This document shows positions 1 through 64,000 of a DNA stretch of 64,000 bases, one piece after another. The DNA lies in assembly GCA_951406725.2 (NCBI GenBank), contig OX597831.1:49042001-49106000 (forward strand), given 5' to 3'. The DNA is from Octopus vulgaris. Taxonomy: Eukaryota. Each line of letters starts with the position of its first letter. Positions within the stretch are counted from its first letter, which is position 1. The notes under the pieces were generated by a model. That model was not told the origin of the DNA, did not search any database, and saw only the letters and a program-made list of their open reading frames with translations. Both the position numbers and the translations under genes were made by a program.

Positions 1-2622
1 GTGCCTTCTTAAAAAAGATTTCTTCGGAAACATGTCTATGTGTGTGTGTGTGTGTATATATATAATCGTAATATGCCGTTTGAAAGGTATTTCTATAAAA
101 TTTCATTGAAAAAACCCGCCATTTTGTTAACAGTTACGAGGGAAAAGCTCGGATCTTGTGAATTTTCTGAATTCCTCTCCTCACCCTCCTGTTGCTTTGC
201 ACGGATTTTTTTTCATATTCGTTTCCTACTCATTGTTTTACACCCATTCCAATATATTTTTTGGATTTTTATTTCCGGGTCAAGATGTAATACCCAAAAC
301 TCTTTCGGGGGTTCGAAAAATGAGTTGGGGTGAGGTGGAAGCCTCGGAAATATCACCCCACCCCACCTCATTGATCTTTTCACCCGCACGATTTTCACTA
401 AGGACAAAAAAAAAAAATCGCGCCCATGTGTGTGCGGGCGGCGGGGGAGAGAAAGATGAACGATTTAAATTAAATAAATAAGCGATTTAAAATATATCTT
501 AATTGTTGTGTGAGAAAGTATATATATTCTGATGATAAAATATAGTATCTTTCAAAAACATGCTAAATTTATAGACTATATCTTGTTTAAGAAAAAAAAA
601 AAACATTTTACAGAAATAAATTTTCTAGGGTGTGAATTACATGGTTCATTATTAAATATACCCCACCCCCGCCGCCCATCATTTTTTTCCGAACAAAAAT
701 AAGGGATTTGCAGCATATTAGGAGGTCAGAGTACTTGATTTCACAAAAAAAAAAAAAAAGTTTTTTTTTTTTTTTTGTTAGTGAAAATCGTGCGAGGGTT
801 AAATAGAAAAATTTACCGTTAATTTTTGTGTAATGTAAATACTATATCCACTTTCGCAAAAGCAACTTTTAACTTATCTGAGTATTTTCTATCACTTATA
901 TTTTTTTCTCTCTCTTTGGGACTTTCAGCTTTAAGTTTGTCTATGGCCACTCACTCTGCTACTTCGTATAGCTATTTACTACAAGTCGATTGTATTATAA
1001 AGTATTCTCGGGTTGCCAAACAAAATAAACACTACCTACCAGTAGATAAAAGGGAAAGCGAAACACTTAATTAGATGTCACTACAACACTGCATATAAAC
1101 AAACTAGGGTACTATTCTTTTTTTAATTTATACGAATTGTAATATTTATTTTTTTTAAATACTTACGCAAGTTGTGAAGTCTGTTGCGAAATGAAAATGA
1201 TAAACCCACAAATCTATATCTTTTAAGAGGAGCAATTCCTGATAAACGGAAACAATATACGAAAGTTTTTTTTTTGTTCTTTTTCCAAGTGTTTCCAGTG
1301 TTTTCGATGACGGAGATTCTGAATATGCCAAAAACCATGTTTTTCATAATTTTCAATCCCCCTCCCCACCCCAAATTTTTAAATTCTAATTTTTCGAATT
1401 TTGTTTTTTCAAATCTGCGTGTGAAAATATGGAGATTAAGAATATGGGAAAAAAAAAGAAAGTAATTAATTTCAAATTTTTTTTATGAGGAAACTCCAAA
1501 ATTGATTCATACATCCTTCGCTACCCCAATTCAGCTGTCTAAAAGTGAAAATGGAGGGCTTGTGTGCGCGCGCGTGCGTTTGAACAGAGAAAATACACCG
1601 AAATGTTTTACACACCTGTCATATACGTCGGTTTTGCTTCTTCGCTTTAAAGGTAAACGGTCCTGATAAAAGCAAACACAATATTCAATATGTTGGTATT
1701 CTTCTTTCAGAAAGAATAAAAACTTCATGGGACTTCGTTCATGTGTGTGCCCCCATCCCCCCTCCAAAAAAAGTTTGTATATTCGGAATCTACAGGATGT
1801 AACTCATATTCGTAAAAAAAAATTCATTAAAAAATATCTATTTTTCTGAAAGTTATGATCATCCAAAGTGAGTGGGACAGAAACCTGTAATTATTGCCTG
1901 CAGTTCAAGTGCATGTTGCCCACAAATTTGACAACAATCACTCCAGAGAAGGGAAGATAAGTTTTTTGTAAAACAGATACGCCAGATCATTTCCAAGAAA
2001 TCTGAAAAATCTCTGTCCAAAAGGATAAATTCCAACTTGGTGCTTCCTAACTCCGAAATCAACCTATACATGTATGTATCTGTGTGCGTCTTTGTGTTTG
2101 ACACCCAGTCACCGCTTTGCTGTACATTTTTACAATGGAGAGATAGGTGTCATCATGTTTGTTCTCCAGCGTTCATCATGTCTTCTGGTGGAATTTCGAA
2201 CCCAAGCCTTATTTGACTAATGTTGAGGTGTTCACATCCCCCATAATTTAGCGGTTCGGCAAAAAAAAACAAAAACAAAAAAACAATAGAATAAATACTA
2301 CCCTTCAAAAATAAGGGGGGCCCATTTCGTTCTACTAAAGCCCTTCAAGGCGGTTCTGCAGCCAAGTGACTGAAACAAGTAAAGGAGTAACTCCGCCATG
2401 CCACCTTTCTTCATGAACATCCATCGCCCTTCTTATATAGTCTGAGTATGGATGTTGTTATTTGGATAAAAAAAAAAATATCGAGTGAATCGTTGACCCA
2501 CATAAAAAGACTGCCATCGAATATCAAACGTGTTTCGTGAAATTTTGGTATATTACTGGGCATAACTACAGATTTACGGAAATCGACGGAAAGGTCTACT
2601 AGAGACGAAAGATTGCCATTTC

Positions 2623-3067
2623 GGCGATCTTTCGACTCTAGTAAACCTTTCCGTCGATTTCCGTAAAAAAAATTTTTTTACATATGGGCTTGCGGGAACT
2701 TTTGAAGTAATATACATACATATACACATACACCGAGTAAACAATTTCAGTTATCTCTTTCTTTCACACATTACTCTGTCTCTTCACACACACTAACAGA
2801 AGCACTTCACTTACACAACATACTGTCTGTCTCCCACACCCCATCACAACACACACACATGTACATCAATGCGTCCCATGGACGGTAACTTCAAAAGAAC
2901 TTCCCTCGTCATACAATCGCTTTCTCTTAGTCTCTTTCGCTCTCATTACTTCAAAAGTTCCCGCAAGCCCATATGTAAAAAAAAAAGAAAATTTTCTACG
3001 AATATGTGTTATACCATGTAGATTTACGGAAATCGACGGAAAGGTCTACTAGAGACGAAAGATTGCC
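2623..3067. mobile_element. Merlin-like MITE (GGCRATCTTTCG terminal inverted repeats)
   Basis: Long TIRs, same family as 3722-4119; no clean TSD here. Confidence 0.55.
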
Positions 3068-3721
3068 AGATAACTGATTTTTTACTCGGTGTATGTGTAT
3101 ATGTATGCATGTATGTGTATATGTATGTATGCATGTACGGGTGGGGAATTTCAGAAAATTCACCAGAGTTCACCTCAATTCGTTTTAACTTTCAAGAAAA
3201 TGGATATTTTTTAATGAAATTCTATACAAATATATCTTGGACTACGTAGATTCCGAAAATATAGGAATTCGGGGTTATTTTTGAGGGCCGTTCCCCACTC
3301 GCGTGTTTCTGAACAAGTCCATATTTGTTGAGAATTTCATTAAAAATATCCATATCCATTTTCTCGAAAGTTAAGACGAATTAAAGTGGACTAGGGTGAA
3401 CTTTACGAAATTCTCCACCCCATCTCCGAAATTAGGCTGTATTCTAATATGCCACATATTTTATGCACTTTGGAAATAATTCTTGATGGACAAGGCTTTC
3501 AGTCTACATATTCTTAACTGCTGCCAAGAAGAATGGTTGGATCCTCACTTGTGTTCACATTAGAACAGCTCTCTCACATTTAGTAGCCTTTCATATTAGC
3601 AAGCCGTTCATTTTCACCATTAGATAGCGGGATGGGGTGGCGAGGGGTGCATGAATCAACAATTTTGGAGTTTCTTCATAAAAAAATTGAAATTATTTTC
3701 TTTTTTTCCATATTCTTAATC

Positions 3722-4119
3722 GGCAATCTTTCGTCTCTATTAGACCTTTCCGTCGATTTCCGTAAAATTTTTTTTTTTTTTTACATATGGGCTTGCGGGA
3801 ACTTTTGAAGTAATGAGAGCGAAAGAGACTAAGAGAAAGCGATTGTATGACGAGGGAAGTTCTTTTGAAGTTACCGTGCATGTGAAGCATTGATGTACAT
3901 GTGTGTGTGTGTTTGATGGGGTGTGGGAGACAGACAGTATGTTGTGTAAGTGAAGTGATTCTGTTAGTATGTGTGAAGAGACAGAGTGTGTGAAAGAAAG
4001 AGATAACTGAAATTTTTTACTCGGTGTATGTGTATATGTATGTATATTACTTCATAAGTTCCCGCAAGCCCATATGTAAAAAAAAAAATTTTTTTACGGA
4101 AATCGACGGAAAGGTCGCC
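3722..4119. mobile_element. Merlin-like MITE with 8-bp TSD TCTTAATC
   Basis: GGCAA...GCC termini, TSD at 3714-3721 and 4120-4127; an empty-site homologue is seen inverted near 1428-1450. Confidence 0.7.
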
Positions 4120-4399
4120 TCTTAATCTCCATATTTTTCCACAAAGATTGAAAAAATAAGCTCGAAAAAAAGTTGAAATTTAAAAATCTGGTGTGTGGGG
4201 GGGGTGATTGAAAATTTTGAAAACATGGTTTTCGGCATATTTAGAATTTCCGTCATCGAAAACATAATTCATTAAAAAAAAAAAGGGTCAAGTTTTTCGT
4301 GCCGGTGTACTTGTAAACGTTAACCAAGAGGAGAATTGAGGCTTTCTTCTTACCTGTCTGGAGAGAGCATTATCTCACTACCCAAGTGGACACACATCT

Positions 4400-5335
4400 T
4401 GCTGTCACGCTGTTCGGTTGCCCTCTGGCCTTTTGCTGTCAGCGCTGCGCATGCTCTCTTCGGCACTTCTATCCTCAGGGACTCCCGATAGGGTTACCCA
4501 TTCTCCCATTTCCACCTTCACCACAGCTTCCGGTCAATACAACAGCATCCATCTTTCATTTTCCAGCTAGTATCCATCTTAATGCTTATTTTGATATCTT
4601 GTCCAGATTCCTTCTGAGCGAGTACCTCAGCCATTTAACCGGCCAGCGTTTTATTTCAAGGAGCACACTAATACAACTACTTTCGTTATACAGCTTCTCG
4701 TTTAAGATTTTGTTGGGTCAGAAGATGCAGCAAATTTTCCTCTGGCAACCATTGTGCAAAAGTATTGGGGTTACTCATATTTCTTATTTCTTTATTGCCC
4801 ACAAGGGGCTAAACACAGAGGGGACAAACAAGGACATGCAAAGGGATTAAGTCGAATGCATCGACCCCAGTGCGTAACTGGTACTTAATTTATCGACCCC
4901 GGAAGGATGAAAGGTAAAGTCGACCTCGGCAGAATTTGAACTCAGAACGTAACAAGACGAAATATCGCTAAGCATTTCGCCCGGCGCGCTAACGTTTCTG
5001 CCAGCTCGCCGCCTTCCGGTTACTCATGTTTACTTTTAGCATTCATCTGCATTTTGAACCATACATTACGACAGATTTTACTTGTTTGTTACATTGTCCA
5101 ATCTTAGTCCTAATACTATGTTACCTTGACTTCCTGATCGACTGAAGCCTTACAAATGCCCAACAAACTTTGACAAGCCGCGATCTCATGGCCTGTTTCG
5201 TCTCGTTCACTGCACTTCAGTCGTTCAAAATATTTAAAGTCCTTCTTATAGTAGTGGCTTACCGTTGGGAGTGATCAGTGCAAGGTTGCTGGAGTGAGAT
5301 ATTGAATGTTAAGATTCGCCCTGTTTTGCATAATT
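4400..5335 (-). mobile_element. Decayed RTE-clade LINE ORF2 fragment interrupted by a SINE
   Basis: Minus-strand remnants SRLVKVCWAF..TKI, SVVMYGS, HNGCQRKICCIF*PNKILNEKLY..ALRW with stops. Confidence 0.65.
4779..5017 (-). mobile_element. tRNA-derived SINE with 10-bp TSD GGTTACTCAT
   Basis: Head GGCGGCGAGCTGGCAGAA..GAGTTCAAATTC; TSD at 4769-4778 and 5018-5027; related copies near 5495-5660, 49666-49825 and 54222-54400. Confidence 0.85.
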
Positions 5336-7645
5336 GCTCTATATTGATGAAAGACTCGAAAAAACAATTGCAAATACAAATATAGTCCTCTCTGGCCCAG
5401 AACTAAGATACAAATAGGCGCTTGGAATTTATGCATTATGTATGAAGCATCAAAATCTACCCAAATACTGGTTTCAAATTTTGGAATAAGGGGGATAAGT
5501 TGATTACATCGACCTCAGTGTTCAACTGGTACTTATTTTATCGACCCTGAAAGGAGGAAAAAATAAAGTCGACCTGGGCGGAATTCGAACTCAACGTAAA
5601 GACGGACAATACCGCAAGTATTTTGCCCGGTGTGCTAACGATTCTGCCATTTCGCCGCCTTGAGTCTACCCAAATGTTAAAAGAAATTATCAGATACTTG
5701 AACTCAGCAAGTATCGTTGGACTGGATCCGAGAGCCAAAATATGAATACTAGCGCGAACCATCCTGTTGCTCAGGACACGATAAGATCCTCATAACAATG
5801 TAGAGGTAATAGGTAGAAAGGAGACGACCATTTTCAGTTAGACTGGGACTGTTACGTTGAAGAAATGCTTTTGTTCCCATTTTCGAAGATTCACTGTTGA
5901 GTTGCCATTAGTTTGGCATTTCGACTTCGTGTTATTCCATAATGAACAGACACGAACATAATTGTATGTTTTTATTATAAGATTTATCGAACAGGGTAAC
6001 AACCGAAGGATCTTTTCTTTTTGAACGGCACTTTGTAACATAATTTCTAGGTAACTAAAAAGTTTTAAACTTCGTATACTGGTAGAATGTGTTTATAAAA
6101 CATCATTTTCTCTTGGCTTTATTGAGAAAATTCTATATGTTGTAACATATTTCGTCTTTAATTTCGAGCATTTCGGCAATTTTAACCAATCGCTGACCTC
6201 CATTTAGGTAAATAACATTCTGTGCATAATGAATATGTCCCTCCTTTAAGAAACAGATTGGGTTTATTTACATTTGTGAAGAAAAAAAGATACCCTTCCC
6301 CAACCCCGGAAAAAAAAAGTGAAAAATGAAGAAATTGGGAGCGAGAGGCAAAAAATTTCAAAATTCCGATTTTTTGCAATTTTCCGGAATCTCCATATCT
6401 GAAAACATGGGTTTTTGGGCACAAATAAATAAAAAAAAAAACAATAATTTGCGAGAAAATGGATGGGGACGGGAGGAAGTCTTTCCATGAAATGTTCTAG
6501 ATTCCACTTACACCTGGAATTTGTTGTGGAAAAATTTTCCATGGCTAGGGAGAGGATTTTCGGAAAGTTTACTCAGCTCTCAGAAAAACGGATATTATTT
6601 TGAGAATTTTTTTTTTATAAATACCTTTCAGAGCATGAAGATAATGATCATGTTGGAACTGAATATGAAAAAATTCTCGTTGTGCTCGCATGAAATTTGA
6701 AATTTCGAAAATTATCAGTATGTCTGTGTGTGCCCACCTTTTATTCCTCACATTTAATTTCGGTATTCCAATATAATCGCAATATATTATGCACACTCTA
6801 AAAGATATTTGTTGAAAATTTCATTGAAAATACCCATTTTTCAGAAAGTTGTGAGGAAAGAAAGATGACACGCGTGAATTTTCTGAAACTTCCTTCCCCA
6901 CCTACAGAAGAAAAAAAAAATTCATAACAAATTCTTATATAATCGGTTTCTATACCACCTGAAGTGTATTTGTAGAAAGATTCGTTGGAAATTATTAATT
7001 TTTCTGGAGGTTATGAAGAAAGAAATTTGGAGGCACGATTGTGTAGGTATGCCGTAAAAACTATGTTTGCGATTTCATTTCACGTTCCAAAAAAAAAAAA
7101 AAGCCTTGTGTATGGATTCACACAAACTAAAGTACCAAAATCCAGTTGTACATTTAAAATAATAATAATAATAATAAAATTAAAGCTCGCATTTTTATAA
7201 GACACACTTTTCATTTATATCTACGAAAAAATAAATTATTTAATTGTTATCGAACCGTTTGTTTGTTTTGAAACCCTGTTGCGTAAGTTTTCAGGTTGTA
7301 TAAATTATTTGAATTAATGTTTTATTTTAAGTGAAGCTTTAAGTAATTATCAGTAAACGAAAAAATCAAGAGAAAAGATTTGTCGTAGTTTAAAAGTGTT
7401 GAATTACTTCCCTTGAATACTGGCGTATACAGGTAGTGAAGAGTTTTGAAAGATTTCAATTATTAAATCTCTAAAATCTGGGTAAAGTAAATTAAGTAAG
7501 TAGTATGAGACAAAAATGTTGTAATTAAGTAAAATACAATGAGAGTTATTTTGTTTCTGAGGTGTATAAATAAATTAATTGTAAATGTTGGTATAAAATC
7601 ATCGAATGTATTGAACAGTAAAGGTTTAAATATATTTTTCTATAT

Positions 7646-9794
7646 CGGGGAGTTGTGACGCTGATCCAGAAAGACCCGAGCAAATAGTATAATATTGGTA
7701 ATTATAGGCCCATAACTCTACTTAATGTAGAGTTAAAGATTTTGGCCAAGGTGTTAGCAGAAAGGTTGAAGGTCGTCGTCAAGAAACTTGTTGGGAAGGC
7801 ACAGACATGTACAATCCCAGGCAGATCGATCGAAGATACTCTTTACCTTCTCCATTACACTATAGACAGGGTTGGGAAATTAGCCGGCAAAGGAGGGGCA
7901 TTGTTCCATTTAGACCAAAGTAAAGCATTCGATAGGGTAGATCATCAGTACTTGGCAGCGGTTCTCGAGGCGGCTGGGCTAGGCCCTGGCTTTCGCGGGT
8001 GGATCTCACCTATGTACAGTGGCATAAAGTCCACAGTCCAGATAAATGGTTACCTAACGGAGCCATTTTCGATTAAGCATTCAGTTCGTCAAGGATGTCC
8101 CTTGTCCCCTCTCCTGTTCGTTTTGGCTCTTGAGCCATTGCTGCGGAAGTTGGAGACGTTGGGATGCAATCCTAATGAAATCAGATGCGGTAAGTCTGTT
8201 TCTGCTTATGAGGATGACATCACCTTCATCGTGTCCAACGAAGCACAGCTAACTCGTGTAGAAGGTGCTCTCCGAAGATACGAAGCGGTGGCAGGGGCAG
8301 AAGTTAAGGACAAGTCCACTGGTTTGCGCCTCGGCACCTGGAGGAACAAGCCAATATCGTCCAGTGTTGTTGGACACTGGACAGATGGTCCTTTTAAATT
8401 GCTTGGAGTTTGGTTTGGTTCACACTCCCAGACGGAGAAAAATTGGAGCAAGGTAGTGAACAAGGTAGAAGCATTAGTACGGAAGTGGTCTGGAAGGCAT
8501 CTTTCCTTGAAAGGCAGGGTGGAGGTATTACAGGTGTTTATAGCATCTGTCATCACCTATTGCCTGACCGTCGTGCCTTGCCCCGATTTGTAGGTAAGCA
8601 AGTTGGAACGACTCCTTTTCCGCTCTTTGTGGAAGGGAGGAAAGCCACTTGTAAGGCGCTCCATGTGTTGCCAGGAACCACTAAAGGGTGGGCTGGGGAT
8701 GCCTTCGTTAATGATGTGCAGGCATGCACTGAGACTGAGACATCTCTGGTTTCACCTGGAGGGTGATAAGGTGTGGAGTCCGCTGGCAGAGGAATTCTTC
8801 CCGCGACCGCACTCTCCTGAGAGATTTAAGCCCGGTTTCATTAAAAGACAGAATCTGACTTTATGGCAGAAGGAGTGCCGACAGGCACTCTGGCTGATAC
8901 ACAAGATGGACAAAGACGGCAGCGGGAATACCACCTCGACGTTTTATAGAAGGATGGTAGAGGCAAAAAATGACGACATCATAGGAGGGGTTCTGGGGTT
9001 TGATGAGGATCAACTATCCAACCTGTTTAAGAAGACTTTCAGGCTGGGGTATTTGGACAATTACCAAAAATCCCTGACTTGGCAGTGCTATAGGAATGCT
9101 CTACCTGTTCGCGATAAGTTATTTAGGCACGGAATGTCAGTGCCACCGACATGTCCAAGATGTGGGTTGGACGATGAAACCGTTCAGCATGCTTTTATAC
9201 ATTGCCAGGAGCTGTCAAGCTTAATAAGTTACGTAGAACACGTGTTGTCGCATCTGGGACGAATACAGCTATTGGCTGGTTCTATAACAAAGATGATACC
9301 GCCAGCTGGACTCTCAAAGGAAGGTGAGGCTTGTTTTCACTGTACGGTGGCAGTACTGAAAGAGTGTGTGTGGAGAACTAGAATGGAAGGTTTGGTGACA
9401 TGGTCCTTTGTCTCTGGCTATGGTCTGTTAAAATACTTCAGATTATCATCTGAAGAGTAAGATGGATTTGGAGAAGAGGAACCTGACACAGAAAAAGTAT
9501 GTGATTCGATGGAAGGATGTGATGAAAAAGTTGGGTGTGAGTAACCCTGCTTAGTCATCATGAAAGGAGAAAATAGTCTCTGGGCTTTTAGGCTGCCGGG
9601 TAACAATCTATACTGTGGTATACTTATCCGGCCAATTTTATTTTTAAAAAAACAGGAGAAATGTGAAGTCTAGTATTATAATTATTACTCAACATCTGTA
9701 AATACCAAACGAACTACATAACTTTTTTGTAATTGTATTTTGTACTGTAATATCCTACCTTTGCAACGATTTTTATAATCATAATAAAGATTTT
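7646..9794 (+). mobile_element. 5'-truncated Tx1/L1-type non-LTR retrotransposon (RT, C-terminal zinc finger, 3' UTR)
   Basis: NYRPITLLN, LDQSKAFDRV, QGCPLSPLLF, YEDD (degenerate YADD), GGLG, CPRC..ETVQHAFIHC; in-frame stops near 7686 and 8591; AATAAA at 9783-9788. Confidence 0.9.
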
Positions 9795-9957
9795 ATACTT
9801 ACCTGGCACAGGGTTACACCATGATCAGCAAGGTGGTTCTCCCAGAGTGAGGCCCTTCCATTGCACTCCGGTTGGGTTGACCTTTGCGATCGCCCCAAAT
9901 GTGGGCGACTCGGGTGCGCTATTTCTAAGTGTGGGGTCTGCGTTCGCGCTCATCCCG
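9795..9957 (+). ncRNA. U1: U1 snRNA gene, copy 1 (divergent subtype; LINE directly upstream, probably promoterless)
   Basis: ATACTTACCTG 5' end, loop I GATCAGCAAG, loop II ATTGCACTCC, stem III, terminal GCGTTCGCGC hairpin; 163 nt; genomic-type 3' flank with no poly(A). Confidence 0.93.
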
Positions 9958-10281
9958 TAAATCAAACAAAGATCAGACTAATAATAATGAATCCTAGATT
10001 CATCTTGCGCAATCTAAGGTAACTCATAATTGTAAGAAATGAGAAGCATAGTTTTATATATACATACATAGTCACTTTTTCGCTGCCATTTCTAGCAAAT
10101 CATTCACTGCAGAATACTATTGTGGATATTATTTTCTTGCGGACGAATGTGTATTTGGTATCTTTTATAGATTGGTGGTTTTTAGGCTGCTATTTCTAGC
10201 AAGTCGATCCTTCATCGAATGGATTTCGATAAATTCTATTCATATTCGATGCATTTAGGTTCATATTTTCACAATGTTCCT

Positions 10282-10326
10282 GGGTGCGTTATTTCTAAGT
10301 GTGGTGTCTGTGTTCACGCTCACCCC
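10282..10326 (+). pseudogene. U1 snRNA 3' fragment (Sm site and stem IV) in a diverged local duplication
   Basis: GGGTGCGTTATTTCTAAGTGTGGTGTCTGTGTTCACGCTCACCCC followed by a flank similar to that of copy 1. Confidence 0.8.
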
Positions 10327-10589
10327 ATAAATCAAAGAACAGACCATCTCTAATGAAACATAAGACCAGTTACTCTTATGTATCCTATTTCCAAGACTGT
10401 TATCATCACGAACAATAAGTATAATTTTATATAGTTAACCGATATTTTTTTCTTACGCTGCTGTTTCTAGCAAGTCAAATCTTCATCTAATGGTTTTATC
10501 TCATTCATATTCGATGCAATTGGGTTTATATTTTCACTCTCTTCTCGTGTTGGTGCAAGACGTCGTTCACCTTTTCTTTTTTTTTTTTT

Positions 10590-11345
10590 TTAGCTTCATG
10601 AGGGGAAATTGTACGCCAAAGATGGGATCCATCTCGTTCGCGAACCAACGAGGAAACCTTGCTTGTGGTTACTCAACATGCTAGGCCCAGATGTTTCAAG
10701 TGCAGACAGAAGGGTCAACGGTTAATGCCCCTCCTCAAAACGCTGGGAAAAACAAAGAGAACAACAAAAGAGAACACAGGGGAAAAAACAAACTGAAATT
10801 CAAAAGGAGGAAAAAAAAATGAATGAAAAACAAAACGAAAAAGAAAAGGAGGAGGAAAATAATCTATCAAATGAAAAAGAACAGGAAGAAATGGAATACA
10901 CGACTGTAACCAACAAAAGGAAAAAATCCAACACCCCGGACTCCCCACCCCAAACAAAAAGAAAAATAAATGCAGACGAACAACACAAAAAAATTCTCCA
11001 ATCCCACCCCGCTGGTACTACGTTTGTAGGACAGCATTTCATTAAACCCCAGTCCCCAACTTTAAAGGTTTAAAAAAAAACAGGCAAATGTATTGCATAT
11101 AATGCGAAAAATGAGAGACTGGTGTGGTTTATAAAAGCAAAATCTCACATGAAATGTTTTAAAACCACAGTAAAAGACCCTGAATGGAAATATGCAAAGG
11201 TTGGCGAGGAGGAGTGGAAGGAGAGACTCTTCCAACAGCATGTGAAGGACAATCTAATGAAAGATATCACCCAGGAGGCGATAGCTGGGAAAATGGACAT
11301 CAGCTCGGCAGCCACTCCATCCCAGAGCCCGGTGGCAACGCCGGT
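10590..11345 (+). mobile_element. Decayed LINE ORF1 (zinc-knuckle) remnant
   Basis: LLVVTQHARPRCFKCRQKG(Q)..CP across a frameshift, then an acidic stretch and YTTVTNKRKK as in Tx1/L1-type ORF1. Confidence 0.55.
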
Positions 11346-11381
11346 GAAAATATATATATAGTAGAGACTATGATATATATC

Positions 11382-12047
11382 TGTAGTGAATCTTGCATGT
11401 ATGAAGTGGATTCGATCCACCATTCTCAAATTTAAATTATCACTGCAGCAGAACTTTTCCCACGGTGGAACAATGGTATTTCTCTGACAGCAGTTTTATA
11501 CTTTCCAGATGCCTTTAGCTAGGCCGAAATAATGTCTTCACCGCTTGACCCTTTCTAACCTCTTCTACTTCACTAAAAGCTAGAATAGAGATATCAAGAC
11601 CACCAACTAAATCGATTGTTCTCAATGATATATCTAGCCTTCTGGATAGTTATATAAGCAAGCAAAAATCAGTAAGTCACTTTGGTGACAACTCGTGAGT
11701 TGAGAGAGAGCTATCATCAGTTAGTGAACCGATCACTAGAATCATAGAAGCAGGCAGACAAAATGGCCAGAGGGAAAAAGAAAGACAACGTCCCACACTG
11801 TCACACTCTCACTAGCTCCAATTCTGTTCTCTTACAACATCATTCTATCTCTCTCTGTAATTACTACTAAACAATGTAGAGGACACAAACACAAACTTAA
11901 CTTCGCAGGCTTTTGGATTTATCATAACCTGCTCGTCGAGGCAAGGTATTGTAACGTAACGGTAAATAAACTTTTCCTTAAAACTTCATGCATTGTTCAT
12001 CTTTCACATCCTACAGTAAACAATTATAACAACTTTTGATCGTTACA
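11382..12047 (+). mobile_element. Possible solo LTR
   Basis: TGTAGTGA...TCGTTACA ends, TATATAA near 11652, AATAAA near 11965; TSD not convincing. Confidence 0.35.
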
Positions 12048-12479
12048 ACAGCTGACTTGGACACATCATAATATTGTTTACTAATCAATTTCTGCCGTTA
12101 CTTATATATATATATATATCTTGGAGAATGTAACATATAATATATGTGTGTATATATATATATCCTCCTCCCCAACTACGCTACAAGCATTGATTGTAAG
12201 AGTTTTCCGTTAGTGGTTTTGTTTTATAAAATATTGTATTTAGTAGTAAAATGGTTAATATTTCAATAATAATGTTTTACTTGTTTTACATAATTGTATC
12301 TTGAATGTACGTCTATATTTCAACGAAACACGATATTACTTATTCCGGGCATCAATCAACCGGTTGTATATACACTGGTATATATACAGATATCACATGC
12401 CTGCGTGTGTGTATGCTCTATTTGTTCCCCACCACCGCTCGACAACCGGCCCTGGTTAGTTTTCATCTTTGTAAAAAAT

Positions 12480-12882
12480 TGAAACCATTGTGTGTAATTT
12501 GAGGAAGATTTTGCTGTTATATCTAGCATGCCTAACGATCATGTAAGATGCTCTTTTGATGGCTCGTTTTGTGTAGTAAATGTATTACAGTAAATATCTT
12601 TATCGGTAAACTTTCAAATAAAACTGGAATTGTCTCCCTTGTTCATTTGCCGTTACTGTTGGATTAAACAAGGCTATAATTTTTAATTTTCGTAATATTT
12701 CAAGAATTTAAGCATTATCTTACTAAACCATTGAATTAGAAATAATGAGTTGTAGTAGTTGAGTTCTAATATATATAATGAAATTTGATGAAAAATTAAT
12801 ATTTCAAGGTAATATTAGAGGCAATATCAGTGAAGCTACAATGCAAATATCGTTTATATGAGATTTGTGAACGCCGAAAGAC
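12480..12882 (+). promoter_or_regulatory. Conserved U1 upstream (promoter) block, repeated before copies 2-10; octamer ATGCAAAT at 12841-12848
   Basis: ~400 bp nearly invariant upstream of nine copies while spacers differ; the position matches Pol II snRNA PSE/DSE regions. Confidence 0.7.
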
Positions 12883-13045
12883 ATACTTACCTGGCACAGG
12901 AGTAAACCATGATCATCTAGGTGGTTCTCCCAAAGTGAGGCCCTTCCATTGCACTCCGGTTGGGTTGACCTTTGCGATCGCCCCAAATGTGGGCGACTCG
13001 GGTGCGCTATTTCTAAGTGTGGGGTCTGCGTTCGCGCTCACCCCG
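12883..13045 (+). ncRNA. U1: U1 snRNA gene, copy 2
   Basis: Full U1 motif set; conserved upstream block and 3'-box-like AAAAATAGA. Confidence 0.96.
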
Positions 13046-13066
13046 TCATATAATCGAAAAATAGAC
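13046..13066 (+). terminator. snRNA 3'-box-like element (AAAAATAGA here; AAAAACAGA after copies 4 and 10)
   Basis: AAAAA(T/C)AGA about 10 nt after the U1 end, retained in both 3' flank types; resembles the A-rich..AGA half of the 3' box. Confidence 0.55.
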
Positions 13067-13618
13067 TGTCCGACTACAGAAGTTGGAATTTCTCCTTTTG
13101 AAAGGGGTTTTCCAGGTCCTTTCTATTTTCATTTGTCTTTCAAATTATGAAAAACGTTTTGGCTGGGTTTTGTCATCTTATTTTCTCCAAGGCACCCGCG
13201 GATTATGGTAAAAATCGATTTTCAGCCATAACTTTTACCAATTTCAACGTGAGTTAAGGCGAGAAACAAAAACAAAGAGTAAATTTTTAGATTAACACCC
13301 GCTCGATTTTCACCAAGAAAAAACTCGGACTTTTTGCGTGGAATCAAGTACCCTGACCTCATAATATGCTACAGATCACTTATTTTAGTTCGGTAAGGAA
13401 GTGGGGTGAGGGGACCCCCCCCCCAATCCCGGATCATTAGGAATTTTTTCTTTTCGTTGAATGAATTTCTGTGACAAAACCCTTTTTAGGGATAGAAAAT
13501 CGGTGTGAGTTGGAAGCCTCTGAAATTCTAACCACTCTTATTTTACAGAAAAAAATTTCCAAAGTGAATTATATGGTTCGTCATTGAATAGAGTAGAGAA
13601 CGTGATATTATATATATA

Positions 13619-14007
13619 CTGGCAGTATCGCCCGGCGTTGCTCGGGTTTGTAAGGGAAATAACTATATAACCATTTTTAGAGAGTTATATAAAAAAAAAT
13701 GCATTGAAAATGGGAAAAAAAAATGATGGTAAATTTTTTTTTAAATCGTTGACTCATCGTAGACATTTTTAGAGAGTTACTTCCCTTATATAATAGCGAA
13801 AAAATGCATTAAAATGGAAAAAATCGATGGTAAATATTTTTAAAATCATAGACTCATCGTGGACGCGCGCTAATACCCAGAAGGGCTCGATATCAATCAC
13901 GACTATAAGATACCCGGTTTTGGTTAAACTGCACCGCAAAATGTGGGAGCAGTTAGGAATCTAAATCGTAGGAGACAGACACACAACTTCACTTTTATTT
14001 ATAAAGA
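13619..14007 (-). mobile_element. Non-autonomous Helitron
   Basis: Minus strand starts TCTTT.., ends with hairpin CCCGAGCAACGCCGGG followed by CCAG (CTAG in the other copies); A^T target. Confidence 0.75.
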
Positions 14008-14143
14008 TATATTTTCAACCATAACTTTTAGCAATTTTGATGTATTTTGTTCAAATTCGATGCCAGCATTTCTTAGGACTCATGGGATTTTTGATTGCTT
14101 TAAGTTCTTCGGGGAAAAAAATCGATAAAACGATTCCTTATGG

Positions 14144-16285
14144 AGTAATGTGTGTGTGTGTGTATGTATGTATGGCCGATTCAGTGTTTACATTATTTCG
14201 AGTTAAAACGAAAGATTACCTTTGCCTGTTTATGTAACGGTCTGCTATGTAGAAAATAATGAGGTTGACTCAATGGAATAATGACTGATCGAAGATATAG
14301 ACAAATTTTTTTTTATTTAATCGTTATACATGCCTTGTCGACTGCTACTGTGCAGCCTTAATGTCTCTGTTGATTTGACGATGGTGAAATGGTAAGAAAA
14401 AGACGGGAGAGTTATAAAATGAGGAGGAGATATTCTTCTCATGAGAAAAGAGTTGCATGCAAAGGAAAAGGCTTTGAGCAAAAGGCTTCGTTTCACGTTA
14501 CTATGATCGACACAGTTTTAAATGGGCAACCCTACCCGTCTAGCCTCAGGGTGGCATCACTCAGAAGCTACAACAATGCGAGGAAGCGCATTGTGACCAG
14601 CGATATGTAGCAACATCCGACAGTCTAGTCGGTACAGTGATTTGTGTTGTTTTGAGACGAAGGGACAGTTCCGAAATGCCAAATTCCTCTTCTCCCCACG
14701 GCACACGAACTCATCCAGACTGAAGAATCAACATGGCTTTGCTAAGTCAATTGATGTGTTTTCCGTTTGACTTAAAACTTTTCCGCGTCTACACAGACAC
14801 CACACGAAAACAATAGGTGTCACAGTGATATACCTCTTTTTCTACAGTCGGCCGAAATGAAGAAGTGACAATGCCACCTTCACATTCTCTATTGTCAGCA
14901 TCGAGCATCGACAATTGGTGACAGACCGACGTTATTAGAATACATCAATCACAACGATACAACTGGTTACCCACAACGTGATTCGAACACAACAACCCTG
15001 CCACAATTGCTGACCCCCGAACCACAGAACTGCAGTCTTCGTTACCTTATCCATTACATTTGGTGAGCTCGACTTCAAAGACTTACTGCTTTAGCATCGC
15101 ATGAACTCTTGAAAACAATTACAGTCCGTGCCAGTCGCATCAACAAGAATTATAGGACACGAACTTTCACGACGCATAGTTTTCAGTTCCATCGTTACAT
15201 GCCCAACACAACACGAAAGGAATGAAGTCACCGACTCAATGGACACACACTAATTACATTCCACATGTACTGCAACCCGATGCACAGATCCACGAGGGAA
15301 ACAGTTGCGATACATAAATGCAACACTTAGGACAGCTACCCAACCAAGAGAACTAACCTTTTCTCACTTTTCAGCATAGACTTTTCACACAGGACATTAC
15401 CAATAGGATTTTGTCACTTTTCGTTACACATTTTGTACTGTTCGTTCCTGTTGCTGCACAACACAATGTTTACACATGCATATATATGCATGCTTGCACA
15501 CAGTTTCTGTGCACATCTATAGACTATTAACTTTTTTTTTCCTTTGCATGCAACTCTTTTCTCATGAGAATATCTCCTCCTCATTTTATAACTCTCCCGT
15601 CTTTTTCTTACCATTTCACCATCGTCACATTAACAGAGACATTAAGGCTACACAGTAGCAGTCGACAAGGCATGTATAACGATTAAATAAAAAACAAATT
15701 TGTCTGTATCTTCGATCACTGTCATTATTCCATTGAGTCAACCTCATTATTTTCTACATAGCAGACCGTTACATAAACAGGCAAAGGTAATCTTTCGTTT
15801 TAACTCGAAATAATGTAAACACTGAATCGGCCATATATACATACACACACACAAACATACATACACACACACATACATACACATACATACATACACACAC
15901 ATACATACATAGATACATACACACACACATACATGCATACATACATATACACATACACCGAGTAAAAAATTTCAGTTATCTCTCTCTTTCACACATTACT
16001 CTGTCTCTTCACACACACTAACAGAAGCACTTCACTTACACAACATACTGTCTGTCTCCCACATCCCATTAAACACACACACACACACACACGCATACAC
16101 ACACACATGTACATCAATGCTTGCCATGCACGGTAACTTCAAAAGAACTTCCCTCGTCATACAATCGCTTTCTCTTAGTCTCTTTTGCTCTCATTACTTC
16201 AAAAGTTCCCGCAAGCCCATATGTAAAAAAAAAGAAGTTTTTTACGGAAATCGACTGAAAGGTCTACTAGAGACGAAAGATTGCC
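14144..16285. mobile_element. Large foldback member of the Merlin-like family (left end deleted)
   Basis: ~320-bp inverted arms at 14149-14469 and 15535-15860; right arm ends GAAAGATTGCC like the MITEs at 2.6-4.1 kb. Confidence 0.6.
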
Positions 16286-17360
16286 ATTTTTTTTCTGCTG
16301 TAAAGGATCCCACCATAGTTTTACGTGCAAAGAAATTGGCCAAAATTAGTCCGGAGTGTGATGGTGAGGTTGGTGGGAGAGTAAAAAAAGAATAAATTTT
16401 GAACACGTATCTTCGTAAAAATTTGCCCCTCCCCTATTAAATTCACGAAGAGCTTTGTTATACTGCCTGCTATCCAATGTATCCCTTGAGATTGCCATGA
16501 CCCCCTCCCCCCAATCCTCTTTACAGTCTTACACAGTAGATCCGTAAGTACTATACTCATAAAAGTGCCGTCTGAAGCGGGTCGCTACATTGCCTCCTCC
16601 CCAAATACGCTACAGGCATTGATTGTAAACATCTTCCATCAGTGGTTTGTTTTATAAAATATTGTATTTAGTAGTGAAATTTTGGATCTTTTCATGAAAT
16701 TTTTTCTTTTACATAATTTTTTCTTGAATGTATGTCTATATTTCAACGAAACACGATATTACTTATTCCGGTATCAAACAACCGGTCGTACATACAGTGG
16801 ACTGTGTTTAGCCCCTTGTGGGTAGTAAAGAAATAGGTATCTATACAGATATCGTATACGTGCTTGCGTACGTGCGTGCGTGCGTGCGGATGTGTGTATA
16901 CTCTACTTGTTCCCCACCAACGGTTGACAACCGGCGCTGGTTAGTTTTCATCTTTGTAAAAAATAGAAACCATTGTGTGTAATTTGGGGAAGATTTCGTG
17001 GTTATATCTAGCATGCCTAACGATCATGTAAGATGCTCTTTTGTTGGTTCGTTTTGTGTAGTAAATGTATTGCAGTAAATATCTTTATCGGTAAACTTAC
17101 TGAAATTGTCTCCCTTGTTCATTTGCCGTTACTGTTGGATTAAACGAGGCTATAATTTCTAAATTTTATAATATTTCAAGAAATTAAAGCATTATCTTAC
17201 TAAACCATTGAATTAGAAATAATGAGTTGTAGTAGTTGAGTTCTAATATATATAATGAAAATTGATGAAAAATTAATATTTCAAGGTAATATTAGAGGCA
17301 ATATCAGTGAAGTTACAATGCAAATATCGTTTATATGAGATTTGTGAACGCCGAAAAAAT

Positions 17361-17523
17361 ATACTTACCTGGCACAGGAGTAAACCATGATCATCTAGGT
17401 GGTTCTCCCAAAGTGAGGCCCTTCCATTGCACTCCGGTTGGGTTGACCTTTGCGATCGCCCCAAATGTGGGCGACTCGGGTGCGCTATTTCTAAGTGTGG
17501 GGTCTGCGTTCGCGCTCACCCCG
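17361..17523 (+). ncRNA. U1: U1 snRNA gene, copy 3
   Basis: Same sequence as copy 2, same upstream block. Confidence 0.96.
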
Positions 17524-18076
17524 TCATATAATCGAAAAATAGACAGTCCGACAACAGAAGTTGGAATTTCACCTTTTGACAGGAATTTTCCAGGTTCTTC
17601 CTTTTTTCAAATTATAACATTTTGGAAATTTTGTCAACTTATTTTCTCCAAAGCACCCGCGGATAGTGGTAAAAATCGATTTTCAGCCATAACTTTTACC
17701 AATTTCCACGTGAGTTAAGGCGAGAAACAAGGACAAAAAGTAGGTTTTTAGATTAACACCCACTCGATTTTCACCAAGAGAAAGCTCGGACTTTTGGCGT
17801 GGAATCAAGTACCCCGACCTCCTAATATGCTGCAGATCACTTATTTTTAGTTCGATAAGGAAGTGGGGTGAGGGGAAAACCCCGGAATCATTAGGATTTT
17901 TTTTTTTTCGTTGAATGAATTTCTGTGACCTGCTAATATGCTACAAAAGCCTTTTTGGGGATAGAAAATCGGGGTGAGGTCGAGGCCTCGGAAATTTTAA
18001 CCACTCCCAACATTTTATAGAAAAAGTTTTCCAGAGCGTGAATTATATGGTTCGTTATTGAATACAGTAGAGAATG

Positions 18077-18952
18077 TGAAATCATTTGCTGCGTCTAAAA
18101 ACTGAGACACGCTGGTTACTGTTACGTAAACAGCACACACACACACACGTGTTATTCATCCTTCTCTCTTCTGTCTGTCTCGCTCTTTAGTCATCCGCAC
18201 ACATAAATGTCATTCATACATGTGTGCGTGTGCACATGTTTATATATTTATTAGTAAATTTCTTCTTTACGATTATTAGTAAATTCACGTTTATTTATCA
18301 TTATCAATAACGAATTACTGCCGTTGTTTAGACCGGCCCCATTACGTAACTGGTACTTAATTTATCCCTAACTCTTACCCTAACACTAAACCTAACCAAA
18401 GCTAGCGACCGATGTCACAAGATAGGGTTAGGGTTAGGGTTAGGGATAAATTAAGTACCAGTTACGCATGCACGCACTGGTGTCGATAGAGCCCCTTGCC
18501 GGAACAAATTTACACAAAAGGTAAATAAACCAGAAATGGGGATCAATGTTTCATCGTTTCGGGTTCGATAAATTAAGTACCAATTACGCACTGGTGTCGA
18601 GGATTTTTTCCCCAATTTATATCACAGCCTCCGACAAGCTGGGGCATCCTTTTATGAAAAAACTTTTCGCAAATTTTTACAATACGAACCACACTCCACG
18701 CACACCCTCATATCCCACTCTAGACCGATTTAGGCATATTATTGTTTTGTTTTTGGCCCTTTAAAACCATGGGAGAAGCGTTTTTGGTAAAAAAAAAAAA
18801 AAGAATAAAGAAAATATTCATAAAATATCGTTGATATTTTTATTGCGCGACGAAATTCATCGATTTAAGAGATATGGCTGTTATTTCTAGCACATGCCAA
18901 CACAACCCTCCTCATTTGTTTATCAATATCGATAACGCAGCAAATGATTTCA
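18077..18952. mobile_element. Putative MITE with 18-bp TIR TGAAATCATTTGCTGCGT
   Basis: Perfect inverted match between 18077-18094 and 18935-18952; no TSD found. Confidence 0.5.
18345..18466. repeat. Palindrome containing TTAGGG/CCCTAA repeats fused to SINE-core sequence
   Basis: CGTAACTGGTACTTAATTTATCCCTAA ... (TTAGGG)3 ATAAATTAAGTACCAGTTACG. Confidence 0.8.
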
Positions 18953-20134
18953 GCTCAAAAGAGAGCATAGGATTGGTTAAAATTCGAAAAATTAAACTAC
19001 GTTAAACAAACGAATTACAAATTTATCAAAAAAGCCAAGTGAAAATAATGTTTTCTTTTGACACATTCTACCAGTATACGAAGTTTCAAATTGTTTAGTT
19101 AACTAGAAATTGTGTTGAATTCTGTCTATCAAAAGGAAAAGATCCCTTTTTTTTTTTTACTGGAAAGGATCCCACCATAGTTTTATGTGCAAAGAAATTG
19201 GCCAAAATTAGTCCGGAGTGTGATGGTGAGGTGGTGGGAGAGTAAGAAAGAATAAATTTTGAACACGTATCTTCATAAAGAGATGCCCCTCCCCTATTAA
19301 ATTCACGAAAAACGTTGTTATATTGCGTACTATTCAGAGTGTCTCTTGAGATTGCCATCATTCCCACTCCGATCCTAAGTACTATACTCATAAAAGTGCC
19401 GTCTGAAGCGGGTCGCTACATTGCTTCCTCCCCAAGTACACCACAGGCATTGATTGTAAAAGTCTTCCGTTAGTGGTTTTGTTTTATAAAATATTGTATT
19501 TAGTAGTAAAATGGTTAATACTTCAATAATAATGTTTTACTTGTTTTACATAATTGTGTCTTGAATGTACGTCTATATTTCAACGAAACACGATATTACT
19601 TATTCCGGGCATCAAACAACCGGTCGTACATACACTGGTATATATACAGATATCATATACGTGCATGTGTGTATGCTCTATTTGTCCCCCACCACCGCTT
19701 GATAACCGGCTCTGGTTAGTTTTCATCTTTGTAAAAAATAGAAACCATTGTGTGTAATTTGGGGAAGATTTTGCTGTTATATCTAACATGCCTAACGATC
19801 ATGTAAGATGCTCTTTTGTTGGCACGTTTTGTGTAGTAAATGTATTACAGTAAGTATCTTTATCGGTGAACTTACTGAAATTGTCTCCCTTGTTTATTTG
19901 CCGTTACTGTTGGATAAAACAAGGCTATAATTTCTAAATTTTATAATATTTCAAGAAATTAAAGCATTATCTTACTAAACCATTGAATTAGAAATAATGA
20001 GTTGTAGCAGTTGAGTTCTAATATATATAATGAAATTTGATGAAAAATTAATATTTCAAGGTAATATTAGAGGCAATATCAGTGAAGCTACAATGCAAAT
20101 ATCGTTTATATGAGATTTGTGAACGCTGAAAAAC

Positions 20135-20297
20135 ATACTTACCTGGCACAGGAGTAAACCATGATCATCTAGGTGGTTCTCCCAGAGTGAGGCCTTTCCA
20201 TTGCACTCCGGTTGGGTTGACCTTTGCGATCGCCCCAAATGTGGGCGACTCGGGTGCGCTATTTCTAAGTGTGGGGTCTGCGTTCGCGCTCACCCCG
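20135..20297 (+). ncRNA. U1: U1 snRNA gene, copy 4
   Basis: Full U1; two stem II substitutions compatible with G-U pairing. Confidence 0.96.
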
Positions 20298-20506
20298 TCA
20301 TATAATTAAAAACAGACATAATTAAGAAGAATTTTCCCGTAAATCAAATAAAGAATAGCGGCTCTCCGTCTACAGCTCTCGGTACACAAACATTTTTTTT
20401 TTGTTAAATCCATTTGCACTTATTTTCCTACAGCCTTTCAACGGTCGTTGGCGCCCCTATCCCCTTATCATATATATATATTTTCATGTTTATAATACAT
20501 AAGCGT

Positions 20507-20742
20507 ATAAAACTTAGATATGTTTCGACCAAAGATTGGTCCAGGTCATATCTAAATTACTAGCATCACCTGATAGGATTATCTTAATCCTGTTCAAGTC
20601 AAGTTTTGTTTATGGTCCATTCAAGCAGTGAGTTTTTATTGGGTGAGTTGTTGGGTGGATTATCTGGTATTCCTTGAAGGAATCTATCCAGACTCTGTTT
20701 AAAGTTGATGGGATCCTTTTACTCTTTGATCTCTTACGGTAC
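20507..20742 (-). mobile_element. 3' end of a CR1/L2-group LINE (ORF2 C-terminus and 3' UTR hairpin)
   Basis: Minus frame VP*EIKE*KDPINFKQSLDRFLQGIPDNPPNNSPNKNSLLEW; GACCAATCTTTGGTC hairpin then GAAAC..CTAAGT near the end. Confidence 0.65.
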
Positions 20743-22343
20743 TCCTCTTTGATCTCTTTCGGCATCCTCCTTTGATCTCTTTCGGCACAATCTTTGATCT
20801 CTGTCGGTACCCTCTTTGATCTCTTTCGGCACCCTCTTTGAAATCTTTCGGGACTCTCTTCGATCTCTTCCGGCACCCTCTTTGATCTCTTTCGGCACCC
20901 TCTTTGATCATTTTCGGCACCCTCTTTAATCTCTGTCGGCACCCTCTTTGAGCTCCGTCGGCACGCTCTTTGTTCTCTTTCGGCACCCTCTTTGATCTCT
21001 TTCGTGACCCTCTTTGATCTCTTTCGGTACCCTCTTTGATCTCTTTCGGTACTCTTTGATCTCTGTCGGCACCCTCTTTGATCTCTTTCGGCACCCTCTT
21101 TGATCTCTTTCGGCACTCTCTTTGATCTCTTTCGGGACTCCTCTTTGATCTCTTTCGGCACCATCTTTGATCTTTTTCGGGACCCTCTTTGATCTCTTTC
21201 GGTACCCTCTTTGATCTCCTTCGGCACCCTCTTTGATCTCTTTCGGCACCCTCTTTGATCTCTTTCGGTACCTTCTTTGATCTCTTTCGGGACTTCTCTT
21301 TGATCTCTTTCGGGAACCCTCTTTGATCTCTTTCGAGACCCTCTTTGGTGTCTATCGGCACCATCTTTGATCTCTTTCGGCACTCTCTTTGATATCTTTC
21401 GGGACTCTTCTTTGATCTCTTTCGGCACCATCTTTGATCTTTTTCGGGACCCTCTTTGATCTCTTTCGGTATCCTCTTTGATCTCCTTCGGCACCCTCTT
21501 TGATCTCTTTCGGCACCCTCTTTGATCCCTTTCGGTACCTTCTTTGATCTCTTTCGGGACTTCTCTTTGATCTCTTTCGGGAACCCTCTTTGATCTCTTT
21601 CGAGACCCTCTTTGGTGTCTGTCGGCACCCTCTTTGATCTGTTTCGGGACTCGTCGTTGATCTCTTTCTGCACCCTCTTTGATCTCTTTCGGCACCATCT
21701 TTGATCTCTTTTGGCACTCTCTTTGATCTCTTTCGGCACCCTCTTTGATCTCTTTCGGCACCCTCTTTGATCTCTTTCGGGACCCTCTTTGATCTCTTTC
21801 GGGACCCTCTTTGATCTCTGTCGGCACCTTCTTTGATCTATGTCGGCACCATCTTTGATCTCTTTCGGCACTCTCTTTGATCTCTTTCGGGACTCTTCTT
21901 TGATCTCTTTCGGTACTCTCTTTGATCTCTTTCGGGACTCTTCTTTGATCTCTTTTTGGACTCCTCTTTGATCTCTGTCGGCACCCTCTTTGATCTCTTT
22001 CGGGACTCGTCGTTGATCTCTTTCTGCACCCTCTTTGATCTCTTTCGGGACCCTCTTTGATCTCTTTCGGCACCCTATTTGATCTCCTTCGGTCGGCATC
22101 CTCTTTGATCTCTTTCGGCACCTTCTTTGATCTTTTTCGGGACTCCTCTTTGATCTCTTTCGGGTCTCCTCTTTGATCTCTTTCGGCACCCTCTTTGATC
22201 TCTGTCGGCACCGTCTTTGATCTCTTTCGGCACACTTTTTGATCTCTTTTGGGACTCCTTTTTGATCTCCTTCGGGACCCTCTTTGATCTCTGTCGGCAC
22301 CCTCTTTGATCTCTTTTGGGACTCTTCTTTGATCTCTTTCGGC
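20721..22343. repeat. ~22-bp minisatellite, roughly 70-75 units (core TCTTTGATCTCTTTCGG plus variable 4-6 nt linker)
   Basis: Directly visible tandem repeat; includes a ~267-bp (about 12-unit) internal duplication (21314 vs 21581). Confidence 0.95.
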
Positions 22344-22916
22344 GGATTTCATACATTTCGTTGTCTAGCCTATCACACGCCTGCATGACGCTGGGTTTTC
22401 CGCTGCCCTGCTGCTGCATAAACTTTCGGATAGTGCTCCATGCTCTCTGGGCATCTGCAAACGAAGCGTATTTCTCTTCCACAATTACCTCGTCGTCTTC
22501 ACTTTCCACCATAACTTTCGTTATGCATTACCTCCTTTGCTATTTCTTCTAGAGTGAAACATGTCGGAAAATACAAGGGGCGGTAACTTGTATCAGATAT
22601 TACTAATGATACGAGGGGCCCGACAATAACGTTTTTCGCAGCATCGATAATCTCCTTCTTTTCCTTCAGCGTAAACTCAGTCCGCTTGCGTTTCTGAGCT
22701 GACATTGTGTGCTACTTTCTGCACTTTTCCACAAGATTACAAATACGAAATGTACAAAATGTCGGAGTACAAAATTTTGAAAAGTTGCGTGCGCTTCAGT
22801 TTACAAGTGGCATAGTAGCGAGATTGGCATAGTAAAAAATTTTTTGTTTATTATTTTGCCGGGACCGCGCAAAACTGGCATAGTCGCGAGAGTGGCATAG
22901 TAGCGAGAGTTGACTG
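22344..22916 (-). mobile_element. Internally deleted pogo/Tigger-like DNA transposon, one TIR retained
   Basis: TA-CAGTCAACTCTCGCTACTATGCC TIR with subterminal repeats; MSAQKRKRTEFTLKEKKEII (CENP-B-type HTH start); acidic C-terminal piece ESEDDE..AQRAWSTIRKFM. Confidence 0.8.
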
Positions 22917-23182
22917 TATATATATTTTTTCAACCATAACTTTTAGCAATTTTGATGTATTTTGTTCAAACTTGATGCCAGCATTACTTAGGACTCATGG
23001 GATCTTCGGAAAAAAATATCGATAAACCGATTCCTTATGGGATTTCCTAATCAAATTGTCTGAAACCCATTTTCAGCCAAACGTTTACGAATTTCAACGG
23101 ATTTCGCTCAAATTTGACGTCAGTGTTACTTAGTTTGGCTTGAAACAAAGCGCTTGATAAGCTTAATGATCCTAACTTAATC

Positions 23183-23209
23183 TCCGGCAACGCCGGGCTA
23201 TACTGCTAG
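23183..23209 (+). mobile_element. Helitron 3' terminus on + strand (also at 44662-44689)
   Basis: CCGGCAACGCCGGG hairpin, spacer, CTAG followed by T. Confidence 0.7.
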
Positions 23210-24836
23210 TGTGCGTGTATTTTTAGTGGAAAAGGTGTGAGATTTGGTGTTGATTCTAGCATATCCGAAGACCACTCCCCCGAAAGTAACACAAACGTGG
23301 TCTTTTGGTGGGAAATAAGCAACAACAAGAAGAAGCAAAAGATGGGAATTAAATTTTTTTATCCCCCACCTCAATGTGCGTGTGTAAGGAAAAACTTTTT
23401 CTAACAGAAAAGTATACTGATAAAATGAATTATCTTTTACATGCCACTTTTTTGAAATCACTGTGTATAAGTGCAAGTAATGACCTTCCCAACTCTAAAA
23501 TATTTTGTATTATGAAGAGAAACAATCGATGCTGGGCAGTGGGATTGAAAAAACAATCATAAATTAGAAAAGAAGTTTTTATTGCGTAAATGTGTTTATG
23601 GAGAGAAAAATATTGAAATACATCAATACATGCGTGAGTGAAAAAGAAACGGCGCGGCTTGTCATAGGATGTGCTAGAAACAACAGCCAAATCTCCCTTA
23701 AATCACGCACACATTTTCTTCTGAGAATATTTACAATTTTTTTTTCTGCTGGAAAGGATCCCACCATAGTTTTACGTGCAAAGAAATTGGCCAAAATTAG
23801 TCCAGAGTGTGATGGTGAGGTTGGTGGGAGAGTAAAAAAAGAATTAATTTTGAACACGTATCTTCGTAAAAATATGCCCCTCCCCTATTAAATTCACGAA
23901 GAGCTTTGTTATACTGCCTGCTATCCAATGTGTCCCTTGAGATTGCCATCACCCCCTCCCCCCAATCCTCTTTTCAGTCTTATGCAGTAGATCCGTAAGT
24001 ACTATACTCATCAAAGTGCCGTCTGAAGCGGGTCGCTACATTGCTTCCTCCCCAAATACGCTACAGGCATTGATTGTAAAAATCTTCGTCAGTGGTTTGT
24101 TTTATAAAATATTGTATTTAGTAGTAAAATTTTTATACTTCAATGGAAATTTTGGATCTTTTCATGAAAATTTTTCTTTTACATAATTTTTTCTTGAATG
24201 TATGTCTATATTTCAACGAAACACGATATTACTTATTCCGGCATCAAACAACCGGTCGTACATACAGTGGACTGTGTTTAGCCCCTTGTGGGTAGTAAAG
24301 AAATAGGTATCAATATTGATATCGTATACGTCCTTGCGGACGTGCGTGTGTTTGTGTGTGTATGCTCTACTTGTTCTCCACCACCGCTTGACAACCGGCC
24401 CTGGTTAGTTTTCATGTTTGTAAAAGAAATAGAAACCATTGTGTGTAATTTGGGGAAGATTTTGCTGTTATATCTAGCATGCCTAACGATCATGTAAGAT
24501 ACTCTTTTGTTGGTTCGTTTTGTAGTAGTAAATGTATTACAGTAAATATCTTTATCGGTAAACTTACAAATAAAACTGGAATTGTCTCCCTTGTTCATTT
24601 ACCGTTACTGTTGGATTAAACAAGGCTATAATTTCTAAATTTTATAATATTTCAAGAAATTAAAGCATTATCTTACTAAACCATTGAATTAGAAATAATG
24701 AGTTGTAGTAGTTGAGTTCTAATATATATAATGAAAATTGATGAAAAATTAATATTTCAAGGTAATATTAGAGGCAATATCAGTGAAGTTACAATGCAAA
24801 TATCGTTTATATGAGATTTGTGAACGTCTAAAAAAC

Positions 24837-24999
24837 ATACTTACCTGGCACAGGAGTAAACCATGATCATCTAGGTGGTTCTCCCAAAGTGAGGCCCTTC
24901 CATTGCACTCCGGTTGGGTTGACCTTTGCGATCGCCCCAAATGTGGGCGACTCGGGTGCGCTATTTCTAAGTGTGGGGTCTGCGTTCGCGCTCACCCCG
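24837..24999 (+). ncRNA. U1: U1 snRNA gene, copy 5
   Basis: Full U1 motif set and upstream block. Confidence 0.96.
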
Positions 25000-25436
25000 T
25001 CAAATAATCGAAAAATAGACAGTCCGACAGAAGTTGGAATTGCGCCATTTGACAGGGATTTTCCCGGTTCTTCCTTTTTTTCATTTGTCTTTCAAATTCT
25101 GAAAGACATTTTGGCTGGGTTTTGTCAACTTATTTTCTCCAAACCACCCACGGATAGTGGTGAAAATCGATTTTCAGTCATAACTTTTACCAATTTCCAT
25201 GTGAGTTAAGGCGAGAAACAAAAGCAAAGCGTAGATTTTTAGGTGAACACCCACTCGATTTTCACCAAGAAACAACTCGTACTTTTTGCGTGGAATCAAG
25301 TACCCTGACCTCCTAATATGCTACAGATCACTTATTTTAGTTCGGTATGGAAGTGGGGTGAGGGGACCCCCCGCCCCCGGAATTATTAGGAATTTTTTCT
25401 TTTCGTTGAATGAATTTCTGTGACCTGCTAATATGC

Positions 25437-27175
25437 AACCCTCACACAAACCAGTTCACTGACGACCCCCAAGGAATGCGCAGAACTCATTGCCGAGTGC
25501 TATGCAAACATATTCACCGTTGAAAGTCAAAATGTACCATCTTCACCATCTCTAACAGCAAATTCCATAACAACTATGGAATTTACACCTGCAATGCTGC
25601 GACGTCACCTTCAAAATAAGCACGACTATGTCTCCCCTGGTCTCGATGGAGTTACATACCTGCTTCTCAAACGTGGCAGGTACTTCCTTTTACACCAGCT
25701 TTCTATTTTCTTCCAGTACTGTCTCAACAATGGTGCTACTCCGGAGCAGTGAAAAACTGCCAGTGTCATTCCTCTGTTCCAAAAGGGCGACCGCTCATCA
25801 CCTGTCAACTATCGCCCAGTCAGTCTCACTAGCAGTATTGCAAAACTGATGGAATCGTGTGTCAGAGAAACACTTTGGAACTTCTGGAGCTCTCACAGTC
25901 TCATCCGACCCTCACAATATGGATTTGTCCCTAACTCCAGCTGCAGTGATCTGCTTGTCGAGTTCCTTGAGGACATTACTCAGATCACTGACAGTGGCTC
26001 ATGACTGGATGTTTTCTACCTTGACTTTGCTAAGGCTTTCAACTCTGTGCCACACAAAAGGCCTATGGTGAAACTCTCTGCAATGGGTGTGAGGGATGAC
26101 CTTTCTAACTGGTTGAAATCCTTCATTCTCAGCCGAAAGGAGGTAGTCACAGTTCTAGGACAGCATTCTACACCATATGAGATGTCATCGGGTGTACCAC
26201 AGGGATCTGTCCTTGGTCCCCTCTTGTTTGTGGTATACATTAATGACATAGATGCCAATTTAAAGAATGCCACAGTATTGAAATATGCAGACGACATCAA
26301 GCTGTACCTTGAAATCAAGAGGACAGATCCTGTTGTCTACAGCTCTTTCCTGCAATCAGACCTGGACACAATGCAGCAATGGATCACAGACTGGCAACTG
26401 AAACTGGCTGTGGACAAGTGTACCACCATGCATTTTGGGAGAAAAAACCCTGCGTCCACATACTCCCTCCACAACACTGATATCAAGAAATCCTCTTGCG
26501 AGCGTCAGCAGTGATTTGCATCTCTGTCAGCAGTGATTTGCGTTGGACAAAGCATATCTCTAAAATTGTCAAGAAGGCCGAGGGTGTCTTGGCATCACTC
26601 AGCAAGACTTTTGTTAGCCGCTCTCCAGCCATCTATTTAAAACTGTATACAGCTATGGTACGACCACACTTGGAATTCGCATCATCAGTTTGGGACCCCT
26701 ATCTTGCTCAGAACATTGACCTCCTGGAATCTGTCCAGAGACGTGCAACCAAACGCATACCCTCCATCAGACACCTACCATATTCTGAGCGCCTTGTTTC
26801 CCTGGGCATGGATTCACTGAAGCTCCGGCGTCTGGCGACGGACTTGGTAAACACCCACAAAGTTATCAACCACCTCACCAACAACAACACTGAACACCTT
26901 TTTGATCTCCATGTGTCTAACACACGTGGACATGCCTACAAAGTCAGAAAACAACACAGCTCCCATGACTTTCGGAAACAGTTTTTCACGCTCAGAGTTG
27001 CTGAAGCATGGAATAAACTGCCTGCGTCAGTTGTTGACTGCCATGACACTGCATCCTTTAAGGCCCTCATGCTTTCCGAAATCCGCCGTAACTACACCTG
27101 ATTATATATAAACTTTAGATGAGTCGTAGTTCACCTGAGCACTGTACACAATGTTTTATTATTATTATTGTTATT
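25437..27175 (+). mobile_element. 5'-truncated CR1-type LINE, copy A
   Basis: NYRPVSLTS, QGSVLGPLLF, YADD, VRPHLE, LESVQRRATKRI, WNKLP; (ATT)n tail; premature TGA codons. Confidence 0.92.
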
Positions 27176-29351
27176 AAAACCCCTTTTGGGGATAGAAAAT
27201 CGGGGTGAGTTGGAAGCCTCGGAAATTTTAACCACTCTCATTTTACAGAAAAATTTTTTCAAAGTGAATTATATGGTTCGTCATTGAATAGAGTAGAGAA
27301 CGTGATATTATATATATATACTAGCAGTATCGCCCGGCGTTGCTCGGGCTTGTAAGGGAAATAACTATATAACCATTTTTAGAGAGTTATAGCAAAAAAA
27401 TGCATTAAAAATGGAAAAAAAAATTATGGTAAATTTTTTTTAAAATCGTTGACTCATCGTAGACATTTTTAGAGAGTTACTGCCCTTATATAATAGCGAA
27501 AAAAATGCATTAAAATGGAAAAAAATGATGGTAATTTTTTTTTTAAATCGTAGACGCGCGCTAATACCCAGAAGGGCTCGATATGAATCACGACTATAAG
27601 ATACCCTAAATTCGGCTGCTATTTCTAACAGCTCGGTGGAAGATATCTCTTGACCGAAGTTGTACAAGGTCTGTGTTTGCTCCTTGTTTTCTGTTTCTCC
27701 AAAGACCCAACTGAACTCTCGTCTTTAACTTCAGCTGAACAGTTCCCAATCCCAAGAGTACCCTGGTCGTGCAGACCTGATCAAAGGAGTTTATTTTTAA
27801 CCAGACGTAAAGTAACCCTTTACTTCATAGAAATGTTTTATTTCTACGTGGGGGAAATTTGGTTACTATAAGTTTACATTGAAGAGACTTGGTCGTTGAC
27901 AGGAGCCTCATAAGTTAACGCAGCGAACCATTTCATACGAGGCAACTAAATTCTGACCCCACGTTGTTGGCTTGTCACCAGTAACCGATTTTCCTGTTGA
28001 AGCCTACAGTAAAATTACCTTGTTGGGGAGGGGTTAAGCCAATTTTTTAGAACTTTTTTTTGAATTTTCATACTGCAGTTTGCCGTAGCTATTCAAAGTA
28101 AACACAAGTGAATTGTCGCCTGTAGTGGTCTACTTTGAAAAAAAAAATATTTTTCAATGCTTCTAATTGTTTTGTAACGAAAAAAAAAACGCAATTGTCT
28201 TTAAAATAATATACACCGTATATCGTTGAAAAATATTTCCTAAGCTTCAGTAGGGGCTCGCAATTAACTTAGTTTTTGCAATGTTGCGCCAATCAGCTCA
28301 TTTTCATACGCAAGTCGCTGTAGGATCGACTACCTACGACCGGCTAGCGCGGATGCACGTGTGCGCAAACCGGGTCCAGTCTATGCGGCTAGTACCGCCT
28401 CTCCCCTGTTAAATTCACGAAGAGCCTTTTTATAGTGCCTGCTATCCAATTTATCCCTTGAGATTGCCATCACCCCCCCCCCCATCCTCTTTACAGTTTT
28501 ATACAGTAGATCCGTAAGAACTATACTCATAAAAGTGCCGTCTGAAGCGGGTCGCTACATTGCCTCCTCCCCAAATACGCTACAGGCATTGATTGTAAAA
28601 ATCTCCGTCAGTGGTTTGTTTTATAAAATATTGTATTTAGTAGTAACATTTTTATACTTCAATAGAAATTTTTTCTTTTACATAATTTTTCTTGAATGTA
28701 TGTCTATATTTCAACGAAACACGATATTACTTATTCCGGCATCAAACAACCGGTCGTACATACAGTGGACTGTGTTTAGCTCCTTGTGGGTAGTAAAGAA
28801 ATAGGTATCTATACAGATATCGTATACGTGCTTGCGTACGTGCGTGTGTTTGTTTGTGGGTTTGTGTGTGTGTGTATGCTCTACTTGTTCCCCACCAACG
28901 CTTGACAACCGGCGCTGGTTAGTTTTCATCTTTGTAAAAGAAATAGAAACCATTGTGTGTAATTTGGAGAAGATTTCGTTGTTATATCTAGCATGCCTAA
29001 CGATCATGTAAGATACTCTTTTGTTGGTTCGTTTTGTAGTAGTAAATGTATTACAGTAAATATTTTTATCGGTAAACTTTCAAATGAAACTGGAATTCTC
29101 TCCCTTGTTCATTTACCGTTACTGTTGGATTAAACAAGGCTATAATTTTTAAATTTCATAATATTTCAAAAAATTAAAGCATTATCTTACTAAACCATTG
29201 AATTGGAAATAATGAGTTGTAGTAGTTGAGTTCGAATATATATAATGAAATTTGCTGAAAAATTAATATTTCAAGGTAATATTAGAGGCAATATCAGTGA
29301 AGTTACAATGCAAATATCGTTTATATGAGATTAGTGAACGCCGAAAAAAAT

Positions 29352-29514
29352 ATACTTACCTGGCACAGGAGTAAACCATGATCATCTAGGTGGTTCTCCC
29401 AAAGTGAGGCCCTTCCATTGCACTCCGGTTGGGTTGACCTTTGCGATCGCCCCAAATGTGGGCGACTCGGGTGCGCTATTTCTAAGTGTGGGGTCTGCGT
29501 TCGCGCTCACCCCG
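29352..29514 (+). ncRNA. U1: U1 snRNA gene, copy 6
   Basis: Full U1 motif set and upstream block. Confidence 0.96.
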
Positions 29515-29747
29515 TCATATAATCGAAAAATAGACAGTCCGACAACAGAAGTTGGAATTTCACCTTTTGACAGGAATTTTCCAGGTTCTTCCTTTTTTCA
29601 AATTATAACATTTTGGAAAATCGGGGTGAGTTGGAAGCCTCGGAAATGTTAACCACTCTCATTTTACAGAAAAAATTTTCCAAAGTGAATTATATGGTTC
29701 GTCATTGAATAGAGTAGAGAACGTGATATTATATATATTTATATATA

Positions 29748-30520
29748 CTAGCAGTATCGCCCGGCGTTGCTCGGGTTTGTAAGGGAAATAACTATATAAG
29801 CATTTTTAGAGAGTTATAGCAAAAAAATGGAAAATAAATGATGGTAAATTTCTTTTTAAATCGTTGACTCATCGTAGACATTTTTAGAGAGTTACTTCCC
29901 TTATATAATAGCGAAAAAATGGAAAAAAATGATGGCAAATTTTTTTTAAAATCCTAGACTCATCGTAGACGCGCGCTAATACCCAGAAGGGCTCAATATG
30001 AATCACGACTCGGTTTTGGTTAAACTGCACCGCAAAATGTGGGAGTAGTTAGGAATCTAAATCATAGGAGACAGACACACAACTTCACTTTTATGTATAA
30101 AGACTAGCAGTATCGCCCGGCGTTGCTCGGATTTTGTAAGGGAAATAACTATATAAGCATTTTTAGTGAGTTATAGCAAAAAAATAGCAAAAAATGCATT
30201 AAAAATGGAATAAAAAATGATGGCAATTTTTTTTTAAATCGTTGACTCATCGTAGACATTTTTAGTCCCTTATATAATAGCCGGGACATTTTTAGTCCCT
30301 TATATAATAGCGAAAAATGCATTAAAATGGAATAAAAAATGATGGTAAATTTTTTTTTAAATCGTAGACTCATCGTAGACGCGCGCTAATACCCAGACGC
30401 GCTCGATATGAATCACGACTATAAGATACTCGAATTTGATTAAACTGCACCGCAAAATGTGGTTGTAGTTAGGAGTCTAAATCGAATGGGACAGACTCTC
30501 ACACAACTACAGTTTTATAT
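29748..30520 (-). mobile_element. Head-to-tail Helitron pair (junction 30103/30104)
   Basis: Plus-strand AAAGA|CTAGCAG equals minus-strand CTAG|TCTTT. Confidence 0.75.
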
Positions 30521-30785
30521 ATATATATATTTTTTCAACCATAACTTTTAGCAATTTTGATGTATTTTGTTCAAACTCGGTGCCAGCATTACTTAGGACT
30601 CATGGGATCTTTGATTGCTTTAAGTTCTTCGGGAGAAAAAAAATCGATAAACCGATTCCTTATGGGATTTCCCAATCAAATTGTCTGAAACCCATTTTCA
30701 GCCAAACGTTTACCAATTTCAACGGATTTCGCTCAAATTTGACGTCAGTGTTACTTAGTTTGGCCTGAAACAAAGCGCTTCTCCC

Positions 30786-31903
30786 GGTACTAGTCGCGTA
30801 GAATGGACCCGGTTTGCGCGCATCCCCGCTGGCAAGTCGTAGATAGTAGATCCTACAGCGACTTGCGTATGCAAATGATCTGATTGGCGCAACATTCCAA
30901 AAATAAGTTAATAGCGAGCCCAAACATTTTTTTTTTTAAAGTAGACCACTACAGGCGACAATTCACTTGTGTTTACTCTGAATAGCTACGGCAAACTTCG
31001 TTAACCATTCAGCTATGCTCGTTCTCTTTCAACTGGAATTTAACCACTGACAAACCCTAAATTATTAGACATTTTGGTCGTGGCCATCCCGCTTTGTTGT
31101 AAATACAATACTGCATTGTTCAGTATGACTTTTAAAAAAATTCGGCTGCTATTTCTAACAGCTCGGTGGAAGATATCTCTTGACCGAAGTTGTACAAGGT
31201 CTGTGTTTGCTCCTTGTTTTCAGTTTCTCCAAAGACCCATCTGAACTCTCGTCTTTAACTTCAGCTGAACAGTTCCCAATCCCAAGAGTGCCCTGGTCGT
31301 GCAGACCTGATCAAAGGAGTTTATTTTTAACCAGACGTAAAGTAACCCTTTACTTCATAGAAATGTTTTATTTCTACGTGGGGGAAATTTGGTTACTATA
31401 AGTTTACATTGAAGAGACTTGGTCGTTGACAGGGGCCTCATAAGTTAACGCAGTGAACCATTTCATACGAGGCAACTAAATTCTGACCCCACGTTGTTGG
31501 CTTGTCACCAGTAACCGATTTTCCTATTGAAGCCTACAGTAAAATTACCTTGTTGGGTTTTAAAACTTTTTAAAAATTTTCATGCTGCAGTTTGCCGTAG
31601 CTATTCAAAGTAAACACGAGTGAATTGTCGCCTGTAGTGGTCTACTTTGAAAAAAAAAAAATGTTTTTCAATGCTTCTAATTGTTTTGTAACGAAAAAAA
31701 AAAAACGCAATTGTCTTTAAAATAATATACACCGTATATCGTTGAAAAATATTTCCTAAGCTTCAGTAGGGGCTCGCTATTAACTTAGTTTTTGCAATGT
31801 TGCGCCAATCAGCTCATTTTCATACGCAAGTCGCTGTAGGATCGACTACCTACGGACTGGCTAAGCGGATGCGCGTGTGCGCAAACCGGGTCCAGTCTAC
31901 GCG
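30786..31903. mobile_element. Mutator-like foldback element (partial copies also 27608-28396, 35541-36331, 39554-40670)
   Basis: ~200-bp inverted arms; GGTACTAG left end here, CTAGTACC right end at 28396 and 36331; flanks GCTTCTCCC and GCCTCTCCC against empty-site GCCCCTCCC suggest a 9-bp TSD. Confidence 0.65.
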
Positions 31904-32768
31904 TTATACTGCCTGCTATCCAATGTATCCCTTGAGATTGCCCCCCCCCCCCCAATCCTCTTTACAGACTTATGCAGTAGATCCGTAAGTACTATACTCG
32001 TGAAAGTGCCGTCTGAAGCGGATCGCCCCATACGCTACAGGCATTGATTGTAAAAAGTCTTTCGTCAGTGGTTTGTTTTATAAAATATTCTATTTAAGAG
32101 TGAAATTTTTATACTTCAATGGAAATTTTTCTTGAATGTATGTCTATATTTCAACGAAACACGATATTACTTTTCCGGCATCAAACAACCGGTCGTACAT
32201 ACAGTGGACTGTGTTTAGCCTCTTGTGGGTAGTAAAGAAATAGGTATCGTATACGTACTTGCGTACGTGCGTCCGTGCGGATGTGTGTGTGTGTGTATAC
32301 TCTACTTGTTCCCCACCAACGCTTGACAACCGGCGCTGGTTAGTTTTCATCTTTGTAAAAGAAATAGAAACCATTGTGTAATCTGGGGAAGATTTTGCTG
32401 TTATATCTAGCATGCCTAACGATCATGTAAGATACTCTTTTGTTGGCTCGTTTTGTATAGTAAATGTATTACAGTAAATATCTTTATCGGTAAACTTACA
32501 AATAAAACTGGAATTGTCTCCCTTGTTCATTTACCGTTACTGTTGGATTAAACAAGGCTATAATTTCTAAATTTTATAATATTTCAAAAATTAAAGCATT
32601 ATCTTACTAAACTATTGAATTAGAAATAATAAGTGTTAGTAGTTGACTTATAATATATATAATGAAAATTGCTGAAAAATTAATATTTCAAGGTAATATT
32701 AGAGGCAATATCAGTGAAGTTACAATGCAAATATCGTTTATATGAGATTAGTGAACGCCGAAAAAAAT

Positions 32769-32931
32769 ATACTTACCTGGCACAGGAGTAAACCATGATC
32801 ATCTAGGTGGTTCTCCCAGAGTGAGGCCCTTCCATTGCACTCCGGTTGGGTTGACCTTTGCGATCGCCCCAAATGTGGGCGACTCGGGTGCGCTATTTCT
32901 AAGTGTGGGGTCTGCGTTCGCGCTCACCCCG
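32769..32931 (+). ncRNA. U1: U1 snRNA gene, copy 7
   Basis: Full U1 motif set; CCCAGAG variant at the base of stem II. Confidence 0.96.
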
Positions 32932-33371
32932 TCATATAATCGAAAAATAGACAGTCCGACTACAGAAATTGGAATTTCACCTTTTGACAGGAATTTTCCC
33001 GGCTCTTCCTTTTTTTCGTTTGTCTTTCAAATTACGAAAGACATTTTGGCTGGGTTTTGTCAACTTATTTTCTCCAAGACACCCGCGGATAGTGGTAAAA
33101 ATCGATTTTCAGTCATAACTTTTACCAATTTCCACGTGAGTTAAGGCGAGAAACAAAAACAAAGAGTAAATTTTTAGATTAACACCCGCTCGATTTTCAC
33201 CAAGAAACAACTCGGACTTTTTGCGTGGAATCAAGTACCCTGACCTCCTAATATGCTACAGATCACTTATTTTAGTTCGGTATGGAAGTGGGGTGAGGGG
33301 ACCCCCCGCCCCCGGAATTATTAGGAATTTTTTCTTTTCGTTGAATGAATTTCTGTGACCTGCTAATATGC

Positions 33372-35110
33372 AACCCTCACACAAACCAGATCACTGACGA
33401 CCCCCAAGGAATGCGCAGAACTCATTGCCGAGTGCTATGCAAACATATTCACCGTTGAAAGTCAAAATGTACCATCTTCACCATCTCTAACAGCAAATTC
33501 CATAACAACTATGGAATTTACACCTGCAATGCTGCGACGTCACCTTCAAAATAAGCACGACTATGTCTCCCCTGGTCTCGATGGAGTTACATACCTGCTT
33601 CTCAAACGTGGCAGGTACTTCCTTTTACACCAGCTTTCTATTTTCTTCCAGTACTGTCTCAACAATGGTGCTACTCCGGAGCAGTGAAAAACTGCCAGTG
33701 TCATTCCTCTGTTCCAAAAGGGCGACCGCTCATCACCTGTCAACTATCGCCCAGTCAGTCTCACTAGCAGTATTGCAAAACTGATGGAATCGTGTGTCAG
33801 AGAAACACTTTGGAACTTCTGGAGCTCTCACAGTCGCATCCGACCCTTACAATATGGATTTGTCCCTAACTCCAGCTGCAGTGATCTGCTTGTCGAGTTC
33901 CTTGAGGACATTACTCAGATCACTGACAGTGGCTCATGACTGGATGTTTTCTACCTTGACTTTGCTAAGGCTTTCAACTCTTTCCCACACAAAAGGCCTA
34001 TGGTGAAACTCTCTGCAATGGGTGTGAGGGATGACCTTTCTAACTGGTTGAAATCCTTCATTCTCAGCCGAAAGGAGGTAGTCACAGTTCTAGGACAGCA
34101 TTCTACACCATATGAGATGTCATCGGGTGTACCACAGGGATCTGTCCTTGGTCCCCTCTTGTTTGTGGTATACATTAATGACATAGATGCCAATTTAAAG
34201 AATGCCACAGTATTGAAATATGCAGACGACATCAAGCTGTACCTTGAAATCAAGAGGACAGATCCTGTTGTCTACAGCTCTTTCCTGCAATCAGACCTGG
34301 ACACAATGCAGCAATGGATCACAGACTGGCAACTGAAACTGGCTGTGGACAAGTGTACCACCATGCATTTTGGGAGAAAAAACCCTGCGTCCACATACTC
34401 CCTCCACAACACTGATATCAAGAAATCCTCTTGCGAGCGTCAGCAGTGATTTGCATCTCTGTCAGCAGTGATTTGCGTTGGACAAAGCATATCTCTAAAA
34501 TTGTCAAGAAGGCCGAGGGTGTCTTGGCATCACTCAGCAAGACTTTTGTTAGCCGCTCTCCAGCCATCTATTTAAAACTGTATACAGCTATGGTACGACC
34601 ACACTTGGAATTCGCATCATCAGTTTGGGACCCCTATCTTGCTCAGAACATTGACCTCCTGGAATCTGTCCAGAGACGTGCAACCAAACGCATACCCTCC
34701 ATCAGACACCTACCATATTCTGAGCGCCTTGTTTCCCTGGGCATGGATTCACTGAAGCTCCGGCGTCTGGCGACGGACTTGGTAAACACCCACAAAGTTA
34801 TCAACCACCTCACCAACAACAACACTGAACACCTTTTTGATCTCCATGTGTCTAACACACGTGGACATGCCTACAAAGTCAGAAAACAACACAGCTCCCA
34901 TGACTTTCGGAAACAGTTTTTCACGCTCAGAGTTGCTGAAGCATGGAATAAACTGCCTGCGTCAGTTGTTGACTGCCATGACACTGCATCCTTTAAGGCC
35001 CTCATGCTTTCCGAAATCCGCCGTAACTACACCTGATTATATATAAACTTTAGATGAGTCGTAGTTCACCTGAGCACTGTACACAATGTTTTATTATTAT
35101 TATTGTTATT
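33372..35110 (+). mobile_element. 5'-truncated CR1-type LINE, copy B
   Basis: Near-identical to copy A, same junctions. Confidence 0.92.
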
Positions 35111-37284
35111 AAAACCCCTTTTGGGGATAGAAAATCGGGGTGAGTTGGAAGCCTCGGAAATTTTAACCACTCTCATTTTACAGAAAAATTTTTTCAAAGT
35201 GAATTATATGGTTCGTCATTGAATAGAGTAGAGAACGTGATATTATATATATATACTAGCAGTATCGCCCGGCGTTGCTCGGGCTTGTAAGGGAAATAAC
35301 TATATAACCATTTTTAGAGAGTTATAGCAAAAAAATGCATTAAAAATGGAAAAAAAATTATGGTAAATTTTTTTAAAAATCGTTGACTCATCGTAGACAT
35401 TTTTAGAGAGTTACTGCCCTTATATAATAGCGAAAAAAATGCATTAAAATGGAAAAAAATGATGGTAATTTTTTTTTAAATCGTAGACGCGCGCTAATAC
35501 CCAGAAGGGCTCGATATGAATCACGACTATAAGATACCCTAAATTCGGCTGCTATTTCTAACAGCTCGGTGGAAGATATCTCTTGACCGAAGTTGTACAA
35601 GGTCTGTGTTTGCTCCTTGTTTTCTGTTTCTCCAAAGACCCAACTGAACTCTCGTCTTTAACTTCAGCTGAACAGTTCCCAATCCCAAGAGTGCCCTGGT
35701 CGTGCAGACCTGATCAAAGGAGTTTATTTTTAACCAGACGTAAAGTAACCCTTTACTTCATAGAAATGTTTTATTTCTACGTGGGGAAATTTGGTTACTA
35801 TAAGTTTACATTGAAGAGACTTGGTCGTTGACAGGAGCCTCATAAGTTAACGCAGCGAACCATTTCATACGAGGCAACTAAATTCTGACCCCACGTTGTT
35901 GGCTTGTCACCAGTAACCGATTTTCCTGTTGAAGCCTACAGTAAAATTACCTTGTTGGGGAGGAGTTAAGCCAATTTTTTAGAACTTTTTTTTGAATTTT
36001 CATACTGCAGTTTGCCGTAGCTATTCAAAGTAAACACAAGTGAATTGTCGCCTGTAGTGGTCTACTTTGAAAAAAAAAATGTTTTTCAATGCTTCTAATT
36101 GTTTTGTAACGAAAAAAAAAAAACGCAATTGTCTTTAAAATAATATACACCGTATATCGTTGAAAAATATTTCCTAAGCTTCAGTAGGGGCTCGCAATTA
36201 ACTTAGTTTTTGCAATGTTGCGCCAATCAGCTCATTTTCATACGCAAGTCGCTGTAGGATCGACTACCTACGGACTGGCTAGCGCGGATGCGCGTGTGCG
36301 CAAACCGGGTCCAGTCTATGCGGCTAGTACCGCCTCTCCCCTGTTAAATTCACGAAGAGCCTTTTTATAGTGCCTGCTATCCAATTTATCCCTTGAGATT
36401 GCCATCACCCCCCCCCATCCTCTTTACAGTTTTATACAGTAGATCCGTAAGAACTATACTCATAAAAGTGCCGTCTGAAGCGGGTCGCTACATTGCCTCC
36501 TCCCCAAATACGCTACAGGCATTGATTGTAAAAATCTCCGTCAGTGGTTTGTTTTATAAAATATTGTATTTAGTAGTAACATTTTTATACTTCAATAGAA
36601 ATTTTTTCTTTTACATAATTTTTCTTGAATGTATGTCTATATTTCAACGAAACACGATATTACTTATTCCGGCATCAAACAACCGGTCGTACATACAGTG
36701 GACTGTGTTTAGCTCCTTGTGGGTAGTAAAGAAATAGGTATCTATACAGATATCGTATACGTGCTTGCGTACGTGCGTGTGTTTGTTTGTGGGTTTGTGT
36801 GTGTGTGTATGCTCTACTTGTTCCCCACCAACGCTTGACAACCGGCGCTGGTTAGTTTTCATCTTTGTAAAAGAAATAGAAACCATTGTGTGTAATTTGG
36901 AGAAGATTTCGTTGTTATATCTAGCATGCCTAACGATCATGTAAGATACTCTTTTGTTGGTTCGTTTTGTAGTAGTAAATGTATTACAGTAAATATTTTT
37001 ATCGGTAAACTTTCAAATGAAACTGGAATTCTCTCCCTTGTTCATTTACCGTTACTGTTGGATTAAACAAGGCTATAATTTTTAAATTTCATAATATTTC
37101 AAAAAATTAAAGCATTATCTTACTAAACCATTGAATTGGAAATAATGAGTTGTAGTAGTTGAGTTCGAATATATATAATGAAATTTGCTGAAAAATTAAT
37201 ATTTCAAGGTAATATTAGAGGCAATATCAGTGAAGTTACAATGCAAATATCGTTTATATGAGATTTGTGAACGCCGAAAAAAAT

Positions 37285-37447
37285 ATACTTACCTGGCACA
37301 GGAGTAAACCATGATCATCTAGGTGGTTCTCCCAAAGTGAGGCCCTTCCATTGCACTCCGGTTGGGTTGACCTTTGCGATCGCCCCAAATGTGGGCGACT
37401 CGGGTGCGCTATTTCTAAGTGTGGGGTCTGCGTTCGCGCTCACCCCG
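37285..37447 (+). ncRNA. U1: U1 snRNA gene, copy 8
   Basis: Full U1 motif set and upstream block. Confidence 0.96.
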
Positions 37448-38018
37448 TCATATAATCGAAAAATAGACAGTCCGACAACAGAAGTTGGAATTTCACCTTT
37501 TGACAGGAATTTTCCAGGTTCTTCCTTTTTTCAAATTATAACATTTTGGAAATTTTGTCAACTTATTTTCTCCAAAGCACCCGCGGATAGTGGTAAAAAT
37601 CGATTTTCAGCCGTAACTTTTACCAATTTCCACGTGAGTTAAGGCGAGAAACAAAAATAAAGGGCAAATATTTAGATTAACACCCGCTCGATTTTAACCA
37701 AGAAAAAACTCGAACTTTTTGCGTGGAATCAAGTACCCTGACCTCATAATATGCTACAGATCACTTATTTTAGTTCGGTAAGGAAGTGGGGTGAGGGGAC
37801 ACCCCCCCCAATCCCGGATCATTAGGAATTTTTTCTTTTCGTTGAATGAATTTCTGTGACCTGCTAATATGCTACAAAACCCTTTTTAGGGATAGAAAAT
37901 CGGTGTGAGTTGGAAGCCTCGGAAATTCTAACCACTCTTATTTTACAGAAAAAAATTTCCAAAGTGAATTATATGGTTCGTCATTGAATAGAGTAGAGAA
38001 CGTGATATTATATATATA

Positions 38019-39290
38019 CTAGCAGTATCGCCCGGCGTTGCTCGGGTTTGTAAGGGAAATAACTATATAAGCATTTTTAGAGAGTTATAGCAAAAAAATG
38101 GAAAATAAATGATGGTAAATTTCTTTTTAAATCGTTGACTCATCGTAGACATTTTTAGAGAGTTACTTCCCTTATATAATAGCGAAAAAATGGAAAAAAA
38201 TGATGGCAAATTTTTTTTTAAATCCTAGACTCATCGTAGACGCGCGCTAATACCCAGAAGGGCTCAATATGAATCACGACTCGGTTTTGGTTAAACTGCA
38301 CCGCAAAATGTGGGAGTAGTTAGGAATCTAAATCATGAGACAGACACACAACTTCACTTTTATGTATAAAGACTAGCAGTATCGCCCGGCGTTGCTCGGA
38401 TTTGTAAGGGAAATAACTATATAAGCATTTTTAGTGAGTTATAGCAAAAAAATAAAAAAATGCATTAAAAATGGAATAAAAAATGATGGCAATTTTTTTA
38501 AATCGTTGACTCATCGTAGACATTTTTAGATATAATAGCGGGACATTTTAGTCCCTTATATAATACGAAAAATGCATTAAAATGGAATAAAAAATGATGG
38601 TAAATTTTTTTAAATCGTAGACTCATCGTAGACGCGCGCTAATATCCAGAAGGGCTCGATATGAATCACGACTATAAGATACCCGGTTTTGGTTACACTG
38701 CACCGCAAAATGTGGGAGTAGTTAGGAATCTAAATCGTAGGAGACAGACACACAACCTTACTTTTATATATAAAGATTTGTGCAACAACTAAAACATTCG
38801 GTTGTGCAAATTGTTTGCACAGGAAACCTGCCCTGTGTGGCGGTAATTGCCGTTTTTGTGGATCTGTTTCAGCTTTTTTAGCGATTTCTGTTTTGGCGAC
38901 TTCAAGCAATGAAGTCGTTGTTCTAAAAGAACGCTGGTCTCCTTGACAACGCATTACGACGTTGATTTCCTTACACTCCCTTCACAGCTTCATGAGGGAG
39001 GGAAGAAGGGGGAGAAGCAACACAGGTGCAGATGTGAGCATGGACGCCAACTCCGCCGCCATCGACACATGAAAAAATATGCATTAAAATGGAATAAAAA
39101 ATGATGTTAAATTATTTTTAAAATCGTAGACTCATCGTAGACGCGCGCTAATACCCAGACGCGCTCGATATGAATCACGACTATAAGATACTCGAATTTG
39201 ATTAAACTGCACCGCAAAATGTGGTTGTAGTTAGGAGTCTAAATCGAATGGGACAGACTCTCACACAACTACAGTTTTATATATATATAT
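38019..39290 (-). mobile_element. Helitron tandem cluster (38019-38372, 38373-38776, plus a longer variant to ~39290)
   Basis: Same termini and CTAG|TC junction at 38372/38373; truncated copies also at 27321-27607 and 35256-35540. Confidence 0.7.
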
Positions 39291-41536
39291 ATATATATTT
39301 TTTCAACCATAACTTTTAGCAATTTTGATGTATTTTGTTCAAACTCGGTGCCAGCATTACTTAGGACTCATGGGATCTTTGATTGCTTTAAGTTCTTCGG
39401 GAGAAAAAAAATCGATAAACCGATTCCTTATGGGATTTCCCAATCAAATTGTCTGAAACCCATTTTCAGCCAAACGTTTACCAATTTCAACGGATTTCGC
39501 TCAAATTTGACGTCAGTGTTACTTAGTTTGGCCTGAAACAAAGCGCTTCTCCCGGTACTAGTCGCGTAGAATGGACCCGGTTTGCGCGCATCCCCGCTGG
39601 CAAGTCGTAGATAGTAGATCCTACAGCGACTTGCGTATGCAAATGATCTGATTGGCGCAACATTCCAAAAAATAAGTTAATAGCGAGCCCAAACATTTTT
39701 TTTTTTAAAGTAGACCACTACAGGCGACAATTCACTTGTGTTTACTCTGAATAGCTACGGCAAACTTCGTTAACCATTCAGCTATGCTCGTTCTCTTTCA
39801 ACTGGAATTTAACCACTGACAAACCCTAAATTATTAGACATTTTGGTCGTGGCCATCCCGCTTTGTTGTAAATACAATACTGCATTGTTCAGTATGACTT
39901 TTAAAAAAATTCGGCTGCTATTTCTAACAGCTCGGTGGAAGATATCTCTTGACCGAAGTTGTACAAGGTCTGTGTTTGCTCCTTGTTTTCAGTTTCTCCA
40001 AAGACCCATCTGAACTCTCGTCTTTAACTTCAGCTGAACAGTTCCCAATCCCAAGAGTGCCCTGGTCGTGCAGACCTGATCAAAGGAGTTTATTTTTAAC
40101 CAGACGTAAAGTAACCCTTTACTTCATAGAAATGTTTTATTTCTACGTGGGGGAAATTTGGTTACTATAAGTTTACATTGAAGAGACTTGGTCGTTGACA
40201 GGAGCCTCATAAGTTAACGCAGTGAACCATTTCATACGAGGCAACTAAATTCTGACCCCACGTTGTTGGCTTGTCACCAGTAACCGATTTTCCTATTGAA
40301 GCCTACAGTAAAATTACCTTGTTGGGTTTTAAAACTTTTTTTTAAATTTTCATGCTGCAGTTTGCCGTAGCTATTCAAAGTAAACACGAGTGAATTGTCG
40401 CCTGTAGTGGTCTACTTTGAAAAAAAAAATGTTTTTCAATGCTTCTAATTGTTTTGTAACGAAAAAAAAAAACGCAATTGTCTTTAAAATAATATACACC
40501 GTATATCGTTGAAAAATATTTCCTAAGCTTCAGTAGGGGCTCGCTATTAACTTAGTTTTTGCAATGTTGCGCCAATCAGCTCATTTTCATACGCAAGTCG
40601 CTGTAGGATCGACTACCTACGGACTGGCTAGCGCGGATGCGCGTGTGCGCAAACCGGGTCCAGTCTACGCGTTATAATGCCTGCTATCCAATGTATCCCT
40701 TGAGATTGCCCCCCCCCCCCAATCCTCTTTACAGTCTTATGCAGTAGATCCGTAAGTACTATACTCGTGAAAGTGCCGTCTGAAGCGGATCGCCCCATAC
40801 GCTACAGGCATTGATTGTAAAAGTCTTTCGTCAGTGGTTTGTTTTATAAAATATTCTATTTAAGAGTGAAATTTTTATACTTCAATGGAAATTTTTTCTT
40901 GAATGTATGTCTATATTTCAACGAAACACGATATTACTTTTTCCGGCATCAAACAACCGGTCGTACATACAGTGGACTGTGTTTAGCCTCTTGTGGGTAG
41001 TAAAGAAATAGGTATCGTATACGTACTTGCGTACGTGCGTCCGTGCGGATGTGTGTGTGTGTGTATACTCTACTTGTTCCCCACCAACGCTTGACAACCG
41101 GCGCTGGTTAGTTTTCATCTTTGTAAAAGAAATAGAAACCATTGTGTAATCTGGGGAAGATTTTGCTGTTATATCTAGCATGCCTAACGATCATGTAAGA
41201 TACTCTTTTGTTGGCTCGTTTTGTGTAGTAAATGTATTACAGTAAATATCTTTATCGGTAAACTTACAAATAAAACTGGAATTGTCTCCCTTGTTCATTT
41301 ACCGTTACTGTTGGATTAAACAAGGCTATAATTTCTAAATTTTATAATATTTCAAAAAATTAAAGCATTATCTTACTAAACTATTGAATTAGAAATAATA
41401 AGTGTTAGTAGTTGACTTATAATATATATAATGAAAATTGCTGAAAAATTAATATTTCAAGGTAATATTAGAGGCAATATCAGTGAAGTTACAATGCAAA
41501 TATCGTTTATATGAGATTAGTGAACGCGAAAAAAAT

Positions 41537-41699
41537 ATACTTACCTGGCACAGGAGTAAACCATGATCATCTAGGTGGTTCTCCCAAAGTGAGGCCCTTC
41601 CATTGCACTCCGGTTGGGTTGACCTTTGCGATCGCCCCAAATGTGGGCGACTCGGGTGCGCTATTTCTAAGTGTGGGGTCTGCGTTCGCGCTCACCCCG
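41537..41699 (+). ncRNA. U1: U1 snRNA gene, copy 9
   Basis: Full U1 motif set and upstream block. Confidence 0.96.
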
Positions 41700-42143
41700 T
41701 CATATAATCGAAAAATAGACAGTCCGACTACAGAAATTGGAATTTCACCTTTTGACAGGAATTTTCCCGGCTCTTCCTTTTTTTCGTTTGTCTTTCAAAT
41801 TACGAAAGACATTTTGGCTGGGTTTTGTCAACTTATTTTCTCCAAGACACCCGCGGATAGTGGTAAAAATCGATTTTCAGTCATAACTTTTACCAATTTC
41901 CACGTGAGTTAAGGCGAGAAACAAAAACAAAGAGTAAATTTTTTAGATTAACACCCGCTCGATTTTCACCAAGAAACAACTCGGACTTTTTGCGTGGAAT
42001 CAAGTACCCTGACCTCCTAATATGCTGCAGACCACTTAATTTAGTTCGGTATGGAAGTGGGGTGAGCCCCCCCCCTCCCCAAACCTGGAGTCATAAGAAT
42101 TTTTTCTTTTCGTTGAATGAATTTCTGTGACCTGCTAATATGC

Positions 42144-43865
42144 AACCAGATCACTGACGACCCCCAGGGAATGCGCAGAACTCATTGCCGAGTGCTATGC
42201 AAACATATTCACTGTTGAAAGTCAAAATGTACCATCTTCACCATCTCTAACAGCAAATTCCACAACAACTATGGAATTTACACCTGCAATGCTGCGACGT
42301 CACCTTCAAAATAAGCGCAGCTATGCCTCCCCTGGTCTCGATGGAGTTACATACCTGCTTCTCAAACGTGGCAGGTACTTCCTTTTACACCAGCTTTCTA
42401 TTTTCTTCCAGTACTGTCTCAACAATGGTGCTACTCCGGAGCAGTGAAAAACTGCCAGTGTCATTCCTCTGTTCAAAAAGGGCGACCGCACATCACCTGT
42501 CAACTATCGCCCAGTCAATCTCACTAGCAGTATTGCAAAACTGATGGAATCGTGTGTCAGAGAAACACTTTGGAACTTCTGGAGCTCTCACAGTCTCATC
42601 CGACCCTCACAATATGGATTTGTCCCTAACTCCAGCTGCAGTGATCTGCTTGTCGAGTTCCTTGAGGACATTACTCAGATCACTGACAGTGGCTCATGAC
42701 TGGATGTTTTCTACCTTGACTTTGCTAAGGCTTTCAACTCTGTGCCACACAAAAGGCCTATGGTGAAACTCTCTGCAATGGGTGTGAGGGATGACCTTTC
42801 TAACTGGTTGAAATCCTTCATTCTCAGCCGAAAGGAGGTAGTCACAGTTCTAGGACAGCATTCTACACCATATGAGATGTCATCGGGTGTACCACAGGGA
42901 TCTGTCCTTGGTCCCCTCTTGTTTGTGGTATACATTAATGACATAGATGCCAATTTAAAGAATGCCACAGTATTGAAATATGCAGACGACATCAAGCTGT
43001 ACCTTGAAATCAAGAGGACAGATCCTGTTGTCTACAGCTCTTTCCTGCAATCAGACCTGGACAAAATGCAGCAATGGATCACAGACTAGCAACTGAAACT
43101 GGCTGTGGACAAGTGTACCACCATGCATTTTGGGAGAAAAAACCCTGCGTCCACATACTCCCTCCACAACACTGATATCAAGAAATCCTCTTGCGAGCGT
43201 GACCTAGGCATCTCTGTCAGCAGTGAGTTGCGTTGGACAAAGCATATCTCTAAAATTGTCAAGAAGGCCGAGGGTGTCTTGGCATCACTCAGCAATACTT
43301 TTGTTAGCCGCTCTCCAGCCATCTATTTAAAACTGTATACAGCTATGGTACGACCACACTTGGAATTCGCATCATCAATTTGGAACCCCTATCTTGCTCA
43401 GAACATTGACCTCCTGGAATCTGTCCAGAGACGTGCAACCAAACGCATACCCTCCATCAGACACCTACCATATTCTGAGCGCCTTGTTTCCCTGGGCATG
43501 GATTCACTGAAGCTCCGGCGTCTGGCGACGGACTTGGTAAACACCCACAAAGTTATCAACCACCTCACCAACAACAACACTGAACACCTTTTTGATCTCC
43601 ATGTGTCTAACACACGTGGACATGCCTACAAAGTCAGAAAACAACACAGCTCCCATGACTTTCGGAAACATTTTTTAACGCTCAGAGTTGCTGAAGCATG
43701 GAATAAACTGCCTGCGTCAGTTGTTGACTGCCATGACACTGCATCCTTTAAGGCCCTCATGCTTTCCGAAATCCGCCGTAACTACACCTGATTATATATA
43801 CACTTTAGATGAGTTGTAGTGCACCTGAGCACTGTACACAATGTTTTATTATTACTATTATTATT
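42144..43865 (+). mobile_element. 5'-truncated CR1-type LINE, copy C
   Basis: Same insertion site and shared stops; lacks the frameshift of copies A and B. Confidence 0.92.
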
Positions 43866-44010
43866 AAAACCCTTTTTGGGGATAGAAAATCGGGGTGAGT
43901 TGGAAGCCTCGGAAATTTTAACCACTCTCATTTCACAGAAAAAATTTTCCAAAGTGAATTATATGGTTCGTCATTGAATAGAGTAGAGAACGTGATATTA
44001 TATATATATA

Positions 44011-44385
44011 CTAGCAGTATCGCCCGGCGTTGCTCGGGTTTGTAAGGGAAATAACTATATAACCAATTTTAGAGAGTTATAGCAAAAAAATGCATTAAAA
44101 ATGGAAAAAAAATTATGGTAATTTTTTTTTTAAATCGTTGACTCATCGTAGACATTTTTAGAGAGTTACTTCCTTTATATAATAGCGAAAAAATGCATTA
44201 AAATGGAAAAAATGATGGTAAATTTTTTTTTAAATAGAAGACGCGCGCTAATACCCAGAAGGGCTCGATATGAATCACGACTATAAGATACCCGGTTTTG
44301 GTTAAACTGCACCGCAAAATGTGGGAGTAGTTAGGAATCTAAATCGTAGGAGACAGACACACAACTTCACTTTTATATATAAAGA
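44011..44385 (-). mobile_element. Non-autonomous Helitron, complete
   Basis: 5' TC, 3' hairpin plus CTAG, inserted between A and T. Confidence 0.8.
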
Positions 44386-45116
44386 TATATTTTCAACCAT
44401 AACTTTTAGCAATTTTGATGTATTTTGTTCAAACTCGATGCCAGCATTTCTTAGGACTCATAGGATCTTTGATTGCTTTAAGTTCTTCGGAAAAAAATAT
44501 CGATAAACTGATTCCTTATGGGATTTCCCAATCAGATTGTCTGAAACCCACTTTCAGCCAAACGTTTACCAATTTCAACGGATTTCGCTCAAATTTGACG
44601 TCAGCGTTACTTAGTTTGGCTTGAAACAAAGTGCTTGAATAGCTTAATAATCGTAACTTAATCCGGGCAACGCCGGGCTATACTGCTAGTGTGCGTGTAT
44701 TTTTAGTGGAAAAGGTGTGAGATTTGGTGTTGATTCTAGCACACCACCGAAGACCACTCCCCCGAAAGTAACACTCATGTGGTCTATTGGTGGGATATAA
44801 GCAACAACAAGAAGAAGCAAAAGATGGTAATTAAAATAATTTATCCCCCATCTCAATGTGTGTGTGTAAGGAAAAACTTTTTCTAATAGAAAAGTATATT
44901 GTTAAAACGAATTATCTTTTACATACCACTTTTTTGAAATCACTGTTTATAAGTGCCCGTAATGACCTTCCCAGGCTCTAAAATATTTTGTATTACGAAG
45001 AGAAACAATCGAGGCCAGGCAGTGGGATTGAAAAAAAAATCATAAATTAAAAAAGAAGTTTTTATTGCGTAAATGTGTTTATGGAGTGAAAAATATTGAA
45101 ATACATTCATACATTC

Positions 45117-46446
45117 GGTACTTGTCAATTGTCGTGGTCCTGGTTTTGCACACGCGAATTCGCGCGCGCGCGCGCCAGACGTAGGTACTCGATACTCGAG
45201 ATCCTACGAGGTGACTTGCGCATGCGCAGTGCAGAATTCGCGCGTGCGCGTTAAACCCCCCCTAAAAAAAAAGGTGTTGGATTTCACTAAAAATATATGT
45301 GTGTGTGTGTGTGTGTGTATATATAACATTTTCAATTTTACACAAAAAAATTACATAGTCGCTTTCCTCGCGGATTTACAGAGAAATGAATTAATTACTA
45401 TTTTACAGAATAAAATTAATGAATTAATTATATAAATTAAATAATTCTTGAAAATTAATTAATATTAATAATATTTTTTGAACAAAGTAAATAATTTATA
45501 AAACTTGGTTAATAATTTTTTTTACACAAACGCGAACGTATATAATTTGTGAAACTTTTTTTTTTTTACAGACGTATATAATTTGGTAAACTTAATGAAT
45601 TAATTTCTTCTCATCATCATCATCGTTTAACGTCCGTTCTCCATGCCAGCATGGGTTGGACGGTTCGACCGGGGATCTGGGAAGCCAGAAGGCTGCACCA
45701 GTCTCCAGTCTTATCTGGCAATGTTTCTACAGCTGGATGCCCTTCCTAACGCCAACCACTCCGAGAGTGTAGTGGGTGCTTTTTACATGCCACCCGCACA
45801 GGTGCCAGGCGAGGCTGGCAACGGCCACGGTCGGATTGGTGCCAGTCGAGGCGGCTCTGGCATCGGCCACGATTCGGATAGTGCTTTTTACGTACCACCA
45901 GTCCAGGGGTCCTGGCATTTGCCGGGTGCCACACTTGCCCCAACATGTCTTCGCAAGCAAAGGGGGTTGGCATGGGTGCCTGTCGTGGGATGAGGTTCGA
46001 TATCAACTTCGCTTGCCTCAACAGGTCTTTGTGTATAAATGTATAAATTTTTCGCACTAAATTCTTTCCGTAGAATTTATAAAAAAACGCGCAAAATTAT
46101 TCCGTAGACTTTATCAAATTAAAAAACGCAAAATTAATATATTTTTTGAAATTGCAAATTATTTAGAATATAAAACAAATTAAGTTAAATTTTAAAAATA
46201 AATGTCATATACTTATACTCTGTAAGGTGCTGTGTTCACACTTCAATTTACTATTTTCTAGAAATGTTGCTTTTCTAATTGAAACAATTTTTCTCAATCT
46301 CCATTTAAAAGTCCATAATGCCTCTTGAGCCATATCAAAATGAACAACTTTGAATTACCCGGTGGTGGTGGTGGTGGTGGTGGTGGCGAGCGCGCGCGCG
46401 CGAATTCGCGTGTGCAAAACCGGGACCACGACAATTGACAAGTACC
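45117..46446. mobile_element. Mutator-like non-autonomous element with 9-bp TSD CATACATTC
   Basis: ~55-bp TIR GGTACTTGTCAATTGTCGTGGTCC..; TSD at 45108-45116 and 46447-46455. Confidence 0.85.
45611..46031 (-). mobile_element. Retroposon 3' end with (TGA)n tail nested in the Mutator-like element
   Basis: CATGG..GGACGTTAAACGATGATGA tail; family members also at 48271-48696, 52190-52400, 53065-53240 and 55911-56125. Confidence 0.75.
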
Positions 46447-47278
46447 CATACATTCTTTAGTGAGAAAGAAACAACGAGGGTTGTCATAGGATGTGCTAGA
46501 AACAACAGCCAAATCACCCTTAAATCACACACACACTTTTTCTTCTGAGAATATTTACAATTTTTTTTTTCTACTGGAAAGTCCGATCGGGATCTTTTCT
46601 TTTTGAAGGCGATCCCAGATTTTTTCTTTTACATAATGTTTTCTTGAATGTATGTCTATATTTCAACGAAACACCGGCATCAAACAACCGGTCGTACATA
46701 CAGTGGACTGTGTTTAGCCCCTTGTGGGTAGTAATGAAATAGGTATCTATACAGATATCGTATACGTGCTTGCGTGCGTGCGTGCGAATGTTTGTGTGTG
46801 TGTGTGTATGCTCTACTTGTTCCCCACCAACGCTTGACAACCGGCCCTGGTTAGTTTTCATCTTTGTAAAAGAAATAGAAATCATTGTGTGTAATTTGGG
46901 GAAGATTTTGCTGTTATATCTAGCATGTCTAACGATCATGTAAGATATTCTTTTGTTGGCTCGTTTTGTGTAGTAAATGTATTACAGTAAATATTTTTAC
47001 TGGTAAACTTTCAAATAAAACTGGAATTGTCTCCCTTGTTTATTTACCGTTACTGTTGGATTAAACAAGGCTATAATTTCTAAATTTTATATTTCAAAAA
47101 ATTAAAGCATTATTTTACTAAACCATTGAATTAGAAATAATGAGTTGTAGCAGTTGAGTTATAATATATATAATGAAATTTGCTGAAAAATTAATATTTC
47201 AAGGTAATATTAGAGGCAATATCAGTGAAGCTACAATGCAAATATCGTTTATATGAGATTTGTGAACACCGATAAAAC

Positions 47279-47441
47279 ATACTTACCTGGCACAGGAGTA
47301 AACCATGATCATCTAGGTGGTTCTCCCAAAGTGAGGCCCTTCCATTGCACTCCGGTTGGGTTGACCTTTGCGATCGCCCCAAATGTGGGCGACTCGGGTG
47401 CGCTATTTCTAAGTGTGGGGTCTGCGTTCGCGCTCACCCCG
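47279..47441 (+). ncRNA. U1: U1 snRNA gene, copy 10
   Basis: Full U1 motif set; 3' flank shared with copy 4. Confidence 0.96.
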
Positions 47442-48696
47442 TCATATAATTAAAAACAGACAAAATTAAGAAGGATTCTCCCGCAAATCAAATAAAGAAT
47501 AGCTGCTCTCGGTCTACAGCTATTGTACACAAACATTGTTTTTTGTTAAATCCATTTGCACTTATTTTCCTACAGCCTTTCAACGGTCGTTGGCGCCCCC
47601 CCCCATCCTCTTATCATATGAGAACCACTGAGTTAACGTACAAAACACTCGCAATAATATTTTGAACTGAGCACTAAAAGTTGCTTGTTGTGTGAATGAT
47701 TTCGTGTTTTCACTTGTGTTACACTGTCTTGTTTCTATAAACTAGTGGAGGGAAACTTTTTCTGTCCACTGACAACCGGGGGGGGGGGGGGCTTTTTTGT
47801 TTACATAACCGTTAATTAGCGGTTTGGGAAAATAGACTTAAAAACGATAGGTACTGGGGTTGATTTATTCAATTAAAATCTTTAAGGCAGTGCCCCAGCA
47901 TGGCTGCAGTCCAATGACTGAAACTAGAAAAACAAAAGATTTTTGTTTTTGGCAATATCGTTCATGAACTGGTGATTGTCAAACACTCACACACCTTCGG
48001 CCACTGCGTGGCACCTTGGGCAAGTGTCTTCTGCTGCCAACCAAAGCCTTACGACTGGATTCAATAAATGGAAACTTAAAGAAGCCCTTCATATATATAT
48101 ACATGCACATATAACGACAGATTTGTACCCCAGCCCCCACTGACTTTGTTGCCTCATACCTACCATCATTTCTTCTCAATATTCAAGCCAGTTATAAACT
48201 AGGCGGAAAGATAAAAAGAATGAGATGAGATTACTTCGATTAAAATTTATCTTCAAAACAAAGCCGGCCTTCATCATCATTGTTTAACGTCCGCTTTCCA
48301 TGCTAGCATGGGTTGGACGGTTCAACTGGGGTCTAGGAAGCCAGGAGGGCTGCATTAGGCCCAGTCTGATCTGGCAGTGTTTCTACAGCTGGATGTCCTT
48401 CCTAATGCCAACCACTCCATGAGTGCAGTAGGTGCCTTTTATGTGGCAGACGAGGCTGGGAACGGCCATGATCGGTTGGTGCTTTTTACATGCCACTGGC
48501 ACGGAGGCCAGTCAGGGCGGCACTGGCAACGGCCACGTTCGGATGGTTCTTATACGTGCCAGCAGCACTGCTATCACAACTACAATTTCCATTGATTTTT
48601 GAGCAATTTCGATTCTGATTTCACTTGCCTCAACAGGTCTTCGCAAGCAGAGTTTTGTGTCCCAAGGAGGAAAGTTATGCATAAGTGGGCTGGCTA

Positions 48697-49060
48697 CATC
48701 CTGAAATTCCAAGATCACCTTGATGGTGCATACACCAAGCTCCTGATGATGGCTCAAAAAATATCATGGCATGAGCCCAAAACCAAAGAGAAAATTTATG
48801 GATACATTACACCTATATCTAATATTTTTGCAAAGTAGTCTTTGCTGTCATGCTGAACATCAAGCTATATTAGATGTTATGTTTGGAGACTTCCACATTC
48901 TAATAGAGGATGAAGACTCTTCAACAACAATGATGTTATAGGCTGTGACATACATGAAATTGAGGACCTGCAAAAAATAAAGATAATGAGGAGGGGGCAG
49001 AGATTCCTGGTGCAGCATATCAGTTGTGGTCACTTGAAGAAGATGAAAGAATTGTGGCAG
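48697..49060 (+). mobile_element. Decayed RTE-type LINE fragment
   Basis: LDGAYTKLLMMAQKISW..KEKIYG..PIS resembles an RTE ORF2 C-terminal region. Confidence 0.55.
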
Positions 49061-50653
49061 GTATGTGTCTAAGTGGGGAAACATAGCCAGAAGGATGCAA
49101 TTCTGGAGAAGTAAAAGAAAAAAAAAAGCTTACAGATCCTTGGAAATGAGATAGTATGTGTTGGCAGGAGATGAATATGAACTGAGAAAAGCTTAATATC
49201 AAAGAAGCCTTTATAAAAAGGACAGAATTTAGTTTTTTGAGAAAGAGGAGGTGTAATTTTATTGGTTGTAGTCTAGATTTCAAATGTAATGGAAACAAAT
49301 TCATCACAAGGTTTTGGTCTAGCAGAAGACACTCGCCCAAGGTATTACACATGAGATTGAACCTAAAACCATGTGGTTGAGAAGCAAACTTCTCTACACA
49401 ACCACATATCATTAATAAGCATGATCAGCTATAAAATTCCTGAATTTGAAGAATTATGCAACACATAAGTTTATTAAAGTTTGTTTTCCATCAATAGCTA
49501 GTGTGATGCAGTGGAATGTAACATGAATTTCAAGATGTTATATAGCTAAAGAATATCTCTTCCCTTTGACAATAAATTTTTGCCCCTAGAAGGATGTGCA
49601 ACATTAGCAAGCTAAGAAACAAATGAACATTAACAAAACACCTATTAATTAAACAGTGATATGTAAGGTGGTGAGCTGGCAGAATCGTTAGCACACCAGG
49701 CAAAATGCTTAGCAGCATTTCGTCCGTCTTTATGTTCTGAGTTCAAATTCTGCCAAGGTCAAATTTGTCTTTCATTCTTTCAACATCGATAAAATAAGTA
49801 CCAGTTGAACACTGGGGTCAATGTCATCATCATCATCCTTTAATGTTCGTTTTCCAGGTTCCAGTATCATTTGGCTTGGTTTCTATGGCTGGATACCCTT
49901 TCTAATGCCAACCATGTGTGCTGGGTGCTTTTAACATGACACTGGCATAAGCGTTTTTACATGGCACCAACATGAGTGCTTTTAATGTAGCACCAGAACG
50001 GCACTCTTGTAGGCGAAGCCTCTTCATCAGGAAGATTGGCATTAACAGTTCTGCTGTGGAAGACAGCCCCTCCTCCAAAACTGCTGATCTTGTGCCAAAA
50101 TTTGAAATGAATTAAATAGTGATACAACTGTTTCAAATTTCAAGCTATGTCTCATGGCACTTATTTGGTCAGGCCAGTAAAATTTTTATGGTCAGTGACA
50201 ACAGAACAGTAATAGGATTTGAACTTTAACTATCAATCTAGTAAGGAGATACTTTAACCCCTCGACTAACTGTAACACAGTTGACAATGCATTAAAATAT
50301 TTATAAAAGTCTAAAAAAAAATATTTGGAAAACAGAACAGAGAAAAGATCAACATTGACTAAAACTTTACACATGAAAAATTTTTTATTTCTTCCTTTTA
50401 CAAAACAGAATAAATACATACATAAATACATTTTTAAAAAAAAATCTCAGCAACTGATATGTTAAGTCAACAAATACTGAACACAAAAATTCAAATAATT
50501 GTTACAGTAAAGCACATTCTTCATAAGGCATTTGTGTGTATGTCTGTTATGTGTGTGTGTGTGTGTAATGTATGTATATACATACATATGTGTGTGTGTA
50601 AATATATATAAAAAGTTTGTGCGTGTGTGTGTTACTCAAAAGCTTTATTTAAC

Positions 50654-50720
50654 TCAAGCAACTCCTCCAATCTTCAGAATGTCATTTGCCAGAGATGTAA
50701 TTGCAATATCTGCTGTAGAG
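50654..50720 (-). CDS. ULK4: ULK4 last coding exon ((S)STADIAITSLANDILKIGGVA*)
   Basis: AG acceptor with pyrimidine tract, phase matches the previous exon, TGA stop, AATAAA at 50644-50649; similar to the ULK4 C-terminus as I recall it. Confidence 0.85.
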
Positions 50721-50880
50721 CTGGAAGAGAAAGATTATACAAGTGAGATTTAAGGTAGTTTCTTTTTTTTAATCATTTTTATAATTTAAGTTCACCAAAT
50801 GTCTAGTTTATTGCAACTTCTTGTATTTAACTCTATTTTCCAAATATCTCATCCTTCAGTTATGAAGATTTTGATATATA

Positions 50881-51714
50881 CAGGGTGTGATGGGTAAACT
50901 GTCACCATTTTATATTTTTAAATTCATGCATGTACATTGTTGTTTTCTGATTTTGTTGGCTACACAGTATAGTAGGGTCAGTTGGGTACCATCTGTGAGA
51001 TAAACAGCACCATGACGCACTGGAAATAACATGCTTGGCATTCACGCCGGAATCTCCAATACAAAAGTTTCAGAGTGTTTAGGTGTCAATCTGAGGACAT
51101 GTGTCAAGAGTGATAAAAATCAAACATCATGGTGATTGGAATGATCACTAGTGATGGTAACATTATGCCTCCATTCATCTTCCCACACGATCTTACACTC
51201 AACACGGAGGCATACATCAAGTGCCTGGAGGGATGTAGTGCTGCCCTGGGTCAAGAGGGTGACTGCTGGAAGACCCCTATGTCTGGCAACAGGACTCTGC
51301 ACCATGCCACACAACCAGGAGAACCCAGTCATGGTTGTCAGACAATTTTTGTGAACACATCACCCTTAACATCTGGCTACCTGACTTTCCAGACTGCAAC
51401 CACCTCGATTATTATGCGTGGGGCGTTGTTGAGTGAGAGACCAAGAAAATTCCTTGTAACACCAAAGATGAACTGAAGGCAAGGATTATGGCAGCATTTA
51501 CCAATTTAAACAAGGAGACCATCCAGAAGAGTTGCAAGAGATTCCAAAGTCGTCTGGAGGCTGTGGCTAAAGCCAATGGCAATTTTATTCAATAAATTTA
51601 CTCCTTAGTATTTTGAGATATTTTTTATTAAATTTTGGTAAATATGTTAAAATGAGATGTCAGTGTTATTTCATTTTTGCATAATTTAAATGACAGTTTA
51701 TTTACCACACCCTA
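50881..51714 (+). mobile_element. Decayed Tc1/mariner element, DD37D (maT-type), internally deleted
   Basis: TA-CAGGGTGTG TIRs; WQQDSAPCH..PDCNHLDY with 37 residues between the aspartates; frameshift and stop. Confidence 0.88.
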
Positions 51715-52785
51715 TATATATATATATATCTATCTATCTATCTATATATATATATATATCATAACCAACACTATTCATTATTTATCATTTATCTGTCTAC
51801 TGTCTAAGATCTCCCCACAGAGATGACAGGGTACTGAGATGACCTATTCCTTTCAGCAGCATTGAGGCTCTGTCTTCTGGCACCCACTCTTCCCTTAATC
51901 TTCTATGTTACCCTAGTTTCTTCACTTCCCCGCCCACTGAACTGATATGCTCTGTGTCCAACTTAGTCCCTATCTCTAATCATCTGTCACACAATCTTCA
52001 CTCATAGCACTTACCTGCACATTTACCTTTTCTGCTCTTCTATCCTACTCTGTTTCATATTCACATTGTACCTGGACCTCACATCTCTTTCTCTCTCTCA
52101 CTTTCCAGGTGGGCAAGCCATGTGTTCACCTCTTCAACAAGACACCTGTTCCTCTTCTTCTATCATAGTTTCTTATTCCTCCAGTCAGTATTGTCTTACG
52201 AGTACTTGGTGACTTCACCAGTGCTGGTGCCACATAAAAAGCATGCAGTACATTCTGTTAGGTGGTTCGTATCAGGGAGGGCATCTAGCCATAGAAACAG
52301 TGCCAAAGCAGACATAGAATCTAGCAGAGCTCTCTGTTCCTCAAACTGTCCAACCCATGCCAGCATGGAAAAGGGGATGTTAAATGACGGTGATGATATA
52401 CATCTTAGTTTTAAGAACTGGCACACCATATCCCTGTTTGTCATACGAAGTGATTAAAACAGTTGATATCAAGGCATCCAGCATCCATAAAACACTGCTT
52501 CAAAAACTCCTACCCAAGCCATGCCAGCATGGAAAAACAGACATGAAAAATCTTACGATGATATATGTGTGTGAATGTGTCAGTGAAACAGTGCATTTAG
52601 TTGTGAAATTTTCTATCTATTTAGCTATCTGTCAGTCGGTCTGTCTGTCTGTCTAAGATTTCGCAGGAATCAATGCAATTATAATAGGATGAAATAAATA
52701 CATGTGGGGAAGGGAACAATGTGGTCAAATAAAAACCAATAAAGAATAAGAAAATATGATTTAGTTAGAAATGGTTAAAATTTAC

Positions 52786-52874
52786 CTGGCTGTGTGACTG
52801 AGTGATTTAATTACATTTAATAACTCCAATCCATTCCGTTTTAAGGTATTGGTATGGTGTTTTTCGACTGTCAC
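52786..52874 (-). CDS. ULK4: ULK4 exon (VTVEKHHTNTLKRNGLELLNVIKSLSHTA)
   Basis: AG/GT boundaries, 89 bp, open in phase 0. Confidence 0.87.
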
Positions 52875-54032
52875 CTAATAGGAATGAAAGACAATGAAAA
52901 CTTTTTGCATAACTCTTTATTCATTCTTTAAATAACGCTTAAAATGAACTATTTGTACATACTTGCATTGATGTGCAAGCTTGACTGTTTGGTTAATAAG
53001 CTTGCTTGCAACCATTTGTTGTTTTTGGCTTCAGTCCCACTGTGCAGGCCTTGATCATACTCTGCATCGTGGCCGTTTGCCAGCCTGCTCTGGCCCCTGT
53101 GCCGGTGGCACATAAAAAAAACATCCACTACACTCACAGAGTGGTTGGCGTTAGAAAGGGCATCCAGCTGTAGAAACACTGCCAAATCAGACTAGAGCCT
53201 GGTGCAGCCTCCTAGCTTACCAGACCCCGGTCGAACCGTCTGCTTTGCAAGTGAATTTGGTAAAGGGAAACTGTGCGGAAGTCCATTGTGTGTGTGTGTG
53301 TGTGTGTGTTTGTCCCTCACTTCACTATGTTCGACAATGTGTTGATTTGTTTACATTCCTGTAGCTTAGCAGGTTGGCAAATGAGAATGATAAAATAAGT
53401 ACCAGACTTGAAAACAAGTACTGGAGTCACTTTGTTCGACTAAACCCTTCAAGGCAGTGCCCTAGTGGAGTTGTAGCGCAATGACTGGAACAAGTAAAAA
53501 ATAAAAGAAGAAAAATTCTTGCACTGAAGTATTTTCCTGTATAAGAGAGCTTTACATAGTGATTATAACTCTAATTTTTGGAGACAAGAGAGATATTTTA
53601 AACTGTTAACTGCATCTATTCCTTCTTATTTATCTCCATTTGTCCATGTACACAGACAGGATTTGAACTCATCAGCTTTCGTTTCAAGTAGGGCTCAACA
53701 CCTTTTCTCTCTAAGCCATGATTCCATAAGATAAACATTTCAAATTCAAAGATTTAAACAGCTTAAGCTGTTTTCTTTCTGTTTTACATTTGTTCCTTCT
53801 TGACGGCATGACTGGAATGGTTTCAATAAATTTTAATATTTGCATATTTTTGGAACAGTTGTTTCAAAACTAGATGCTCTGCCTACCAGTAAACAGTAAT
53901 ATAGGAGCTGAACTTGTTTCTCAGTCAGACAAGCCGAGCCAAGCAAAATTATGTACATTATTCAAGAGCAATAATACAGAAACTTTAAGGATGAGATGAA
54001 TGTAAAAAATGACAAAGATAATTACTACTTAC

Positions 54033-54107
54033 AAAACGTTTTATAATTCGTAGAATCAATTTCTGTCTTTTGCTGTCAGCAATTTTCAATGCCTTACAGT
54101 AGAACAT
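54033..54107 (-). CDS. ULK4: ULK4 exon (MFYCKALKIADSKRQKLILRIIKRF)
   Basis: AG/GTAAGT boundaries, 75 bp; resembles ULK4 QKLLLRILRR. Confidence 0.88.
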
Positions 54108-54561
54108 CTGGTAGTAAATCAATAGATTGATGGATAAACAAAGGTTGACATTGATACAAAATCAGACATTTGTTAAAGAGAGGAATAGTCAACTGAAAAT
54201 AATGCAATAGTTTGTCTTTTGGTGAGCTGGCTGGCAGGACCATTAGCATATCAGACAAAATGCCAAGAAGCATTTTTTTCTGACTTGTTATGGTCTAAGT
54301 GCAAATGCCACCAAGATCAACTTTGCCTTTCATTCCTCTGAGGGAAATAAAATAAGTGCCAGATGAGCATTAGGGTTGATGTAATCAACTGAAATCCCTA
54401 CACACACACACTTAATATTAGAATAAGTACCAGGCTTAAAGAAAAATAAGTACTGGGGAAGGGGGCAACTCATTCAATTGAAAACCCCATCAGGGCTGTG
54501 CCCCAGCATGGCCACAGGCCAATGAATGAAACAAGTAAAAGATAAAAAAAGGCCAACTTAC

Positions 54562-54669
54562 CATATTTTCATCAGTCAAAGCATCTTGACATTCTCCTCC
54601 AAACAACTGGGCTGTCAATGACAGCAATTTAGTGGCAACTTCCTGGATTTCACAGTCAGCATGACACAT
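54562..54669 (-). CDS. ULK4: ULK4 exon (MCHADCEIQEVATKLLSLTAQLFGGECQDALTDENM)
   Basis: AG/GTAAGT boundaries, 108 bp; resembles ULK4 LSILVQLYGGENPDSLSPEN. Confidence 0.9.
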
Positions 54670-55132
54670 CTGAAGAAGAAAAAATATTCCAAAAAAAAAA
54701 AAAAAAGATAAAGATATAGTTGTATCTTGAGTATAAACACAGAACTACCCAATTAATTTGTTGCTGTTACTGTTAAAAAAAAATCTATTGTAACATCTAC
54801 AGCATTTTCTTACTTATTTCAGTCATTAGACTACAGCTATGCTGGGGCACTGCCTTGATAGGTATGTACAGCATGCAGGTTTCCCAAGCTGTCATCCATT
54901 TAAGAACTAACTAGGCTCAACATTGCTTAACTTCAGTGATTGGATGAGAAATGGTGTTTACAATGTGATATGGCTGTAAGCATGTTGACTTTCTGAAATA
55001 GTCTTCTTACTGAGTAAAAATACTTTGGTTCTCTACTCCAGAGGAATACTGTATTCACAATATCAATTGCTGTATACTTGTACAGATGAAGTGAACACGT
55101 TGACAACCAAGCTAAGAAAGGAGCATCTATAC

Positions 55133-55449
55133 CAATGGGTTCCAACTGCGGTCCATGTGACCCCAGGAGGTCCACACAAACAAAATAGTAAGTTAGAGAT
55201 CCACAGTAGTATATTTAGGGTTCACAAAAAGTTTTGATTTAGATATATTTTTTACAAGAAACAGCTAGGTTTCTTTCTCCACATTTTACACAGTTCAACC
55301 TACACAAGTTAACATGTGAAAAACAAAATAGGAATTTTGAAAACAGTATCAATAAAACTAGTTTTTAAACACTGAACGGCTATGGAGGTCCACCAGAATA
55401 CAATAGTAGTCAAAGGGGTCTACAGATAAAAAATGGTTGAGAACCACTG
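55133..55449. mobile_element. hAT-like MITE
   Basis: CAATGGGTTCCAAC / GTTGAGAACCACTG ends; degenerate 8-bp TSD ATCTATAC and ATCTATGT. Confidence 0.6.
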
Positions 55450-56478
55450 ATCTATGTAGTTACAAATGGTTTAGTAATCATTCAAGTTCTGTGCTGGTTT
55501 GATAGGATCTAACAAGCCTTAAGACTGCTTCATGCTTAAAAGTCAACTTTGGTATGGTTTCTATGGCTCAATGCCCTTCCTAACACCAACCACTTTGCAG
55601 TGGTTCAATAGGTGTATTTTTCTTCCTTTTTTTTTTTTTTTTTGTGACGCTAACACTAGCGAAATCACCAAGTAACTTGCAAGACAAATGATAGAAAAAG
55701 AAAAGAGATAGGGGAAGATGGTTTTATGCCAGGAGTCGAAGGCTAAAGCATGACAGAAGGAAGAGCACAGGTGGCTACCCCGCATTATATGAGGATGGGT
55801 GAAAGTTGCTGGAAGGAAGATAAAGATAGTGGCAACAAGATGTTAGAGGATACTTGAAAGCTAAAAAGAATGTTATAAGAGAAATTAGAGACATGGATCA
55901 GGGGAGGGAATCATCATCATCATCATTTAATATCTGTTTTCCACACTGGCATTGGTTGGTTTGACAAAATCCCATGAGTTACAGGGCTGCATTTTGTTCC
56001 ATCTCAGCTTAGACATGGTTTCTACAACTGGATACCCCTCCAAATGCCAACCACTTTGCAGTGTGTACTGGGTGCTGTTTTTCATGCCACCAACACTGGT
56101 TAGGTTGCCAAGTAACTTGCAAGACAAGAAAGGAAAAATGGAACAAAAGGAAAAGGCTCTCCCAATTAAGTAGTGGTGGTACTGTTACAGCTGCTAGTAC
56201 TGGTGCTGGCAGGGATATTCAAGAAGATGGAGAGGTGATTTGTAAGTCAGGTACAAGCAGAAGTGTCTTGCTATAGAGAAGAGACATGGCTAGCCTACAT
56301 TTATATGAGGATGGGTGGCAGTACCTGGGAAAAGGTGAGATAGTATTGGTGGAGATGCAAGAGTAGAAGCAAGAGATGTTACACAGTGATTTCATAAGAG
56401 GAGAGTGACAGATGGTTAGAGATGGGAGTAGAAGTAGATGTAGTGAGTGATGAACAAGGATTGAGGAGTATCGGTATA

Positions 56479-56921
56479 CAAAGGGGTGCTGAGATGTTCC
56501 TGGCTTTAAGGGTTTCACAAAAAGCCTGATTGGAGGCCCAACCTTCTAAATTCTTTTACAGGGCTTAGAAAAACTGAAGGACTGCTACAATGTATGTGTG
56601 AATCAGAGGGGAATATGTTGTATAAAAATCATAATTAACTGATCCTCCTGTATTTTCTCTTACCCAAAGCCAGGAACTTTTCAGCACCCCCTCATACACA
56701 CACACAAGGGGGTACTGAAAAAGTTCCTGGCTTTAATGGTATTGCAAAAGGCCTGGTTGGAAACCCAACCTTCTGAGTTCTTTTACAGGGCTTAGAAAAA
56801 CTGAAGGACCATTACAATGAATGTGTGAATCAGAGGGGAATATGTTGTATAAAAATCATAATTAACTGATCCTCTTGTATTTTCTTTTACCCAAAGCCAG
56901 AAACTTTTCACACACCCCTCG
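56479..56921. mobile_element. Two tandem mariner-type MITEs (56479-56694, 56705-56921)
   Basis: GGGGTGCTGAAAAGTTCCTGGCTTT-type TIRs, TA flanks, ~215-bp direct duplication. Confidence 0.75.
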
Positions 56922-57178
56922 TAGAAGGGGTGAAGAAGGTTTCAGAGGCTCAGGAAGGAGGAGGTGACAAGGCGCGCATGCACACACACACATATATGTA
57001 TGCATGCATGCATATATGAATCTTCAGTTATATCTTTTGCTGACATATATTGTTTGCGGGATTAAGTATGGAAGAGTGAAGTGTCACTAATTAAATAATA
57101 ATAATAATAATGATACAACATAGACTAAATTACTGTAAACCAGAAAAAAAAAAAACGAGAAAATATAAAATACTATAC

Positions 57179-57283
57179 CAGTTGAATAAGCAATGGGTTG
57201 ACATCTATAAAAGCTTTGTTTACGAGAAGTAACTGTTCAGCACGATTATTATCAATGATGTCTTCACTTCCATGTTTCTTTGC
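57179..57283 (-). CDS. ULK4: ULK4 exon (AKKHGSEDIIDNNRAEQLLLVNKAFIDVNPLLIQL); gene continues beyond the window
   Basis: TTTTGTAG acceptor, GT donor, 105 bp; resembles ULK4 AEDLLLLNRPLTDLISLLI. Confidence 0.88.
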
Positions 57284-57575
57284 CTACAAAACAAAAAGCA
57301 ATACTTTTACTGGACATCACCTTCAAGAGTAGAATAGACTACATTGATCCCAATTATTATTAACTAGCAGTATAGCCTGGCGTTGCTCGGGTTTGTTTTC
57401 TTTTCAACCCTTTAGAATTGGAATTTTTGAAAAGTAAAAATTTTGCATTATGTAGCTTATTATTCTCTTTTAGTGAACATTTTTCTGGTTGAAATACACC
57501 GAAAAATGGCAACACAGCAGTCAAAAAATCGTAAAAAATAGGGATTTTCATAGAAAAAAAGCACCTTTTTGATGT

Positions 57576-57987
57576 TGTAACAGGATGTTATCGATTCACT
57601 GAAAGGGTGTCGATCCGATCCAGTCACATACAATTTTTGTAAGACAATACAGACGAAGTCAGGTTGTAGGTGAAAGACAGCAGTTCATTTATTTATTGCG
57701 ATGGCGTACGTGTGTCTGATGGGAGAAGGACAGCCTCTGGTGTACAGCTTCTTGTTCGTTTGTTGAAGAGGTTCGATGGTCGTTGGCAGCTAAGTCGGTG
57801 AGGTTATCAGAGCCTGCGAAATGTACATCCGATCACGTTGGCTGTCTTGCCAGAGAGGAGGATTTGAGTTTGGCGGGCCTAAGGGAACGTTTCCCACACA
57901 TGTGCATGGGGAAGACTTCCGGTGGCCACCCGGAAGTAGTCCCATTCTGCGCATGCGCGCTGAACCCTACACAGTAGCATCACTACA
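57576..57987 (-). repeat. 3' LTR (412 bp), preceded by PPT AGGGGGAGCCT (57988-57998)
   Basis: Direct repeat of 62469-62882. Confidence 0.95.
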
Positions 57988-58121
57988 AGGCTCCCCCTCG
58001 AGTGCGAAAGTACGACAACAAGAACATTTCTGGTGGTGCTGCAGAAAAACAGATGGCTTGCCGATCCCCCAGAAGACTTGGTACATAATATCATACAAAA
58101 CAAGAAAAATTTGAAAGAAAG

Positions 58122-61100
58122 TTAAATGTAGATTGTCTTTGAAAGTTTCTTGGGCCAATGCACTGTTCTGCCCGATTTTGTAACATACGGTGTGCTCGGG
58201 GCACCCGTTGACAGCGAGGATGGTGTTGTAGAAGCCGGTGAAGGCAAAGGCGTCTGTGCAGGTGAAGGTGTTTGTGCAGGTGAAGGCGTTTGTGCAGGTG
58301 AAGGTGTTGTTAAAGGTGCATAGGTGGGTGTGTCAAGGTTGTCATCAAAAGATGAAGACGTCTCAAAATACGCTTTTTTTAACCGGTCCACGGAAACGGT
58401 CTCCGAATGACCATTTATCTCAATCGTGAAAACCTTTGGTGTGCGAGGAAGCACACGGAAAGGTCCTTTATAGGGAGAAACAAATGGGCCCTTGACAGAG
58501 TCGTCCCGAACAAAAACATGCGACCAAGTGTCCATATCCGGTGGAAGATGGGATGGTGGAGATTGCTTTCTGGGAACCATGGGTGGAAGGTTCGAAAAAT
58601 ATGCACGCAGTCTGGTGACATAGGTCGCCAGATCATGGGGCTGGGAAGTGTCTGGCACCAGCATCGTACAAGACAATGCCAGTGTGGTACCATACAGCAG
58701 CTCTGCAGCAGAAAACCCCAGGTCTGCCTTGACAGCAGTCCGACAGCCGAGAAGCACAATGGGCAGAAATTCAATCCAGGACTGTGGGTCTGAAGAGGCA
58801 CGAAGAGTGGCCTTGAGCTGTCTATGGAACCGCTCAACTAATCCATTAGACGCTGGATGGTAGCTTGTAGTGTGGATATGGTGCATACCTAACATTCGCG
58901 ACAATTCGCGAAATAGCGAGGCCTCAAACTGACGTCCACGATCAGTTGTCAATCGGGACAGGACTCCGAAGCGAGAAATCCAGTTTGAAACGAAAGCTTG
59001 CGCAACAGTCTCAGCAGAAATGTCTGCTATCGGAATGGCTTCTGGCCAGCGGGAGAAGCGATCGACACAAGTTAACAGATAAGAGAACCCGTGACTCACA
59101 GGCCATGGTCCAACCAGATCGATGTGGACATAGCGAAAACGGGCCTCCGTGGGGGGAAATTGTCCAAGCGGAGCACGAACGTGCTGTTGAATTTTGGACC
59201 GTTGACACTTGGAGCAGGTGCGTGTCCAAGAAGTAATAGTGCGACGCATATTCGGCCAGAAAAACCGAGCAGTGATTAGTTTAAGGGTGGCAGCGATGCC
59301 AGGATGTGATAAGGAGTGCAGTGCTTCAAACACTGAGCGTTGATGGTTCTCAAGCACCAGTGGCCTGGGAGAACCAGTGGAAGTATCACAAAGAATGGTG
59401 CCTTCGGCTGACGGAAGCGGAAGGTAGGAAAACTGGCAACAGGAGAACTTGGGAGAAGTTAAGTCTAACGACGCCAAAGGTGGCTGCTCCTGCGAGATAA
59501 CAGCTAAGTCGATAGCAGCAGGAGACGAAAGAGCGCAAACTGGAAGGCGAGAGAGAAGCGTCAGCAGGAACGTTCTCTTTTCCAGGTATGTGTCGAATGT
59601 TGCTAGTGAACTGAGAGATAAAATCCAGGTGCCGGAAAGCACGGGGTGAGAGTTTGTCCGTTTTTGAACACAGGGCAAACGTAAGGGGCTTGTGATCCGT
59701 ATAGATCACAAAATCTCACCCTTCAAGTTGATGCTGGAAATGATGAACCGATAGATAGATCGCTAGGAGCTCACGATCAAAGGTGCTGTATCGTCGTTCA
59801 GCTGGTTGCAGTTGACGGGAAAAGAAAGCTAGAGGTCGAATATGATCATCCACTGTGTGTTGTAACACAGCGCCAATCGCAGTGTCCGATGCGTCTACAG
59901 TCAAAGAGAGGGAAACACCAGGAACTGGATGTGCAAGCAAAGAAACAGAAGCCAGCTCCTTCTTAATGGACTCAAAGGCTGTCACTGCCTCAACAGAGAG
60001 GGTGACTTGACTGTCCTTTCTAGGAGTGTCCTTTAATAGCCTGGTGAGAGGTAGTAGCTTATCTGCACAACCGGGAATAAAACATCTGTAGAAATTGATC
60101 ATCCCTAGATAATGCCTGAGCTGGCGCAAGGAAGTGGGGGGTGCGATGCGTTGAATGGCATCGACTTTTGACGAGAGAGGGCTGATTCCACTCGAATCAA
60201 TATGATGGCCTAGAAAATCTAGGGAAGAGCGTCTGAAAACACACTTGTCGGGATTTATACGTATACTATAAGTGCGAAGACGCTGAAAAAGCTGAGAAAG
60301 GTGCTGGAGATGATTTTCACATGTGTCGCTTGCAATGAGTATATCATTGACATAGGCAAACACAAAATCAAGACCGCGGACAACCTCATCAATGAAACGC
60401 TGGAAGGTGCTAGTAGCATTCCGCAAACCGAAACTCATATACAAAAACTCAAAACACCCAAAGGGGGTAGTGATCGCAGTTTTCGGAACGTCGGCTGGGT
60501 TGACCGGTATTTGATGGTACGCGCGTATAAGGTCGACCTTCGAAAAAATGGTACAACCATGGAAATTTGCCGTAAATTCCTGGAGATTTCAGATCAGATA
60601 TCTGTCGGCTATTGTTACGGCATTGAGGCGTCGATAGTCTCCAACCGGGCGAAAATCAGACTCGCCCTTTCGCGCCAAATGAAGGGGAGATGCCCATGGG
60701 CTGGTGGAGGGGTGTATAAGGCCAAGTTGAAGCATGTGCTCAAACTCGGCCCTGGCCGCTTTTAGTCGGTCTGGCGCAAGGCGCCGTGGGCGCGAAAATA
60801 CAGGCGGCCCAGTGGTGGTGATAAAATGGAGGGTCGAGTGGGTAGGCTTTTCCGGTTTAAAGGCAATGTCCACTAGCTCCGGAAATGAAACCAAAAGAGA
60901 GTGAAAAGGGTCTCCAGAGGTGGCAACAAAGAATGTCGGGCTAAGGACCGCAGTGGTGGAACTCCCAGTCGGTGTAGAGAGCGACGTCGTGCTATCAAGA
61001 AGCCTCCAACGCCTGACATCCACCAATAGATTAAACCTATCCAGGAAATCAGCGCCGAGAATAGGATGTGGGATGTCAGCGATGACGAAAACCCATTGAA

Positions 61101-61359
61101 AATCTCGACGAAGGTTGATGTCGAGGCGCAGCGAAATCTGACCGTAAGTGGTTATGGGAGACGAGTCAATAGCATGCAAGACAATTGAAGAGCGCTTGGG
61201 CTTGTCTGCAGCCAGACGAAGGGGCCAGATGCTGCAACAAGAGCCGGTGTCCACCATGAAGAATTTCTTCGACACCAGATCTTTTACAAAGAATGCACGA
61301 TTTTTGGGAAACGAGATGGAAGAAGGTGACGTGCTCACCTCCTCCGGATTTAGTTTTCC
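58122..61359 (-). pseudogene. Gypsy pol with stops and a frameshift
   Basis: VDTG, ILGADFL, DYRRLN, FGLRNA, YVND, DAS, RELLAI, TDHKPL, HHCC zinc finger, integrase core. Confidence 0.93.
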
Positions 61360-62085
61360 GAGGGCTTGAAAGTACACGGCTGGGCACACCGATCTGCCCT
61401 CTCGGCATACTTTGAATGGTACCAGCACCCGCCGGAACGAGAAACAGAATCACTCCGACTACGGGAAATAGAGCTACTGCGACTACGACTGCGAGATTGG
61501 CGCCCGATCGCACGGCACAGATCATCGATTCTCTGCGTAAGCGCATCGATCTTCTTGGCTAGTTTATCGTTCGTCGGAGGTGGCTCTGTACATGCGTACA
61601 GGCCCCCGTGAGGGAGATGGTCGCGAAAACTCTAACACTTTGTCGGCCATCGTGGCGATCTGGTCCACAGACACAGCTTCCAGTGCCGTGGCCAACATTG
61701 TCTGCACGTGGGCAGGCAGCCTGGAAAAAAATATTTTTCGTAAGAGCGGCGTGTCCGCTGCATTGCTGCTAAGCTCCCTTAGATGGCGCAGGAACTGGGA
61801 TGGAGTTCTGTCCCCCAACTGCTCGTCGGCCATCAGCTCATTGAACTGACTTTCCTCCGACCGCGTGTTGCGGCGGAGGATTTCTGCCTTTACTGACGCA
61901 TATGTGGCGTCAGGGTGGAGACTCATAATGAGATCCCTGACCGATGTGGCGAGCCGGGAGGGCAAACTTGAGTACAGCAGATGTAACTGCTGTTGTGGAG
62001 GAATGGTATGCGCGGCAAAATGGGATTCCACCTGGGCAAGCCACAGCCCTGCATCCCCCGTGAATGAAGGCAAACCTGAAGCCAT
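61350..62085 (-). pseudogene. Gypsy gag (frameshifted near 61600)
   Basis: LWLAQVESHF, LGDRTPSQFLRHL, then in a shifted frame CWYHSKYAERADRCAQPC to TAA. Confidence 0.88.
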
Positions 62086-62456
62086 GCTTTTGTCGGAAGG
62101 AATCTGTCAGAAAGGGGCAGAAGGTATGATCGAGAAATGGAGAGAGAATACGTGGAACCGACAAAGCAAATCAATGGTGTTTTGTGTACTGGTGTGTGTG
62201 TACCTCATGGGTAGTAAAACAAGTGTGTGTGTGTGCGCACAAAGGAAAACAAAGTACAGAAAAGGAAAAAAAATTAATGTGTGTGTGTGTTTTTTTGTTT
62301 TTTTTTCAGTGTACTGAGTGCGATGAATAAGCTTGTTTGTACCCACCTCGCCGTTCTGAAAGGAAAAGAAAAAATGAAAAATGAATGTTCAGTGCTCTAT
62401 CTGGCAAAACCTGTTCGCTGCGTCTTCTGTTCTTTTTTTTTTTTTTTTTTCAACTT

Positions 62457-62466
62457 GGGGTCACCA
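62457..62466 (-). promoter_or_regulatory. Primer binding site TGGTGACCCC, complementary to the tRNA-Trp 3' end
   Basis: 2 nt from the 5' LTR; matches ..GGGGUCACCA. Confidence 0.8.
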
Positions 62467-62468
62467 AT

Positions 62469-62882
62469 TGTAACAGGATCTATTATCGATTCACTGAAAG
62501 GGTGTCGATCCGATCCAGTCACATACAATTTTTGTAAGACAATACAGACGAAGTCAGGTTGTAGGTGAAAGACAGCAGTTCATTTATTTATTGCGATGGC
62601 GTACGTGTGTCTGATGGGAGAAGGACAGCCTCTGGTGTACAGCTTCTTGTTCGTTTGTTGAAGAGGTTCGATGGTCGTTGGCGGCTAAGTCGGTGAGGTT
62701 ATCAGAGCCTGCGAAATGTACGTCTGATCGCGTTGGCTGTCTTGCCAGAGAGGAGGATTTGAGTTTGGCGGGCCTAAGGGAACGTTTCCCGCACATGCGC
62801 ATGGGGAAGACTTCCAGTGGCCACCCGGAAGTAGTCCCATTCTGCGCATGCGCGCTGAACCCTACACAGTAGCATCACTACA
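62469..62882 (-). repeat. 5' LTR (414 bp)
   Basis: Direct repeat of 57576-57987. Confidence 0.95.
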
Positions 62883-63526
62883 ATGTAAATAATTTTTGGT
62901 CTTAACATGGTCCGATTTGAATTTTTTCTTCTATGGAATGAAGAGCAAGCCTTCTTCTATCATACTCTCAATTTTTGTCAACTTGCGCCGCAGGGTCTCG
63001 GAGGAGATAGTGTTAGTTGAAGGCTACCAAACCTGACACACAAAGACAACTTCACCTTTATATATAAAGATTAGTAATTAATAACTTAATTAGTTACAGG
63101 TATGATTGTGTGGTTAAGAAGCTTGCTTTCCAACCATGTGATCTTGGGTTCAGTCCCACTGTGTGGTGTCTTATACCAAAGTCTCGAGCAATTGGATTTG
63201 AGAGATAGAAACTGAAAGAAATCAGTTGTGTGCATGTGTGTCTGTGTTTGTGGGTGTCGGTGTCTCCTTGCCTTGACATTGCATTAAGGTCGTAAGAGGG
63301 TATCAATGTCATGCTAGCATGAAAAAATGGATGTTAAATGATGATCATGGTAATTATCTTACTGACGTCAGAAGGATGAAAGACAAAGCAAACCTGGACA
63401 GTATATGAATTGAGAATTTAAAGAGAAATAACCAAAACAAGATATTTTGTTCCATGCACCACCACCCATGAACTGCATATATCAAAACATTACTTCTTCA
63501 AATAGCAAGCTAGAGTTACATATATA

Positions 63527-63836
63527 TGTATGTATGTGATCACCGTGACCAACCAGGCTATCAGATGTTGCTACACATCGCTGGTCACAATGCGCTTCGC
63601 ATTGTTTTAGCCTTCAAATGATGCCACCCTGCTGGCTAAGCGAGCAGGCCGACAGAAGAAAGAGTGAGAGAAAGTTGTGGCGAAAGAGTACAGCAGGGAT
63701 CGCCACCACCACCAGAGCCTCATGGAGCTTAAGGTGTTTTCGCTCAATAAACACTCACAACACCCGGTCTGGGAATCGAAACCGCGATCCTACGACCGCA
63801 AGTCCGCTGCCCTAACCACTGGGCCATTGCACCTCC
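63527..63836 (-). mobile_element. tRNA-derived SINE (second family; fragment also at 14530-14640)
   Basis: A box TGGCCCAGTGG, B box GTTTCGATTCC, (CATA)n tail. Confidence 0.85.
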
Positions 63837-64000
63837 AAATGTATGTATGTGTATGTATATATATATATATATAAATATATAAATATAGACCCATGAAAGG
63901 CAGACGTTAAACAACGATGATATATATATATATATATATATATAAAACAGGTAAAGACCTCGTTCAGTCATGAATGACCATGGGATTGCACCTAGAAAGT

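Follow-up and report, generated by a model that had tools for sequence, protein, structure and literature searches.

How site-specific LINEs change their targets is an open question, and the usual answer is evolution of the endonuclease. The locus described here, C18:49042001-49106000 of the 2.8-Gb Octopus vulgaris genome (a stretch of 64 kb, hereafter the window), holds ten U1 genes according to an Rfam search, and one of them begins directly behind the last base of a LINE. The question it raises is whether a LINE family targets the first base of U1, as a sequence-only reading of this DNA had proposed, and what would direct it there. We consider it likely that the window holds a dead, truncated copy at +1 of a real U1 gene and that its lineage targets U1 +1 and lives by borrowing snRNA-type promoters. 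The gene and its surroundings comprise the following features:

6484..7643, plus strand: displaced U1 promoter and upstream region, of the same class as the intact paralogs L052, L053 and L060
7596..7607, plus strand: PSE-like motif (PWM score 13.4), found at -58/-59 in intact paralogs, with +1 predicted near 7655
7644..7646, plus strand: 5' junction, with truncation in the middle of ORF2, a target deletion of about 10 bp, two unmatched bases and no TSD
9795..9958, plus strand: U1 snRNA gene (Rfam U1, 125.4 bits), directly 3' of the LINE and now promoterless
9959..10002, plus strand: genomic 3' flank (3'-box region), common to paralog L052 (95% over 44 nt)
12883..47442, plus strand: nine other U1 genes of the array class, all intact, with promoters of their own and free of the LINE

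The three paralogs match both sides of the insertion, namely the 3' flank of the U1 gene (88% over 658 nt in L060) and, on the 5' side of the LINE, the upstream sequence (1296 columns at 78% against the upstream region of L052, rising to 89% across the last 290 nt of 6484..7643). Since both flanks match intact paralogs, the LINE sits between the promoter and +1 of a real U1 gene. A U1 retrocopy or a 3' transduction is ruled out because both flanks match one paralog class, and the earlier claim that this U1 keeps a genomic 3' flank and is no retrocopy holds. A LINE-snRNA chimeric retrocopy made by template switching, which would carry the snRNA at the LINE 5' end, lack genomic snRNA flanks and show a shared TSD, was also rejected, as U1 lies 3' of the LINE here and both genomic flanks match intact paralogs. 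Compared with the empty arrangement in L052, about 10 bp of the target (spacer) are missing, the unmatched bases 7644-7645 precede the element and no TSD was found, in agreement with the earlier remark that no clean TSD is visible. None of the contigs assembled from four sequencing runs bridges the insertion junctions; joints 7639-9795 in run contigs X1 and X6 may be paralogs or the empty allele. The interrupted U1 carries three private substitutions (nt 20, 23 and 159, two of them in stem I) that occur in none of 40 other loci; they fit decay following the loss of the promoter, and the gene is likely decaying. The cost would be one of about 40 U1 genes.

Other observations were made around these genes. 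At 10282-10326, 320 bp past the interrupted gene, the U1 3' end recurs in part (nt 118-162, 91%) with a 3'-box-like flank behind it, and the Sm-site region of all U1 genes in the window (e.g. 13007-13017) deviates from the Rfam consensus, reading UAUUUCUAAG instead of AAUUUgUGG. A short-period tandem repeat occupies 20720-22343 between U1 units, and a lone 5S rRNA match (66.2 bits) is found at 54863-54981 on the minus strand. Elsewhere, L075 (C3:1914245) is a U1 copy with no promoter and a duplicated U1 5' end before it, probably a retrocopy.

The element itself is composed as follows:

7646..9794, plus strand: 5'-truncated LINE comprising the 3'-terminal 2.15 kb of a 5.36-kb element, with 93% identity to the full-length copy L083
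7688..8593, plus strand: RT domain frame (PF00078, E 3.6e-28), ending at an internal stop at 8591-8593
8594..9460, plus strand: C-terminal part of ORF2 with zf-RVT (PF13966, E 8.6e-11)
9783..9794, plus strand: family 3' terminus AATAAAGATTTT, without poly(A)

AATAAA (9783-9788) is followed by GATTTT (9789-9794), and U1 takes over at 9795 in the same orientation without any intervening poly(A), so that the exact and co-oriented contact first noticed in the sequence is real. All 30 copies compared end at the base matching 9794 and poly(A) is present in none of them; 9794 is therefore the true 3' end of the family. A deletion-breakpoint artefact, which had been raised as a way in which targeting could be mistaken, is ruled out by this common end. 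The earlier proposal that the insertion separates the gene from its promoter and places the element under it stands in its first part, since the promoter-like region 6484-7643 adjoins the LINE 5' end. The second part does not apply to this copy: it has no 5' UTR, ORF1 or endonuclease and the predicted start (about 7655) falls inside ORF2, so that, judged from its sequence, it is dead and would gain nothing from the U1 promoter.

The L1/Tx1 group is defined by an ORF1 and an ORF2 with APE endonuclease, RT and a C-terminal zinc motif. ORF1 and ORF2 frames and an L1-like endonuclease (matching L1 EN structures, E 5e-9) are found in L083, RT and zf-RVT in the window copy, which places the family in the L1/Tx1 group, as a possible member of the Tx1 clade proper. 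The window RT frame is 35% identical to Xenopus Tx1L ORF2 (E 5e-49) and 31% to an L1-type fish protein. A quick RT tree, with unreliable deep nodes, three rows left out as short and no Keno, Kibi or Mutsu among its rows, places six genome copies on a long branch of their own and not with Tx1L. A fragment of a related ORF1 (10682-11349, 85% to L083) lies 720 bp downstream of the interrupted U1, and more related-element fragments near U1/U2 genes (C18:48965409-48967334; L204) suggest local enrichment around snRNA loci.

Genome-wide, we found three exact junctions between the element tail and a U1 start, all at C18:49.00-49.05 Mb and within 50 kb of the window cluster. Two of them belong to a stack of related elements that has no U1 body at its end and follows immediately on a U1 promoter of the array class at C18:48998338. 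Full-length relatives bear a second signature of U1. Two of them, the only U1-headed copies in the genome, begin with U1 nt 1-17, and one is L083, which has ORF1- and ORF2-type frames and is placed outside U1 genes, in the 3' flank of a U2 gene (C15:21148400-21155177, between two convergent U2 genes, one of which has its 3' end about 390 bp away). The empty site of L083 in a paralog has only ATACTT and not the 17-nt head, so that the head must have travelled with the RNA. Its length equals the 17-bp TSD of the sister subfamily B, described below, whose copies have an identical 5' UTR start. A third trace is internal:

9620..9632, plus strand: fossil of U1 nt 1-13 in the 3' UTR, 11/13 in the window copy and 13/13 in the basal copy L079

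This motif is confined to the U1 lineage, being absent from the U2 and C lineages, with a chance probability of about 3e-6, and we infer that it may be an old target duplication trapped between two stacked copies.

Among the stray copies, which landed away from known hosts, ATAC is present at the landing site of 7 of 10 (P 9e-15), with no significant match to U1 beyond base 4 (positions 5-8, P 0.10; positions 5-12, P 0.17). This count retains L088, although its body had no blastn match to L083, and leaves out six tails whose ends are unlike the U1-lineage tail (L101, L102, L103, L200, L202 and C27:4350815, with flanks starting ATCA, ATCG, TCGC, ACCT, ATCA and CTCT respectively, none of them ATAC). 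TSDs of 10-12 bp were found in two of nine copies and show that the ATAC-type bases belong to the target DNA. A mere preference for ATAC, with the window insertion as a chance event and the U1 heads produced by template switching onto U1 RNA, has precedents: template switching onto snRNA was proposed for crocodilian SINEU, and U1- and U2-derived heads have been described on Tx1 families whose targets are not snRNA genes, U1 heads among Tx1-Mar families (PMC4494074). The two U1-headed copies may also share one ancestor. However, ATAC occurs at 0.5% of genome positions, which amounts to about 2.8e7 sites when both strands are counted, and there are 42 U1 starts; by our own arithmetic from these figures an insertion would land on a U1 start with a chance of about 1.5e-6, and yet three junctions lie in the U1 cluster. 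Moreover, the heads begin precisely at +1 and are as long as the TSDs of sister copies, and a U2-inserting sister family has as its host head a genuine TSD that follows a real promoter. We consider this alternative very improbable and largely refuted. In addition, a truncated copy cannot owe its position to selection for promoter-driven masters, and that of the window copy is thus direct evidence of targeting. Taken with the junctions and heads, we hold it to be very likely that the lineage repeatedly inserts at U1 +1.

How large a share of insertions these represent depends on the copies counted. U1 junctions make up 3 of 13 non-B tails of the lineage (23%), or 3 of 34 (9%) when the 21 B tails are counted, and the criterion published for a target-specific Tx1 family is more than 20% of flanks in one kind of sequence (PMC4494074). 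Searches for further U1 junctions with one mismatch gave 34 matches against 60 control matches, and none of the 17 of the 34 inspected had an element; of 12 U1-start 14-mers not continuing into U1 (control, 5), 10 had no element. An intact master with promoter, head, LINE and U1 in order was not found.

When the flanks of the 30 closest 3' ends were tabulated, 20 continued into host B (one hammerhead-like repeat), two into U1 starts and eight were stray, so the flanks are not the random ones that would have told against a target. Pooled, PSE-type starts account for 22 of the 30. The proposal of U1 +1 as the family target is upheld by the three exact junctions and the U1 heads and has to be corrected in that the family is not U1-specific: U1-only specificity is ruled out by host B, by a sister family at U2 +1 and by stray sites with ATAC only. 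Host B begins (A/G)GAAG and has no ATAC, and 21 of 21 B-type tails lie at the B site or at a copy of the B head. In the B pairs compared, as many as 13 of 149 bases differ between host flanks, the shared flank mostly stops within 220-860 nt and the elements differ by 0.2-2.4%; passive co-duplication with the host is unlikely for most of these pairs, and the B insertions appear mostly independent from these comparisons. At C2:73.04-73.07 Mb (L104, L105) B-type copies form head-to-tail arrays with the 17-bp host head between units, and the same stacking is seen in the U2 cluster at C3:20.82-20.83 Mb (L186).

The sister family, 88-90% identical, preserves the arrangement intact: promoter, U2 1-14, a relic head of a former host, LINE and whole U2. 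Its tail gave 14 matches, of which five precede U2 starts, seven precede type C repeats, one is stray at ATCGC and one is not an element. Twelve B/C flanks were scanned with our own hammerhead descriptor and five gave a match, compared with 4 of 5000 background windows, and the Rfam hammerhead models gave no match in four B/C loci at E up to 1; hosts B and C are hammerhead-like and candidate type I hammerhead repeats, for which a core with helices I-III close behind the insertion site would be expected, with putative self-cleavage. Newt satellite 2 bears a hammerhead. It also has an snRNA-type promoter and constitutes a precedent for non-snRNA hosts, being different in that it is a host type and not a LINE (PMC2220036).

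What the hosts share lies upstream. Scored with a PWM trained on 15 U1/U2 promoters, 11 of 11 non-snRNA host sites have a PSE-like motif upstream at -59 to -62 (each with a P of 0.0102 or less, the sites not being all independent) and none of three stray sites has one; all host sites, in U1, U2 and repeats B and C, lie about 60 bp behind the same motif. An ATCAGT-type motif near -60 is common to U1, U2, U4 and U5 genes and is a candidate for the PSE consensus of O. vulgaris. It is conceivable that targeting is purely positional, with a particle tethered to the snRNA-promoter machinery (SNAPc or similar) that cuts about 60 bp behind the PSE regardless of sequence, as the constant motif and distance, the stacking of new copies at +1 behind the promoter and the landing of L083 between two U2 genes would suggest. 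We regard this as unlikely, given that stray copies keep ATAC without the motif, that each subfamily stays with hosts sharing its own first bases and that motif-bearing U4 and U5 genes are spared. No insertion was found at 26 U5 loci, two of which hold genes that start with ATAC, nor at six U4 loci (the six top-scoring of 42 U4 matches), and the motif is present in most of the U4/U5 loci examined.

Sequence preference must then be weighed between enzyme and RNA, and here the phylogeny is informative. In a copy tree rooted at the midpoint, with C-type copies most distant and four rows left out as too short, subfamily B is nested within the U1-type copies (support 100/98), and monophyly of the five U1-type rows is rejected (p-AU 7e-103). 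B and U1-type copies diverge by about 3% in DNA, and the B endonuclease has four fixed differences in 264 residues from both U1-headed copies (residues 23, 26, 84 and 146), the hairpin region being identical. Residue 26 differs among all four lineages; at position 146 the U1-headed copies have Q, and the B, U2 and C families have R. A rival explanation is that the endonuclease reads a short core (Y|ATAC in the U1 lineage, Y|ATCG in the U2 family) at open snRNA-type starts, that a few residue changes switch the target and that read-through RNA is incidental. In this sense, the U1 match is significant across four bases only, the U2-family targets (U2 and hammerhead-like starts) all begin with ATCG (13 of 13 element copies), residue 26 is lineage-specific, Q at 146 is found only in the U1 type, and target choice in the group has been described as mainly set by the endonuclease (PMC4494074). 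Nevertheless, host B offers (A/G)GAAG in place of ATAC, B emerged from within the U1 grade with its hairpin region unchanged and about 3% DNA divergence, and its 21 tails are faithful to the B site or head. We consider an enzyme-based switch a serious possibility that is somewhat doubtful.

The reading we prefer, that of a lineage targeting U1 +1 under borrowed promoters, builds on direct observations of site, orientation, displaced promoter, host heads of 14-17 nt on full-length copies, stacking at +1 and absence of poly(A). In the mechanism that we propose, the bottom strand would be cut at -1/+1 and the top strand at about +17, staggered nicks that would yield in a full-length insertion the layout of promoter, U1 1-17, LINE and whole U1. 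The U1 promoter would then make an RNA that opens with U1 1-17 and reads through into U1, which would account for no poly(A) being copied; reverse transcription would be primed where the U1 bases of the read-through RNA pair with the nicked strand. Such pairing may also explain the stray copies on ATAC(TT), and a daughter lineage that entered the PSE-driven host B might have kept to B because its read-through RNA then matched B. Open snRNA-type start sites would likely supply the large enrichment that four to seven matching bases cannot. Going by the layout of heads and promoters, promoter borrowing by full-length relatives is quite probable; that RNA-guided priming is the main source of the sequence preference seems to us evenly balanced. 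Several points speak against the preferred reading: an element lies directly before an intact U1 in only 1 of 42 loci and the stack has no U1 body, the four-base match at stray sites is explained equally well by an endonuclease preference, four changes, with Q versus R at residue 146, may suffice for enzyme-based specificity, and U4 and U5 are spared in spite of the motif and of the ATAC start of two U5 genes.

Previously known systems resemble this lineage in part. Keno, a U2 snRNA-specific family of the Tx1 clade (PMC4494074; PMC4640811), is likewise an APE-type non-LTR retrotransposon in a Pol II snRNA gene with the same orientation and a precise 3' junction. Keno and Utopia share a site inside U2, the downstream sequence starting at nt 39 (PMC4640811), whereas the octopus lineage and its sister insert at nt 1 of U1 and U2 and also use non-snRNA hosts; identity with Keno is rejected by the site. 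A Tx1 family targeting U5 is implied by the legend of figure 3 in PMC4494074. Tx1L (in Tx1D) and crocodilian Tx1-Mar are Tx1-type LINEs that target another mobile element, and some Tx1-Mar families bear U1 or U2 heads; these heads are not tied to snRNA-gene insertion (PMC4494074), whereas the octopus heads correspond to host TSDs at +1, in a lineage that switches between snRNA genes and hammerhead-like repeats. R2, R1Bm and SART1 are co-transcribed with a host gene, and downstream target sequence in their RNA aids accurate priming (PMC4494074; PMC7265360), a mechanism tested there and proposed here; their hosts are rDNA or telomeres, at sites that are not transcription starts. R2 and Keno also have a multicopy RNA gene as niche. 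The DNA transposons Dada-U1A/B target U1 genes with tandem insertion and differ in their DDE transposase, internal U1 site and 6-bp TSD, being no retroelements (PMC3706591). In the literature searched we found no LINE targeting U1 or an snRNA start base; Repbase and the supplements of PMC4494074, outside that search, may contain an earlier description. A search of bioRxiv 10.64898/2026.07.22.740005 gave no match for Tx1, snRNA or promoter.

Our study extends the range of LINE targets to the start base of snRNA-type genes, a class to which the window contributes a clean U1 case with an empty-site proof, a genome-wide junction count and the 3' UTR fossil. It also raises the question of how an snRNA promoter makes a 5.4-kb coding RNA. 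In regard to how targets change, copies that are about 97% identical occupy unrelated targets, U1 and repeat B, only four endonuclease residues apart, and the tree and the fossil U1 motif reveal which way the switch went. A broader reading, which we offer tentatively and hold at slightly less than even, is that of a promoterless, poly(A)-less LINE lineage whose niche would be +1 of any PSE-driven gene, with the target inherited via read-through host RNA. A single landing behind a new snRNA-type promoter would then reprogram the target, on a path that may have led from hammerhead-like repeats to U2 and U1 and from U1 back to a different repeat of this kind, recorded by the fossil host sequences in the 5' head and the 3' UTR. 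If true, target choice in this family would be RNA-programmable with an almost unchanged endonuclease.

What the first reader, a model, noticed from the sequence alone, without database searches (positions are those of the whole stretch)
20507..22400. Minisatellite grown from a LINE's own sequence at its 5' truncation: possible reiterative, telomerase-like reverse transcription
Seen: on minus the array runs directly into a LINE ORF2 C-terminus (VP*EIKE*KDPINFKQSLDRFL..IPD.P), and the repeat core CCGAAAGAGATCAAAGA is the PKEIK(E) segment of that ORF. About 70 units keep a conserved 17-nt core with variable 4-6 nt linkers (GGGTG, GAGTC, TGGTG, GGGTA, GGGTC). The far end joins a broken pogo transposase at ..GAAATCCGCCGAAAG. 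Inference: the RT repeatedly re-primed on one short template stretch, or repair synthesis looped on that microhomology, bridging two elements. The 267-bp internal duplication shows some later DNA-level expansion.
Basis: partly seen in the sequence, partly recalled or inferred. Interest (0 to 1): 0.75.

Follow-up and report, generated by a model that had tools for sequence, protein, structure and literature searches.

The report
LINE-born satellite evolving Wnt-factor sites
This 1.6-kb repeat is one of dozens of scattered copies of a satellite whose unit is a 23-base piece of a jumping gene's coding sequence; it was likely patched in here during break repair, and across the genome the changes that spread spare and improve a predicted docking site for the Wnt regulator TCF, which suggests protein binding helps the repeat multiply.

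Summary
The array is real: 73 cores, a 267-bp internal duplication, in register with a LINE tail, and 8-9 nt shared with a broken pogo-type element. Its founding 23-mer is LINE ORF2 sequence, single in 29 of 29 other copies examined.

It is not a one-off. The satellite occurs at 43 or more loci, and only this one touches a LINE. Only 13 of 72 linkers here could be copied from the LINE by a plain jump, and arrays show no strand polarity. Reiterative reverse transcription here is unlikely; capture of an existing satellite by homology-led repair fits better.

The scan found this TCF-site satellite family before, on other DNA. New here is its LINE ancestor, which roots the changes. The 8-nt TCF site is the least-altered window of the unit (P about 3e-4). 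The three most widespread derived changes build a C-clamp Helper site that the LINE lacks. Binding is untested.

The parts
20135..20298 (+). U1 snRNA gene, one of 10 in this window's cluster; left neighbour of the block
   Evidence: Rfam RF00003, 130.5 bits
20299..20473 (+). U1 downstream flank; the paralogous unit at 47279 continues without the block
   Evidence: 19666-20473 matches 46801-47619 at 92.8%
20474..20508 (.). About 35 nt AT-rich filler between the U1 flank and the LINE 3' end
   Evidence: sequence; the junction is bridged exactly by a contig of run X2 (record 2)
20509..20742 (-). LINE 3' end: last ORF2 codons (stop at 20599-20601) and 3' UTR; 5.9% from the majority of 29 copies plus a 9-bp deletion
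20722..22343 (-). Minisatellite, 73 units of 22/23 bp; 61 TCF-type sites CTTTGWWS in 1,622 bp against 16 in the other 62,378 bp
21097..21640 (-). Internal 267-bp (12-unit) tandem duplication, 6 mismatches in 277 bp
20723..20742 (-). 20-nt overlap shared by array and LINE (GT. plus core)
   Evidence: win_0_3: 27 of 31 paralog alignments end here
22335..22343 (-). 8-9 nt microhomology (G)CCGAAAGA shared by array and pogo-type element
   Evidence: 19 of 19 paralog alignments end here
22335..22916 (-). Non-autonomous pogo-type TIR element, left TIR intact, last ~270 bp and right TIR lost; 2.6% from the majority of 19 copies
22917..23209 (+). Helitron-type piece (3' hairpin plus CTAG|T) into whose TA run the pogo element inserted
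   Evidence: sequence; paralogs at 14007, 30522, 39290, 44385; class from recalled Helitron end anatomy

Best explanation
The array is one of at least 43 dispersed copies of a minisatellite whose founding 23-bp unit is a piece of a LINE ORF2; it was likely copied into this spot from the existing satellite pool by homology-led break repair, and family-wide the variants that spread spare a predicted TCF site and build a predicted Helper site, so TCF binding likely favours some units. Steps: (1) Shown: the LINE 23-mer GTC-core-GGA is the ancestral unit and already holds CTTTGATC on its other strand. (2) Inferred: it was tandemly duplicated once, place unknown, and spread as DNA, inside a Helitron (shown), inside mosaics with other satellites (shown) and as solo patches with short end overlaps. 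(3) Inferred: here a break was repaired using the 20 nt shared with a LINE tail and the 8-9 nt shared with pogo, in one or two steps, losing the LINE's upstream part and pogo's right end. (4) Shown: arrays turn over at the DNA level. (5) Shown: spread is biased toward a better bipartite TCF site; inferred: binding is the cause.
For: Family: 593 dimer matches, control 0; 43 loci, 82 segments, 5,105 units; a LINE tail at 1 segment end, LINE upstream at none (exact patterns give 1 and 0 hits). Direction LINE to satellite: the codons lie in a motif kept in 110 of 120 distant LINE proteins (N 99%, P 97%, FK 94/99%). Not templated here. DNA route: the array sits at one junction in 7 copies of a Helitron; of 30 copies fetched 23 were empty, 4 filled, 3 unclear. 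Both inverted junction types occur, 7 tail-to-tail and 5 head-to-head places. Variant frequencies are array-specific. Bias: over 40 loci, site-breaking changes spread 3 times against 144 singletons; outside the motifs 74 against 149. Base-matched: G 2/48 vs 55/83, A 0/62 vs 17/43. After collapsing related loci into 24 groups, GATCAAAG is the lowest-spread of 22 possible 8-nt windows (P 2.5e-4; base-matched 4.4e-4). The top three of 66 possible substitutions from the LINE state make GCCG, GCCGAC and ACCG; 6 of the top 10 are among 8 gains toward published sites (P 6e-5; consensus from PMC4154663 and PMC4267635 passages). Larger arrays have better Helpers (rho 0.47 and 0.53).
Against: No donor array was found: unit order matched none of 48 other segments, but order is also lost between Helitron-borne sisters, so that test is uninformative. 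A surviving birthplace would also give exactly one LINE-joined locus. One linker three units from the LINE (TTGTG) resembles LINE upstream TTGTC. The tail (5.9%) and cores (4.3%) are older-looking than pogo (2.6%), so array and tail may have been joined first. The TCF idea came from earlier notes and the 'gain' set was defined after seeing the data. The third possible Helper gain never spread, the T before the Helper is protected without explanation, and in this array two Helper-breaking variants recur 4 and 3 times. Dropping the two positions flanking the site weakens the within-pattern control to P 0.019. All search patterns contained the site. Loci share ancestry. No binding data; this animal's TCF gene was not examined.
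Confidence: 0.58

Rival explanations
1. This locus is the family's birthplace: the 23-mer was duplicated inside this LINE copy, the array later took up or exported derived variants by conversion, and a later microhomology deletion fused it to pogo.
For: Only LINE-joined locus of 43; exact register; tail and cores of similar divergence, both above pogo's; TTGTG linker near the junction.
Against: 0 of 69 units are ancestral, against 17 of 68 in Helitron-borne L108 and 21 of 171 in L094. No LINE-like gradient: GTC-ended linkers are 10, 10 and 4 in the three thirds, lowest next to the LINE. At least 2,892 tail candidates offer ready 20-nt landing pads.
Confidence: 0.17
2. The LINE's reverse transcriptase re-primed about 70 times on one RNA stretch during insertion here.
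For: Array lies 5' of a LINE tail with microhomology at the far end; linkers vary more than cores.
Against: 59 of 72 linkers cannot be copied from the LINE; no LINE copy with the G variant; the same dominant unit occurs in 34 other fetched stretches; 42 of 43 loci lack a LINE; no strand polarity; pogo's remainder is not beyond the LINE tail, so there is no target duplication; mid-core positions 5 and 7 also carry spreading variants.
Confidence: 0.05
3. Dispersed LINE-derived minisatellite captured by repair as in the best explanation, but the uneven spread of variants is neutral: founder effects, mutation bias or exchange points in the linker, with the TCF match a coincidence.
For: Any 23-mer may match some factor; loci are related; exceptions listed above; hits were found with patterns holding the site.
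Against: The protected block has the bounds of the published site and survives base matching and collapsing of related loci. 4 of 7 spreading changes inside it are among the 3 of 24 tolerated ones. The two top changes are transversions toward the Helper. Position 7, present in every search pattern, still varies freely.
Confidence: 0.2

Closest known systems
Rsp-like satellite spread in the Drosophila simulans clade (PMC7403614; passages read)
   Same: A dispersed satellite seeds new loci at microhomologies and forms hybrids with another repeat; donors proposed to be circles or other loci.
   Different: Here the unit is 22/23 bp, traces to a LINE coding segment, also rides a Helitron, and mixes with several other satellites.
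TE-derived satellites and minisatellites, incl. LINE ORF2-related PROsat, Pvc20, chicken HinfI/CR1 and DINE Helitron arrays (review PMC9659126; passages read)
   Same: Unit derived from a transposable element; Helitron carriage.
   Different: The ancestral unit is known base by base, so the direction of change can be read; the passages read describe no bias toward a factor site.
Human Satellite 3 as a transcription-factor platform (PMC11526998; abstract and outline only)
   Same: Satellite units spell sites of signalling factors.
   Different: Binding is shown there and untested here; here arrays are kilobase-sized and dispersed, with a rooted path toward the site.
TCF/Pangolin HMG-Helper pairs (PMC4154663, PMC4267635; passages read)
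   Same: CTTTGWWS plus RCCG(CC) within 0-5 bp; AK6 and FF0 bind best, other layouts still help.
   Different: Repeated 73 times; best Helper is 6 of 7. Layout read as AK4-5 with one neighbour and KK0 with the other; orientation inferred from text, figure not seen.
Telomerase and reiterative template jumping by non-LTR RTs (recalled)
   Same: Short repeated unit next to an RT element.
   Different: Units do not match the template and show no strand polarity.

Membership tests
Telomerase-like / reiterative RT product | Units copy one template faithfully apart from the jump point | tested here: not met
   13 of 72 linkers templatable; 0 of 69 exact ancestral units; G variant absent from LINE copies
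Telomerase-like / reiterative RT product | Fixed strand polarity of addition | tested here: not met
   7 tail-to-tail and 5 head-to-head places
Telomerase-like / reiterative RT product | Arrays recur at LINE 5' ends | tested here: not met
   1 of 43 loci; the exact patterns would miss mutated junctions
LINE insertion by target-primed RT at this site | Target-site duplication or contiguous target around the whole insert | tested here: not met
   Left and right flanks match different parts of U1 spacers; pogo remainder absent
TE-derived minisatellite | Unit homologous to a TE segment that is single in the TE | tested here: met
TE-derived minisatellite | TE segment older than the repeat | tested here: met
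   Motif kept in 110 of 120 distant LINE proteins
Dispersed satellite spread by microhomology repair (Rsp-like type) | Many loci with unrelated flanks and short junction overlaps | tested here: met
   overlaps of 20 and 8-9 nt here, only 2 nt in the Helitron; no genome-wide overlap statistic was obtained
Dispersed satellite spread by microhomology repair (Rsp-like type) | Identifiable DNA donor or circular intermediates | tested here: inconclusive
   No shared unit order, but the positive control also failed; circles not testable
Helitron-borne tandem array | This array lies inside an intact Helitron | tested here: not met
   True of 7 sister arrays; here pogo lies between array and Helitron piece
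Transcription-factor platform satellite (HSat3 type) | Units match a factor's consensus | tested here: met
   84% of 67 window units hold the TCF site, 58% RCCG, 51% both
Transcription-factor platform satellite (HSat3 type) | Factor binds the arrays in cells | not testable with these tools
   needs ChIP, CUT&RUN or EMSA
CR1-group LINE (clade of the source element) | RT phylogeny places it in the clade | not tested
   Label recalled from the C-terminal motif; many homologs carry PF00078; the 258-aa piece itself has no Pfam hit

The most novel reading that the evidence does not exclude
A 23-bp scrap of LINE coding DNA that happened to hold a TCF site became a selfish satellite because TCF binds it. 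Variants that raise TCF affinity are amplified and spread preferentially, turning the LINE sequence stepwise into a bipartite Wnt-response element and seeding kilobase Wnt-factor platforms, including this one between two U1 genes.
Probability: 0.35. Interest if true: 0.85.

Novelty: new variant of a known kind. Interest (0 to 1): 0.6.

Why it matters
Whether protein binding steers which satellite variants win is an old question, usually blocked by not knowing the ancestral unit. Here the ancestor survives in many LINE copies, so direction can be read and each step can be assayed as a short oligo. It also shows one route by which a retrotransposon's coding sequence can become dispersed blocks of predicted Wnt-factor sites.

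Tried and rejected
Strand polarity of addition: suggested by three two-armed loci, rejected.

Donor search by unit order: no signal, and the control failed.

Monophyly of the array-bearing Helitron copies: star tree, unresolved (one diagnostic base shared by 3 of 5 filled copies).

Dating the family from the shared L083/L088 flank: simple repeats, dropped.

Genome-wide microhomology statistic: output cut and dominated by satellite-satellite joins, so only single cases were used.

One search was mis-aimed (TA-rich) and uninformative.

Public runs: no RNA holder listed. Contigs of X2 bridge the U1-flank/LINE junction exactly. An exact 95-bp contig of X1 spans the tail-array join, but X1 may be the source sample. 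X3 and X6 showed only the empty continuation and X5 neither form; holes prove nothing. Satellite-like contigs were laid in runs of three organism labels.

Six other mosaic units had no match in the held LINE, pogo or window sequence (small search set).

Literature searches listed no paper on this satellite or on rooted gain of TCF sites. Only listings were seen, the library is partial, and no supplements were read.

Full report
Observation. On the minus strand a pogo-type element runs into 73 repeats of 22-23 bp, which run in register into a LINE 3' end. Linkers are 5-6 nt in 70 of 72 cases. A 12-unit duplication has 6 mismatches in 277 bp. The block lies between two of ten U1 snRNA genes. Its left flank matches the downstream side of the U1 unit at 47279 and its right flank matches spacer sequence upstream of that unit, so the block sits at a rearranged junction, not in a clean target site.

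The unit comes from the LINE. All 29 other LINE tails fetched have one copy of the core, most in the context TTGTC-core-GGAAAAGG. One satellite unit type, GGAGTC plus core, is an exact rotation of that 23-mer (chance about 3e-9). The codons lie in a motif kept across 110 of 120 distant LINE proteins, so the LINE came first.

The array is not unique. An exact dimer pattern has 593 matches, control 0. From four further patterns I fetched 43 loci with 5,105 units; this is a lower bound, since 493 matches and 5 were not listed. Only the window's array has a LINE tail at its end and none has LINE upstream sequence. Other arrays sit inside a non-autonomous Helitron at one junction (7 copies; 23 of 30 fetched copies empty), inside mosaics with degenerate CCCTAA, 9-, 12-, 13- and 26-bp repeats, or alone with short end overlaps such as CCTAAAG at both ends of L109. 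13 of 43 loci lie within 5% of a contig end (P 2e-4, loci not independent).

Against reiterative RT here. The commonest linker, GGGTG, needs a G that no LINE copy showed. Only 13 of 72 linkers could arise by a plain jump on the LINE, and none of 69 units is the exact ancestor, whereas 17 of 68 are in a Helitron-borne array. Units next to the LINE are no more LINE-like. The dominant unit is shared with 34 other fetched stretches. Inverted joins come in both orientations, 7 and 5 places. Variant frequencies differ by array, and unit order is scrambled even between sister copies, as expected of DNA-level turnover.

How it likely got here. The array shares 20 nt with the LINE tail and 8-9 nt with pogo, whose last 270 bp are gone. 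The simplest reading is repair synthesis from a satellite donor, as proposed for Rsp-like in Drosophila (PMC7403614, passages). No donor could be named. A birthplace model also predicts one LINE-joined locus, and the tail (5.9% from the family majority) and cores (4.3%) look older than pogo (2.6%), so a two-step history is open. The comparison copies were best hits (1.3-1.4% mean), so these ages are rough.

Why the core is conserved. Earlier notes of this scan, on other DNA of this genome, pointed out that the unit spells a TCF site plus Helper and that spreading variants avoid the site. I tested this with the LINE as root. Published sites are CTTTGWWS and RCCG / RCCGCC / GCCGCCR (PMC4267635, PMC4154663; passages). 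In 40 loci with at least 20 units, a variant counted as spread at 10% or more and 3 copies or more. Site-breaking changes spread 3 times against 144 singletons; outside the motifs 74 against 149. With related loci merged into 24 groups, the site is exactly the lowest-spread 8-nt window of 22 (P 2.5e-4; base-matched 4.4e-4). The LINE reads CCCGAAA at the Helper position. The three most widespread changes give GCCG (40 of 40 loci), GCCGAC (26) and ACCG (13). Two more move the flanks toward the LEF-1 site CCTTTGATCTT. Six of the top ten changes fall among eight possible gains out of 66 (P 6e-5, gain set defined after seeing the data). Array size rises with Helper quality (rho 0.47 and 0.53).

Limits. 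The third Helper gain did not spread. One protected T is unexplained. In this array all five core variants seen three or more times lie outside the TCF site, but two of them break the Helper. Every search pattern held the site; position 7, also in every pattern, still varied, but removing the two flanking positions leaves only P 0.019. Binding, expression and this animal's TCF gene were not examined.

Comparison. TE-derived satellites, including LINE ORF2-related ones and Helitron-borne arrays, are known (PMC9659126, passages), and so is a satellite bound by signalling factors (PMC11526998, abstract). My searches listed no report of this family or of a rooted path toward a TCF site. The scan's index showed no note linking the unit to a LINE (only short note texts were seen).

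Verdict. Separate odds: dispersed LINE-derived family 0.95; arrival here by repair rather than birth or RT about 0.75; TCF binding as cause of the bias about 0.6. New variant of a known kind; interest 0.6.

Noticed in passing
window 9795-47442: Cluster of 10 U1 snRNA genes, all on +, in unequal 2.8-7.5 kb units with multi-kb duplications at 90-98% identity; no U1 match in the 10 kb on either side of the window.
   Followed up: partly
window 25432-27101, 33367-35036, 42139-43791: Three near-identical truncated LINE copies (RT hit in the first; the third 30% identical to the array's source LINE over 218 aa) duplicated with the U1 units.
   Followed up: partly
window 7688-9460: Another non-LTR RT fragment ending about 330 bp before the U1 gene at 9795; looks Tx1/L1-like by recall.
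   Followed up: no
window 57575-62883: LTR retrotransposon with 416-bp LTRs 97.6% alike and a pol broken by stops or frame changes.
   Followed up: no
window 54863-54981: Lone 5S rRNA-like match, minus strand, 66 bits.
   Followed up: no
L097, L102, L104, L110, L112: Arrays joined to degenerate telomere-type repeats, always with the purine strand on the CCCTAA strand (5 of 5; some share ancestry).
   Followed up: partly
L086, L091/L092: A spreading linker variant GGAATG (170 of the linkers counted) spells a TEAD-type site (recalled) inside the TCF unit.
   Followed up: no
L093:3746-6368; L111:2360-6350: Arrays inserted in short common repeats with two arms meeting tail to tail; L093's flanks are an inverted duplication.
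   Followed up: partly
L090, L098, L103, L105, L106, L108, L188: Non-autonomous Helitron family, about 1-6% from its majority, with the array at one identical junction in a minority of copies and no resolved clade.
   Followed up: partly
G000:C29:9209622-9210453: A 74-bp tandem array made from the sub-terminal part of the same pogo-type element: a second TE-derived tandem repeat.
   Followed up: no
window 20509-20742 and 22335-22916: Both elements flanking the array are 2-4 times further from their family majority than the fetched copies; selection of best hits or error-prone repair could explain it.
   Followed up: partly
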